This document shows positions 1 to 59,653 of a stretch of 59,653 bases of DNA, in pieces. Made by a program: the position numbers and the translations under genes. Position 1 is the stretch's first letter; the number at the start of each line of letters is the position of its first letter. The notes below the pieces were generated by a model. That model saw only the letters and a list, made by a program, of their open reading frames with translations. It was not told the DNA's origin and searched no databases. Origin of the DNA: Nemertoderma westbladi (taxonomy: Eukaryota > Animalia > Xenacoelomorpha). Where the stretch lies: the NCBI GenBank assembly GCA_032718475.1, contig JAUCBJ010000260.1, positions 1-59,653 of the forward strand, in the 5' to 3' direction.

Positions 1-1637
1 GTTTTGGCCTGTGTTTGTTTGTGTGGTCTGTTCAGGTACCGTAATAGTTATTACTCAGATATTTTGTAGGCTGGATTGTTGTCTAGCTATTATTAGGTCT
101 GAAGAGATTGCTGCGTGTGTAGAGTTTGTCCGATAGAGTGCCAGTTAGTAAGTTGGGGCAGCCATAGCTGTAAGGTCAATCCCCTCTTAAAGAATAAGTC
201 GTACTACCGTGTTAGAACGCATACTAACTAACCATTTTGGAATCTGCACATACAGTAGTTTATTTAGGCTTGGTGGTAGTCTGCCAGCGTTTGGTTTGTA
301 TTTTGTTTGAGTATTCTGTACGGGTAGCGTAATATTTATTATTCAGAGTTTATGCGATTATTCGCAACATTCATGTCCCCAAGTTTATTCCTACAGTAAT
401 TGTGTTTGTTATACATACCGTTATAGTTAAATTAACCCCGGTACTACACGGGCTGCTTGGCGTAGGACAAGACTGGTGACTTTGTGCTCTGGTCACTCCA
501 GCAGATGCCGTGGTTCTTTTAACTGTTCAAGTATATTTAACTACTGATTATTTGTTGTACCAGTACTTGTACCTAATTTAGGGTTTAGTGTACAGTGCTT
601 TCCGAGGTAATTAGTGTGTAGGCAGTATATTTTGTGTTGTAAAGTGGTTAATAGGCACGCTGGATCTGGTAGTCCGCGGTAATTAACTTCTAGGTAGGAA
701 CACTCCGTGATACATAACGTAGTACCTATAGCGATACGGTTATAGGTCGTCAGGCGGTGGTATTTTCCTATCTGGACAGTGCAATATATTTACTACTACT
801 TATTATTTCAAATACCGTAGTACCCTGTCCGTTGTAATAAACCGAATTCTAACCCTTTGTTAGACTGGTTTGTAGACTTCCTGTAAAATTACCCTAAAAA
901 TTCGTACGTAATATTTTTTGTTGTGTTTAATTAGAGAATTAATCTCAACCATATCGTAAGTAATTTGTAGTATTAAGTAACTTAGGTAAATTAGAATTAT
1001 CTGTTTTAGTGTCCCATAGGTAACACTTCACTGAGAGCGCACAGCTTCTGTGTAGTGACTTCCCCAGAAATAATAACATTTATTTCAAATATTGACAAAA
1101 CCCCTTTTAAACGGGTATATATATATTATAAATCAACTCAAACGATTTATAAATAGTAGGCCTGCCATACAACAACTAGGTCTCAATATCAGTTGGACTA
1201 CTGCTTGAATAACGGTAATAAAGTAAGTTAAAGTAACCAAGTAACCCTAAAATATTCAGAAATTCAATTATTCTAAAATAATTGACATACCGGTATTTAC
1301 CATAGGCTTATTATATTTATTTCTATAAATTTGTGCTGAAATCATACCGGTATTCTGTAATTAATTCTAGTTCATAATTATACTTATATATACTATAAGT
1401 GTAAGCTGCATACCGGTATTCACGATAGGCCTATTATATATTTATATATATTTGTGCTAAAATTATATACCGGTACTCTGTGACAAACCTAGTTTACAAT
1501 ACTTATATATACTATAAGTGTATACCGGTATTCTAATATACTGTAATAAATTACCGTACTAGGCCAACAGTGATACTGAATTACTAGACTTGCTTTAACG
1601 TATTTATAGCCGTAGGCATTCAACTGTGTAAACAAAC

Positions 1638-4600
1638 ATGTCAGACACAACCCAATCACTGTCGGATAGTCTCTTAGAAAGTGTTAGAATGACTGTTAGA
1701 CAGTGCCTTAAAAAGATCAGTGACCCAGATCCAAGTATAGAACATCCTAGACCTAAGTCTAAGGCACCTACTATTGTAAAAAAGGCCATCCCTACAGTAG
1801 TAGTGTCAGACCCTAGGCTAGGAGAACAAGGTAGGTCTATCATCGGCACTCGGGCCCAAGTCAAGCGGGATCAAGAAGCAGCTGTCAAACCGCAGCAACA
1901 TCCTAGCCAAGAACCTAGTTCTCAGCGGCCCGATAGCTCCAGTAGTTCGGATACTGCTGAGCGGACACCCGAACGCGGAGCGAAGATGGCGGATACGGTT
2001 TATGATGAGCGGCCAACCTATGAAGAATCAACCGGCGCCACTTCTTCTCAAGTGGAAAGCGAGGTGGAAAGCGAAGTGGAAAGCGAATTAACAGCAGCAG
2101 AGAAGCCGCGAACTAGAGACGCCATTGACATCTATCTGTCAGACTATCAGCGATTCATAGGAGACGAAGAGTTGAGGAGACGACTGTCTGGACTTCGCCC
2201 TAATAGTGAAGGAACCAAGCTTGTGTTGGACGCAATCGATGCGGAAATGTTAGCTGCCAACCAAGCTAAATTTGATGAAAAACTCCGCCTCGTTAGAGTC
2301 CAAGAAGAACAATTAAAGAAAAGACGGATAGAGGAACAAAGGGAGGCGGCAATCGCAGAAGCCGAAGCAGAAAGAAAGGAGGCAGCGGCAATAGCCGAAG
2401 CAGAAATACAAAGAAAGGCAGCGGCGGCAGAAGCAAAGGCGGCCATGGCAGAAGCAGAAATACAAAGAAAGGCAGCGGCGGCAGAAGCAAAGGCGGCCAT
2501 GGCAGAAGCAGAAGCAAGGGCGAAAAAGGCAGTAGCAGAAGCAGAACGAAGAGCGTCTGAGCAGACTACCCAACTGGAGTTGGAGAAGCTGCAAGAGACG
2601 CAAGACAACATAAATAAACAGTTAACTGCTAGTCACATGCAGATGATGAGAAAATCTACTCCCAAACGCCAGGGCTATACTTCATCGGAGGAAAGCGAAA
2701 CCACCGATCCTGAAGGCGGAGGAAATAGATCTCGTCTAAGCAGGCGTAGAAAAACATCTTACCGTCACAAATTGCCTGATTTGCCCCCAGCTGTCAGAAG
2801 ACAACTAGCTAGCACAGACTTAGGTAGTACAGAACCTACAGACCAAACCATTCAGGTCAAAAGACTACCTACAATAGTTGATGAGCCTGAAATAATTAGG
2901 CCTGTCGTTCCCCAAGTCACTTCTGTGCTAGAGACCCCTGCACTTCCAGAGCTTAACTCTAAATTCCCTTTACACAGTACTACACTGCCTGTACCCGGTG
3001 GAACAGTCCATGCGAATATCCCCGTCCTGAGCATTGAGAGAGGAATCAAAGATTTGTCTCCCGTCGTCCCGCGTCAGCCCGCTACAATGTTGGCGACTCC
3101 CGCTTCGGCGGTTGAGTGGGTAGAGGAGGGACGGCGGGGGATGAACCTCCTGCTCGGACAGATGCAGGAGACTGTCCACCAGCTTAAGGGAACAGTAAGG
3201 GAAGGTAGAGCAGAGTTGCAAGAAGTGCAGCAAAGTATCGCACTAGAACGCGACAAATTAGTCAATATACAAAAGGGCATACCAATACCCCCTGTAACAT
3301 TGTGTCAACCTGTTAGGTCTGAAGTATTACATGCGCAAGGTGTGGAGCCTACACGCATCTATACTGCTAGTGAAGTAGAAACTCCTATAGCAAACCCTAT
3401 TAAGGGTGATTATAAACCTGTTGTTAATGATATTCCCTATAGACCTGATAATGATCCGAGAAATTTATATACCGATAATTCGATATTAAATAACACGATG
3501 GCCCAAGAAAGCTTTACGCGTCAGATGGCTAGAACAGAAGCCCGCCAAGCGGTTAAAGTAGGAGAGATCGTCAAATTCAATGGAGACGAAATGAAATGGT
3601 TACCTTTCAACGAATATTACAAAGACAGCATACAGAACTCTGTGCTATCTAACGGAGAGAAACTTAGGTTCCTCATCAAGTGCTTGGAAGGACCTCCCAA
3701 GTTAATGGCGTTAAAGTTTATTGGACATCCAGATGGATTAAGACAAGTTTGGGATACATTAAACATCAGGTATGGTAACAAGGATAACATAGCTAAGTAT
3801 TTGTATGCAAAATTAGTAGCCCCCCGACACTTCCTTAGTAGCGGGATTATAGAGTTTTCCGATGAAATTCAGGAGATCTGTAGACAATTGGACTGGTTAG
3901 GTAAGTCTCATGAATATCAGAGTTCCATGGTTATTGGAGCCGTAGTCTCTACTTTACCAAAGGGTGGAGTATGTACACGCTGGGACAAGAAAGTGTTGTA
4001 CATGAATGAACAACAACGACGAAGCCCTACCATGGCTGATCTCATGTCCTTCTTAGATAGCGAAGTAAAATTACAACTTATAAAGCAGTCCAGAGAGAAA
4101 ACATCGGAAAATAAGGTAAGTGAGAAACCCGTTTCTAGGAGAAGGATAATACCAGTGTGTTATACTGACGACGGCGAAAGCCAAGCTTCTCAAGAAGAGG
4201 ACAGCGGGAAAGACACAGCAAAATCTTACTATGACAACAAGACCTATAAAGACGTAAGTAAATACAAGTCTCGAACCAGTGACAGGAGAGAACAGGTAAC
4301 AACAACTCCTCCTACGTCTCCTAAGAGAATTCACGGAAGAAAGCCCGAAGAAAGAACGAGAGTGCATAACGTTACCCAAGGTAAGGTGAGTAACATCAAA
4401 CCAAAATGTGCGCTGTGCGACGGGCCCCACCGTTTGAGTGCGTGTGCTGAATTTCTAAAGAAATCCCTTGTAGACAGACGTACAGTCCTGTGGAATAAGC
4501 GGTTATGCTATAATTGCCTCAGATCAGGACACCAACGGCGAACCTGTTACTCCGACATAAAGTGTGCAAAGTGTGGCGCGAAACATCACATCTTGTTACA

Positions 4601-4913
4601 CAGTGAGTTCGAACGAGACAAACAGAGTCAGGTAAGTGAGCCCGAACTACATGTCCAATTCAGTGATGTAAATGACACTGATCAGGAGTCTGAGATGGAA
4701 GGATTCTATACTGACGAATTCTCCGACGCCAACGAATCCTGTTATCTAATCAATACCGCAGTGTATCGAGCACTTACTTATGGAAAGGACACCAACAATG
4801 AGTTTCCCCCAACTACTTTTGCCAAACAACCATCTTGGAAAGCTCCAACTTCCAACGTAGGAATCAGAGAATTTCCTGTAGTGCAGGTACCCAAGGAGGT
4901 GAGGTCTCTATAG
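1638..4913 (+). CDS. gag: BEL/Pao Gag, truncated by an insertion at about 4889
   Basis: KFNGDEMKW...EKLRFLIKCLEG...LNIRYG capsid-like (DUF1759-type) region and the BEL triple knuckle CALCDGPHRLSAC / CYNCLRSGHQRRTC / CAKCGAKHHILLH. Closely similar to 36911-41122. Confidence 0.9.
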   Translation: MSDTTQSLSDSLLESVRMTVRQCLKKISDPDPSIEHPRPKSKAPTIVKKAIPTVVVSDPRLGEQGRSIIGTRAQVKRDQEAAVKPQQHPSQEPSSQRPDSSSSSDTAERTPERGAKMADTVYDERPTYEESTGATSSQVESEVESEVESELTAAEKPRTRDAIDIYLSDYQRFIGDEELRRRLSGLRPNSEGTKLVLDAIDAEMLAANQAKFDEKLRLVRVQEEQLKKRRIEEQREAAIAEAEAERKEAAAIAEAEIQRKAAAAEAKAAMAEAEIQRKAAAAEAKAAMAEAEARAKKAVAEAERRASEQTTQLELEKLQETQDNINKQLTASHMQMMRKSTPKRQGYTSSEESETTDPEGGGNRSRLSRRRKTSYRHKLPDLPPAVRRQLASTDLGSTEPTDQTIQVKRLPTIVDEPEIIRPVVPQVTSVLETPALPELNSKFPLHSTTLPVPGGTVHANIPVLSIERGIKDLSPVVPRQPATMLATPASAVEWVEEGRRGMNLLLGQMQETVHQLKGTVREGRAELQEVQQSIALERDKLVNIQKGIPIPPVTLCQPVRSEVLHAQGVEPTRIYTASEVETPIANPIKGDYKPVVNDIPYRPDNDPRNLYTDNSILNNTMAQESFTRQMARTEARQAVKVGEIVKFNGDEMKWLPFNEYYKDSIQNSVLSNGEKLRFLIKCLEGPPKLMALKFIGHPDGLRQVWDTLNIRYGNKDNIAKYLYAKLVAPRHFLSSGIIEFSDEIQEICRQLDWLGKSHEYQSSMVIGAVVSTLPKGGVCTRWDKKVLYMNEQQRRSPTMADLMSFLDSEVKLQLIKQSREKTSENKVSEKPVSRRRIIPVCYTDDGESQASQEEDSGKDTAKSYYDNKTYKDVSKYKSRTSDRREQVTTTPPTSPKRIHGRKPEERTRVHNVTQGKVSNIKPKCALCDGPHRLSACAEFLKKSLVDRRTVLWNKRLCYNCLRSGHQRRTCYSDIKCAKCGAKHHILLHSEFERDKQSQVSEPELHVQFSDVNDTDQESEMEGFYTDEFSDANESCYLINTAVYRALTYGKDTNNEFPPTTFAKQPSWKAPTSNVGIREFPVVQVPKEVRSL

Positions 4914-6155
4914 GGGTGCCTGCAACAGGCGGCGGCGGACTCGCGAGGGTCTGGGGGCACGCTAAATCACTACTATAGTGCAGGGGAGTTACTGAAGGCC
5001 CTCGTGTCTTACGAACCATGAATCAACATGGTGCCGTGGTATCGCCTAGTCGGCCTGTTGCCGTACTGCCAGTCCTGTACACAGTAGGGGTGGTGACTTA
5101 GTGTGATCTGTGGTTTATGTGGTTTATGTGGTAGGTCTATGTTTGGTATGTATGAGTTGACCAGACTCTGTACTGTCTCCGATTGGTGGCCAAAACGTGT
5201 TTTTTCCCAGGGTAGCACTATTGGAATGGAGGTGTTGCATCGGAATGGACAGGTTCTGATGATTCTGTTGGTACTACTATTGGAATGGAGGTGGCACCCG
5301 GAATATCAGCTGCAAGGAGGGGTTGGTGTTGTAGTGTGGTCCGAGTGAATGATACTCTGGAATCTGTGGTTTGTGTGTGTACGTGGTATACGTGAGTGTA
5401 TGTATGGCTACTGCGAGTGGGTATGGGAACCCTTACCGGTTGGTTCAGTCGCCGCTGGTTATTAGTAGGACCATATTTTACTGCGCCCCAGCATACTTTG
5501 TGCACACAAAGTTATTTTACCCTGTCGGTAAAATAAAGTACTCTAGACTCTTTATCAGTCTATACAATTTTGTCCCCTCTGATTTTGTCACTGATTTTGT
5601 CCTCCCCGATTATGTCCCTGTGTGTGCGTGGTATGCGTCAGATTTGTGTTTACCGTTGTGTACTTGATTTCGTGAGCATCTATTGAGTACACGTGTACAG
5701 TGACTGGTAAGTGGTTACTTGTTCCTAGCTTTCGAGCTAGTCAGTATTGTTTGCGGAACCGACTTCCCCTCAATACTGCCGGCGAGGCGGGTGAAAACGG
5801 TCAATATTCCATGTTGGGTAGCGCAAGCCCACTTGGGACAAGACCGTTGGTTTGGCTCAAGGGCGACCTTGATGCTCGATCGCTATCGACTGGTCCACCT
5901 GCCGGTTGACTCTCTGAGTTGGCTCAATGTACAGTCAGGCCACAGCAAGTTGACAGTAGCCGACCATCTGGCTACACCGACGAGTTGTGCCGGTGTGATC
6001 GGGGGATTGAAAAGTGAACCCGGGAAGCATCGGGCTACCCTCCGGCCCGGTCTGATAAAAACATCAGTCGGACTGGCCCCAAGGGTGGTGGGACAGCGTC
6101 CGCCTCATGGGTGCGCCTCGGAGTCATCAGAGAGGAGCCCAGAAGGACGCAAGCG
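4889..6155. other. Unidentified ~1.27-kb insertion between Gag and protease
   Basis: The full copy reads CAGGT|AAGAGTTCAC contiguously (40616-40630). Here the two halves are separated by unrelated, more GC-rich sequence with no clear target duplication. Confidence 0.8.
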
Positions 6156-7107
6156 AAGAGTTCACGGTCCTAACAAAAGTTACATAGTGAACGCCCTCCT
6201 TGACTCCGGCAGCACAGGAACATTCATCGATCAAGAACTAGCCGAAGATATCTTTGCTGGACAACCCAAATTCCGGACTAAATTGAATATGTCAGGAATT
6301 ATGCAGGTTTGGAAATCTACCCTAACGGCAGACTACTATGTAGGTGTGTTGTCCACCCCCCAAGATAAATTAGGAGCACAAGGTATAAGGTCGGTAAAAA
6401 TGGTAGCTATAAAGAACTTCGCTACTACTCAAGCAGACCTTTATAATTGGGACGAGGATGAGAGCATCCAACATCTTAAGATACCTCGATTCCAGACAGA
6501 TTATCCTGGAGTGCAAATACTCATCGGCCAAAACGCGCATGAGGCGCTCGAGACATTGGAGAAACGGCCTGCTCAACCGCAGCCACTACAAACCTATGCG
6601 GTAAGAACTAGAGTAGGTTGGTACTTCACTGGCCCTTCCCGTAGAACTCTCAAAGAGAGATTACCTCAACAACAGGTATACCAAGTAAAGGAATGGGAAG
6701 TGGAGAGCAGTGAGGTGGACGACCCAACTGAGGGAACACCATACTCCTCAGATAAGGACGATATTAACTCCAATGTAGATCAATGGAGACATTGCCTTGG
6801 GACGATTAATCCAGCCGACATCGCTTCCAGAGGAGCAACTCCTCAAGAACTGATAGATACTCCAGGCTGGTTAGGTGGATCCGACTTCTTAAGTAAAGAA
6901 GAAGAAGAATGGCCTCCTTATCTTACCCCAGCGGAGATTAGACAGGCCAAGGGAGCGGAGAAAGTAACACAACAACTCAATCGCCCAGCTGGTCGTTTAT
7001 GTTTACTGGAAAGAGACCGAAAACTGTCCGGAAACTATGGAAGGCAAGATACTCTTCCTACGACCACTTCCCTAATCCGACAAATATCTAGGGACTCTAT
7101 AACGTAA
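6156..7107 (+). pseudogene. pol: Aspartic protease plus fused remnants of pol
   Basis: LLDSGSTGTFI protease motif, then a jump to QWRHC...NPADIASRG (RNase H end), then a jump to NRPAGRLCLLE (integrase C-terminus). Confidence 0.9.
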
Positions 7108-8730
7108 TAACATATGGAGTGGGCGTGTGGCTATATCATTTTATATTTGTTTTTATTTTATATTTATGTATGTATTATTATGTAATTTTATTATAATCGT
7201 TTTCTTTAATTTTATTTAGTATAATGTTATTTTAGTGATTATTTAGTAGATTAGTGCAATATATTAGTGTTTATTACGTACGTAATTACTTATAATATAT
7301 ATTCAGTGCGACGGCGAGAAATAATTTTTCTCTTTCCTTACTGTCCGTATCATATTATAAATACATGATTACAGTAAGATGAAATGTCCGTACTTCTTAA
7401 AGTACAATAAAGCCACTACTATATTCAAGTATTATTGGTAGGCAGAGTATTAGGAATGCAAAGTTCAGATCCTCGTGTCTCGGCTAAACCAAGCTCTGGG
7501 TAGACCTTGGAAACGACTTGCCTCTTCACACTGACATTGCTTCGTGCGATATTGCTCTTCTACCTTATATTAAATAATACATATAGTAGCGTGATGTCCC
7601 TCTAACAGTAGCGTAAAACGCAAATAAATCTGTTAAACTTTTGACCATCTGTAATTCTAGTCGATTAAGATATCGCGGCACCCACCGATATACTTGAAAG
7701 ACAAATTCTAGAATCAATGGTTAACGTCCCCAGACAAGTTCTGGAATAAATCGGTGCCCATCTTAAATATTAATTAATATTTAGTAAAATTCTGTAAAAT
7801 TCAGATCCTTTAAATTCCTAGTCAATTAAGATATCGTAGCACTTACCGATACTCTTAAAGGACAATTTTATAGAATTAAGGATCCTATGTCCCCAGACCT
7901 GCTCTGGAATCAAATTGTGACAATTTTAAAATCAAATAATAAAATTCACGGGAATAAATTCAATTTCATATTTTAAATGAATTTCATAAATTGTCATTTT
8001 GTACAATTTATAACATTCCCAAAATTCCATTAATTAATAGATCATGGGAGCGGAGATTCATCCTATTGAGTGTATTAGAGTGCGAGAATCTCCAACATAT
8101 AGTCAATAGCCGATAAAATTAATAAAATCATGCATAAAGAGGATATTGACAATTAAAGAATTATTATTAAATAGCATCCCAGATCTGTATGCATGAGAAT
8201 TACCCTAATTCTACCGCTAGCTTTCCATAATGTCACCATAGCAACACCCACGCTAGAATTAGAAGCAAGTTAAGAGAACAATAGAAAGCTTGTCACATTG
8301 CATAGCATAGAGAATACATAGCACACTGTTAGTATCCAAGGATACACAGTAATAACGTGACATTCTGGAAGGCACTGACTAACGGACAAATGGCCTGTAT
8401 GTGTACAATTGGTGACAGTTGTGTGGAATTTGTGCGTTTGTAGGTGAATGTTACTGCTAAGGTGTGTTTACAGTAGCTAGTCGCAATTGTGAAAGTAGCC
8501 CAACTCTCCTATAGAAAGAACCTAAAGTGGATTCAAGCCTTTGGGACGGACAGTGGAGTGACTTGTGCCGGTTATCGTTGTCGTGATGTTGCTACATGTT
8601 GGCGTAAACACCGCGACGACGGTACATCGGCGCTGAGAATCCCACTGTCCGGGGGCAAAGAGAAGTAGGCAGCGACGCCCGCTCGCCTAAATATAAACTT
8701 ATTTGATATTAATAAACTCAGATAGCAGAT

Positions 8731-9770
8731 ATGACGGAGTTGATAGAAGATGATCTTGGTATTAGGGAACGATATACTCTACCTTTACAAGCATTTGTGG
8801 ATAGCTTAATACGCGGTGAAGCCGATCCAACCATTACGGAGGACGATGGTCGTTATATCGAACCGCCGATGTCCCAAGAGCAACTTGCGCGTGAATTGGA
8901 CTATCGAAAATTCACCACTCGCTATACGAATCGTAACGGTACGTATATGGACTTCTTAACTACCAGCCATCCTATCGATTTACATGATACGGACGATGTA
9001 GACACCAAAAGGGAAATGGTTCTATTTAAATATCATACCCAGCGGGGTCGTAACGATAAACCGAGAATAGATCACGAAAATTCTATTCGTAACAGATTGG
9101 GAAGCGAACGCTGATTTACATTGTGATTCGCGCCATCGCTATTATCCCGGACGCGCTTACGAAGGAGTTTATGCGTTCCATCCTTATCTATTCGCTTCTG
9201 TCGAACAGAAATCACGCATATCGAGTTACGAACTACTGAAGCGCGTCGGAGAATGTATTTCAACCAAGTTCGTACGCAAATTTCTCAGGAGTGTTAATCC
9301 TAGCGACCTTCATTCCTATAACTTAATCAATTATATCCGTCAGGATCCGGACTATGGAGACTTATTTGTTAACTCACACCCCGAGTTACAGGAAGTATAT
9401 CGACGGCCTTACGAATACCGAGCCCGCGAACGCGAGTTGGAAAGGACCATTTAAACCCTGGAGGTTTCTAACTGCCTATGGTCCACCCACGGCCCTCGTT
9501 CAGACCACTCGTAAAGGACCCGTAAGAGCGGCTGTCTTGAAACGAGCTCTCAAAGCCGTTAGACCCCTCTCCCCTAACGTTGATGTCAATCAACCCGGTA
9601 CTTCGACTGGCGGTTACACCGACCATAATCCTACACCCTCTGATGCAATCATATTGCACCCTTCACCCAGGAGTTATAGCCCTCCTTGTAAAGTGGCTCG
9701 CCCCAAAGAGAAAAGGACTCTGGCTAGCTTTAAAAAACTGCGTAAACGCCGTCCGCGCAAGAAAGACTAA
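8731..9770 (+). pseudogene. Remnant of accessory ORF3 (N- and C-termini only)
   Basis: MTELIEDDLG... start and ...KKLRKRRPRKKD end match 46665-50918. About 3.2 kb, including the exonuclease and knuckles, is missing at ~9093. Confidence 0.9.
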
Positions 9771-9848
9771 CTGTTTAGAGTATTTACGTATATTAGAAAC
9801 TGTGATTTTTGTATATTTATAGACTCAAATCCCATTTTCTGGGAGCGG

Positions 9849-11118
9849 TGTAAAAGCTTCTGTGGGATATAACTGGCCCCTTTGCTTCGCAATCCAGTTT
9901 CCCCCCAGGCGCTGGAATACTCTAAAAAGGTTCTCTAACTGTATATATATTCCCCTCGCCCGCAAGGTACCGTTACAGGTGTTTTAACGGACATAAAAGT
10001 CATTCTGCTATATACGTGTTTTGGCGGACATGGTAAGGCAAAAAACCTGCAATGCACCAACTACCTTTCACAGCTTAGCCGTGATGATTCATATTACGAC
10101 ATCTAACAGCTGGTTGCTGACATGGAAACAGCCATTGGACGCATGGTTCTTTGTTTGGCTTGAGCCAATCAGAGCGATTTTTCCTGTCGACGTGTAGCTT
10201 TTCGGCCGATCATAAGGAGAGTGTTCAGTCTTACTGTTTTCACTTGATACTTTGTTGTTATTGCTGTCTAAGCCAGAAACACCGGCTCTAGAGTTAATTC
10301 TTTTCATACTTTAGAAGAAACATTAGTAGGCTTAAATTATAGAGCGTATGACTGTTATCGGTCCATATCAGTGCATATCGCTGTACATATCTGTTCATAT
10401 CATATCTTAACCTACCGTCTTAATGTTTTTACTGTTGTCATATCTTATATCAGTGGATTGAATATTATTTGGAGAACATTTATAAAGAACCCAAATTTCC
10501 CAATTTTCTTGATACACTACAGGTTAGAGAGGCGGGTTATATATATAGCGATTGCGACTTATATTATTGTGGTGTGTATTGAATTCAATGCTATTTGATA
10601 AGCCCTACATGAGTCCGTTGCTATTCTCTTTATATATGATAAAATTCATTGACGGTCGGCAAATTAGTGAGCAGTGTTGTGTGTTACCGGTAGTGTGCAT
10701 GATTGTGGCTGATAACTAAGCATTTCCTAAAGAATGCGCCTCATACGTGAATCATAAGCCTTACCGACTTACCGTTGTGATTAGTATAAGTCATAGCTCT
10801 GTTTACTTAGATAGAGCGCCACGTCCTAAAGGAACTGTTAATATTTCCCGAAAGTGAATAATATTAGTCAGAAATTAATTATTAACGATCAATCGAATAA
10901 TACAATACCGTAAGCTTCACTGCAATAATAATCTAAGCCGACAGAATCCAGTCTCCCGGGATTATCCAGCGGGTGAATGGACGCGCACTAGGCTGGCTTC
11001 TGCTAATGTTGTGTTTATTGGTATTAAATATTTGTCATCTTCTAAAGTATATTTATAAATCAAAAGACATATAAATTTTGGCAGGTTAAACTGCTAAAGG
11101 TCTTCAAAAGCGCGTACA
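9849..11118 (+). repeat. 3' LTR of the deleted BEL copy (1270 bp)
   Basis: Starts TGTAAAAGC after GGGAGCGG and ends GGTCTTCAAAAGCGCGTACA. Its 3' half is homologous to the LTRs at 33569 and 50997. Confidence 0.9.
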
Positions 11119-13169
11119 CATGCTTTGTTATAAATGGTGCCGATTGCGCATAGCACGATTTAACAAAAGTTGTATCCATTTGCTCTGAGAAAGTAAGTGC
11201 ACTGCACTGGAAATGTTTCAAAAGTTCTGATCTATTATACTGCGAGCTAAGCATCGAGTTAAGCCTAGGCATGGGATATGCATCCATACACTTGGAATAA
11301 ACAGAGCCCAAGCCGACATAGTTCGCGGACTTAGTATATCCAGCATTCTTTTGAAGACACGCATGAAGTATAGACTGAAGTAGAGTGTTGGGACACGATT
11401 GTATCCTGTGGATCATATTCGTGCCGGTTTTGAATATTTCTGCTGAGAACGAATAACATCCGAGTAAAGAGTAGACTACAGCATTGCTCGCATATGACCC
11501 GAGAAACAATAGACCCCGGAGGATCTTGCGATAATAAATATCTAGTTGCTGAAGCTCTGAGTTTGTGAGTGATCCGACGAAGAATTTTGCTGTATAAAGC
11601 ACCGTAGGAATAGCAACAGTTCTCCATATATAACCGAGAGTATCCACATCCAGCCATCGAATTGTCCAACCATTCTTGTGGAATCTATCCGAGACACTCG
11701 CGATTATTTGGATGCAATCTTGCAGATGGCATTTCTTGCTAGTGTTTACTGGAAAACCCAGAAATGTGATTTGCTCACAAGACGTTATAAGGGTTCCATT
11801 TATATTTATTAGTGATGGTATAGATTGTGAAGAGCAGCCTTGACCGAGACAATACGCCCACTTGGTTTTACTCCCCTCAATCTTGAGACCTATCTTTGCC
11901 AATTGTGTTTCTACGATTTCAACAGCTGTAGTTAATTCCCCCACTGTTCTTCCAATCAACAATATATCATCTGCGTAACCTATAGAACCGAGCCACAAAA
12001 GATCCAGTAGAAACCCCAAACCAGATTCATCCAAGCAATGAAGCACATCTCTTGTGTAAAAAATAAATAAAGCGGGAGAGGTCAACGAACCTTGTTTAAC
12101 ACCTTTTGTTATTGGTATGCCTTCAACCTGAACCTCATTTCCAAATTTAAGATATGCCACTGTACATAAGTAATAGTTGAGAAGTGCAAGACACACATAT
12201 GGGTTCACATTATCCTTCAAATTCCGGAATAAACAGACGAATTCGACATAATCAAAGGCACCAGTCACATCCAACTGACATAGAAACACTGTGTTACCAG
12301 ACCGACGCTGAGACTCCAAGAATTCTAACAAAGCACTTATAACCAAATCTGAGCCTATCTTCTTCTGATACGCAAATTGAGCATTAGGAATCAAATCTTG
12401 TATCGGCAAAAATTCCAGAAGGACAATAGATTCAAATATTTTTCCGAACAGACTCACTGTGGCTATTTGTCTGAAAGATTTATGATGGTTGATGTCACGT
12501 CCCTTTCCCTTATACAGACTTGTTAATATTGTTTCACCAAAAAACTCAGGTATATGTCCAGTTCTTAAACACACATTTATAATGTCTGCAAGAATTCTGC
12601 AAATAAAGTTAGCGTCCAGGCTAAGCACATGTTCAATAACAAGGCCCATTGTATCTGGAGATTTGCCGGTGGATATAGCCAAAATTGCTCGCTGTAGTGT
12701 CATAGCAGAGACAGTAGGTACCACCGCGTCTGGGCAGCTATTCTGCAAGTCCGATTTCAGTTCATTGATGGAAGTGTAGAACTCTTTACCTGGAAAATTT
12801 CTCTCTTCTAGTGCAGACCTTATCTTTTCCTGGGCATTTGTTGGTATTGTTCCACTCGTAATTTTATTAGAAGCAATGCTCTGCCAGAATTTGCTCGGAT
12901 TTGAGGTCATTGTGGCTGCAACCTTCCTGACATTGGCTGAAACTAGATTTCTAGCAAGGAAATTTTTGAGACGCCGAACTGATTTTTTGGACTCCTGATA
13001 CGCTTTACCATAATTGCTATCCATACATTGGCCATCACGACACCACAGGTTATATAGATCCTTTGTAGTTTTTGCCATTATATGTAACCTTGAAGATCTA
13101 ATCCTTATGTTATTTGTCTTGCGTTTGTGTTTAATGGATGGCAGAATTTTAGAAGCTGACTGACAAATG
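11119..13169 (-). mobile_element. Non-LTR retrotransposon reverse transcriptase ORF (possibly RTE-X-like), cut at both ends
   Basis: ORF 13177-11060 has QFAY, LDVTGAFD, GVKQGSLTSP and YADD. Its last ~19 codons come from the BEL LTR inserted into it, and its 5' end abuts the inverted-repeat element. Confidence 0.85.
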
Positions 13170-14840
13170 GCAACCAAAAATATTATTTAATATGTGAAAA
13201 TTCCATCAGAAACATTTTATATGTTCTTCAGATGCATATCAATATGTTACATAGTCAACATTCATGATCACAAGCGTAGTCATTATTCTGTTGTTACCAT
13301 AGCAACGGGCATATTTTAGTATTTATGTAGTTATAGTAACGCATTTGGCATTTTATTGACATTGGAAGGTAATCCATATTAAAGATTATTGAAAAAAATT
13401 GTGTGGAGTCTGCTACAGTTATTTTATTTAACAAAGTCTTGAATTTTGACCATAGCAACGGGAGTTTTGATCCTATTTCGGGAGTGACTTGTTAAAAATA
13501 CTCAAAATTTGTTCAACGTTTGTTTAGCGGATGTGGAGACATTACCAGAGAGGGCAAGTTGAGAGATATAGATAAACATGGATTTACACTCGTTCCTATA
13601 AAAACGCTACAATATCATTCCAACAAACGCTATTAGCAAATTGTGACAAATACAGCAGCGCAGTAATATAATTTATTATATAGCTAGGTAGGCCAACTGG
13701 TACAGTAAAATACCAGTATTTATTATTTCTGATACCATATAAAATATTTAAAATATTCTGTAAATATATTGCTAAGGAAAACTCACCATGGATAAGTAAG
13801 ATTCAACATTGATGTAGAAAACTTGGTAATTACAGTATTTGAAAACTCGTTGCTACCTTGTGAAACTACCCGTTGCTAAGGTAACTCGCTGTTGCTATAC
13901 ACAATGACCAATTGCCAAGGAGAACTTACTACTGTTATTTAAACTTCACAGCTCCATAAAAAACATGTTATCACTATAAAACGCGATGTTGGTACAAAAA
14001 GACCCCGGTTGCTAAGGAAAACTTTCGTTACTAAGTACATTAAAAGGTCATTCGAATATTATTTTGTAATTTTCTACAGCATCTCATGCACAAAATACTG
14101 AAATGTACATTAAACCGAATTTTGAGTATTTTTACCAAGTCACTCCCGAATTAGGATCAAAACTCCCGTTGCTATGGTCAAAATTCAAGACTTTGTTAAA
14201 TAAAATAACTGTAGCAGACTCCACACAATTTTTTCCAATAATCTTTAATATGATTAACTTCCAATGTCAATAAACTGCCAAATACATTACTAAAACTACA
14301 TAAATACTAAAATATGCCCGTTGTTATGGTAACAACAGAATAATGACTTCGCTTGTAAGGGGCCGTCCAAGTATGATGTCAGCACTTTAGGGGGGGGGGG
14401 GGGGGGGGGGGGTTGGGAAGAAAATCTGATGACGTGCTGATGAGGGGAGGGGAGGGGGTCAGCCAAAATCTGACGTCAGCATGGTCATTTATAGGTGCTA
14501 GAAGAGATATAGCAGAAGAGTAAATAGCTTGCCTATTTTAATTGTTCGAAGGCCCGTAGCACGACCTTCTGTTTCAGTTACCAGTCACCATGTTTCAGTG
14601 ATTAGGACGCGAAATTTTTTTTTAATCTGATTTAGGGGGGGAGGGGGGGGGTCAACGCCTATCTGATGACATCTGATTTAGGGGAGGGAGGGGGTCAACA
14701 TTTTGGGGAAAAGTGCAGACGTCATACTTGGACGGCCCCTAATCATGAATGTTGACTATGTAACATATTGATATGCATCTGAAGAACATATAAAATGTTT
14801 CTGGTGGAATTTTCACATATTAAATAATATTTTTGGTTGC
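13170..14840. mobile_element. Long inverted-repeat (foldback-like) non-autonomous DNA element
   Basis: 13170-~13509 is the reverse complement of ~14118-14840 once the MITE at 14359-14739 is removed. Many GTTGCTATGG/CCATAGCAAC motifs. Confidence 0.75.
14359..14739. mobile_element. PIF/Harbinger-type MITE
   Basis: TIRs GGGGCCGTCCAAGTATGA...TCATACTTGGACGGCCCC, with TAA on both sides (14356-58, 14740-42). Absent from the other arm of the host inverted repeat. Confidence 0.85.
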
Positions 14841-15591
14841 AACAAGAAATGACATGAATGGCTGGCAAATTATGGTCTGAACATAGCAACATGTGAGGTA
14901 CTTGATCCTGAATTGGTTTCTTTTTAAAATGATACTAACCATATTTAAACTGAAGAAACATAATAAGTGATATTATTTTCTTATTACCTAGGTTACTATT
15001 CCTAGTTCCACTACTATTCCACTTCATCACCGAATCTAGAAAAAAAACAATTATGCTTAAGGACAATATAATTACAGAGTTTCCTAATTTTGCAACATGG
15101 GAACACGCAATACGGATACATTTCCAAAATTTCATAAATTAACTGTACTTTCAACGATGTACAGTAATTCTCATAGTTGTCATGGTAACCGGGTTTCAAA
15201 AAGTGCCCCATCGGATTCTCCGATAGTGATTTGGGTGGGGTATGTCAAGGTTAGAATTCCGTAGGATTATAGGAAATGGGTGATTTATGTATGACTTTCT
15301 GTTGCCATGGTGAAATGGTCTATTTAACCATGTTCCAACAACCCGATTTGGACCGATTTTGGATATGTTGATAAGCATAAAATTTGGGCCTCGAAAATAT
15401 TAAATTAAATTCTGTTGCAATTTGTCCGAGGTTGAGCCCCTTTTTTTCGCCTATTTTGACTGGACTATGAGTAAAAATTAAAAAGCTAAAAATATAATTC
15501 TGAGAAAATGGCCTTTAACCACAATAATATGGGGGGCTATAAAATGTTGTACAAATACCGGAAGGGGAGGGGGGTCATGTTGACACCAACC

Positions 15592-15624
<33 letters not shown>

Positions 15625-17760
15625 TAAATCTACATTTCAAAAAATTTGAAAGTTACAATTTTCACCCAATCTTTTTTCAAAAATGTTTTCCGAAGCGCTG
15701 AATCCATTGGAAGATATTTAAAAATGATCTGAATAATATAAATGGCAGTTTTAGTCCTCTACTAGGCAAAATATTAAAAAACAAGTAACTCGCACTTTAC
15801 AATTTGAACACAACAATTTTAATTGAATTATACCATGCTATAAATTCTCCTTTTCAGGTTTTCTGGGGAGCTGATTATAATGGAATACATTTCCAGAGCA
15901 TTGCTACTCGAGTTATTCGGAGTAATATATTAAATTTTGGTATTAGCACTAAATTTCGCACCCATTGGAGGAACGATTTAAGGATCACCCATCACGACAA
16001 AGTTTGAGATGCCCAGCGTTGTTTATATTTATCAGGAACATCATAAACAACAACCCAACATACAAGATAATACTATGATCAATTTTCATATTTACAAAAT
16101 TGGCGCCGGCACAAAATATTCATCCACCACCGAAAAATCCAAGTTTGAGAACTCTTATGCAATTTTTATTTATTCAATTGCGTTCAGTACCCTCAAAAAA
16201 CCGTATAATGTAAGTAACAAGGAATGTAAGATGCAAGTAACACAATCAATTGAAATTGATTGTGATTGTCAATCAATAATTGACAAGTTGTCACAAGCAA
16301 TGGAACTACTGAATGGATTTTCAAAAATTTCGTGCTGGCACCAAATTTTGCACACAGCACCGATTATTACAAGTTTGATATGCCTGGTGCAAATCGTACA
16401 GTATATATTCCGAGACGACAAAAATGAGAACCACAAGAAAACACTATTGCTCAAAAACAGGTTCAAACAATCATTTTACAAAATTGACATATTTCAAAAT
16501 TTCGTGCTAGCACCAAAATTTGACCGCCGCGGAAAAAACAAGATTGAAATTTTTAGCATATTTGATTTGAATTCCATCTAATTGCGAACACCAAAAAACC
16601 GGTGTAACTCAAAAATAGAGATGTTACAAATCATAGTTCATGAAATTCAATTTTTCAACAAAAAAAAGCCTAAAAAAAGTGCCAAAAGTTCCAAAGGTTT
16701 CAAAACGGTGCCGTAATCTCAATATTTATATTTATGAAGGCAATTGATTATTAGGAAGAATCGTAAAATTTAAGATTCCCAGCTGCGTTTGTTTCAGAGT
16801 TATTACAAAAATACCATAGGGGGTTGGCCTTATTGACCCCTGGCCTTGAAGATGCGGTTAATCTCGCGAAAGCCATTGTAGATATAGAGTTGTGGCTGTG
16901 CTATTTTGTTGATAAGCCGGCATAGCATTCTTAATGCACACTGTATTGGTCTTGGTAATTGTGCATTGCATTGCGGTGATGGCATAGCATCACAATGTGC
17001 AGTTTCAATGCAGCAGGTCGATTTAAGATAGATAGTGCCGACATAGCATGGGGTTTAGAAGTTGTATATTCCAAAACCCCATACGGTATGAGCACTAGTG
17101 TTAAATAAACTGCTAATAAACTGCTAGTCACTGATTGGTCCTTGCCTCAGGTTGAATTACATTGCCAGTGTTGAAACTGTATGTGGCAGTCCAAAGACAG
17201 ACAGAAAGGGCAACAGACATTCTAAAAACCACTAAACATTAAAACTGGCATTAGAAATGAAATCACTAAAAACATAGCGAAAACGGTGCAATGTGTGTGT
17301 TTTCTTTATTTTGTCAGGCAGACCAAGTAACAGGCAGAGTGACAGCTATAACTCAGAACTAAAAGAGATCTGAATATCATAAAAATAAAACACATAATAA
17401 TATATTTTTATGTCAATATTTATGTTTTCTTTCAGTTATGAAAACGCCTTTAAATTATGATCCAGAAACAATGAAAATTTTTTTTTATTGTTATCTCAAA
17501 CAGGAGGTGCAAACTAATAAGGATGCACTGCCATGCACCATGTATCCAATAGATCCATGGTGATGGTGCGAATCCTCTGCAGGCAACTGTGATTGAAATT
17601 GAGGAAAATATAAAAAGGGAGAGTGAAAATGCAATTTTGTGGAATTTAATTATGTATTACATGACAAACAAATATTTTGTATTTGTTTATGACGACCACT
17701 TGGTGTATAATTATTCTTGCTTGCTGCACCACTCTCTCAGCGAATTACAATATATCTCAG

Positions 17761-17872
17761 GGTCAGTGGGTAAAATGTCTATTAGTTTTCCATGAAATAA
17801 ATTAATGGATAAACAAGGGTCAGTGGGTAAAATGTCTATTAGTTTTCCATGAAATAAATTAATGGATAAACA
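17761..17872. repeat. 57-bp tandem duplication just after the DEG/ENaC stop codon (3' UTR)
   Basis: GGTCAGTGGGTAAAATGTC...GGATAAACA occurs at 17761 and 17818. Confidence 0.85.
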
Positions 17873-17875
17873 GTT

Positions 17876-19039
17876 CTAACAATTCATTTCTTTGTCAGAA
17901 CAATTATCTTTATCAACCTCTTCCTTTTTTACTTTCCAAAGTTGTTGATATGCTCTTCCAAGGATATTTTCTTTGTATATTAGAACCCACAGCAACTCAA
18001 TGAACTCAAAGAGTGTTAAAAGACTCATACCAATCCACAAACCTAAGGCGCCTCCAATATTACTCAACAGATCTTGCCATTGGTATTTTGGTGACTCTTT
18101 GATGGTGGTAACATCCATTGTTTGGAATCCGATTTTTACACTGGCTATATTATCTCTGAACAGCCTCAATACATTGTGCTGAAAGGTTTGATTCAAATGA
18201 AAATTCACACCTAAACTTTTGATACAACCTTTGTCTTTATTACATTCATTCTCTATAATACTTACAATAAATTTTGTGAAACCTTCTGCATTTTCTGTCT
18301 GTAGAAGATGTATAATTACATGCCCAAGGTATTCCTTGGATGGCCAAAATGACTGGCTGGAATAGGTAGTATACTCTGTTTGGTTACATTGTTGAGGACA
18401 GACACAAAGTTTATCATCAGCATTGCTATTATATCTGTGGCGAACATCTTCTGGACACTTTGTTTCCTTTTTGGAATCATCGGTTTCTACAATGCTACAA
18501 ACTTTAGCATCTAGATAGTAGTCATCAACACATCCACATTCTTTTAACATTATTTTCTGTAGGCACAACTGTTGACACAAATGAGCACTATAATCGTAAC
18601 TGACGCTTTCAGAATCGGTATACTTTGTAAGAATATGGGAAATCTCTGATTTGTCAGCACAATTGGTGTAAGGTCTTCCTGCAAGTTCTCGGATGGTTTT
18701 TTTAACAATTATGTGAGTTTTTCTTCCAGGGACAACAGTTATACCATTTAGGTGAGGGTTTGATTCTTCTGAGGGAGGATGAACAGAAATTCGGATACCA
18801 GTAGAATGGGACATCAACCCGATGTATTCTTCGGATTCAACATTTAATGTCAATCTTAAAACCTCTTGTGGGTACTTAACTTGATGTTGGTTATCTTTTG
18901 TGGAGTTTCCAGGTCTGTAGTTGAATGTGTAACAGTTTCCATAGCGTTTATTTTGAAATGTGAGAAACTTATTGCAAGGTTTGTTGGCAAAACTACAGTG
19001 TAACACCATGTCATTAAATTGATGGCCCATTCTTGCAAC
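17876..19039 (-). CDS. DEG/ENaC-family sodium channel, coding exon 2 (thumb cysteines, TM2)
   Basis: Acceptor CCACAG|GTT is in phase. GHQFNDMVLHCSF, YGNCYTFN, cysteine-rich thumb, TM2 LLSNIGGALGLWIGMSLLTLFEFIEL with GxS filter. Spliced product about 679 aa; intron 236 bp. Confidence 0.9.
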   Translation of the reverse strand, partial: VARMGHQFNDMVLHCSFANKPCNKFLTFQNKRYGNCYTFNYRPGNSTKDNQHQVKYPQEVLRLTLNVESEEYIGLMSHSTGIRISVHPPSEESNPHLNGITVVPGRKTHIIVKKTIRELAGRPYTNCADKSEISHILTKYTDSESVSYDYSAHLCQQLCLQKIMLKECGCVDDYYLDAKVCSIVETDDSKKETKCPEDVRHRYNSNADDKLCVCPQQCNQTEYTTYSSQSFWPSKEYLGHVIIHLLQTENAEGFTKFIVSIIENECNKDKGCIKSLGVNFHLNQTFQHNVLRLFRDNIASVKIGFQTMDVTTIKESPKYQWQDLLSNIGGALGLWIGMSLLTLFEFIELLWVLIYKENILGRAYQQLWKVKKEEVDKDNCSDKEMNC

Positions 19040-19275
19040 CTGTGGATATATATACACAATATTAATTCACTTAACTCAATCATTTTGATTTCCAATGACA
19101 GGTTCCTTTTGGTGAGCCAATTTTTCTCAACCCCCTTATAGACCATTTACACTAGAAAAAAATCACACCCAGCCAATTGATTCCTACCATTACCCCTTCA
19201 ATTACATATAGCCAAACAATTATTTTTTTCACCCCACGAAACGAACAACAGGGCATAGATGTGCTAATACTGTAC

Positions 19276-20151
19276 CTGTGATTTTGAAAACATTGCCATA
19301 TCTGAAACATCAGTATAGTCAAAAGATTCAGATTTGTTCCATGCATCAAAGAAATCTCCTCCTCCATTGGGTGACATACCACAATCATCTTCATCTGCAT
19401 GGTTTCCACAGTCATCTGTAAAGTCACATCCCATATGAAGTGGGTAGCAAACCGCAGTACCGGCAATTACAAGGTTGCAAGGCTTTAAAACATCAGAAGA
19501 TTTTCGATTCTCTTCCGTCATAAAAGATACATCCTCGCCATTTGCTTTTATCTTCCGTAGGTATTCATTTCCAATAAGTTCCTTTGTATCGCAGTTGTAC
19601 AAACAACCCGCCTCATCTGACAAACTCGTACAATCATCAACACCATTGCAAACACTATCATTAGGAATGCAATCACCGAATCCACAATCGAATTGTGAGG
19701 CATCCTCACACTCATTTATTTCCGAATTATCACCATTCCTAGAAAATATGTTAAATTTATTTTTTGCTTTATAAATCTCTTTCATTATTCTTAGGCGCGC
19801 ATAATTGTCAAGAACAACTAAGTCTTTAAATGGATTCTGAGAGTTTTCTGTGTCCAGTCCAAATTGGTTTTTTCGAATGTTGTTCTCATTACATAATGTA
19901 ATAGCTGGAAATTCTAAAGGGTGTTCTTTTATACTTTCGAATGATGTGGTTATAGGCAAGTTAGCATAATCTAAGAGCAGCATACAGACTTGTAGCAAAT
20001 ATCCACTAATCCCACCCAGTAGCAACACTATCCATATGTAACGCCATACACGATTAGGAGGTTTTACAGCCCTGGGTGCCCCATGGAGTGTTACACCCTC
20101 GAAGAAACCACTACATATTTTAGAAAGCGATTTCTTTTCAGAATCTTTCAT
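19276..20151 (-). CDS. DEG/ENaC-family sodium channel, coding exon 1 (HG motif, TM1, two LDLa repeats)
   Basis: TLHG, TM1 YIWIVLLLGGISGYLLQV, FPAITLCNEN, and LDLa CEDASQFDCGFGDCIPNDSVCNGVDDCTSLSDEAGC. Phase-0 donor CAG|GTACAG after codon 292. Confidence 0.9.
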
Positions 20152-20970
20152 GTTAAAGTGAATTATGATCTTTGATATTTAACACTTAGAAATTAAGTAA
20201 ACAATGGAAAATTATTTAAAATTGAAATGTATTTAAATTAAAACAGAATGTTAAAAATTATTTGAAATTTACCTACATTTCTACAGAAAACAATATGTTA
20301 CTAATGACTTCACAACCATTCCTAAAATCCTTGTGACGGGATCGGAGATCCCGACCGGGTTAGAAATGTACGCGTCACCATTCTGCTGGAGATCGTGCTA
20401 CTAGCTTTGGCCGAGGCCGTTTGGGAAAACAGTGAAAGTTTCTGTTGTCTTTCGATGTTAATTAATATAGATGATAATAGCACGTCAGTAATGAAGGCAG
20501 AAAAATACAGATAAATTGTTACCGGTATGGCGGTGGCGGTCATTAACTATGACCGGTCTGCACTAACTAAACTGAATAACACAACTGACCGGTAAACCAG
20601 TAATGTGAGATAATATATGATTAATACATTGAATATTGGTTCACCTCCTACTCTACTTTAGCCCTCTACCCAATGGATGCTTTCCTGTTCCCTATCACGT
20701 GCTTCCCTCCCTACTAGTGGCTTTGGGGCTTGTATCGTCCCCCCCCCCCCCCCCCCCCCCCAATGTTGGTTATGATACGAGATTAATATTGGTAATCTCG
20801 TATCCCCAACATATTGCTAAAATGCCACATAAATTTTCTGGTGGGTAATGAAGTGGAATTGAATCCGCTTACAATCCTCCTTATCTGGAACTTTTAAGTT
20901 TCATCTGCTTTGTCTATGAATTTCAAACATGGAAACTGACCCCAAGAAAGGATAAGTTAGATGTTAAGTT

Positions 20971-23900
20971 ATGAATGAAACTCCACCACTACTAGGCCGG
21001 TCACGGTTGGTCGCGCACCCGGCCGGTCATGGTATAGTAGATGTGGCTCCTACTCATCCACCGGCTCCACACCTACGACCATGGCGTCCCCATGTTACTA
21101 TTATCGGTAAAGGGGCTGCTGTCGCTGGCGGGCTACGTGGCGTAACGCGCTCCAAACTGGTGTTCGTTTCTCGCATGGATCCATTGGTAACCTCATCTCA
21201 ACTTTTGGAGTTTGTTACTACAACATTCTCACTCGCAGGCCCTGGTATTACTTGTGAACGGATTGCTACTCGCTACGACTCGTATAACTCGTTTGTAATA
21301 AAGTGCACGGAGGCTGGTGCTGCCATTCTGTTTAAGCCTTATAATGCAGCCCTCTGGCCGGAAGGCATTGCGCACTACTGGGCGGGTCCTCGTGACCCGC
21401 GCCCCCCTCCAGCGAGTCTCCCGCTGATGAACCCGACTCGAGTGGTGGAGTTGTCTAACAGTTCATCTCCTTCGCATTCCCATCCGGGTTCGCCATCTCA
21501 TCCTTCGCATTCCCATCCTGGTTCGCCATCTCATCGTTCGAATTCACATCACCATACTCCGTTACAGCCAATCTCCACTATAATCTCAGATGAGCCTGAA
21601 ATAACAGCTACTGATACATCCGCAGAGGCTTCCAGGGGGATTCTGAGAGATAATTTGTTCTACACCCTGACTAGCCTACAGAACTAATTACTAATGTTTT
21701 ATACACTTCTTTTATACAGCATTTCATGTAAATAATATGGTATCTATATCTTCATACAATGCAAACTCGGTTTGTACTCCTTCTAGTCGTTATGTGGTGG
21801 GGAAACTCCTCAAACAAACTGACATCCTACTCCTACAGGAACATATGCTCCCCTAAGCAGGATTTGGCGTTCCTACAGACCCTCAGCCCCGACTTCCTAG
21901 CTTACGGCACCTCTCCGGTTGATCTTCGTGATCAACTTGTTTCTGGCCGTCCGTATGGTGGTCTGGGTTTCCTGTGGCGCGAGGACAAATTAAAGGACAT
22001 GCTGCGTATCATCAATACTAACGATCCGCGGATGTTATCTGCTCGCCTCTCTCTATCTCCTACGTTTTCTTTGCTAATTGTCAATGTATATCTGCCCTAC
22101 GAATGTCCCGACAATGTTGATCTCTACTTGGAGTATCTTGGTAAGATTGAATCCTTGGTGGCTACTGAGGGCACTAATAACGTAATGTTGCTTGGTGACT
22201 TCAATGCTGACCCGAATAAGATTTTCTACAAATATCTTACGGAAATGTGTCAAGATTCTGGTATGTCTATTCTCGATACAGATACCTTGCCAGATTCTAC
22301 ATTTACATTTGTCAGTCCATCGTTTAACACCACCTCTTGGCTGACCACTGTGTAACTATGCATGATTTTAGAAATAATATTTTTGATATTAAGGTGGACT
22401 ATGACCTTACGGTATCTGACCACATTCCATTGACAATAATTCTAGAACCTATTGATAACACTAATATGAATGACCAACCACTGCCACCGGGTGTGGATAA
22501 AATTAATTGTGCTAATAATACTAAGGTGAAATGGAATAATTTAACACCGTTTCAAAAATCCAATTACTCTCATAAATGTGATTCTCTATTATCTAATATT
22601 ATTATTCCATGGTCTGCCATTAAATGCTCTGATACTAATTGTTTGTTACACAACAATGACATTGAACATTTTTATACAGACATTGTTGACTCTTTAAAGG
22701 GTGCTGAAATCAATTCTCAGGGTAATAATTCTAACCACAATACTAATTATTCTCATATTCCTGGTTGGAATAGTGTTGTTGGTGAAAAACATTCGATTTC
22801 TAGGAATTTATTTTTACTCTGGCGTCAGCTTGGTAGCACTAGTGGTACCTCGTTGCACCAACAACTATTGCGTTCTAAAGCGCAGTTTCAGCAAGCTATG
22901 CGAAGCTGTAAACGCGCGGAGGAACAGCTACGCTCAGACAGTCTCGCCAAGTTATTGGCTGGTGGTGACAGTAATAAATTTTGGAAAGATGTTAAAAACA
23001 AAATTAAATATAATACTAACTCTCCTTTGACTGTTGACAGCGCAAATGGTGCACCTTCTATTTGTGCTCAATGGGCTGATAACTACAAAAAATCGTTTAA
23101 TTTTAACCCAACTCGTGTAATTTCAGATGATGTTAGGAATGCTACGTGCAATATATCATTTAGTTTAGATATGCTTGTATCTCCTAAAGAAATAAGTAGT
23201 GCAATTGGTGAACTTTCGTGCAATAAAGCGGCTGGCCCTGACCAGGTCTCTGCTGAAAATATTATTTATGCGCCGTCTCGGCTTCCAATTTTATTAAGCT
23301 TATTATTTTCTTGTATGTTTACTCACGGTTTTATGCCTATGGTTTTATTACAATCTTTTATATTACCAGTCTTGAAAGATAAGAACGGCTTTCTCACTGA
23401 TAGTGGCAATTATCGACCTATCGCGCTTTCTACTATAATCGGTAAACCTTTTGAAATTAGTCAAGTCAGTTAGTAAAAGAAATTAGTCTTAAACAACGCA
23501 CTGAGCCCTGGATGACCTCGGGTATTCTTAGTAATATCAGAGAAAGAGATAAAACTATTTGTATAAATTTAGGAAATACCGTGTTTTAGCTGATTATAAT
23601 AATTACTGCAAATATAGAAACCTTGTCCAACGGGAAATAAAAAAAGCTAAATCTGAATATTTGTACAACAAAATAAGTGAGAATAAAGATAATCCTAAAA
23701 GTCAATGGTCTACCCTAAAATCTTTAGGTTATTTTTAAGTTATTTTTAGTTTTTTTAAAGTTATTTTTAAAACCCGTGTCTGAGGATTTCGTTTTTCAAA
23801 ATCTACTTAGCCATCAGCCTCAAAAAGTACCGGTCTAGACCTAATACCTGCCCGTTTTCTTAAGGATGGTGCTGAAGTACTTAAAGTGCCTATTACTTTT

Positions 23901-26655
23901 ATTATTAATTACTCTATGGTAGATAATGTAGTACCAGACGAACTGAAATTAGCTAAGGTTGTTCCTCTGTATAAAAAGAATAGTAAAGTAGAACCCTGTA
24001 ATTACAGACCTGTTAGTATCTTAAGTATTGTATCTAAAATTCTAGAACGTTCTGTTTTTCTACAGCTGGAAGCACATCTTAGTAGGCTAAATCTGATGTA
24101 TGAACTTCAGTCCGGCTTTCGTAAATCATATTCTACAGACACCTGCCTTATTAACTTAACTGATACAATTAGATGTAATAACGCAAAGGGTTTATATACT
24201 GGTATGGTAATGTTGGACCTACAAAAGGCTTTCGATACTGTAGATCACGAAATTCTGCTTGGTAAGTTAGGCCTGATGGGTGTAGGTTAAATAGACTGGT
24301 TCAAGTCCTACCTGTCAGACAGAGGTCAAACTGTAGTCATTAGCAAATCGCAGTCTACTGTACAAGAGATCACCTGTGGTGTACCACAAGGTAGTATATT
24401 AGGTCCTCTGCTTTTTGTATGCTATGTAAATGATATGATAAGTAGTATAGATCCCGATTTTAAACTCATTTTATATGCCGACGACAGTGCTCTTATTTTC
24501 TCTCATAAAGATCCTATCCATATTTCCCAAAATTTAAGTGCAGTTCTAGAATCCTGTAATGAGTGGTTGGTTGATAATAAGCTATCCATTCACTACGGTA
24601 AGACTGAAAGTACTTTGTTTGGTTCCAAAAGAAAGTTAAAGAAGGTAACTAAGTTTGAAGTCACTAGTAATGGACATAAGATTGAAAATAAAAAGGAAGT
24701 TAAATATTTAGGCGCCACATTGGATAACTGCTTATCAGGAGAAAGTACAGTGAAAAATATTTTCTCGAAAGTTAACAGTAGGCTTAGGTTTCTATACAGA
24801 AATAAAAATAGTTTAAACACCGACTCCCGCAAGTTACTTTGCTCTTCTTTAATACAGTGTCACATGGACTATGCATGCTCTTCTTGGTATGAAGGCTTAA
24901 GCAAACAGCTTAAATGTAAATTACAAGTAGCTCAGAATAAAGTAGTACGATTTATTAAAGGCTACAAACCTAGGCACCACCTAACTCCAGATGACTTTTC
25001 TGAATCTGGACTACTTAACTTAGATAGTAGAGTTAAGCAGCTACGCCTTAACCATGTGCATAAAGTGTATAATGGTAAATGTCCCAATTACCTAAAACAA
25101 AAATTCAACAGAGTACGCGATACACACTCTTACAGTACCAGAGCTAGTGCTTCAAACTTCTACCTCCCAAATTGTAAATCCTTTGAATCTGATACTTTCT
25201 TTTTTAACGGCATTAAAAATTGGAACGCTCTGCCTAATGAAATTAAAAACCTAAATAATCAACATTCTTTTAAATCTGCAGTTAAATCTCACCTCGGTGT
25301 GCAATGTAAAAATAGGTACAATAGTCCTACAGTAAGTTATTAGTTTATTAATTATTTACTATTTATACTGTAATTACGTTTTATAATAAATTGTTCTGTA
25401 CATTACATCTTTATCGTTGAGTCGGACATTGTCACGCTCTCGGTAAAGTTGTACATGTATATAGTGTAATTACGTTTTATATTGGTTTTAGGTTAGCGTA
25501 GTGTAATATTGTATTTGTAACCAAGTAACATAAAGGACCCCCTTGGAAATAAGCTGCAAAGCTTTACGGGTAATCCTATATGTTATGTTGGATGTATATA
25601 TTTGCTTCTTGGATGCGTCCAAAGCCTTTGATACCGTTTCTCATTCCACATTGTTTGCTAAACTGTTACACAGAGGGATTCCTCTATATAGTCTACGTAT
25701 TATATATTTTTTGTACGATAATCAGTCTTCTCGTTTGGGATGGGTATCTCTCGGGAAGTTTTACTGCGACTAACGGTGTAAAACCAGGAAGTATTCTCAG
25801 CGCCTATTTGTTCAATGTGTATACTAATGATCTTAGCATTGAATTAACTGTAACTGGTATAGGGTCTAGGCTTGGGCACTCTTGTGTCAATCATTTTTTA
25901 TATGCGGACGATTTATGCATTATTTCTACTTCCCCTATAGCCTTGCAACATCTTATTTGTAGTCGTTATGCTGATTATAATTCTCTAAAGTTTAATATTA
26001 AAAAATCGAAGTGCTATTGTATTTACATAGTAGGCTACGTAAGTTTTCTTCAGATTTAGATATACATCTTAATGGCGCAATTCTAGAACGCGTTGACAAA
26101 TATAAATACCTGGGCCATTTTATATGCAGTGATTTCCGTGATGATATTGATATTCGTAACTAAACTAGAGGTCATTATGCCCGTGCTAATTTATTTATTA
26201 GGAAATTTAGCTCATACAGTCGGCCTGTTAAGATTCAATTATTTTCTAGTTATTGTTCCAATGTTTACTGTAACTCACTTTGGGCTGATAAATACCTAAC
26301 CAAATCAACACTGGAACCGTCTACGTGTAGCTTACAATACTAGTGTTAAGAAACTTTTTGGATATAAATTTGATGAGAACTATAGTGCTTCTTGTTCATA
26401 TTCAACGCTTCTCTCTTAGCTAGTTTATTTTCTCGTGTATTTAGTTCAGATACTATTTTGATGTGTATTCGCAACATTTGTCTTGATAATTCTGTGCTTC
26501 ATTCTAGCTCTATTGGAAACCGACTCTAGTGTTTTGTAGTAACTGTATGTATCACTGTACGTAGGAGGACTTCATTTGCGCTATTATTGTAATTAATATT
26601 GTCAATTGTTATAGAACCTGTATTGGATCTGGAATAAAACATGTAAAAAAAAAAA
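20971..26655 (+). mobile_element. Degenerate LINE (RTE-X-like): ORF1-like region, APE endonuclease, RT, A-tail; may start near 20322
   Basis: GRPYGGLGFLW, GDFNAD and SDHIPL endonuclease motifs; NYRPIAL; FLDASKAFD, NGVKPGSILS and YADD. Several frameshifts; AATAAA then an A-run at 26633-26655. Confidence 0.85.
23456..25585 (+). mobile_element. 5'-truncated CR1-group LINE (L2/Crack/Daphne-like) nested in the RTE-X-like LINE
   Basis: NYRPVSIL, QSGFRK, LDLQKAFDTVDH, GVPQGSILGPLLF and YADD; stop at 24288-90; 3' UTR ending GGACCCCCTTGGAAATAAG... The host RT stops at KPFE and resumes at VYICFLD. Confidence 0.85.
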
Positions 26656-27489
26656 ACAACTACAGTTAATATTCTGAAGAAGCTACTTAAACCCTTTCAA
26701 TCATTTATGGCTGTGATATAGGAATGATATGGTAACATGATGATAACAAATTTTCACAGCTTTATTGAATTATATGACTTTTGAATTTTGCTCTTTCCAA
26801 TATTTAAAATTGAAATGTGGAGATGTGTGATTATATAAAGTATAATAATGAAAATAAATTATAATTCTAGAATGTTTAGAAATTAAAATTATTATTTTTG
26901 GTCTAAGGTTCGACAGTAAACAATACTACAATACTGGGAACTTTACAAAACCATTAAGAAGGAAGACCCTTATTACATATACAGCATACTAAGGGACAGA
27001 CCATGTAAATGGTAGAGCTAATTGTTGTGCTGTACACATGACGCCTCATAACAATAAGCAGATAAATGGCCATAAACTATGTAGATTAATTTCGCATCTA
27101 AATACACTTCCTATTCCGACTAAGAGAGAGCACAACACATTCATACAACATGTGCGGATTAAGAAGGGCGGCTGGTTTCTAGAGCTGATCATCCAGAATC
27201 GGCCTGCAATGCATAATTTTATTGGTACTTTGCTAAGCTGCGCCCAGCCAAAATTATAATTCTATGCTACGCACGCATATGGCAGACCTTGAAATTTACT
27301 TACAGCCTTCCTGATGAATTTCCACCATACAAACTCAACCCAATGTCATTGAATAAGATAACTCATAATCCATCACTAAAGAGCAAATTTATATAATAAC
27401 ATTGAATCTTTTTCAATCAATTATGGCTGTGATAAAGATATGTGGGCAAGATATGATATGAAGATAGATAAGAAGATATGCGGACATGT

Positions 27490-29625
27490 GTCCGATTCTC
27501 CAACTACTACTAGGTCGGGCGAACTCGGACAGTGGAAATGAGATCTTTCCCGGCTTCCCGATTCTCCAACCACTACTAGGTTGAGCGAACTCGGACAGTG
27601 GAAATGAGATGGTTATATATTGAAAAATATCGAGACATGAAAAATATCGAGAGTAAAAATAACGCGAGTAAAAACATCGAGTGTTGAAAAATAACGATAA
27701 TATTGAGAGTTCAAAAAATATCGAGAGTAAAAATATCGAGGGTAAAAATATCGAGAGTAAAAATATCGAGTGTTGAAAAATATCGAGAGTAAAAATATCG
27801 AGTGTTACAAAATATCGAGAGTAAAAATATCGAGTGTTGAAAAATATCGAGAGTAAAAATATCGAGTGTTGAAAAATATCGAGAGTAAAAATATCGAGTG
27901 TTGAAAAATATGGAGTGTTGAAAAATATCGAGAGTAAAAATATCGAGTGTTGAAAAATATAGAGTGTTGAAAAATATCGATAGTAACAATTTTTTTAAAT
28001 AATGGTTGAATGATAATTTTTTTTTACTAAAAATGTTCTATAACAAAAATATTTATCAACATTTGGTAGCTTATACGTGTTCTAATATAACATTTAACAA
28101 TATTTATAATATTTATCAAAATTGATAGCTAGCACTTCTTTTATAATATTTATTTAAAAAATAGCAAAAACTAGTTAGTATAATAAATCTGGTAAATGGG
28201 TACCCAAGGTGTATTACATAATGCCATTGACTTGCACTTGCACTGTTTTAACACATGCACTGCTATATTGTTCCATAATTCTAAATAAAATGCTCAAGCA
28301 AAATGCAATATTTTTACTCTCGATATTTTTCAACACTCGATATTTTTCAACACTCGATATTTTTACTCTCGATATTTTTCAACACTCGATATTTTCAACA
28401 CTCGTTATTTTTACTCTCGATATTTTTACTCTCGATATTTTTACTCTCGATATTTTTCAACACTCGATATTTTTAGTCTCGATATTTTTACTCTCGATAT
28501 TTTTCAACACTCGATATTTTTCAACACTCTATATTTATCAACACTCGATATTTTTACTCTCGATATTTTTCAACACTCGATATTTTTACTCTCGATATTT
28601 TTCAACACTCGATATTTTTACTCTCGATATTTTTCAACACTCGTTATTTTTACTCTCGATATTTTTCAACACTCGATATTTTTACTCTCGATATTTTTAC
28701 TCTCGATATTTTTCAACACTCGATATTTTTAGTCTCGATATTTATACTCTCGATATTTTTCAACACTCGATATTTTTCAACACTCGATATTTTTCAACAC
28801 TCGCTATTTTTACTCTCGATATTTTTCAACACTCGATATTTTTACTCTCGATATTTTTCAACACTCGATATTTTTCAACACTCGATATTTTTACTCTCGA
28901 TATTTTCCAATTTTTCAACACTCGATATTTTTACTCTCGATATTTTTCAACACTCGATATTTTTACTCTCGATATTTTTCAACACTCGATATTTTTACTC
29001 TCGATATTTTTCAACACTCGATATTTTTCAACACTCGTTATTTTCGATATTTTTCAACACTCGTTATTTTTACTCTCGATATTTTTTAATCACGTTAATT
29101 TTCAACACTCGTTATATTTACTCTCGATATTTTTACTCTCGTTATTTTTACTCTCGATATTTTTCAAGTCTCGATATTTTTCACCATTACCAATGAGATC
29201 CTTCCCGGCGTCCCGATTCTCCAACTACTACTAGGTCGAGCGAACTCGGACAATGGAAATGAGATCCTTCCAGGCTTCCCGATTCTCCATCTACTACTAG
29301 GTCGAGCGAACTCGGACAGTGGAAATGAGAGCCTTTCAGACTTCCCGATTCTCCATAGTTGACCTAATTTCGTTTCTCTCAAGTCCAGTATCGCTTTTAT
29401 TTTAAGTTGGTCCATGTTAGGGCATAAACAGTCGTCCACGACTACGCTTTCCATGAGTTGGTTGCCAGAAAAGTAGATCTGGTATGACCTCGTCTTTACT
29501 TCTCCAGCAGTGCCCACTGAATCTTAATCTACATTCACGGAGGGTGGTTGATACAGGTGGTATTGTACCATAAAGCTCGGCGTTTGTCATGTGTTGTATA
29601 GTATAGGTTAGTATATTTTTGAGAC
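27490..29625 (-). mobile_element. 3' fragment of an RTE-clade LINE with a tandemly reiterated 66-nt terminus
   Basis: TNAELYG...RLRFSGHCWR...W.P.HGKRSRGR is a typical RTE C-terminus. Repeats encode MENREAWKDLISIVRVRST* followed by (TAG)n. Confidence 0.8.
27611..29191. mobile_element. Non-autonomous TIR element with inverted satellite arms (Merlin-like or foldback)
   Basis: 8-bp duplication AATGAGAT (27603-10, 29192-99); termini GGTTA.../...TTACC. Arms are built from 15-nt TCGATATTTTTACTC and 17-nt TCGATATTTTTCAACAC units in opposite orientations. Confidence 0.75.
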
Positions 29626-29855
29626 TTGACTCATTCTGTGACTGCGATCCACTTTGCACTCCCCATTCACATACTGTGGACAGACTGGCTAAACGGGAAC
29701 AGTTTCTGCTGCTGCTGCAGTAGAAAGGCCAGTGTGTCATTTTTGACATAAATCCGACTTTGTCGGACTCACATGCTACAATATAATCGTGTGGGTCCAC
29801 ATTTTCCGAAGTCTTACTACTTTAGAAAGTTCTACAATCTCATGGAGTAATAACT

Positions 29856-31039
29856 ATTTACATACTTGTGTGTAAAGTAGCACTTTACAGTGAGATGATC
29901 CGAGTGGCTTTGTTACACGAACGAATGTTAGTGAGTGAGTGAAAATAAAGCCACGAGGATCAGAACACTGTAAAGTACTTTGTAACAAGTAGGCCTATGT
30001 ATGTAGTTTTATTCCAAAATTTTAACATTACGAAATGATTGTACAAATAAATACATTATAAGTGATAGAAACTGCACAAATTATATTTGTTGCTGTATAA
30101 ATAAATGTAACAATGACATCAATTATGTTATAAATAAGTTAGCTTATATTTATGGTAGCGTTTGGAGCCATGTTATAATAATATAGCTAGGCCCAACTGG
30201 TTATTAATAGCTATACCCCGTCTACCGGTAGGTAATGCAGTAGGCCTATCAGGCAAATTTCTACCTATTGTTTACGTGGTATACAATGACGGCGTTAAGT
30301 AATGTCCCCTTAGTGTAAAGTAAAGTAAAGTAAATTTTCTTCGGCCGCTAGGCCAGGGATTACGCACAAAGTCTAACGACTTATTTCCAGTGCGGTCCCC
30401 CCAGAACTTTACTCCCCAGAGGAAACTCCAGTACTCATTTAGCTACCACTTAAGGATGCAAGGCAGAGATGCGCCCTGGCTGGTCCCTTTAAAGCATTCG
30501 TGCCGAAACGAAAACTGCCCTGGCCCATGTGAGGATCGAACCCACGACCTACAGGAGATATGAATTCAATGCAACCACTACACCAAGTGTTACTTAACGC
30601 CGTCAAAGGTTACCACGTAAACAATAACACCAAATACAATACTAAATGTACAGGCCAATACAATGCTGTAATGTCCTCTAAAGTTGTAAAGTGCTAAATA
30701 ACAACTCGCTGTTAATACTTACGGCGTTGAGTAATGTTACAATTTTGGTTATTAGTAGTATTGGCCTGTACATTTAGTATTGCACTGGTGTATTATTATT
30801 TATATAGTCATTTTTACATTTATTTATACAGTAACTAATATAATTTGTGAAGTTTCTATCACTTATAATGTATATGTACAATCATTTCGTAATGTTAAAA
30901 TTTTGGAATAAAACTACATACATACTTGTTGCAGTGTTCTGATCCTCGTGGCTTAATTGTAATCACTCGCTACTTTCGTTCGTGTAACAAAGCACTCGGA
31001 TCATCACACTGTAAACTGTTACTTTGCACATTTGTAAAT
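29856..31039. mobile_element. Long-TIR non-autonomous DNA element (second copy at 58418)
   Basis: Ends ATTTACA.../...TGTAAAT with ~250-bp imperfect inverted arms; a closely similar copy lies at 58418-59059. Confidence 0.75.
30316..30589 (-). mobile_element. tRNA-derived SINE
   Basis: A box TGGTGTAGTGG, B box GGTTCGATCC, (TTTAC)n tail. Absent from the paralogous site at ~58890. Confidence 0.85.
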
Positions 31040-32161
31040 TATTATTGCAGCTACATTTCAATTTCTGAAGCCAGTTTATTCCAGAAATATGTCTAAAATA
31101 GGTAAGTGAAGTATAAATTATATTATAGTTGTTTACAAAGATAATAAAAACCACCATACACCGCATTAATATTATTTATATTACTATTAAATACCGCCAT
31201 GATGCATCCTACAATTGACCCAACCAATTATAGGATAGTATAGTAAGTAATAATGGATTATATCAATGTTCCCTTTGTCTAAATAAGCCGCATTAATATA
31301 ATATAATTGAATTAAATCAACTGCGACAGATCAAAGTAAGTCATTATTAATTAATCAAAGTGAAATGCAATCAAAGTAGTTTCGCCGCCATTTCGTACAC
31401 ATGATCAAAATGGCAGGATGGAGTCACTCCCGGCACACTCCATTGGAGTGTGCCGGGAGCTCTTTAACTGGTGATGCAAAAATTAAACGATTATTCCTAA
31501 TATTTTGCCGTCCAGTCCCACAGACTACATACATGCACATGCCTACTCACTTCATTTAAAACAGTAATATAAAGTAAGTTAGGCCCGGGTATACACATAA
31601 TCTTTCAACGTTCAACTTTCAACTAAAAAACACATTGTGCCTATGGAGACGTTCACGGACAATTTTCATTCAACATGCAACTTTAATTTCTTAATTGAAG
31701 GTTGCGTATGTGTAATGCTTTGCTGTGTTAACAGATACGTAAAGTAGTGCGTGCCTGTATTACGAATTGAACTAGAATAACTTACGACCTTTACATATAG
31801 CTGATATATAATGTTAATGAAATTATTACTGTAAAGGTTTTAATGTTTTTAAATATTCTTTCCTCTTTTATCGTGCCTTTATATAAAATGTTACCCTACA
31901 TTACTACCACCCATGCATAACTAACTACATTATCTATTCCATAGTGGCACTAATAGTGGCACTAATGGCAGACATACAAATATTTTTCAGAACTACAGTA
32001 GAAAATTTAGAATTAGTGTCTTCAGAATATTTACTACAATATGTATGCCTCCAATTTACTGTCTATTATTATTATTAAATGTCCGTTCGAATTATTCTAG
32101 TCCAATGACGATTGTTAATTTGATTCTAGATATGGCAGCTTTCAACTAATGCTGCGTTACC

Positions 32162-32727
32162 CAGAGGCGCCGCTAGGGTGGGGCAGGAGGGGGCGGCTGC
32201 CCAGGGGCGCCACTTCAGGGGGGCGCAAAATTTAGAAATATTTAGGAGAGGAAATTGGGACTATAAGCAAAATGTAGAAATTTAATCTTTAGTAGTGGTG
32301 GTTACATTATGGCCCTTCAAACCTAGGAAGACAAGACGTACTGCAAGCAGGCCGGCTTAATATCTGTTGTAATTGGTATGGGCTCTTTCAGCAAACTTAA
32401 ATTAATATTAAATTACTTACGAACTACAATGTTAGAGAAACGCTTGTCTGAACTAGCCCTGCTTAGTATAGAGTCCGAAACATTAGATAACTTAGAGTTA
32501 TATATATTAATTACCGAATTTGCTTCAATCAAATCTCGTAAAGTTTTTTTATAATGTGGCCTATTTATTTTTGTAATAAATATAATCATGTTCTGTAAAT
32601 ATACTCACTTTCCATATTTTTTTGTGTTTTTGTATTTATTTTTTTTTTTTGGGGGGGGGGGGGGGGGTGGGAGGGGCGCTCAAAATGGGACTCGCCCAGG
32701 GGCGCAAAAAACGAAGCTCCGCCTCTG
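32162..32727 (+). mobile_element. Non-autonomous hAT element
   Basis: CAGAGGCG...CGCCTCTG termini; 8-bp duplication GCGTTACC; internal remnant SFSKLKLILNYLRTTMLEKRLSELALLSIE of the hAT C-terminal dimerisation domain. Confidence 0.9.
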
Positions 32728-32809
32728 GCGTTACCAGATGCATAAAATAGTGCATGTCTGTATATTTATCGACTATTTACCAACAGAATGATGCTCAACC
32801 ATTTATATT

Positions 32810-33240
32810 TTAACCTGGACTCCATCCTCGAGCAGCGAGTCCGGGCCAAGAAGGTCCATTACAGCGCGGTGTGCGAGGACAGGAGGATCTCCTTCACCCC
32901 CCTAGTCGGAACCACCGACGGGGTGTGGTGTAAGGAGGCCGAAATCCTAATCCGCCACCTCGCTGAGACCCTCGTGGCTCGGCGGCTGGGGATGCGCCAG
33001 CGAGGCCTCGCCAGTGTGTTGGGAGGGGTCCGGAGGCGCCTTCAATTCGCGCTGATCCGCTCCAACTCCCTCTGCCTGCGTGGTGGGCGGCGCCCATAGC
33101 GGGCACTGGGCTTTGGGGACGGTGCGGGGTTGCGGGGCTCCGATCTACCCGATCGGCATTAACCGATCTCGTATTTACTTCGTTTGTGACTTTAGATAGG
33201 TAACATAATATAGATTAATTATTTAGGCAATTTAATAAAC
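32810..33240 (+). mobile_element. 3' fragment of a CRE-clade non-LTR retrotransposon
   Basis: KKVHY...FTPLVGTTDG...EA...RRRLQFALIRSNSLCLRG resembles the C-terminal region of restriction-like-endonuclease (CRE) elements. GC-rich island followed by AATAAA. Confidence 0.65.
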
Positions 33241-33568
33241 AACTTGTGCAGTTTACTATGTAAATTTACTTTGGATATTCGTTAATAATTATTAGATTAT
33301 TAGTGTAGATTACCGGTAAAATTTATATTTTAATATTAAACATTTTATTTTAAATTTTATTTTTATTTTGCAATATAACAAATATTTTTTTATGAGCAGA
33401 AAGTGAAATGTTTATATGTGAAGTGTGACGTAGTTATTTAAAAGTTGAATATTGAATGTTGAATGCGCATTTGTGAGCCGGGGATTAGTGAACGCATACA
33501 TATCAAACACAACTGTAAATCATTAAAACATCATGATTTACATATCACCTTCACTTAATAACACCAAC

Positions 33569-34755
33569 TGTAAAAGCTTTTGTGGGATAACTGATACGTT
33601 TGCCTTTGCTGGCCAGTTCCCCCCCGGTCGCTAGAATACTCTCAAAGGGATTTATAACTAAAATAGTGCAAGCTACCAGCTTATTGGCTGATGTGCTGTG
33701 TGGAGATATCTGGGCTCAGTTTAATCGGCCAACCAGTGTAGGGAGGTTGCCTAAGCCTTGCTGTCCGTGTCGGCCAATAGAATTTGCGTGGGCGTTGATT
33801 TCGACCTATCCCAGCGCTACTGAACTGAATTTCCTATCTCTATGCTCATCCTCTGTGTTGAACGGGGCTTCGTGGAATAAGGGTAGTTGGTATCCTCGTA
33901 TAGTTATTCCAGTCATATGATTCTTCATATGATTCTGTTGTTATGTTCCCATTTTTCGCCATAACACCGGCTTTTTGGGAAGAACTCTAGTAAACTGCTT
34001 AAATTATCGAAAGTATAAACTGTTACCTTAACTAACTCACTTAATTTAACTGCATTAATCATATTGTTTGTACTGTTATTTTACTGTCAGTTATTAATTG
34101 TATCTATTTGTTGATGGAAATATTGCTCTTTGGAGAATACGGATAAATCACCTTAAATTCCCAATTTTCTTGATACACTACAGGTTAGAGAGACGGGCTA
34201 TATATAACAATTGCGATTTATATTAATGTGGTGTGTATTGAATCTAATGTTATTTAGTAGACCCTACATGAGTCAATTACTGCTCTCTTTATGTGTGATC
34301 AAATATACTGACGGTCGGCAGAATAGTGTGTATGATTGTGATTGGTAACAAAGTATTTCCTAAAGAATACGCTTTATACTTTAATCATAAGCGGTATCGT
34401 TGCGTTTTAGTATAAGTCTTAGTTCTGTTTAAATAGATAGAGCGCCACGTCCTAAAGGAACTGTTAATATTTCCCGAAAGCCAATAATATCTGTCAGAAA
34501 TTAATTATTAACGATCTATCGAATAATACAGTAAGTTTACGCTGCAACCTTACACTGCAATAATAAAATTTAAGCATCCGAATTCAGCCTCCCAGGTGTA
34601 GATCCATCGGGTGAATGATCGCGCATGGGCTGACTTCGGCTAATGTTTTGCGTATTAGCATAAAATATTGTCGTATGCTAAAGGTGTTTTAATTAACTAA
34701 AAGACATATAAATTTTGGCAGGTTAAACTGCTAAAGGTCTTCAAAAGCGCGAACA
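33569..34755 (+). repeat. 5' LTR
   Basis: TGTAAAAGC...GCGCGAACA; by eye it differs from the 3' LTR at about four positions. Confidence 0.97.
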
Positions 34756-34768
34756 GTAACAGTTTATA
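34756..34768 (+). promoter_or_regulatory. Putative self-priming primer-binding site
   Basis: GTAACAGTTTATA abuts the LTR, lacks the TGG of tRNA-primed sites, and is the exact reverse complement of LTR 34014-34026 (TATAAACTGTTAC). Confidence 0.65.
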
Positions 34769-35059
34769 ATCTTATTGCAGTAGGCAATAAGGTTGCAAAA
34801 TACCGTAGTGACTAGTAAAACTGAACCGGTACTTCTGTAGGTCAGTAGGCCTAACTGTCATCACCGGTACCGGTACTGCTGTACAAGTACATTTAGTATT
34901 ATTCGATTTTGATTATTGTATACCGGTAGGCTGTTTAAGAGATTAGGGACTGTACACCCCTTGTTTCTTTTGGAGCTTACTTATTTCTGTCGGTTTTATT
35001 TCCTAGTAAGTTAATATTGAGCTGAAGACGTGTAAGTCTGCTCAGATTGTTCAAATAAT

Positions 35060-35570
35060 TGTAGGCTGAACTGCTGTCTGACTGTGTTGAGTTTGGAGAG
35101 ATTACGGCGTGTGTAGAGTTTGTCTGATAAAGTGCCGTTAGTAAGTTGGGGCAGCCATATGCGGTAAGGTCAATCCCCTCTTAAAGAATAAGTCGTACTA
35201 CCGTGTTAGAACGCATACTAACTAACAGTTTCAGAATCTGCATATACTGTAGTTTATTTAGGCTTGATTGTAGTCTGCCAGTGTTTTAGCCTGTGTTTGT
35301 TTGTGTGGTCTGTTCAGGTACCGTAATAGTTATTACTCAGATATTTTGTAGGCTAGATTGTTGTCTAGCTATTCTTAGGCCTGAAGGGATTGCTGCGTGT
35401 GTAGAGTTGGTCTGATAAAGTGCCGTTAGTAAGTTGGGGCAGCCATATGCGGTAAGGTCAATCCCCTCTTAAAGAATAAGTCGTACTACCATGCTAGAAC
35501 GCATACTAACTAACAGTTTCAGAATCTGCACATACTGTAGTTTGTTTAGGCTTGATAGTAGTCTGCCAGC
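35060..35570 (+). repeat. ~288-bp tandem duplication in the 2.1-kb 5' leader
   Basis: GTGTAGAGTT...AAAGAATAAGTCGTACTACC...GTCTGCCAG occurs twice at a 288-bp period. Confidence 0.85.
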
Positions 35571-36910
35571 GTTTAGTTTGTATTTTGTTTGAGTATTCTG
35601 TACGGGTAGCGTAATATTTATTATTCAGAGTTTATGCGATTATTCGCAACATTCATGTCCCCAAGTTTATTCCTACAGTAATTGTGCTTGTTATACATAC
35701 CGTTATAGTTAAATTAACTCCGGTACTACACGGGCTGCTTGGCGTAGGACAAGACTGGTGACTTTGTGCTCTAGTCACTCCAGCAGATGCCGTGGTTCTT
35801 TTAACTGTTCAAGTATATTTAACTACTGATTATTTGTTATACCGGTACTTGTACCTAATTTAGGGTTTAGTGTACAGTGCTTTCCGAAGTAATTAGTGTA
35901 GGCAGTATATTTGTGTTGTAAAGTGGTTGATAGGCACATTCGTTAGCTCTATTAGCTTCTGGGTAGGAACAATCCGTGATACATAACGTAGTACCTATAG
36001 CGATACGGTTATAGGTCGTCAGGCGGTGGTATTTTCCTATCTGGACAGTACAATATATTTACTACTACTTATTATTTCAAATACCGTAGTACCCTGTCCG
36101 TTGTAATAACCAGAATTCTAACCCTTTGTTAGGCTGGTTTGTAGACTTCCTGTAAAATTACCCTAAAAAATTTCGTACGTAATATTTTGTTGTGTTTAAT
36201 TAGAGAATTAATCTCACCAGTATAGTAAGTAATTTGTAGTATTAAGTAACTTAGGTAAATTAGAATTATCAGTTTTAGTGTAAAATAAATAGCACTTCAC
36301 TGAGAGCGCACAGCTTCTGTGTAGTGACTCCCCCAGAAATAATAACATTTATTTCAAATATTGACAAAAAACCCATTTAGATGGGTATATAAATATTATA
36401 AATCAAATCAAACGATTTATAAATAGTAGGCCTGCCATACAACAACTAGGTCTCACTATCAGTTGGACTACTGCTTAAATAACGGTAATAAAGTAAGTTA
36501 AAGTAACTAAGTAACCCTAAAATATTCAGGAATTCAATTATTCTAAAAATAATTGACATACCGGTACTTACCATAGGCTTATTATATTTATTTCTATAAA
36601 TTTGAGCTGAAATCATAACGGTACTCTGTAATTAATTCTAGTTCATAATTATACTTATATATACTATAAGTGTAAGCTGTATACCGGTATTCAAGATAGG
36701 CCTATTATATATTTATATATATCTGTGCTAAATTTATATACCGGTACTCTGTGACAAACCTAGTTTACAATACTTATATATATTATAAGTGCATACCGGT
36801 ATTCTAATATACTGCAATAAATTACCGGTACTAGGCCAGTGGTCATACTGAATTACTAGACTTGCTTTAACTGTAACTATAGCAGTAAGCCTTCAACTGT
36901 ATAGCTAAAC

Positions 36911-39900
36911 ATGTCTGACACTCAGCAAAACCTGTCAGACAGTCTGATCGATACAACTATCTGTGATTCAGATAGGAGTGTGGAGCGAATAAGAAAGGAG
37001 TTCGGCTCACCTCCTACTGTAAAAAAGGTCATCCCTCCAGTAGTATCAGACCCTAGGCTAGTCCACCATAGGTCCATCATAGGCACTCGGGCACAGGTAA
37101 AACGGGACCAAGAGGCAGTTGTCCTATCGCAGCAACATCTTGGTCAAGAACCTACTTCCCAGCGACCCGATAGCTCCAGCAGTTCGGATACTGTAGAGCT
37201 GACTCCCGAACATGGAGTGCAGATGGCTGATACAGTCTACTCAGACCCCCTTCTTACTCTTCCTGCTGCAGTGCTAACTACTATATTCATTGCGGTGGAG
37301 GAACATCAAGCCGACTGGGCGAAGAATAAGCGAGCGACCCAAGATAATTACGCGGGATACGCCAGGGAAGAATTGATATCTATTGTTGAATCACAATGGA
37401 ACTTTCCCGGACTCGGACTTCCGTTGGATCTGTCCGAGGCTACTTGGGAAGATATACACAGGATGGGAGTGGCTAAAGATACAATGGATCCAGCTGTTTG
37501 GAAGAGGTCAGCAGCAGGATATGTGCAGGGATTCTTCGGATCCTTGGATCGATTGGAAGAACAACTGTTTCGACAACCTCACGGACCTCAAGAGCAGGAA
37601 GAGCTGCTATATCAAATACGCGAAAGAACCCTACGCATACGACTAATCCTCTCAGCCTTTGAGGAAACTTCCAAAAGAAGACAGGACACGTCGCTGCAGG
37701 TTGCTGTCAAAACTTGGCTACATCGGGTAGATCTCAAAGTACAGGAAACGGCCCAGTGGAAATCCCAGCTGGCTGAGAGATCAACCTATGAAGAACCAAC
37801 TGATGTCACCCTTTCTCAAGCGGAAAGCGAAGAGGCCGCCGAGAAACCGCGAACTAGAGACGCTATCGACATTTATTTGTCCGACTATCAGCGATTCCTA
37901 GGAGACGAAGAGTTGAGGAGACGGCTGTCTGGACTTTCCCCTAATAGTGAAGGAACCAAGCTTGTGTTGGACTCAATCGATGCCGAAATGTTAGCTGCAA
38001 ACCAAGCTGAATGTGATGAAAAACTCCGCCTCACTAGAGTCCGAGAAGAACAAATAAAGAAAAGAAGGATAGAGGAACAAAAGGCGGCGGCTATGGCAGA
38101 AGCAGAAGTAGAAAGAAAGGCAGCGGCGGCAGATGCAGAAGCAGAAAGAAAGACAGCGGCGGCAGATGCAGAAGCAGAAAGAAAAGCAGCGGCGGCAGAT
38201 GCAGAAGCAGAAAGAAAGGCAGCGGCGGCAGATGCAGAAGCAGAAAGAAAAGCAGCAAAGGCAGTGGCAGAAGCAGAAAGGAGAGCATCTGAGCAGACTA
38301 CCCAACTGGAGTTGGAAAATCTGCAAGAGACACAAGACAGTATAAATAAACAGTTTACTGCTAATCAAATGCAGATGATGAGAAAATCTACTCCCAAGCG
38401 CCAGGGATACACATCCTCGGAGGAAGGCGAGACCACCGATCCTGAAGGCGGAGGAAATAGATCTCATCTAAGTAGGCGTAGAAAAACATCTTACCGTCGC
38501 AAATTGCCTAATTTGCCCCCAGCTGTTAAAAGACAGCTAACTAGCACAGACTTAGCGAGTGCAGAACCCATAGAACAATTTATCCAGGTCAAAAGACTCC
38601 CTACTATAGTCGATGAACCTGAAATAATTAGGCCTGTTGTTCCCAAAGTCACTTCTGTGCTAGAGACCCCTGCACTTCCAGAGCTTAACTCTAAATTCCC
38701 TTTACATAGTACTACACTGCCTGTACCCGGTGGAACAGTCCAAGAGAATACTCCTGTCCAGATAGCAGAGAGAGAAATCAATAATTTGTCTCCCGTCGTC
38801 CCGCGTCAGCCCGCTACTATGTTGGCGACTCCCGCTTCGGCGGTTGAGTGGGTGGAAGAGGGACGGCGGGGGATGAATCTCCTGCTGGGACAGATGCAGG
38901 AGACTGTCCACCAACTTAAGGGAACAGTGAGGGAAGGTAGAGCAGAGTTGCGGGAGGTGCAGCGGAGTGTCGCGCTAGAACGCGACAAATTAGTCAATAT
39001 CCAAAAGGGCATACCAATACCCCCTGTAACATTGTGTCAACCTGTTAGGTCTGAAGTATTACATGCGCAAGGTGTGGAGCCTACACGCATCTATACTGCT
39101 AGTGAAGTTGAAACTCCTATAGCAAACCCTATTAAGGGTGATTATAGACCTGTTATTAATGATATTCCCTATAGACCTGATAATGATCCGAGAAATTTAT
39201 ATACCGATAATTCGATATTAAATAACACGATGGCCCAAGAAAGCTTTACGCGTCAGATGGCTAGAACAGAAGCCCGCCAAGCGGTCAAAGTGGGAGAGAT
39301 CGTCAAATTCAATGGAGATGAGATGAAATGGTTACCTTTCAACGAATATTACAAAGATAGCATACAGAATTCTGTACTATCTAACGGAGAGAAACTTAGA
39401 TTCCTCATCAAATGTTTGGAAGGACCTCCCAAGTTAATGGCGTTAAAGTTTATTGGACATCCAGAAGGATTAAGACAAGTTTGGGATACATTAAACATCA
39501 GGTATGGTAACAAGGATAACATAGCTAAGTATTTGTACGCAAAATTAGTAGCCCCCCGACACTTCCTTAGTAGTGGGATTATAGAGTTTTCCGATGAAAT
39601 TCAAGAGATCTGTAGACAACTGGACTGGTTAGGTAAGTCGCACGAATACCAGAGTTCCATGGTTATTGGAGCCGTAGTCTCTACTTTACCAAAGGGTGGA
39701 GTATGTACACGCTGGGACAAGAAAGTGTTGTACATGAATGAACAACAACGACGAAGTCCTACCATGGCTGATCTCATGTCTTTCTTAGATGGTGAAGTCA
39801 AACTACAACTCATCAAGCAGTCCAGAGAGAAAACATCGGAAAATAAGGTAAGTGAGAAACCCACTTCTAGGAGAAGAGTAACACCGGTGTGTTACACTGA

Positions 39901-41122
39901 CGACGGCGAAAGCCAAGCTTCCCAAGAAGAGGACAGCGGGAAAGATACAGACCGATCGTATTATGTTGACAAAACCTCCAAGGACGTAAGTAAATACAAA
40001 GCTCGAACCAATAATAGGAGAGAACAAGTTACTAAGACCCCTCCTCAGTCTCCTAGCAGAATGCGCGGAAGAAAGCCCGAAGAAAGAACGAGAGTGCATC
40101 AGACTACCCAAGGTAAAGTAAGTAACATAAAACCTAACTGTGCGCTGTGCGACGGGACCCACCGCTTGAGTGCGTGTGCGGAATTTCTAAAGAAATCCCT
40201 TGTAGACAGACGTACAGTTGTGTGGGACAAGCGGTTATGCTATAATTGCCTCAGACCAGGACACCAACGGCGAACCTGTTACTCCGACATAAAGTGTGAA
40301 AAGTGTGGTGCGAAACATCACATCTTGTTACATAGTGAGTTCGAACGAGACAAGCCGAGTCAGGTAAGTGAGTCCGAACTTCATGTCCAATTCAGTGATG
40401 TAAACGACACTGATCAGGAGTCTGAGATGGAAGGATTCTATACTGACGAATTCTCCGACGCCAATGAATCCTGTTATCTAATAAACACCACGGTGTATCG
40501 AGCACTTACTTACGAAAAGGACATCAACGAGGAGTTTCCCCCTACTACTTTTACCAAACAATCATCTTGGAAAGCTCCAACTTCCAACGTAGGAATCAGA
40601 GAATTTCCTGTAGTTCAGGTAAGAGTTCACGGTATTAACAAAAGCTACATAGTGAACGCCCTACTTGACTCAGGCAGCACAGGAACATTCATCGATCAAG
40701 AGCTAGCCGAAGATATCTTTGCTGGACAACCCAAGTTCCGGACTAAATTGAATATGTCAGGAATTATGCAGGTTTGGAAATCTACCCTGACGGCAGATTA
40801 CTATGTAGGTGTGTTGTCCACCCCCCAGGATAAGTTAGGAACACAAGGTGTAAGGTCAGTAAAAATGGTGGCTATAAAGAACTTCGCTACTACCCAAGCA
40901 GACCTTTATAATTGGGACGAGGATGAGAGCATCCAACATCTTAAGATACCTCGATTCCAGACAGATTATCCTGGAGTGCAAATACTCATCGGCCAAAACG
41001 CACACGAAGCGCTTGAGACATTGGAGAAACGGCCTGCTCAACCACAGCCACTGCAAACTTATGCGGTAAGAACTAGAGTAGGTTGGTACTTTACTGGCCC
41101 TTCCCGTAGAACTCTAGAATAG
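36911..41122 (+). CDS. gag: BEL/Pao Gag-protease
   Basis: Long N-terminal coiled-coil extension with AEAERKAAAAD repeats, capsid-like region, three CCHC/CCHH knuckles, LLDSGS protease. Ends at a TAG in frame with pol. Confidence 0.95.
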   Translation: MSDTQQNLSDSLIDTTICDSDRSVERIRKEFGSPPTVKKVIPPVVSDPRLVHHRSIIGTRAQVKRDQEAVVLSQQHLGQEPTSQRPDSSSSSDTVELTPEHGVQMADTVYSDPLLTLPAAVLTTIFIAVEEHQADWAKNKRATQDNYAGYAREELISIVESQWNFPGLGLPLDLSEATWEDIHRMGVAKDTMDPAVWKRSAAGYVQGFFGSLDRLEEQLFRQPHGPQEQEELLYQIRERTLRIRLILSAFEETSKRRQDTSLQVAVKTWLHRVDLKVQETAQWKSQLAERSTYEEPTDVTLSQAESEEAAEKPRTRDAIDIYLSDYQRFLGDEELRRRLSGLSPNSEGTKLVLDSIDAEMLAANQAECDEKLRLTRVREEQIKKRRIEEQKAAAMAEAEVERKAAAADAEAERKTAAADAEAERKAAAADAEAERKAAAADAEAERKAAKAVAEAERRASEQTTQLELENLQETQDSINKQFTANQMQMMRKSTPKRQGYTSSEEGETTDPEGGGNRSHLSRRRKTSYRRKLPNLPPAVKRQLTSTDLASAEPIEQFIQVKRLPTIVDEPEIIRPVVPKVTSVLETPALPELNSKFPLHSTTLPVPGGTVQENTPVQIAEREINNLSPVVPRQPATMLATPASAVEWVEEGRRGMNLLLGQMQETVHQLKGTVREGRAELREVQRSVALERDKLVNIQKGIPIPPVTLCQPVRSEVLHAQGVEPTRIYTASEVETPIANPIKGDYRPVINDIPYRPDNDPRNLYTDNSILNNTMAQESFTRQMARTEARQAVKVGEIVKFNGDEMKWLPFNEYYKDSIQNSVLSNGEKLRFLIKCLEGPPKLMALKFIGHPEGLRQVWDTLNIRYGNKDNIAKYLYAKLVAPRHFLSSGIIEFSDEIQEICRQLDWLGKSHEYQSSMVIGAVVSTLPKGGVCTRWDKKVLYMNEQQRRSPTMADLMSFLDGEVKLQLIKQSREKTSENKVSEKPTSRRRVTPVCYTDDGESQASQEEDSGKDTDRSYYVDKTSKDVSKYKARTNNRREQVTKTPPQSPSRMRGRKPEERTRVHQTTQGKVSNIKPNCALCDGTHRLSACAEFLKKSLVDRRTVVWDKRLCYNCLRPGHQRRTCYSDIKCEKCGAKHHILLHSEFERDKPSQVSESELHVQFSDVNDTDQESEMEGFYTDEFSDANESCYLINTTVYRALTYEKDINEEFPPTTFTKQSSWKAPTSNVGIREFPVVQVRVHGINKSYIVNALLDSGSTGTFIDQELAEDIFAGQPKFRTKLNMSGIMQVWKSTLTADYYVGVLSTPQDKLGTQGVRSVKMVAIKNFATTQADLYNWDEDESIQHLKIPRFQTDYPGVQILIGQNAHEALETLEKRPAQPQPLQTYAVRTRVGWYFTGPSRRTLE

Positions 41123-41125
41123 AGA

Positions 41126-44100
41126 ATGCCCCACGAACAAATATATCAGGTAAGTGATTGGGAAGAGGAAAGCAGTGAGGTGGACGAACTAACTGAGGGA
41201 ACACCATACTCCTCGGATAATGACGACATCTACCAACTCTTCGAAGAAGAGAACACAATTGACCTACTTACCGAAAACCAAACTTGGAAAAACCAAACGA
41301 ACCTATGTCAACTGATTCGCCCAACGGAATCCACTATTTATAATGACGAACTTAATGACGAGGTAGAGCGCTACAACGCTAGAACTCGGGACGAACTCGC
41401 CGTACGATTCTTTACCCAAGAATTGGTAGAACCCAATTCATACGACAAAGCCCTGTCGATAGAAGAAGAAAGAGCCAAGCAAATCCAGGAAACAACCACA
41501 CGTTTTTTAAAAGATCAAGGTAGATATGAAATCGGACTACCCTTCCGAAAACGTGAACCCAGATTTATAAATAACAGACCCTTGGCTGAGAAAAGAATCA
41601 ATCAATTACATCGACGTCTTACGGCAAACGCTTCAGCTAAGGAAATGTACCAAACTCAGTTGAAGAAATTTATCACAAAGGGATATGCGGAGCGAGTACC
41701 GGAAGGAACTCCAATAACTGAAAGGACTTATTATCTAACACATCATTATGTTCCCAAACCCGGTAAACCCCATGAAGTACGGGTTGTATTTGATGGCTCC
41801 GCCCTATATATGGGCCAATCCCTTAATTCAGAGTTGTTACCAGGACCCAACTTGCTCCAATCTTTGTTGGGGATACTGTTGAGATTAAGACAATATTCCA
41901 TCGCGTTCGCCTCCGATATAGAAGGAATATTCCTACAAGTCAAGGCGTTGGATCGTGATAGAGACAGCCTAAGATTCCTGTGGTGGCCTGAAGGAGATCT
42001 CAACCAGAAACCGGTAGAGTACTGGATGACCATACAGGCCTTTGGGATTATATCAAGCCCTTCAAACGCCTGCTCAGTGGTCCGTACCACTGCGGATGAC
42101 AACCGGGATGCCTTCTCTAAAGAGGTGATAGATAACATCAAACGAGACATATACATGGACGACAATTTAAAGTCCCTTCCATCAGTAAAGGAAGCCATTG
42201 ATGTCGCGAAAGGAACGGTTGAGTGTTTGAAAAGAGGTGGATTTCGATTGACGAAGTTCACCAGCAACTCCCGTGAGTTTCTGGAAGCAATATCTATAGA
42301 AGACCGGGGATCAAAAGATCTCGACTTAATATATGACGATCTTCCGGAAACCAAGACGCTTGGCTTGAAGTGGGACACAGAAAGAGATATCCTGTTTTTT
42401 CAATTAAAACAGCGAGATAATCCAGTTCGGACCAAACGGATTTGTTTAAGTATTCTGAGCACTTATTTCGATCCCTTGGGATTTATTAGCCCAGTTATAT
42501 TGATTGCTCGGAGTTTAGTCCAACAAATGTGGCTGGAAAACCACTCGTGGGACGATCCACTCAAGGGAGAACTATTAAAGAAATGGATGAAATGGGAGGA
42601 TTCGCTACCTGCCATCGAGAACTTTATAATTTCCCGTTCATATTTTGGTCATGTTCTCCCTACGTATTCCTATCAACTCCATGTATTTGGAGATGCCAGC
42701 GATATGGGGATCGGTATAGTAACATATCTGCGAGTCGAAACTCCGGATGGAATCAAAGTTGCCTTGGTTACCTCTAAGGCATTGATTAACAACAAGCTTA
42801 AGGTTCCTCGGGCGGAGTTAAAAGCAGCATTATACGCTACCGCTATCGGACGGAATGTAACAGAACAGATCGATTATCCACTGGAGAAAACTGTTTATTG
42901 GACCGACGCTTTACTTGTATTGGAATATATAACGAATGAAGTCTGTCAGTTCAGCGTCTTTGTTACTAACAGAGTGGCCATTATTCTTAGTCGCACAACG
43001 ATAGATCAATGGAGACATTGCCCTGGTACGATTAACCCAGCTGACATCGCCTCCAGAGGAGCAACTCCACAGGAACTGATAGATACCCCTGACTGGTTGG
43101 GTGGACCCGACTTCTTGAGCAAGGAAGAGGATGAATGGCCTCCTCACCTTACTACGGCTGAGATTAGACAAGCCAAGGGAGCGGAGAAAGTCAAACCCAA
43201 AATTCGGACAAGTAAATCGAAGTTATTTAAACCGACAATCGACCTATCTGTATTACATACTGCCGAGAACGATACTTCGGATCCACAATCCCTCGCCACA
43301 AACAAATCTGTTGTGGAAATTAGAGACAGAGATTGGAAATCTGAGATACCAGACGTCTCGCAAGGAATCTCACCCCTGCTGCAGAGAGCACTGCATCATT
43401 ACAGTTCCTGGAATCGTCTCTGTAAAGCTATCACATACTTAAAGAGATGTTTTCACCATCATTACTCCAGGAAGAAGACCACTAGTGATCCTGCTCCGGT
43501 AACATCTGCGCAAGTTCATGTTATTAAAGATCTACCTAAGTACAAGATATCAGACCGGTTTCTAAAAGAGAAGATCAGCTACCAGGAGCATGAAGAAACT
43601 AATAAGCAGATACTGAGACTCTTGCAATGCTATGAGGATTCCGATAGGTACTTTCTGTTGTTGAGAAATCCGCAGATGCGCTTAAGGGATCGCTTCTCTA
43701 GCACAATGATAGATGGGTTAATACGTGTTGGAGGAAGGCTTACAAACGCCCCATTATCCTTTGATACTAAATTCCCTATACTCATTAGTAATCTTGAAGT
43801 ACAAATCAAGATGATTGTAGATGTTCACAGTAAATTGTATCATGCTGGTAGAGAACGAGTTCTTAGCGAGATTCGAACCCGCTATTATTTTCATAAACCA
43901 CGTAGAGCTCTGAATCAAGTTCTTAGGAACTGCATACCTTGTAGGAAAGTATTCAGTAGGCCTTTAACACAGCGAGAGGCAGAATTACCTAGGGAACGAG
44001 TAAGCTTTTATGAACCACCCTTTACTAATACTGGTGTGGATTTATTTGGCCCTATTGAAGTATATCGTGCTAGAACTATAATCAAGAGATGGTGTGTAAT

Positions 44101-45037
44101 CTTTGTCTGCATGACTTGTAGAGCTATCCATCTCGATATGGTGAATGATCTATCTACTAACAGCTTCGTCTTATGTTTACGACGACAGATCGCTCGTTTC
44201 GGCACTAGCAATACGATGAGATCCGATAAGGGAACGAACTTCATTGGTGCTAACAACGAAATTCAGGCTTACGTAAAGGACTGGAATCAAAGACAGGTGG
44301 ATGACCAGCTACGGATAACGGCGTCTAGCTGGACCTTTAACGCCGCCGATGCCCCTTGGTGGGGAGGAAGTTGGGAGAGATTAATTCGAAGTGTCAAGAC
44401 CGCATTTCACTTTATAGTGCCGTGCCGCGCATATCTCACCGACGAACTTCTACGGACGTTAATGGAAGAAATCGCTGCCTATCTTAACGAGAGACCGCTT
44501 ATGCCAGTCTCATCGAGTATCGACTCCCTGGAAGCGCTAACACCCGCGCACTTCCTACTTAAGAAACCTGTAGCCATGCTCCCACAATCCGAGATTGCCG
44601 ATGGAGATGAATACTGTCGTCGAACTTGGCAGCTTATGCAGTTGCTATCCCGTCGTTTCGCTGACCATTTTGAGAAACATTATCTGCCCACGCTACAACT
44701 TCGAACTAAGTGGTTTGCGCAGCAGGAAAATGTCAGCGCCGGAGACATGGTCCTTATTGTAGATCCGGACCTCCCACGTAGACGGTGGCAGATCGGTCGT
44801 ATCATCGAGACGCATATCTCGGAGGATGGTCTAGTGCGCTCAGTAGAACTCGTCGTAATGCGGCGTAACTTCAAGAAACCCGGGATAATCTTTGAGACGC
44901 AACAACTCAATCGCCCAGTTGGTCGCTTATGTTTGCTGGAAAGAGACAGGGAACTCTCCGGAAACTATGGAAGACAAGACACTCTTCCCACGACCACCTC
45001 CCTAATACCTCAAACATTTAGGGGCTCTTCAACGTAG
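41126..45037 (+). CDS. pol: BEL/Pao Pol (RT, RNase H, integrase)
   Basis: RVVFDGS, SDIEGIFLQV, YMDD; VFGDAS, PRAEL, WTDA, NPAD; H..H..CIPC, GVDLFGP, SDKGTNF, WERLIRSVK. Confidence 0.97.
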   Translation: MPHEQIYQVSDWEEESSEVDELTEGTPYSSDNDDIYQLFEEENTIDLLTENQTWKNQTNLCQLIRPTESTIYNDELNDEVERYNARTRDELAVRFFTQELVEPNSYDKALSIEEERAKQIQETTTRFLKDQGRYEIGLPFRKREPRFINNRPLAEKRINQLHRRLTANASAKEMYQTQLKKFITKGYAERVPEGTPITERTYYLTHHYVPKPGKPHEVRVVFDGSALYMGQSLNSELLPGPNLLQSLLGILLRLRQYSIAFASDIEGIFLQVKALDRDRDSLRFLWWPEGDLNQKPVEYWMTIQAFGIISSPSNACSVVRTTADDNRDAFSKEVIDNIKRDIYMDDNLKSLPSVKEAIDVAKGTVECLKRGGFRLTKFTSNSREFLEAISIEDRGSKDLDLIYDDLPETKTLGLKWDTERDILFFQLKQRDNPVRTKRICLSILSTYFDPLGFISPVILIARSLVQQMWLENHSWDDPLKGELLKKWMKWEDSLPAIENFIISRSYFGHVLPTYSYQLHVFGDASDMGIGIVTYLRVETPDGIKVALVTSKALINNKLKVPRAELKAALYATAIGRNVTEQIDYPLEKTVYWTDALLVLEYITNEVCQFSVFVTNRVAIILSRTTIDQWRHCPGTINPADIASRGATPQELIDTPDWLGGPDFLSKEEDEWPPHLTTAEIRQAKGAEKVKPKIRTSKSKLFKPTIDLSVLHTAENDTSDPQSLATNKSVVEIRDRDWKSEIPDVSQGISPLLQRALHHYSSWNRLCKAITYLKRCFHHHYSRKKTTSDPAPVTSAQVHVIKDLPKYKISDRFLKEKISYQEHEETNKQILRLLQCYEDSDRYFLLLRNPQMRLRDRFSSTMIDGLIRVGGRLTNAPLSFDTKFPILISNLEVQIKMIVDVHSKLYHAGRERVLSEIRTRYYFHKPRRALNQVLRNCIPCRKVFSRPLTQREAELPRERVSFYEPPFTNTGVDLFGPIEVYRARTIIKRWCVIFVCMTCRAIHLDMVNDLSTNSFVLCLRRQIARFGTSNTMRSDKGTNFIGANNEIQAYVKDWNQRQVDDQLRITASSWTFNAADAPWWGGSWERLIRSVKTAFHFIVPCRAYLTDELLRTLMEEIAAYLNERPLMPVSSSIDSLEALTPAHFLLKKPVAMLPQSEIADGDEYCRRTWQLMQLLSRRFADHFEKHYLPTLQLRTKWFAQQENVSAGDMVLIVDPDLPRRRWQIGRIIETHISEDGLVRSVELVVMRRNFKKPGIIFETQQLNRPVGRLCLLERDRELSGNYGRQDTLPTTTSLIPQTFRGSST

Positions 45038-46664
45038 CACGTCTGGAGTGGGTGTATGTCTATGTTATTTTATCTGTTTTTATTACATTTTTATATGTAA
45101 ATGTTATTATGTACGTTATTATAATCGTTTTTATTTAATTTTATTTAGTAAAAGGTTATTTTTAGAATATTTAGTAAATTAGTGTAATATATTAGTGTTT
45201 ATTACGTATTTAATTACTTATAATATATTTATTGCGACGGCAAGAAATAATTATTTTTCTCTTTCCTTACTGTCCGTATTATATTATAAATGCGAGACTA
45301 TAGTAAGATGACATGTCAGTACTTCTTAAAGTACAATAAAGCCACTACTATATTTAAGTATTATTGCAATATTGGTAGGCAGAGTATTAGGAATGCAAAG
45401 TTCAGATCCTCGTGTCTCGGCTAAACCAAGCTCTGGGTAGACCTTGGAAACGACTTGCCTCTTCACACTGACATTGCTTCGTGCGATATTGCTCTTCTCC
45501 TTATAACAAATAATACATATAGTAGCGTGATGTCCCTCTAACAGTAGCGTAAATCGCAAATAAATCTGTTAAACTTTTGACCATCTGTAATTCTAGTCGA
45601 TTAAGATATCGTGGCACCCACCGATATACTTGAAAGACAAATTCTAGAATCAGTGGTTAACGTCCCCAGACAAGTTCTGGAATAAATCGGTGCCCATCCT
45701 AAATATTAATTTAATATTTATTAAAATCTGTAAAATTCAGATCCGTTAACAATTCTAGTCGATTAAGATATCGTAGCACTTACCGATACTCTTAAAAGAC
45801 AAATTTCATAGAATTAAGGATCCTATGTCCCCAGACCTGCTCTGGAATCAAATTGTGTCAATTTTAACATCAAATAATAAAATTCACGGGAATAAATTTA
45901 AATTCATATTCGAATGAATTTCATAAATTGTCATTTTGTGCAATTTACAACATTCCCAAAATTCCAGTAATTAATAGATCATGGGAGCGGAGATTCATAT
46001 TGAGTGTACTAGAGTGCGAGAATCTCCAATATATAGTCAATAGCCGATAAAATTTATAAAATCAGGCATAAAGAGAAGATTGACAATTAAAGAATTACTA
46101 TTAAATAACATCCCAGATCTGTATACATGAGAATTGCCCTAATTCTACCGCTAGTTTTCCATAATGTCACCATGGCAACACCCACGCTAGAATTAGAAGC
46201 AAGTTAAAGGAACAATAAAAGGCTTGCCCCATTGCATAGCCTAAGAGGATACATAGCGCACTATTAGTATCCAAGGATACATAGTAATAACGTGACATTC
46301 TGGAAGACACTGACTAACGGACAAATGGCATGCATGTGTGCAGTAAGTAATGATTGTATGGAATTTGTGCGTTTATAGGTGAATGTTACTACTAAAGTGT
46401 GTTTACAGTAGCTAATCGCAATTGTAAAGTAGCCCTAACTCTACCGAGATAACCTCAAGTGGATTCAAGCCTTTGGGACGGACAGTGGTGGGACTTGTGC
46501 CGGTTATCGTTGTCGTGCTGTTGCTACATGTTGGCGTAAACACTGCGACAACGGTACATCGGCGCTGAGAAACCCACTGTCCGGGGGCAAAGTCTAGTAG
46601 GCAGCGACGCCCGCTTGCCTAAAATATTAACTCATATTGATATTAATAAACTCAGATAGCAGAT

Positions 46665-49600
46665 ATGACGGAATTGATAGAAGATGACCTTGGTATTAGA
46701 GAGCGATATACTCTACCTTTACAAGCGTTTGTGGATAGCTTGATACGCGGTGAAGCCGATCCGACTATTACGGAGGACGATGGTCGTTATATCGAACCGC
46801 CGATGTCCCAGGAACAACTTACGCGTGAAGCGGACTATAGAAAATTCACCACTCGCTATACGAATCGTAATGGTACGTATATGGACTTCTTAACTACCGG
46901 CCATCCTACCGATTTACATGATACTGATGATGTAGACACCGAAAGGGAAATGGTTTTATTTAAATATCATGCCCAGCGGAATCGTAACGATAAACCGAGA
47001 ATAGAACACGAGAACTCTATTCGCAACCTACTCGACAGAGAAAACGTTGAAGAACCCGATAAGCGCATCAACTTCAACGACTACTTGGAATTTTTGCGGG
47101 AAACCTATCTCAATATTGCCAGTCAACAGAACCTAGAGACTCGATATCCTCAAGGTATACATCACGATCCCATGGTAGAACTCAAACGACTCTATTTCAC
47201 CATGATGTATCTTACCGCAGATCGTCCACTGCCTGTTGTCCCGGACAGCTTTGAACAAATGGAAGAGTATTGCAAAACTGGAGAACGATCACCCGCGTTT
47301 CCTCTGCAGGACGTACGTCTTTGGTATTATTGTGACTCATGTCCTAGACCTAACCAGCAAACGGAAAGACATAAACATCCGCGGAGACGTTGTGCTAAAC
47401 ACAGTTTTACGCGTTATACTTACGGGAGTTTCGAGCGAAACCTGTTCGACGTATCACCTACGATCGCCCGTCTAAAACGATCGCTAAATAAACCCATGAT
47501 CAGAGTTCCGGAATACTCAGTCAGACCTCCCCATTTCCCCGTGAGACCTCAAACTCTTGATCCTAACAGTATCACTGATCCTCCCGAATTATACTCACTG
47601 TTCAAGGATTTGGTGTTACCCGAGCAGTTAATCGGTGGTGTTCCGGCGGTAGGTTCGTTGGATATTCGACCATCCTATTTAACCGGATTGGGACGCGGAC
47701 ATCTAACATCGCCATTTAATCCTTACAACCGGCCAGGATTAACTCCGATACAACCTGCCACGGAAGTCGAGGAGAGTGTCATCAGAAACGCTCTAGACGC
47801 CATCCGACAGAAAATCGGAAAGGGAACCCAGGATTTTCTAGAGAAACGTAAATTACAGCAGCAGGTCCAATCGGTGAAAGAGCTAGCCTTGCCGCAGTTT
47901 GATAGAGAAATCCAAAACCTCGAAGAGGACATCGAGCTTGGACGTACGTATTCTCTACAGGAGTTTCTGGAAGAACGCTTGCAGAAACAGGCGGAGGAGA
48001 ATCAACTGGAGGAGAGGCATACGGAAATGGATGAGAGAGAAGAAGCCGCTTTAGCCCAACCCGAAACTCAGATACTCATAACCGATCTCTACTCTAAAAC
48101 CGTCCGTCATCCCTCGATGGTTCCGCATTTCGGAGACAAACTTTTCGCAAAGATACAACCCCAACCGGTTGATATCAGCATAAGATCGCAAAATCTTATC
48201 GCTGACGCTCCTATGTTACAGCGTCCGCCAATCGAGGCCGCTCGAGTTGACGGTATACTCGTTGAACCTCCGGACAATCGAGCGGATCTTGTCCGTCGTA
48301 TGGTACACGATGTCAACATACGCGCTAGACCTTTACAGAACTCTTTTTATGGAATTAAAGATCACCCTTATTACGTTAATCTGACTCAATATTATATGGT
48401 AAAACCAGAAGATCCGACGCATGATTTAAAGTTTCTACCACTAATAAATCCTCTGGACATTGTCGAACTCGAACAATTGCAAAAACATCTGGATCAATTA
48501 GTAAAGGTAAACTCATTTCGAAAACCATATAACGTTTCTCGAATAGAGAAGGATACAGAACCTCCTTATAATCTCGATGGATTTATTAAAACTCGATTAG
48601 TCCATTGGAATCTAGACGTATTATTCGAGGAGGAGAAAATCCAAAGATATGGAAATGTGGAGACGTATACCACTCGATATATGAAGTATAGTGATCTCCC
48701 TGACGCTAGTCAATGCGCCACCTTGTGGCATCCGGTAGGGATGACCCTCGAGAACGCCACCAAAGAGTGGAATGAAACTCTTAATATCATTGAGATGTAT
48801 GGCGTTGTTACTTACGATAACGAAGGTAGCGTTCCAATCGGAGAATTAGGAACTACGCGCATGATACACATACGCGGATTAGCTGGCTCCACTCACGTGT
48901 TTACGCGAGCGTGTTACGACGTGATCGATTATTCCTTTGAAACTCTCACCGAAACGCAAAAGAATCTCCGACATGGACAATTCGAACTCGCGCAGCGTTA
49001 CGTCATTGACACCGAACGCAAACCGGCCATGGGTATCGATGGATCGATGTTACCCCAGCCCGTTCTCGAGATGTTATTCAACGAAAGAATCATTAAAATC
49101 GGCTCAGCTGTTTACGGAGATCTCCAAAACGACTTTCGGAATATGGAGAATATCCCCTATCCTTTCGTGGATACTCAGCTGATAGCTCCTTGGGCCGAAG
49201 GCCGAGGTTTCTTTCGCACCATGTATGCTAATGTGTCTAGCAATATTACAAAGGTGCAACGAACTTCCATCGGACATCTTGCCTTTCAGGAATACGGGTG
49301 GAATTTCAAGGTCGGAAATCCCATCAACTATCAACAAGTATACGGAGACCATTATTCTCGATTATACTTTGACGGACCGTTGACCGCACCTGGCGCCGTG
49401 TATAGCTTCATGAGTGTTCCACTCCGTCCCTCCTTAGCTATCTACACGATCTTCGAAAACACCGCACTTTCCGGTTGGCTAGCCGATGTGTGCAGTCGCA
49501 CTATACGCGCCCATCCATTAATCCTTGGGACCAAACTCGCTAAGCTAGATGAACATAATAAATTCATCCGCTTTGAATGTTTCCGACGGTTTTTAACCCC

Positions 49601-50918
49601 GTTTCGCAACGTGGATAGCCAATTCAAAGACCGCACTTTGACCAAGCTCAGCTTAAGAGACTCGGCTGCGGAGAAGTTAGATAGCGCTGGATTCGCTATT
49701 TTCAGAGACATTTGTGTAATAAACCTGCACTCCTCGGTTATCCAAAGACCTCGGATCCCCACCGGTTATTCTGTCGTGGAAATTCAGACGGTAGGTCCAC
49801 TTGAGGAGACAGCCACACCTACCTCAACTATACAAGGGGAAGACGAACCCATATGTTTAGAATCTGAAGAGATTCAGCCCCCCACGTCTCGGAGTAGCGA
49901 TAGCGACTACATATTGGAATGGTATCAAGGTCCCCAGTGTCTTACTGCGTATGATTATCGCCATGCCAATTATGTTTCTAGACAACGTTGTCGGCTGTGC
50001 GCATCGAGAGACCATATTACGTCTATGGACACCAACGATCTTTGTTCCTATTTCCACGAGCAACCGTCGATGGAAATCTATTGTGCATATTGTCGGCTTA
50101 ATAATTTGCACATTTTTGCTGTCTGCCCCCAATTTATGACTCAATGCCATCATTGTCAATTAAAAGGACACGCCAGCTTTGATTGTCCCTTTAACCATGA
50201 TTTAGAGAGCGTAGATGAAATGATTGTACTACGTTATATCAGAGCTTGGGAAGCGAACGCTGATTTACATTGTGATTCACGCCATCGCTATTATCCTGGA
50301 CGCGCTTACGAAGGAGTTTATGCGTTCCATCCTTATTTGTTTGCCTCCGTCGAGCAGAAATCGCGCCTATCAAGTTATGAACTATTGAAGCGCGTTGGAG
50401 AATGTATTTCAACCAAATATGTACGCAAATTCCTCAGGAGCATTAATCCGAGTGACATCAATTCGTATAACTTAATAAACTTTATCCGTCAAGATCCGGC
50501 CTATGGAGACTTATTTGTCAACTCACACCCCGAGTTACAAGAAGTATATCGACGGCCTTACGAGTACAGAGCCCGCGAACGCGAGTTGGAAAGAACCATT
50601 AAACCAAGGAAGTTTCTAACTGCCTATGGTCCACCCACGGCCCTCGTTCAGACCACTCGTAAAGGACCCGTAAGAGCGGCTGTCTTGAAACGAGCTCTCA
50701 AAGCCGTTAGACCCCTCTCCCCGGACGTTGATGTCAATCAACCCGGTACTTCGACCGGCGGATATACCGATCGCAATCCCATACCTTCTGATGCAATCAT
50801 ATTGCACCCTTCACCCAGGAGTTATAGCCCTCCTCGTAAAGTGGCTCGCCCCAAAGAGAAAAGGACTCTTGCTAGCTTTAAAAAACTGCGTAAACGCCGT
50901 CCGCGCAAGAAAGACTAA
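46665..50918 (+). CDS. Accessory ORF3 (1417 aa): DEDDy-like 3'-5' exonuclease domain, three CCHC knuckles, basic C-terminal tail
   Basis: VVTYDNEG (ExoI), LPQPVLEMLFNERIIKIGSAVYGD...FVDTQ (ExoII), SIGHLA, PLRPSLAIYTIFE (ExoIII); CRLC..H..C, CAYC..H..C, CHHC..H..C. Intact, and inside the LTRs. Confidence 0.8.
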   Translation: MTELIEDDLGIRERYTLPLQAFVDSLIRGEADPTITEDDGRYIEPPMSQEQLTREADYRKFTTRYTNRNGTYMDFLTTGHPTDLHDTDDVDTEREMVLFKYHAQRNRNDKPRIEHENSIRNLLDRENVEEPDKRINFNDYLEFLRETYLNIASQQNLETRYPQGIHHDPMVELKRLYFTMMYLTADRPLPVVPDSFEQMEEYCKTGERSPAFPLQDVRLWYYCDSCPRPNQQTERHKHPRRRCAKHSFTRYTYGSFERNLFDVSPTIARLKRSLNKPMIRVPEYSVRPPHFPVRPQTLDPNSITDPPELYSLFKDLVLPEQLIGGVPAVGSLDIRPSYLTGLGRGHLTSPFNPYNRPGLTPIQPATEVEESVIRNALDAIRQKIGKGTQDFLEKRKLQQQVQSVKELALPQFDREIQNLEEDIELGRTYSLQEFLEERLQKQAEENQLEERHTEMDEREEAALAQPETQILITDLYSKTVRHPSMVPHFGDKLFAKIQPQPVDISIRSQNLIADAPMLQRPPIEAARVDGILVEPPDNRADLVRRMVHDVNIRARPLQNSFYGIKDHPYYVNLTQYYMVKPEDPTHDLKFLPLINPLDIVELEQLQKHLDQLVKVNSFRKPYNVSRIEKDTEPPYNLDGFIKTRLVHWNLDVLFEEEKIQRYGNVETYTTRYMKYSDLPDASQCATLWHPVGMTLENATKEWNETLNIIEMYGVVTYDNEGSVPIGELGTTRMIHIRGLAGSTHVFTRACYDVIDYSFETLTETQKNLRHGQFELAQRYVIDTERKPAMGIDGSMLPQPVLEMLFNERIIKIGSAVYGDLQNDFRNMENIPYPFVDTQLIAPWAEGRGFFRTMYANVSSNITKVQRTSIGHLAFQEYGWNFKVGNPINYQQVYGDHYSRLYFDGPLTAPGAVYSFMSVPLRPSLAIYTIFENTALSGWLADVCSRTIRAHPLILGTKLAKLDEHNKFIRFECFRRFLTPFRNVDSQFKDRTLTKLSLRDSAAEKLDSAGFAIFRDICVINLHSSVIQRPRIPTGYSVVEIQTVGPLEETATPTSTIQGEDEPICLESEEIQPPTSRSSDSDYILEWYQGPQCLTAYDYRHANYVSRQRCRLCASRDHITSMDTNDLCSYFHEQPSMEIYCAYCRLNNLHIFAVCPQFMTQCHHCQLKGHASFDCPFNHDLESVDEMIVLRYIRAWEANADLHCDSRHRYYPGRAYEGVYAFHPYLFASVEQKSRLSSYELLKRVGECISTKYVRKFLRSINPSDINSYNLINFIRQDPAYGDLFVNSHPELQEVYRRPYEYRARERELERTIKPRKFLTAYGPPTALVQTTRKGPVRAAVLKRALKAVRPLSPDVDVNQPGTSTGGYTDRNPIPSDAIILHPSPRSYSPPRKVARPKEKRTLASFKKLRKRRPRKKD

Positions 50919-50988
50919 CTGTTTAGAGTATTTTTATATTTTAGAAACTGTGATTTTGTATATTTTATAGACTTAAATCCCATTTTCT

Positions 50989-50996
50989 GGGAGCGG
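50989..50996 (+). promoter_or_regulatory. Short polypurine tract
   Basis: GGGAGCGG immediately before the 3' LTR; identical at 9841-9848. Confidence 0.6.
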
Positions 50997-52183
50997 TGTA
51001 AAAGCTTTTGTGGGATAACTGATACGTTTGCCTTTGCTGGCCAGTTCCCCCCCGGTCGCTAGAATACTCTCAAAGGGATTTATAACTAAAATAGTGCAAG
51101 CTACCAGCTTATTGGCTGATGTGCTGTGTGGAGATATCTGGGCTCAGTTTAATCGGCCAACCAGTGTAGGGAGGTTGCCTAAGCCTTGCTGTCCGTGTCG
51201 GCCAATAGAATTTGCGTGGGCGTTGATTTCGACCTATCCCAGCGCTACTGAACTGAATTTCCTATCTCTATGCTCATCCTCTGTGTTGAACGGGGCTTCG
51301 TGGAATAAGGGTAGTTGGTATCCTCGTATAGTTATTCCAGTCATATGATTCTTCATATGATTCTGTTGTTATGTTCCCATTTTTCGCCATAACACCGGCT
51401 TTTTGGGAAGAACTCTAGTAAACTGCTTAAATTATCGAAAGTATAAACTGTTACCTTAACTAACTCACTTAATTTAACTGCATTAATCATATTGTTTGTA
51501 CTGTTATTTTACTGTCAGTTATTAATTGTATCTATTTGTTGATGGAAATATTGCTCTTTGGAGAATACGGATAAATCACCCAAAATTCCCAATTTTCTTG
51601 ATACACTACAGGTTAGAGAGACGGGCTATATATAACAATTGCGATTTATATTAATGTGGTGTGTATTGAATCTAATGTTATTTAGTAGACCCTACATGAG
51701 TCAATTACTGCTCTCTTTATGTGTGATCAAATATACTGACGGTCGGCAGAATAGTGTGTATGATTGTGATTGGTAACAAAGTATTTCCTAAAGAATACGC
51801 TTTATACTTTAATCATAAGCGGTATCGTTGCGTTTTAGTATAAGTCTTAGTTCTGTTTAAATAGATAGAGCGCCACGTCCTAAAGGAACTGTTAATATTT
51901 CCCGAAAGCCAATAATATCTGTCAGAAATTAATTATTAACGATCTATCGAATAATACAGTAAGTTTACGCTGCAACCTTACACTGCAATAATAAAATTTA
52001 AGCATCCGAATTCAACCTCCCGGGTGTAGATCCATCGGGTGAATGATCGCGCATGGGCTGACTTCGGCTAATGTTTTGCGTATTAGCATAAAATATTGTC
52101 GTATGCTAAAGGTGTTTTAATTAACTAAAAGACATATAAATTTTGGCAGGTTAAACTGCTAAAGGTCTTCAAAAGCGCGAACA
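50997..52183 (+). repeat. 3' LTR
   Basis: Same length and near-identical sequence as the 5' LTR. Confidence 0.97.
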
Positions 52184-52927
52184 CCAACCCATTACATTTT
52201 TTTTTAATTAAACACGATATTGCCAGGCTTCATTATTTTTGAGAAATCGCAAATTTATAAATAAATTTATGCTATTTATTTTTGCTATTTTTGCGATATT
52301 TTCTGTTGTCTAAGTCATCCTGTAATGATATATATTATAGAAAAAATTGAAACATATACGTTTTACTTTGAGTAAAACCGACTCTTAGTACAGTCTTGAA
52401 CAAATTCAATGTTCAAAATTAAAAATGACAACTATAAAAGAGAAATCCATTTCAGTTAGATTCTGACCTCCCAGACCACCGGTAGCCTATACCGTGAAAA
52501 TGAAAGTTATTATAAAAATAGGACTTATAAAACTATTACCAACAACACGGCGATATCACCGATATCACCGATATACGACTACACCGATATTACAAAACAA
52601 CATGTCGAAAAACGCGCGCCGACACTGACCCGACATCACTTGCGGACACATGGAACATGCAGACACTGTGCCGAAATCACGCCGACATTCTGCCGATATG
52701 TCACGGATTCAACGGTGACACGACGACATTGCGCCGACGCAACGTCCACACTACACCGACACCATTGTAGACGCTAAACGAGTAACTTTCTCACAAAAGT
52801 TAAGAAGGAAATCGATCAGAAACTGTTGTAAATGCTCCAAAAACCTAAAATATAGAAAAAAGCTTGAAAAAAAAGCTCAAAAAAGAGCTTGAAAAACAGC
52901 TCAAAAAAGCTTGGTCGACTATAACTA

Positions 52928-54385
52928 CAGGGTGATCCAAAAGTTTCTGACCCGGGGGTCAGAAACTTTCGGACCCTTGCTATAATTATAGTTTTGTAGT
53001 TCTAGTAAACTAGCAGAGTAGACAGTTGTAGGGTAGGTGCACAGTTGTAGGTTATGGAAGTTTAAGTAGCCTAATGCAGTACTGCACTTTTGGTTCACAA
53101 TTTTGGTCATTGCTTCAGCTCATAACAACAGTATGGCACTAACTAATTGTGAGAAAAAGAGGATTGAAATTCAAACTTTATTTTTACGTGGAGATGGGAT
53201 AAAGAAAATTTTTAGGGATCTCAAAATTTCGGTTAACACTGTTAGAAAGTGGGTCAGAACAAATTCTGGAACAATTAATGACTCTAAACGCTTTGGAAGA
53301 CCAACGAAAATGACACCTGATTCAAAGAAACAGATAACGAAAATGACTAAGGATTAGTTCATTGGCATTCGGAAAGTGACGAAGAAGATAAACTTCAGCG
53401 ATTTTTACAAGAGTAGAGGAAAGTCCGTTGGTGCCACTACAGTTCGGAGGATGGTTAAATCAACTGAGTGGGGTAAAACAGCATATAAACAGACAGTTAA
53501 ACCAATGCTGTCGGCAAAGAATGTCAATGATCGCTTGACATTTGCGAACAAGATGATCAAAGATGGCTTTGCTAACAATTATCGTCCTGCACGAATGAAG
53601 CTCAGCCATATTTCGTTTACAGATGAGTCCCCAGTTGTTCTAAACCCTAAGCCAAACAAGCAGAATCACAGAATTCGAACAAGCGATCCTGGGACGATAC
53701 CAGCCATTGTGGTTCCTTAGTGTTCCACTGAAAATTATGGTGGCTGGAGGAATAAGCCGATATGGCCGGTCTGAACTTTACATTGTCCCACAGAACACAA
53801 CTGTGGATGGAGCACTATATAGGGAACAGATATTGCCAGTTTATCATAGAGCTTTGGATGATAAGAAGTTATTTCCTCGCTCTGAGTTAAGGATTCTTCA
53901 ACAGGATGGTGCCAAACCGCATACAGCTAAACAATCCATTGCTCAGATTAAGGCGAAGTTCGGAAATTTTGGAGCGGTATGGGAAACTTGGCCAGATAAT
54001 TCTCCTGACCTTAATCCCATAGAGCATGTCTGGGCAGAGCTCCAGGATTCGATATTCATTGAACCTAGACCACGTAATCATCAGCAGCTCATTGATAGAG
54101 TTAATGAGACATGGGTTGGTCTGGATCAGAACTGCCTTTCAGATCTTGCTCTGTCATTTCCACGCCGGATCCATGAGGTGATCAAGGAGAATGGAAGGAA
54201 CACAAAGTATTAGCTAATTGATGATGGACTCTAGGCCCAGGTGGTATCATTTGTAACTTTTTTGATAGAAAAATATATTCCCTTTGGTTGTGTGCATTGG
54301 AAATATATACAATTTTATTCGTTTATCCAAAACATTACTTTTAGTAAGATATACTTGGGGGGTCAGAAACTTTCGGATCACCCTG
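52928..54385 (+). mobile_element. Tc1/mariner transposon, DD38E
   Basis: TA-flanked 26-bp TIRs CAGGGTGATCCAAAAGTTTCTGACCC / GGGTCAGAAACTTTCGGATCACCCTG. Confidence 0.95.
53133..54213 (+). pseudogene. Tc1-like transposase with one stop (53355-57) and one frameshift (~53715)
   Basis: HTH with GRP motif, FTDES, QQDGAKPH, SPDLNPIEHVW. Confidence 0.9.
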
Positions 54386-56657
54386 TAGTAATTAGTGAGT
54401 CTTTAATAAACCGAATACAATCAGTAATTTTACCTGAACTTATGAGCATAGCTCTTTTAGATGATCCTGATTTTATTCTTTTATTATGAATGGCTTAGTA
54501 GTAGCAGTCTGTTTTAATTATTCTCAAATGTCATATCAATTATTTTACTAACAGTGCTATTTTATATACTTGTGCTATTTGATTTTATTTTGTACTTCCC
54601 TTTTAAATTAACATAAATAAATGCCGGCTTGTCCGGATGATGCGCCTCCGTGCGCTCTGATTATTATTATTATTATTATCTAATTCTAGAACATTCGTAT
54701 TATCTTAATTTTAATTGAACGTTAGAAAAGGCATAACAAGCCTGTTAAAAAACCTAGGCAATCGTTTGGTATTTGGTAGGCAATCGTCCGAATATTTAGT
54801 AAGTAAGTAATAGATCCGAATTTTTTAAGATTTTCTTAGATAAATGATATTAGTGCTATTCGGAAGAAAATCGAAGTAATACAGTATTACAGTATGTATT
54901 TAGATCTACGTAACAAATCTTAATAGTTATTATGGGAAATTGGGAAGAGGATAAGGATTCGCGCTCATTTTAAGTCATATTAGGGATAGAGGAACATTTG
55001 GGTGCATTTAAATTTACTTGGGCGTAACAGTTGAATTCATAGTTAACACATCATTAGTTACAGTGTATATGTAATAGTAATACCAATGCAATCGAATTTT
55101 GATAGTAAAATGTATAGCCACAGTAATCCCTTTGTAAGAATTCACTATTAAGTAATAGCTCGTGTACACGTACAGGTCTACTAGAAAGCAATTTCATGGC
55201 CATATATGGTAATAATCCTTAATAGGAGGAAGAGGGTTACGATCCTGCTCACTCATTGGCTTATCCATCCCGGTTGACTTAATGGTAGAACTTTGGTGCT
55301 TGACTGTGGGTGACTCACTCACTATATTCTTTCTGTTATTCTCTTTATTACTAGGTTCAGTTAGTGTTAGCTGCTAGTTTGATTTAGCTGTTGTGTGCAG
55401 ATTCAATAATATTGTTATTCTGCAATTTTTACCGTGAATAACTAATTGAATTATTACAGGTAAGCTGTCTGCCAATGCGATTGTTTTTCGCTTACTGCCT
55501 TTGCAGTACTCTACACCGGCTTACTGGTAGAATGACACTCTGCACGTTGGAGTAGGTGGCTTAGGAAGGTGCCTACAAGGAGCGCGTTTTGGAGCATGTG
55601 GACGAGTTGACAAACTACGGGGTTTCTATTTATAAAAAGGGAAGAACCGGTTATGTTTTGGGATCACTCTATGGTGGGACGGATGCCGTGGGGGTTCTGC
55701 TTCGCACTTGGGGTTTGGTGAAAGTTTTTAAACCATTGACAGGCCTGTAACACCTTTCGTATCTCAGCAAAAATCCGACCAAATAAATTTCGTTTCAGCC
55801 AAAATTTAGTATAAATTAAGGGTACCGATATTAGGCGTAATTATTCAAATTAGAAACGCAATAAAGCGTGCCTTTAATATTATTTAAATTTGGAGTGGAA
55901 TACTTAGGTATTTGCGGAGCATCTATGTAAAGGTTAGGTATAATAGACGCTTCGTCTGCACCAGCTTAGCCGACTCAAAATAAATTAGTAGTACTCATTG
56001 CATTTGTATGCCGGATTAGGTTTCATTGGGGATTAATTTCTCTCGTTTATTTTATTTTAGTACACAAGTTAAGTGATTGAAATAAAACCTGTCATGTTAT
56101 TCATTCAGTTATTTTGATGAGTTGATTGCGGGAAGATTGAACAGTATATAGACATACGTTGGCACTCGAAACATTCGGTAATCCGGTCCTATTGACAGCT
56201 GTTTGACCCAGGTTGAGCACATTCGGTATTCAGAATTAATTCGATATTTTCGGATCAAATTATAAGATTAAATTAGCCCGCGCCCCATTGCGCAACCTGA
56301 ACTACAGATTGTCTGTCGGTTGATAAGGCTTCACTACTTGAGTAATAAAATTGATTTTCCCCTACTGGAGAGAGTAGCCCTGGTGAGGTTACACATTTGC
56401 CACAGTTAGCAACAGCTGTACGCCCGAGAATAGGAAGAATATTCAATCCTTCCACTGTTCACGGGGGTTTAGCAGTGGTTGGCGGACCTTAGTGGGAAGA
56501 CCCCTGAGTAAAATTAGACCGGTAGATGAAACCGCATTTAGAACGGCTTGACCTATTAGACATTCGAACCCATGGATATTAGCGTATCCAGCGAAAAATT
56601 TCTAGACTCTCGAGATCCAAAGTGAGAACATTTGTGGATTCGGTTCTTATCTTTACA

Positions 56658-56770
56658 AAGCTTGAAAAAAGCTCAAAAAAAAGCTTGAAAGAAAGGTCAA
56701 AAAAAGCTTGAAAAAAAGCTCAAAAAAAGCTTGAAAAAAGCTAGAAATACAGCTCAAAAAAAGCTCAGAA
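56658..56770. repeat. AAAAAAGCTTG/AAAAAAGCTC short tandem array (other half at 52855-52911)
   Basis: The same units occur on both sides of the 52912-56657 insertion. Confidence 0.75.
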
Positions 56771-57054
56771 TACCTCACATAAAAAAGCAGCGCGGAAACA
56801 ATGAGCTTTTAATGTTATAAATATATGGCAGAAATCACGGCGATTGCAGTAGGGGTAGGCACTTGAAATATTGCTATTAAAAAGAAAAACCAACACCGGA
56901 ATGATTGAGCAGGAACGTCCTGAATATCATTATATTTAGCAGACGTTTCTGTTATATATCACATAACCATCATCAGTGCGATCAACCGACATCACTGTCT
57001 CAGCTGGCCAACAGTACCGGTATTACAGCACGGCCTGGCTTCCTAATTCCATTT

Positions 57055-58025
57055 GTAGGCGCTGTGGGTTGTAGGTCCTATGGGTTGTAGTGTAGGTACT
57101 GTGGGTTGTAGGTACTGTGGGTTGTAGGTACTGTGGGTTGTAGGTACTGTGGGTTGTAGGTACTGTTGGTTGTAGGTACTATGGGTTGTAGGTCCTATGG
57201 GTTGTAGGTCCTATGGGTTGTAGGTACTGTTGGTTGTAGGTACTATGGGTTTGTAGGTCCTATGGGTTGTAGGTACTGTGGGTTGTAGGTACTTTAGGTT
57301 GTAGGTACTGTGGGTTGTAGGTACTGTGGGTTGTAGGTACTGTTGGTTGTAGGTCCTGTGGGTTGTAGGTACTGTGGGTTGTAGGTACTGTTGGTTGTAG
57401 GTACTGTGGGTTGTAGGTACTTTAGGTTGTAGGTACTGTGGGTTGTAGGTACTGTGGGTTGTAGGTACTGTGGGTTGTAGGTACCATGGGTTGTAGGTCA
57501 TATGGGTTGTAGGTACTATGGGTTGTAGGTACTGTGGGTTGTAGGTACTGTGGGTTGTAGGTACTGTGGGTTGTAGGTACTGTGGGTTGTAGGTACTGTG
57601 GGTTGTAGGTACTGTGGGTTGTAGGTACTATGGGTTGTAGGTACTGTGGGTTGTAGGTACTGTGGGTTGTAGGTGCTGTGGGTTGTAGGTACTGTGGGTT
57701 GTAGGTACTGTGGGTTGTAGGTACTGTTGGTTGTAGGTACTATGGGTTGTAGGTCCTATGGGTTGTAGGTCCTATGGGTTGTAGGTACTGTTGGTTGTAG
57801 GTACTATGGGTTGTAGGTCCTATGGGTTGTAGGTCCTATGGGTTGTAGGTACTGTGGGTTGTAGGTCCTATGGGTTGTAGGTCCTATGGGTTGTAGGTAC
57901 TGTTGGTTGTAGGTACTGTTGGTTGTAGGTCCTATGGGTTGTAGGTCCTATGGGTTGTAGGTACTGTGGGTTGTAGGTCCTATGGGTTGTACTGTAGGTC
58001 CATGGGTTGTAGGTATTGTGGGTGT
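57055..58025. repeat. 16-bp minisatellite (GGGTTGTAGGTACTGT)n, about 60 units
   Basis: Direct reading; variant units contain TATG, TGTT or CCT. Confidence 0.95.
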
Positions 58026-58417
58026 ATCCCTTTATATTGTGTACGATGAGGGGTGGGGGTAGGGGGGGGGGGGGGGAATTATGAGCATTTCCGTGTTTCG
58101 TCTGTTCCAAATCGACTATAAAACAAGACCTTTAAATATTTGCGCAAAAAATATTGGTGTTCAGAGGTTCCAAAAATTGTTGAGTGATGTATAAGATAAG
58201 TTCAGTGAAAGTTAGGGCAATTGTGACCCAACAAATTTTTCTAAACTCATGGGTAGCAATATTGTTCCGGTCGCAATTGTCCGGATCCAGATATATCAAT
58301 GAAATGCAACACATAAATAATTAGTTTTACAACATTATAGATTTCAAAATTTTTATATCAATAGCTAGTAAAAAAATAATTAATTAAAATTATTAAAAAC
58401 AAATATCAGTAATGACG

Positions 58418-59059
58418 ATTTACATACTTGTGTTTAAAGTAGCACTTTACAGAGTGATGATCCGAGTGGCTTTGTTACACACAAATGAACGTTAGTTAGT
58501 GAGTGACAATAAGGCTACGCACGAGGATCAGAACACTGTAAAGTACTGTAAAGAACACTGCAACAAGTATGTATGTAGTTTTATTCCAAAATTTTAACAT
58601 TACGAAATGATTGTATATATATTATAAGCGATAGAAACTGCACAAATTAAATTAGTTGTTGTATAAATAAATGTAAAAATGACATAAATTATGTTGTAAA
58701 TAAGTTAGCTTATATTTATGGTGGCGTTTGGAGCCATGTTATAATAATATAGCTAGGCCCTACTGGTTATTAATAGCTATACCCCGCCTACCGGTAGGTA
58801 ATGCAGTAGGCCTATCAGGCCTGTCAGGCAAATTTCTACCTATTGTTTACGTGGTATACAATGACGGCGTTAAGTAATGTCCCCTTAGTGGACATTACTT
58901 AACGCCATCAATGGTTACCACGTAAACAATAACTCCAAATACAATACTAAATGTACAGGCCAATACAATGCTGTAATGTCCTCTAAAGTTGTAAAGTGCT
59001 AAATAACAACTCGCTGTTAATACTAACGGCGTTGAGTAATGTTACAATTTTGGAATAAA
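58418..59059. mobile_element. Partial second copy of the long-TIR element at 29856, without the SINE
   Basis: Collinear with 29856-~30750; right arm largely deleted. Confidence 0.8.
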
Positions 59060-59653
59060 GGCATTAAATAATGCATGAAGAATGTAAACAATATACGCAC
59101 AGTAGATATGCTAAGTTTTAGAGCAACAGTTAAAGCAATTAATGTTAATTGTAAGCATTCCAGAATATCTAATTACGAATAATTTTGGGACATATCCAGC
59201 TCCATATGTTAAAATGTAGCTACAGTAATTACAGTATAATAATTAATTGGTACAATTAATATAATAGTGTGATATAATATATTGTGAATAATTCTATCAA
59301 ATTGTTATGTCCGGTGGTCCAGGACCACCGTCCGCTGGTCCAGGACTACACTGAATGCATGCACTGCAAAACCTCATAGCAATCAGGATGACATGGTAGC
59401 TCTGGTAATTGAATAACATCATTGTTATCGGATTTGTTAAGATGACACTGCTATCAAGTATAATGGCATTGGAAATAGATGGACATTTGTAGCAATCTCA
59501 GCAGAAAGAAATTCAGCCAATGCATCACTTGGGATGTAGGAAATTCTGCTAAGCACATTTGCACTTCAGACCCTAAACAACATCGAATCTATCAATTCCA
59601 GGGTCGGGTCATAATTGCAACATTTGATGGGAATCCCAAAACTTCAAACCAAT

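Follow-up and report, generated by a model that had tools for sequence, protein, structure and literature searches.

The BEL/Pao-type retrotransposon in the window analysed here (the whole stretch of 59,653 nucleotides of Nemertoderma westbladi DNA) carries, directly after its 5' long terminal repeat (LTR), a 13-nt site without TGG, GTAACAGTTTATA, which is the exact reverse complement of positions 34014-34026 of that LTR and of the second copy at 51442-51454 in the 3' LTR. Both this complementarity and its register, in which the last C of the 13-mer lies opposite the first base after the LTR, had been claimed in a sequence-only reading of the same DNA and were confirmed. The best explanation, which we consider moderately probable, is that the element primes its minus-strand DNA synthesis in the manner of Tf1, with a piece of its own RNA taken from the 5' LTR copy; that the primer is self-made, whichever LTR copy supplies it, is a view we hold with fair confidence. 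The proposal of self-priming in a BEL lineage gains partial support from a published in silico criterion, from limited covariation among copies and from self-complementary sites in distant BEL loci; where the RNA starts, where it is cut and how it primes are steps that we infer.

The element and its proteins

Self-comparison of the window delimited the element to 33569-52183, a length of 18,615 bp (Table 1). The features by which BEL/Pao elements are recognized were found: the LTR ends, a target duplication, a purine tract, the order protease, reverse transcriptase (RT), RNase H and integrase, and Gag and Pol proteins of the BEL type. PF05380 is carried by the top 120 protein homologues of the element; the top homologues, 31-41% identical, belong to marine invertebrates, fish and insects, and best matches reach 35-46% over partial or full length. 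YMDD and the acidic residues of RNase H and integrase could be seen by eye in the RT-RNase H-integrase frame, and a Pfam search of the element's proteins gave no match to a chromodomain. A quick integrase tree, with 40 rows and without an outgroup or named references, shows the element as a long unresolved branch, so the distant loci described below are not its close kin. No relatives were found in viral contigs, and pattern scans returned chance matches only, four in viral contigs and three in metagenomes, none longer than 22 bases.

Table 1. Coordinates of the features discussed, in window numbering
Feature	Position	Strand	Basis or remark
Target-site duplication CCAAC, 5 bp	33564-33568 (left), 52184-52188 (right)	+	
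5' LTR, 1187 bp, TG...CA	33569-34755	+	4 differences from the 3' LTR, also 1187 bp, TG...CA
11-nt word common to both LTRs exactly	33997-34007 = sister 10330-10340	+	
Candidate self-primer, 13 nt	34014-34026	+	Exact complement of 34756-34768; predicted duplex -13.9 kcal/mol
CCAAT/TATA-like pair, possible downstream promoter	34161-34207	+	Kept in both LTRs
Block identical in both LTRs	34439-34480	+	Third CTGTTA (34461) can pair 8-9 nt with the site
Primer-binding site without TGG	34756-34768	+	Complement of 34014-34026
Predicted 10-bp hairpin right after the site	34769-34793	+	Folding; changes in one contig
Leader (2.1 kb): unit of ~285 bp, two tandem copies	35059-35629	+	Self-comparison
Gag-protease frame, 1405 aa stop to stop	36905-41122	+	DUF1759; Cys/His knuckles and LLDSGS protease motif by eye
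RT-RNase H-integrase frame, 1304 aa	41123-45037	+	Peptidase_A17, Integrase_H2C2, DUF5641 hits
Third frame, 1422 aa; zinc-knuckle-like motifs	46650-50918	+	Likely exonuclease-like domain at residues ~690-960
Purine-rich tract preceding the 3' LTR	50989-50996	+	
3' LTR; second 13-mer copy at 51442-51454	50997-52183	+	
Sister element's 3' LTR; 13-mer counterpart at 10346-10358	9849-11118	+	Self-comparison, alignment

The element shares with the Belpaoviridae (Semotivirus) an LTR length within 0.2-1.2 kb, the purine tract, Gag followed by protease, RT, RNase H and integrase, and a third frame (PMC8742986). It differs from the 2021 ICTV profile of this family, which gives an 18-nt site complementary to the 3' end of tRNA-Arg or tRNA-Gly and a genome of 4.2-10 kb, and its third frame looks exonuclease-like, not envelope-like. 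The same profile describes the family as primed by host tRNA and its replication as poorly understood (PMC8742986). The element is filed as BEL/Pao-type on protein grounds, and the priming statement of the profile does not fit it.

A single in-frame stop (41120-41122) lies between protease and RT. Programmed read-through at this stop is not favoured, since the frame of the sister copy is open at the same place. In-frame stops split the frames in four of the distant loci too (L019, L021, L024 and L025).

The indicated part of the third frame is likely a 3'-5' exonuclease-like domain, judging by eye and from language-model features, whose score of 0.92 to a PF01612 cluster is a lead only. For this part there was no Pfam match, no solved relative and no homologue among the shorter proteins searched, and a single-sequence structure model of the frame (pLDDT 30) was unusable. 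The third frame of the sister copy has lost its middle. A role of this protein in priming is speculation.

A primer-binding site that matches the element's own LTR

The first TGG downstream of the 5' LTR is at 34971, 215 bases past the LTR end. The excerpts of PMC6317226 count as a self-primer, in silico, a stretch of 10 nt or more that complements the 5' LTR and begins 0-5 bp after it; here 13 nt were found at offset 0. Even when G-U pairs are allowed, the element has no longer match, and the 13-mer word has no further occurrence within the window. The 4 differences between the two LTRs of 1187 bp mark a young copy, which would then have been primed recently without a CCA-tRNA site.

A chance match is improbable. 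Dinucleotide shuffles of the LTR reached 13 nt in 1 of 20,000 cases at offset 0 and in 4 of 20,000 when the best of offsets 0-4 was taken, so that the earlier rough estimate of 1e-4 was about right. When internal positions of the element were treated as pseudo-sites, 13 was reached at one of 16,204, namely the real site; outside the element and the sister LTR, 2 of 39,449 window positions reach 13. The hexamer CTGTTA, the core of the 13-mer, occurs three times in the LTR (34020, 34073 and 34461), and the true chance is thus somewhat above the shuffle estimate.

This repeated hexamer, which resembles a Myb site, raises the odds of a long match and thereby bears on the reading in which the pairing is no primer at all, being either a fold in the RNA or a DNA repeat motif extended by luck, while some other device, such as a hairpin, primes. 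The predicted hairpin after the site, with its double change in one contig, fits such a device, and the conserved hairpin of fungal GalEa elements offers a precedent (PMC5445492, excerpts). However, the duplex ends at exactly the first post-LTR base, a hairpin offers no free 3' end, and distant relatives hold a complement at the same position in unrelated letters. We give this reading little credence.

No tRNA or Rfam family was found inside the element, and thus no element-encoded tRNA; Cer7, a nematode BEL element, is said to have been proposed to encode its own tRNA-like primer. No tRNA was found in the rest of the window or in 15 loci either. A host RNA could nevertheless prime, be it an internal tRNA fragment as in copia/Bianca or a small RNA, with the LTR complement serving structural or regulatory pairing. 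The core of the complement presumably fits the Asn anticodon loop pattern, and position 1 of the site is either G or A, the kind of variation that a spacer base could show. Half-tRNA primers are described in the available parts of PMC6317226 and PMC5445492. On the other side, the arguable pairing is 6-8 for a tRNA fragment against 13 for the LTR, the element contains no tRNA or Rfam family, and a variant at site positions 10-11 follows the sister LTR, as described below. We judge a host primer to be rather improbable.

Variation among copies

The sister element (1-11118) is internally deleted and ~90% identical to the element in its coding part. The sequence-only reading had pointed to an island at 10330-10358 of the sister LTR as a conserved counterpart of the 13-mer region. 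The island is present as described and keeps 24 of 29 bases against 64-66% in its flanks. As evidence it is weaker than was implied and, taken alone, is not conspicuous: the same gappy alignment gives 25-26 of 29 for windows that start at 33953-33964, and the island has its longest exact word upstream of the 13-mer. With the 13-mer counterpart in the sister LTR, the site of the window forms 9 pairs.

Other copies were available as contigs from sequencing runs. The stretch is present in six of seven runs, and four were compared (X1, X3, X4 and X5), of which X4 carries a different species label; summed contig depth is no copy number, and contigs cannot reveal RNA starts. Between 33450 and 35050, 182 differences occur at 3% or more, and none of the 40 listed lies inside 34014-34026. 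The primer-binding site is nearly invariant: over the 95 bases of 34718-34812, just three substitutions reach 1% in any of the four runs. These are the sister-type LTR end at 34752 (31, 29, 52 and 31% of summed depth in X1, X3, X4 and X5), G to A at site position 1 (20, 12, 35 and 0%) and a rare change at 34767. One-base losses in the T run each come to about 1% in X1 and X3, and to 6% in X4 and X5.

The depths in X4 can be decomposed in only one way, with the sister-type end in records 18 and 21 and the A at position 1 in records 17, 18 and 21. At positions 1, 10 and 11 the site of record 21, loose end included, departs from the window's, in each case toward a Watson-Crick pair with the counterpart in the sister LTR, so that 11 consecutive pairs form, with a G-U at position 9 and positions 12-13 unpaired. 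These changes may represent one substitution and one length change per side rather than three events. In record 21 the hairpin downstream of the site is likewise preserved, by one double change and one change of G-U to G-C.

Covariation across copies, which the sequence-only reading had proposed to look for, is therefore present to a limited extent, at three positions of one contig with a depth of 7 in X4, whose link to the sister LTR is indirect and consists of one LTR-end base. The 13-mer against which its site was compared is that of the sister LTR, not the contig's own. This tag at the LTR end is only loosely tied to the site: it stands at 29-31% in X1, X3 and X5, against 20%, 12% and 0% for the A at position 1, and the one-base shift stands at about 1-2% in X1 and X3 and at 6% in X5. 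Record 18 of X4 mismatches both known LTR versions at site position 8, and an X4 contig changes from sister-type to window-type sequence at 33963, which suggests that LTR halves likely recombine. For the sister's site the sequence-only reading had predicted a T-to-C change at 34764, as expected if the site is recopied from the sister primer. None of the four runs lists this change at a level of 1% or above, and the matching variant retains a G-U there; this absence counts against priming from the 5' LTR copy.

In X1, depth drops from ~336,000 in the bin 33990-34043 to ~13,000 at 34028; most copies thus probably diverge immediately past the 3' end of the 13-mer, which speaks for priming from the 5' LTR copy. 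Within the LTR, summed contig depth in X1, X3 and X4 is highest over a block that is identical in both LTRs (34422-34475). Some copies tandemly repeat the LTR end and primer site (34750-34798) in the leader, with 35 other letters between; the joint is seen in X4, and matching loose ends in X1, X3 and X5.

RNA folding, promoter signals and the origin of the primer

In the mechanism that we favour, the transcript would start at or upstream of 34014, and the RNA would fold back so that 34014-34026 pairs with 34756-34768. The element's RNase H would then cut after 34026 and free the primer end, as in Tf1, and the freed RNA piece would prime minus-strand DNA synthesis. When the RNA was taken to start at 33997, 34008 or 34014, both the duplex and the hairpin next to it were predicted in six of six folds, with a pairing probability of 0.83-1.0 for the first 11 duplex pairs; all folds span 600-940 nt and are weak evidence. 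The hairpin was lost in four of four folds with 5' ends at 34100 or 34230. A candidate U5-leader stem (a 10-nt complement between 34555-34564 and 34772-34781) had a pairing probability of 0 in 12 of 12 folds of this length, and bases 34772-34781 were taken by the local hairpin in six of these 12.

Several observations stand against this mechanism. The loop between primer and site is ~730 nt, and a 5' end at 33960 gave neither duplex nor hairpin in two of two folds. Additionally, the clearest promoter-like pair, conserved in both LTRs, comes downstream of the 13-mer. The caveat of the sequence-only reading about a TATA-like string is thus real: CCAAT at 34161 and TATATA at 34199 both recur in the sister LTR (10500 and 10538). 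This pair opens the better-conserved half of the LTR (83%, against 64-66%), and the boundary 34183/34184 scores as a splice acceptor and as a donor, with a splice-site score in both LTRs. AT-rich TATA-like strings were also seen by eye near LTR position 85-95 in both LTRs, and such look-alikes do not decide the start site.

In Tf2, the usual start is downstream of the primer and yields RNA that cannot be copied, according to the parts of PMC5341516 available. Given this precedent, a downstream promoter is compatible with self-priming: the CCAAT/TATA pair may drive a shorter, primer-less RNA, as does the alternative start of Tf2. A start exactly at 34014 may not be needed either, by analogy with relatives in which the complement sits at a predicted exon-exon joint and not at the RNA end.

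If transcription instead began at the CCAAT/TATA pair, near 34230, the 13-mer would fall in U3 and a self-made primer would come from the 3' LTR copy (51442-51454), on a second packaged RNA or through a 3' end cut or trimmed to the duplex; the exonuclease-like third frame could do the trimming. The conserved pair downstream of the 13-mer is consistent with this route, as are the U- and GU-rich sequence directly after the 13-mer, noted by eye and of the kind found after poly(A) sites, and the similarity of the third frame to 3'-5' exonucleases. Yet the cut would remove R and part of U3 from that RNA, which makes a second template necessary, the two LTRs share no conserved poly(A) hexamer upstream, and the last acidic residue of the exonuclease motif seems absent by eye, with no homologue found. 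We regard a primer from the 3' LTR copy as unlikely, and the specific form of a U3 13-mer with the primer cut or trimmed to the duplex, possibly by the third protein, as quite unlikely. If such priming were true, BEL/Pao elements would, with the splice-built primers of relatives, have several tRNA-free routes that described retroelements are not known to use.

Self-complementary sites in distant BEL loci

A scan of prokaryote assemblies gave 18 BEL loci (L008-L025), which likely are host-animal contamination in prokaryote records; L015 is likely host DNA in a Wolbachia assembly. Thirteen entered a splice-joint test, and five without a usable LTR region were left out (L008, L014, L020, L022 and L023). 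A complement of 11-14 nt to the predicted LTR splice junction was found in eight of the 13, in a test whose regions were picked after the sequences had been read, whose acceptor threshold was loosened once and whose shuffles ignore the requirement that the site lie at the LTR end. The shuffles that did as well, per 300, were 3 for L009, 24 for L011, 1 for L013, 4 for L016, 6 for L017, 16 for L018, 0 for L019 and 1 for L021, and good donor and acceptor signals accompany the predicted joint in L009, L011, L013, L017, L018, L019 and L021.

L010 (6091-6425) has a 320-bp LTR and lacks TGG. Its 11-nt self-complement is contiguous and sits at offset 4 (3 of 2000 shuffles as good), with a TATA-like string ~30 bases ahead of the complement. 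TGG is present at offset 0 in L015 and after a CA in L024 and L025, and neither a self-complement nor a TGG site was seen in L012 in the joint and contiguous tests. The LTR ends are fixed by an LTR pair in L010, L015 and L018 only; in L018 (3' LTR 13613-14382, site from 350) the joint complement begins at offset 0. A nested LTR element in L018 gave no complement in the orientation tested. Like the window's site, eight of the nine self-complementary sites start with GT or AT. From these sequences we infer that a single mechanism could exist in two states, one with contiguous and one with splice-built primers, and that the primer can lie elsewhere than at the very start of the RNA.

In the window's own element, a splice-built primer was rejected: the best joint with plausible splice sites pairs over 8 nt, and 216 of 300 shuffles were as good. 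A 16-nt joint from an unconstrained GT..AG search was likewise rejected, as it relies on poor splice sites.

Relation to known self-priming elements

In the available parts of PMC6317226 and PMC4600332, Tf1/sushi and Tcn1 are described as self-priming and the copia lineage TAR is predicted to be so; the excerpts of PMC3601003 mention self-priming for chromoviruses only. The Ty3/gypsy chromoviruses concerned (Tf1, Tf2, Tj1, Tf1/sushi and Tcn1) resemble the present element in that they have no tRNA site and that the bases after the LTR complement their own LTR (PMC4600332, PMC5341516, PMC6317226, all in part); in the Tf1 group, RNase H cleaves the RNA duplex (PMC5341516, excerpts). The present element, in contrast, has BEL/Pao proteins without a chromodomain match; its putative primer begins 446 bp inside an LTR of 1187 bp and is separated from the site by ~730 nt, with a presumed start at the primer end; and no U5-leader stem is predicted, but a local hairpin follows the site. 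By analogy, the element likely works like Tf1 without being a member of the Tf1/sushi group.

The TAR lineage of plant Ty1/copia elements (Houba, Osr-1) has the same kind of LTR complement (PMC6317226, in part), and differs in superfamily and host kingdom. Fungal GalEa copia elements also have no tRNA site and carry a hairpin, the Conserved Hairpin Site, near the site position; the excerpts of PMC5445492 report no LTR complement to that site, whereas the present element has one of 13 nt. Juno and Vesta of bdelloid rotifers have a third frame with a DEDDy-type exonuclease, and the excerpts of PMC5408684 contain no BEL/Pao description of them and no link to priming; the domain in the present element is only a lead.

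A search of the freely accessible literature, with several sources available in part, found no report of self-priming in BEL/Pao, and the words primer and tRNA do not occur in the main text of three BEL surveys (PMC3118150, PMC6238403, PMC8556966). As far as these partial sources extend, the self-priming route was found described only for other retrotransposon groups and not for BEL/Pao. A young high-copy family without a tRNA site, together with nine of 13 distant loci whose sites are self-complementary, suggests that tRNA-free priming may be common in BEL/Pao. If self-priming is true, BEL/Pao would be the third self-priming superfamily, after Ty3/gypsy and Ty1/copia. Such elements would evade silencing by tRNA fragments that target the primer site, and finders that require a tRNA site would miss them or score them as defective. 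The choice of start site, or splicing, could also regulate them.

Other features of the window

On the minus strand, 17876-20178 encodes a sodium channel of the DEG/ENaC type in two long frames, of which one carries an LDL-receptor class A domain. RT-bearing fragments, likely of non-LTR retrotransposons, and a DDE transposase fragment were found at 11060-13186 (-), 21732-26059 (+) and 53644-54213 (+). Tandem arrays lie at 27620-29186 and 57052-58023, the first consisting of two blocks in opposite orientation.

Follow-up and report, generated by a model that had tools for sequence, protein, structure and literature searches.

An 18.6-kb BEL/Pao retrotransposon of Nemertoderma westbladi carries a third open reading frame (ORF3) whose product is predicted to combine a DEDDy (RNase D-like) exonuclease domain with three zinc knuckles. 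The element lies in the window, by which we mean the whole 59,653-nucleotide contig JAUCBJ010000260.1, together with a second copy of the same family (Table 1). Our preferred explanation, to which we assign a probability of roughly one in three, is that ORF3 is an active 3'-to-5' exoribonuclease, made from its own spliced mRNA, that would trim or destroy small silencing RNAs of the host.

The element is flanked by a 5-bp target-site duplication, its LTRs begin with TG and end with CA, and its coding regions follow the order Gag-PR-RT-RH-IN with Pao-type domains, as is characteristic of BEL/Pao. The Pfam matches supporting this assignment were DUF1759 (E=7e-12), Peptidase_A17 (E=6e-36), and DUF5641 (E=6e-20), and pol also contains the RT motif YMDD and an integrase zinc finger. 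The LTR pair has only 4 mismatches over 1187 bases and the element is young. An in-frame stop at 41120-41122 closes the gag-protease frame and is absent from both the second copy and the reads. Between the copies the spacer preceding ORF3 has diverged by 7%, whereas synonymous sites of gag, protease, and ORF3 differ by 0.22-0.28; an Rfam search of the element, spacer included, gave no match.

Table 1. Features of the ORF3-bearing element and of its second copy in the window.
Feature	Position	Strand	Description
5' LTR	33569..34755	+	1187 bp, TG...CA; CCAAC target-site duplication directly before
LTR stretch complementary to primer-binding site	34014..34026	+	13 nt; candidate self-primer and inferred transcript start
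Candidate intron, GT...AG	34184..46448	+	removal would join an LTR exon 216 nt 5' of the ORF3 ATG
Primer-binding site	34756..34768	+	begins without the TGG typical of tRNA priming
gag-protease frame	36911..41122	+	DUF1759, weak aspartyl protease
pol	41123..45037	+	RT with YMDD, Peptidase_A17, integrase, DUF5641; BEL/Pao type; same frame as gag
Non-coding spacer	45038..46664	+	1.6 kb, between pol and ORF3
ORF3 (P0001)	46665..50918	+	1417 aa, open frame
Predicted DEDDy/RNase D-like exonuclease domain	48747..49544	+	residues ~695-960; D718-x-E720 (likely ExoI), D819 (ExoII), Y927-x3-E931 (ExoIII)
Three CCHC-type zinc knuckles	49989..50186	+	common to ORF3 and its homolog P0004
3' LTR	50997..52183	+	short purine-rich tract before; CCAAC target-site duplication after
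Second element copy	1..11119	+	~90% identical; deletions in pol; out-of-frame loss of ORF3 core
ORF3 remnants in second copy	8731-9093 and 9094-9771	+	flank the deleted core

A sequence-only reading of this DNA had described ORF3 as an intact 1417-codon frame between pol and the 3' LTR, lacking an obvious signal peptide or transmembrane segment, whose termini persist in the second copy, and our analysis agrees on each point. In the second copy 121 N-terminal and ~225 C-terminal codons are kept, while the entire exonuclease and knuckle region has been lost. Comparison of the copies gave dN/dS values of 0.14 for the N-terminal end (p=7e-7) and 0.10 for the C-terminal end (p=1e-14), both values covering these two ends only. 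Purifying selection thus acts on both ends of ORF3, and we rejected a neutral relic; the suggestion that ORF3 is a family trait is upheld in the stronger sense of a selected trait. An envelope gene occupying the env position was likewise rejected, as the highest 19-residue hydropathy is 1.33, the N-terminus is acidic, and Pfam returned no envelope match. Most of the 1417 residues lie outside the nuclease domain and include a Q/E-rich stretch and a basic tail, KKLRKRRPRKKD, which forms the C-terminal end of the protein and had been described as NLS-like. A further Cys/His cluster anticipated near residue 225 was found at residues 223-246 (CDSC...H..C..H). The Pfam search suggested for the N-terminal part produced no match to residues 1-682. 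The depth of read contigs is greater at the ends of ORF3 than over its core, contig depth being a measure that cannot rank genes or their parts.

We predict from the sequence that residues ~695-960 of ORF3 form a DEDDy exonuclease because several individually weak results agree, namely those from NCBIfam, a profile match, neighbors in the ESM Atlas, and a homolog. Of 18,950 NCBIfam models only two matched ORF3 at E up to 10, and both describe RNase D (E=0.0067 and 0.063, residues 798-848); the score was 15.7 bits, where the cut-off is 299. A profile built from 49 bacterial DEDDy domains scored 8.4 bits against ORF3 and 7.1 bits against the homolog P0004, and none of 500 shuffles of either protein scored as high. 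For the ORF3/P0004 pair, hhalign gave a profile match of 87% (E=3.6e-6; best of 40 shuffles, 1.1%) over 48 columns that span the ExoII block only. In the ESM Atlas, DNA_pol_A_exo1 was present in 24 of the 30 matches to residues 640-1000, with best scores of 0.92. Scores of at least 0.9 also arise for 4-10 of every 100 proteins when shuffled, and the number of shared features, 157-167, was below 170. Atlas neighbors of both ORF3 and P0004 carry PF01612. ORF3 resembles the WRN/EXD2/MUT-7/EXD1-type enzymes of that family in having the pattern LP..V..L....IK.G....D followed by a DTQ block, which we take to be their DEDDy signature; it differs from them in falling below the Pfam threshold, in insertions of ~40 residues ahead of both ExoII and ExoIII, and in having E at ExoIII. 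The Pfam search for DNA_pol_A_exo1 that had been proposed as a check found no exonuclease in ORF3, no curated cut-off being reached.

The catalytic positions put forward by the sequence-only reading were correctly located (D718 and E720 at 48816 and 48822, D819 at 49119, Y927 at 49443, and E931 at 49455). In an unguided MAFFT alignment with 40 bacterial domains, K811, D819, L920, Y927, and E931 fall on conserved columns. D819 is followed by the DTQ block, as expected of the ExoII aspartate, and Y927 is in register with the P-L spacing; by alignment D819 and Y927/E931 are well placed as candidate catalytic residues. Against this, a scan for ExoIII ranks Y927 only 8th of 1398, and the ExoIII acid is E rather than D in both ORF3 and P0004. 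ExoI is harder to place. The unguided alignment sets it at D755, a candidate that we rejected because it has no E at +2 and ranks below D718 in all six anchored scans; D718 itself ranks between 1 and 6 of ~1400 positions. D782 was among the top three in four of the six scans and lies just 29 residues before K811. Compared by itself between ORF3 and P0004, the ExoI segment was not significant (981 of 2000 shuffles), and D718/E720 is the best reading of ExoI and a likely one.

P0004 was the sole ORF3 homolog recovered (E=4.4e-6) in a representative search of 1.84 billion proteins with residues 101-1300, and is 30% identical to ORF3 over 171 aa. It has the same layout, with D62-x-E64, D130, and Y229-x3-E233 followed by three knuckles, and all four acidic sites are kept acidic in both proteins. 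P0004 also shows the RNase D spacing P-L-x3-Q-x2-Y-x3-acid and a weak Pfam match to DNA_pol_A_exo1 (E=0.2); its top Atlas cluster is a euglenozoan exonuclease-plus-CCHC group (score 0.86), which we regard as a lead only. Word-index searches, each within one length band, yielded none of 7991 candidates for full-length ORF3, none of 558 for its nuclease region, and P0004 itself alone among 1434 for the nuclease region of P0004. No related loci were found in viral or metagenome contigs, tblastn found nothing in phages and one irrelevant 36-residue match in plasmids, and PHROGs gave only weak matches of unknown function (E 0.13 and 0.22). A PDB sequence search with the ORF3 nuclease returned nothing relevant, and that with P0004 returned nucleocapsid-type knuckles only.

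Three C/H knuckles do follow the nuclease, starting at C1109, C1140, and C1161, as the sequence-only reading had it; the canonical CCHC spacing applies to the third alone (CX2CX4HX4C), the second being CX2CX5HX4C and the first CX2CX4HX9C. The score of the ORF3 knuckles against those of P0004 was reached by none of 2000 shuffles. Agreeing weak profile matches, together with a single homolog that shares the motifs, support the combined reading of a DEDDy domain with zinc knuckles, which is not confirmed by structure. Both structure models were poor. A single-sequence AlphaFold model had a pLDDT of 30; a second model, seeded with 40 of the 49 bacterial DEDDy domains trimmed to ExoII-ExoIII so that placement of ExoI fell to the model, had a pLDDT of 51 and left ExoI unplaced. 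Foldseek searches, which had been recommended as a check, gave no DnaQ match, or any other, at E<=0.001; EXD2 and WRN were among the non-significant matches, which are circular as the second model was built from bacterial DEDDy sequences.

A close architectural parallel is TbRND of Trypanosoma brucei, in which an RNase D exonuclease bears CCHC fingers on its C-terminal side; overexpression of TbRND is described as depleting small guide RNAs (Gao et al., 2020; PMC7797062). Like TbRND, ORF3 would have an RNase D-type exonuclease, then a linker and, where HRDC might stand, several CCHC fingers; for HRDC, residues 976-1417 of ORF3 gave no match at E up to 10. TbRND differs, according to the same description, in being a cellular protein of ~380 aa with four fingers and canonical DEDD residues, whereas ORF3 is transposon-borne and has three knuckles. 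PDB searches with ORF3 and P0004 returned no sequence match to TbRND, and the likeness is one of layout, not of demonstrated shared descent.

A single contig of reads connects the LTR with sequence 216 nt upstream of the ORF3 ATG, with GT/AG borders (recorded at the identical position of the 3' LTR, 51603 to 46447), which suggests that ORF3 has an env-like spliced mRNA. This joint, seen in one contig from a sequencing run guessed to be of DNA and having a weak GAG acceptor, may instead be a DNA deletion explicable by short homology.

The mechanism that we favor starts from the position of ORF3, its intact frame, the selection on both ends, and the lack of a membrane segment. The predicted DEDDy fold would bring together D718, E720, D819, Y927, and E931. 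An LTR-to-ORF3 splice, as in env genes, would free the protein from Gag-Pol and allow it to act in trans. If the protein worked as trypanosome RND does, its knuckles would clamp a single-stranded RNA a few bases short of the 3' end, where the nuclease would take bases off. The weakest step concerns the substrates, tentatively small silencing RNAs or their precursors, whose loss would benefit full and deleted family copies alike. The recurrence of DEDDy ORFs in unrelated retroelement classes, as reported for bdelloids, points to a benefit not tied to one replication scheme; conversely, the bdelloid elements are described as remaining covered by small RNAs with no clear gain in copy number, which counts against silencing RNAs as the target (PMC5408684). 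A broader proposal, which we consider doubtful, is that ORF3 and P0004 represent an undescribed mobile "DEDE plus triple-CCHC" exoribonuclease family of TbRND-like build, with ORF3 acting from an env-like spliced mRNA as a piRNA/siRNA suppressor that destroys host guide RNAs.

An active exonuclease could also work on the RNA of the element itself, polishing the 3' end of a self-primer after the cut or trimming the 3' end of genomic RNA, although we think this unlikely. The primer-binding site pairs with the LTR over 13 nt (chance expectation 6e-5; the longest complement among 2144 starts tested) and has no tRNA-type TGG start, an island around the complement is kept in the second copy, whose LTR has otherwise diverged, and the knuckles resemble nucleocapsid fingers, as the PDB matches of P0004 illustrate. 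However, an ORF3 product translated on its own would not necessarily be taken into the particle, and the self-primer cut of Tf1 is made by its own RNase H. Self-priming elements of the Tf1 type are drawn with Gag, PR, RT, and IN alone in the available text of PMC4600332, while 3'-end processing of element RNA has been proposed in PMC5408684. Self-primer trimming by ORF3 is possible and is not required to account for the element.

Quite unlikely, in our estimation, is a DEDDy fold that serves mainly as an RNA-binding adaptor, similar to Egalitarian or EXD1, for transport, packaging, or sequestration and without catalysis. The E at ExoIII, the insecure placement of ExoI, and the bulk of the protein beyond the nuclease domain would fit such a role, and Maelstrom and EXD1 are described as inactive DEDD derivatives that retain RNA binding (PMC5408684). 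Conversely, acidic residues and the tyrosine occupy all sites in two proteins that are only ~30% identical, which would not be expected of a dead enzyme and makes a catalytically dead transport adaptor the less likely.

We regard as very unlikely that ORF3, as an exonuclease, proofreads or processes ends during reverse transcription or integration and in this way permits the unusual length of the element, as ExoN does in nidoviruses. Its appeal lies in that length, in the association of ExoN with large nidovirus genomes (10.1101/2021.02.01.429129), in DEDDy ORFs reported from Terminons of up to 40 kb (PMC6431247), in the processing of cleaved 3' ends proposed for the DEDDy domain of Dada transposons (PMC3706591), and in the presence of EXD2 and WRN among the non-significant Foldseek matches. 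ORF3 is, however, encoded apart from RT and integrase, the solved exonuclease-plus-CCHC enzyme is described as acting on single-stranded RNA, and the larger LTR elements Burro and Ogre have no such domain in the descriptions available. Equally improbable is that ORF3 is an orphan zinc-knuckle protein with chance look-alikes of the DEDD motifs and no DnaQ fold, a reading that draws on the lack of significant Pfam, PDB-sequence, or Foldseek matches and the unreliable models, and that conflicts with the agreement of different methods on one family and with the independent, weak RNase D features of P0004.

The sequence-only reading had allowed that an earlier description of the architecture would remove its novelty, and in part this applies: DEDDy ORFs are already reported for the bdelloid LTR retrotransposons Juno and Vesta and for Athena/Terminon elements (Rodriguez et al., 2017; PMC5408684), and exonuclease-plus-CCHC proteins for TbRND. 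As described there, the ORF3 of these elements is also a separate frame downstream of pol, in the env slot, and encodes an RNase D-like DEDDy protein with intact-looking catalytic residues and no membrane segment, and the available text does not demonstrate its activity. The elements differ in carrier, as the main text of that paper contains neither BEL nor Pao as a whole word, and in motif, the N. westbladi protein having D-E-D-E where the bdelloid ORFs have DEED; we therefore rejected membership in the rotifer DEED group, based on D at ExoII and E at ExoIII. Compared by description, they also differ in that the 1417-aa protein has three C-terminal CCHC knuckles, while in the rotifers a Cys-His-Cys motif is mentioned for two ORFs only. 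None of the Juno, Vesta, or Athena ORFs was returned by homolog searches with ORF3 or P0004. The Dada DNA transposons of Laccaria and Ectocarpus likewise carry a DEDDy exonuclease in the same protein as a CCHC finger, yet the domain is described as inserted within a DDE transposase and as having canonical DEDD residues (PMC3706591). We found no BEL/Pao element with a DEDDy ORF3 in the literature.

The BEL/Pao carrier, the different active-site variant, and the TbRND-like knuckle tail suggest that such ORFs have been captured repeatedly and independently, which would point to a general advantage. As this ORF3 is intact, selected at both ends, provided with named candidate catalytic residues, and matched by a solved architectural analogue, the role of these ORFs becomes testable. 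If our preferred reading is true, the transposon would use an enzyme of its own to trim small RNAs of the host, a direct form of counter-defense against piRNA silencing that is rare in animals.

ORF3 (protein P0001), which lies between pol and the 3' LTR of the BEL/Pao element, is an intact frame of 1417 open codons, and all residues named for it by the sequence-only reading, including the DEDDy active-site motifs ExoI (D718-x-E720), ExoII (D819) and ExoIII (Y927-x3-E931), were found at their positions. The proposed lack of an evident transmembrane segment was borne out, hydropathy being at most 1.33 in any 19-residue window, and three zinc knuckles are present, starting at C1109, C1140 and C1161, although only the last has canonical spacing. 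We looked for an HRDC domain in residues 976-1417 of ORF3 and found none. Relative to the second copy, dN/dS is not neutral, at 0.14 for the N-terminal 121 codons of ORF3 and 0.10 for the C-terminal 223 codons; these values cover the ends, with the nuclease and knuckle core absent from that copy, and are comparable to those of gag (0.19) and protease (0.15). ORF3 is thus a real gene under selection, as judged by dN/dS on its ends.

The identification of a DEDDy-like exonuclease drew agreement from an RNase D profile and from a distant homolog (P0004), although no curated family threshold for an exonuclease was reached in ORF3 and Foldseek with the structure models returned no significant match. 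Pfam gave nothing but one knuckle (E=0.59), and the only NCBIfam models that matched (2 of 18,950) were both RNase D (E=0.0067 and 0.063). Among Atlas neighbours of residues 640-1000, 24 of 30 matches were to 3'-5' exonuclease clusters (best 0.92), and the two clusters listed were from giant viruses. Against a DEDDy profile built from 49 bacterial domains (RNase D and short RNase D-like), ORF3 and P0004 each scored above 500/500 of their own shuffles, and hhalign gave 87% at E=3.6e-6 (40 shuffles reached at most 1.1%) for a significant match only 48 columns long. When 40 of these domains were aligned unguided, D819, L920, Y927 and E931 fell on conserved columns, and the ExoIII spacing of ORF3 (P-L-x6-Y-x3-acid) is the same as in E. 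coli RNase D.

Two word-index searches, each over a single length band, returned no homologs of ORF3. An exhaustive HMMER search of 1.84 billion representatives with residues 101-1300 returned a single protein, P0004 (648 residues, ENA origin, on one 9.4-kb contig; E=4.4e-6), which is 30% identical across ORF3 residues 775-942 and also matches in the knuckle region, with a score there reached by 0/2000 shuffles. Its motifs are D62-x-E64, D130 within IKVGSNIKAD, DTQ and Y229-x3-E233, so that the two proteins share a layout and both carry glutamate at ExoIII. P0004 weakly matches DNA_pol_A_exo1 (Pfam, E=0.2), and its top Atlas neighbour is a euglenozoan exonuclease-plus-CCHC cluster (0.86).

The ExoI segment by itself was not significant (its score was reached by 981/2000 shuffles), and MAFFT favoured D755 as ExoI. 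Anchored scans placed D718 at ranks 1-6 of ~1400, above D755 every time, and gave D782 a top-three rank in four of six; D782 lies just 29 residues before K811, versus ~50 at the corresponding stretch of RNase D, and is helical in both structure models, each of low confidence. We consider that ORF3 very probably has the DEDDy fold, that its predicted catalysis is probable given that fold, and that the exonuclease identification is likely right.

The LTRs of the carrier element (1187 bp each) differ at just four positions and CCAAC lies on both flanks, leading us to regard the insertion as recent. Gag-protease and pol contain DUF1759, Peptidase_A17, an integrase zinc finger and DUF5641 (Pfam), which is the BEL/Pao set. 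This element class and the adjacent degenerin-type channel gene indicate an animal genome. Gag-protease and pol share one frame, with a stop between them (41120-41122) that is absent from the second copy and from read contigs; with this stop, the copy with intact ORF3 is probably not autonomous. Across the element, 30/30 bins are covered by read contigs from 4/4 runs, and many variants occur among these. The non-coding spacer differs by 7% between copies versus dS of 0.22-0.28, and is thus better conserved than synonymous sites.

Features of the ORF3 element, its second copy and neighbouring sequence
Feature	Position (strand)	Size	Remarks
LTR retrotransposon carrying ORF3	33569-52183	18.6 kb	LTRs and CCAAC flanks
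Leader before gag	34756-36910	2.1 kb	~285-bp tandem duplication (35059-35341 / 35346-35629)
gag-protease	36911-41122
Tandem repeat in gag	38062-38320		33-bp coding units, AAAADAEAERK-like; copy number differs in second element
pol	41123-45037
Spacer	45038-46664		100-bp direct repeat (45589-45686 / 45751-45851)
ORF3	46665-50918 (+)	1417 aa
Second copy	1-11119		~90% identical; deletions in pol and ORF3
3' LTR of second copy	9850-11119
RVT_1 reverse-transcriptase fragments (two), outside LTR elements	11060-13186 (-); 24291-25343 (+)		probably non-LTR elements
Host degenerin/ENaC-type channel gene (Pfam ASC)	17876-20178 (-)		extracellular LDL-receptor class A repeats; few introns
Minisatellites	27624-29140; 57007-58200		inverted 15/17-bp arrays and a 16-bp tandem array

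The joints of the second copy's pol deletions (41226-43002, 43191-44900) were seen again in contigs of several runs, and this deleted copy probably represents a spreading non-autonomous subfamily. In one run ORF3 carried a deletion that begins where the second copy's does (47027) and stops at a different position (49837). In the second copy's 3' LTR ~530 bp of the first half are unalignable, although the internal region is 90% identical; LTR exchange is possible.

One contig from run X5, guessed to be DNA, passes through LTR sequence (...CACTAC) and resumes at 46447. On 5' LTR coordinates it departs at AG/GT (34183/34184), in a context shared without change by the window's three LTRs, and re-enters behind an AG at 46448; CTAAC stands shortly before this point and the ORF3 ATG 216 nt beyond it. 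An LTR-to-ORF joint of such layout is the arrangement of env-type subgenomic mRNAs, and we take as a possible lead a spliced subgenomic ORF3 mRNA, or a copy made from one, with intron 34184-46448, whose transcript start would lie upstream of 34183. The joint is a single contig chosen post hoc from the 27 joint rows listed out of a much larger number, its acceptor is GAG here and TAG, two bases earlier, in the second copy, and a deletion at short homology also fits.

Directly behind the 5' LTR, 13 bases (34756-34768) are complementary to LTR positions 34014-34026, a match with a chance expectation of 6e-5 and the longest complement among 2144 starts, and pair with them in the minimum-energy fold; the stretch around the latter is preserved in the second copy's LTR, which is diverged elsewhere. 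This suggests tRNA-independent self-priming in a BEL/Pao element, resembling the Tf1 type (PMC4600332). A 3' exonuclease might serve to polish primers of this kind, a link that is optional, since Tj1 is drawn in that source with Gag, PR, RT and IN only.

For the mechanism of ORF3 the best structural guide is Trypanosoma brucei RND (TbRND), whose CCHC fingers bind RNA at bases 5-9, counted from its 3' end, and enhance cleavage, and whose overexpression depletes small guide RNAs (PMC7797062). By this analogy we favour, at roughly one chance in three, a product that would act in trans as an RNA exonuclease against small silencing RNAs, because ORF3 is apart from Gag-Pol, its tail is basic and similar ORFs occur in unrelated retroelement classes. 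A strong suppressor is disfavoured, since in rotifers small RNAs cover every ORF type and a copy-number gain is not clear (PMC5408684). Processing of element RNA or primer by the predicted exonuclease ranks second and is a doubtful but serious contender; a putative non-catalytic RNA adaptor ranks third and is unlikely. A putative proofreading or end-processing exonuclease is improbable, and the RNase D profile and P0004 leave equally little room for an ORF3 with no DEDD fold.

RNase D-like DEDDy ORF3s with the motif DEED and predicted activity occur in Terminons and in the LTR elements Juno and Vesta of bdelloid rotifers (Rodriguez et al., 2017, PMC5408684), a case cited later in PMC5718144, PMC6431247 and PMC6338049, and Dada DNA transposons also have a DEDDy domain (PMC3706591). 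Neither BEL nor Pao appears as a whole word in the main text of PMC5408684, and a search by title and abstract start, supplements, Repbase reports and most subscription journals aside, found no published BEL/Pao element with such an ORF. Relative to the known DEDDy ORF3s, what is new here is the carrier superfamily, the active-site variant and the architecture, in a sequence that is a near-orphan.
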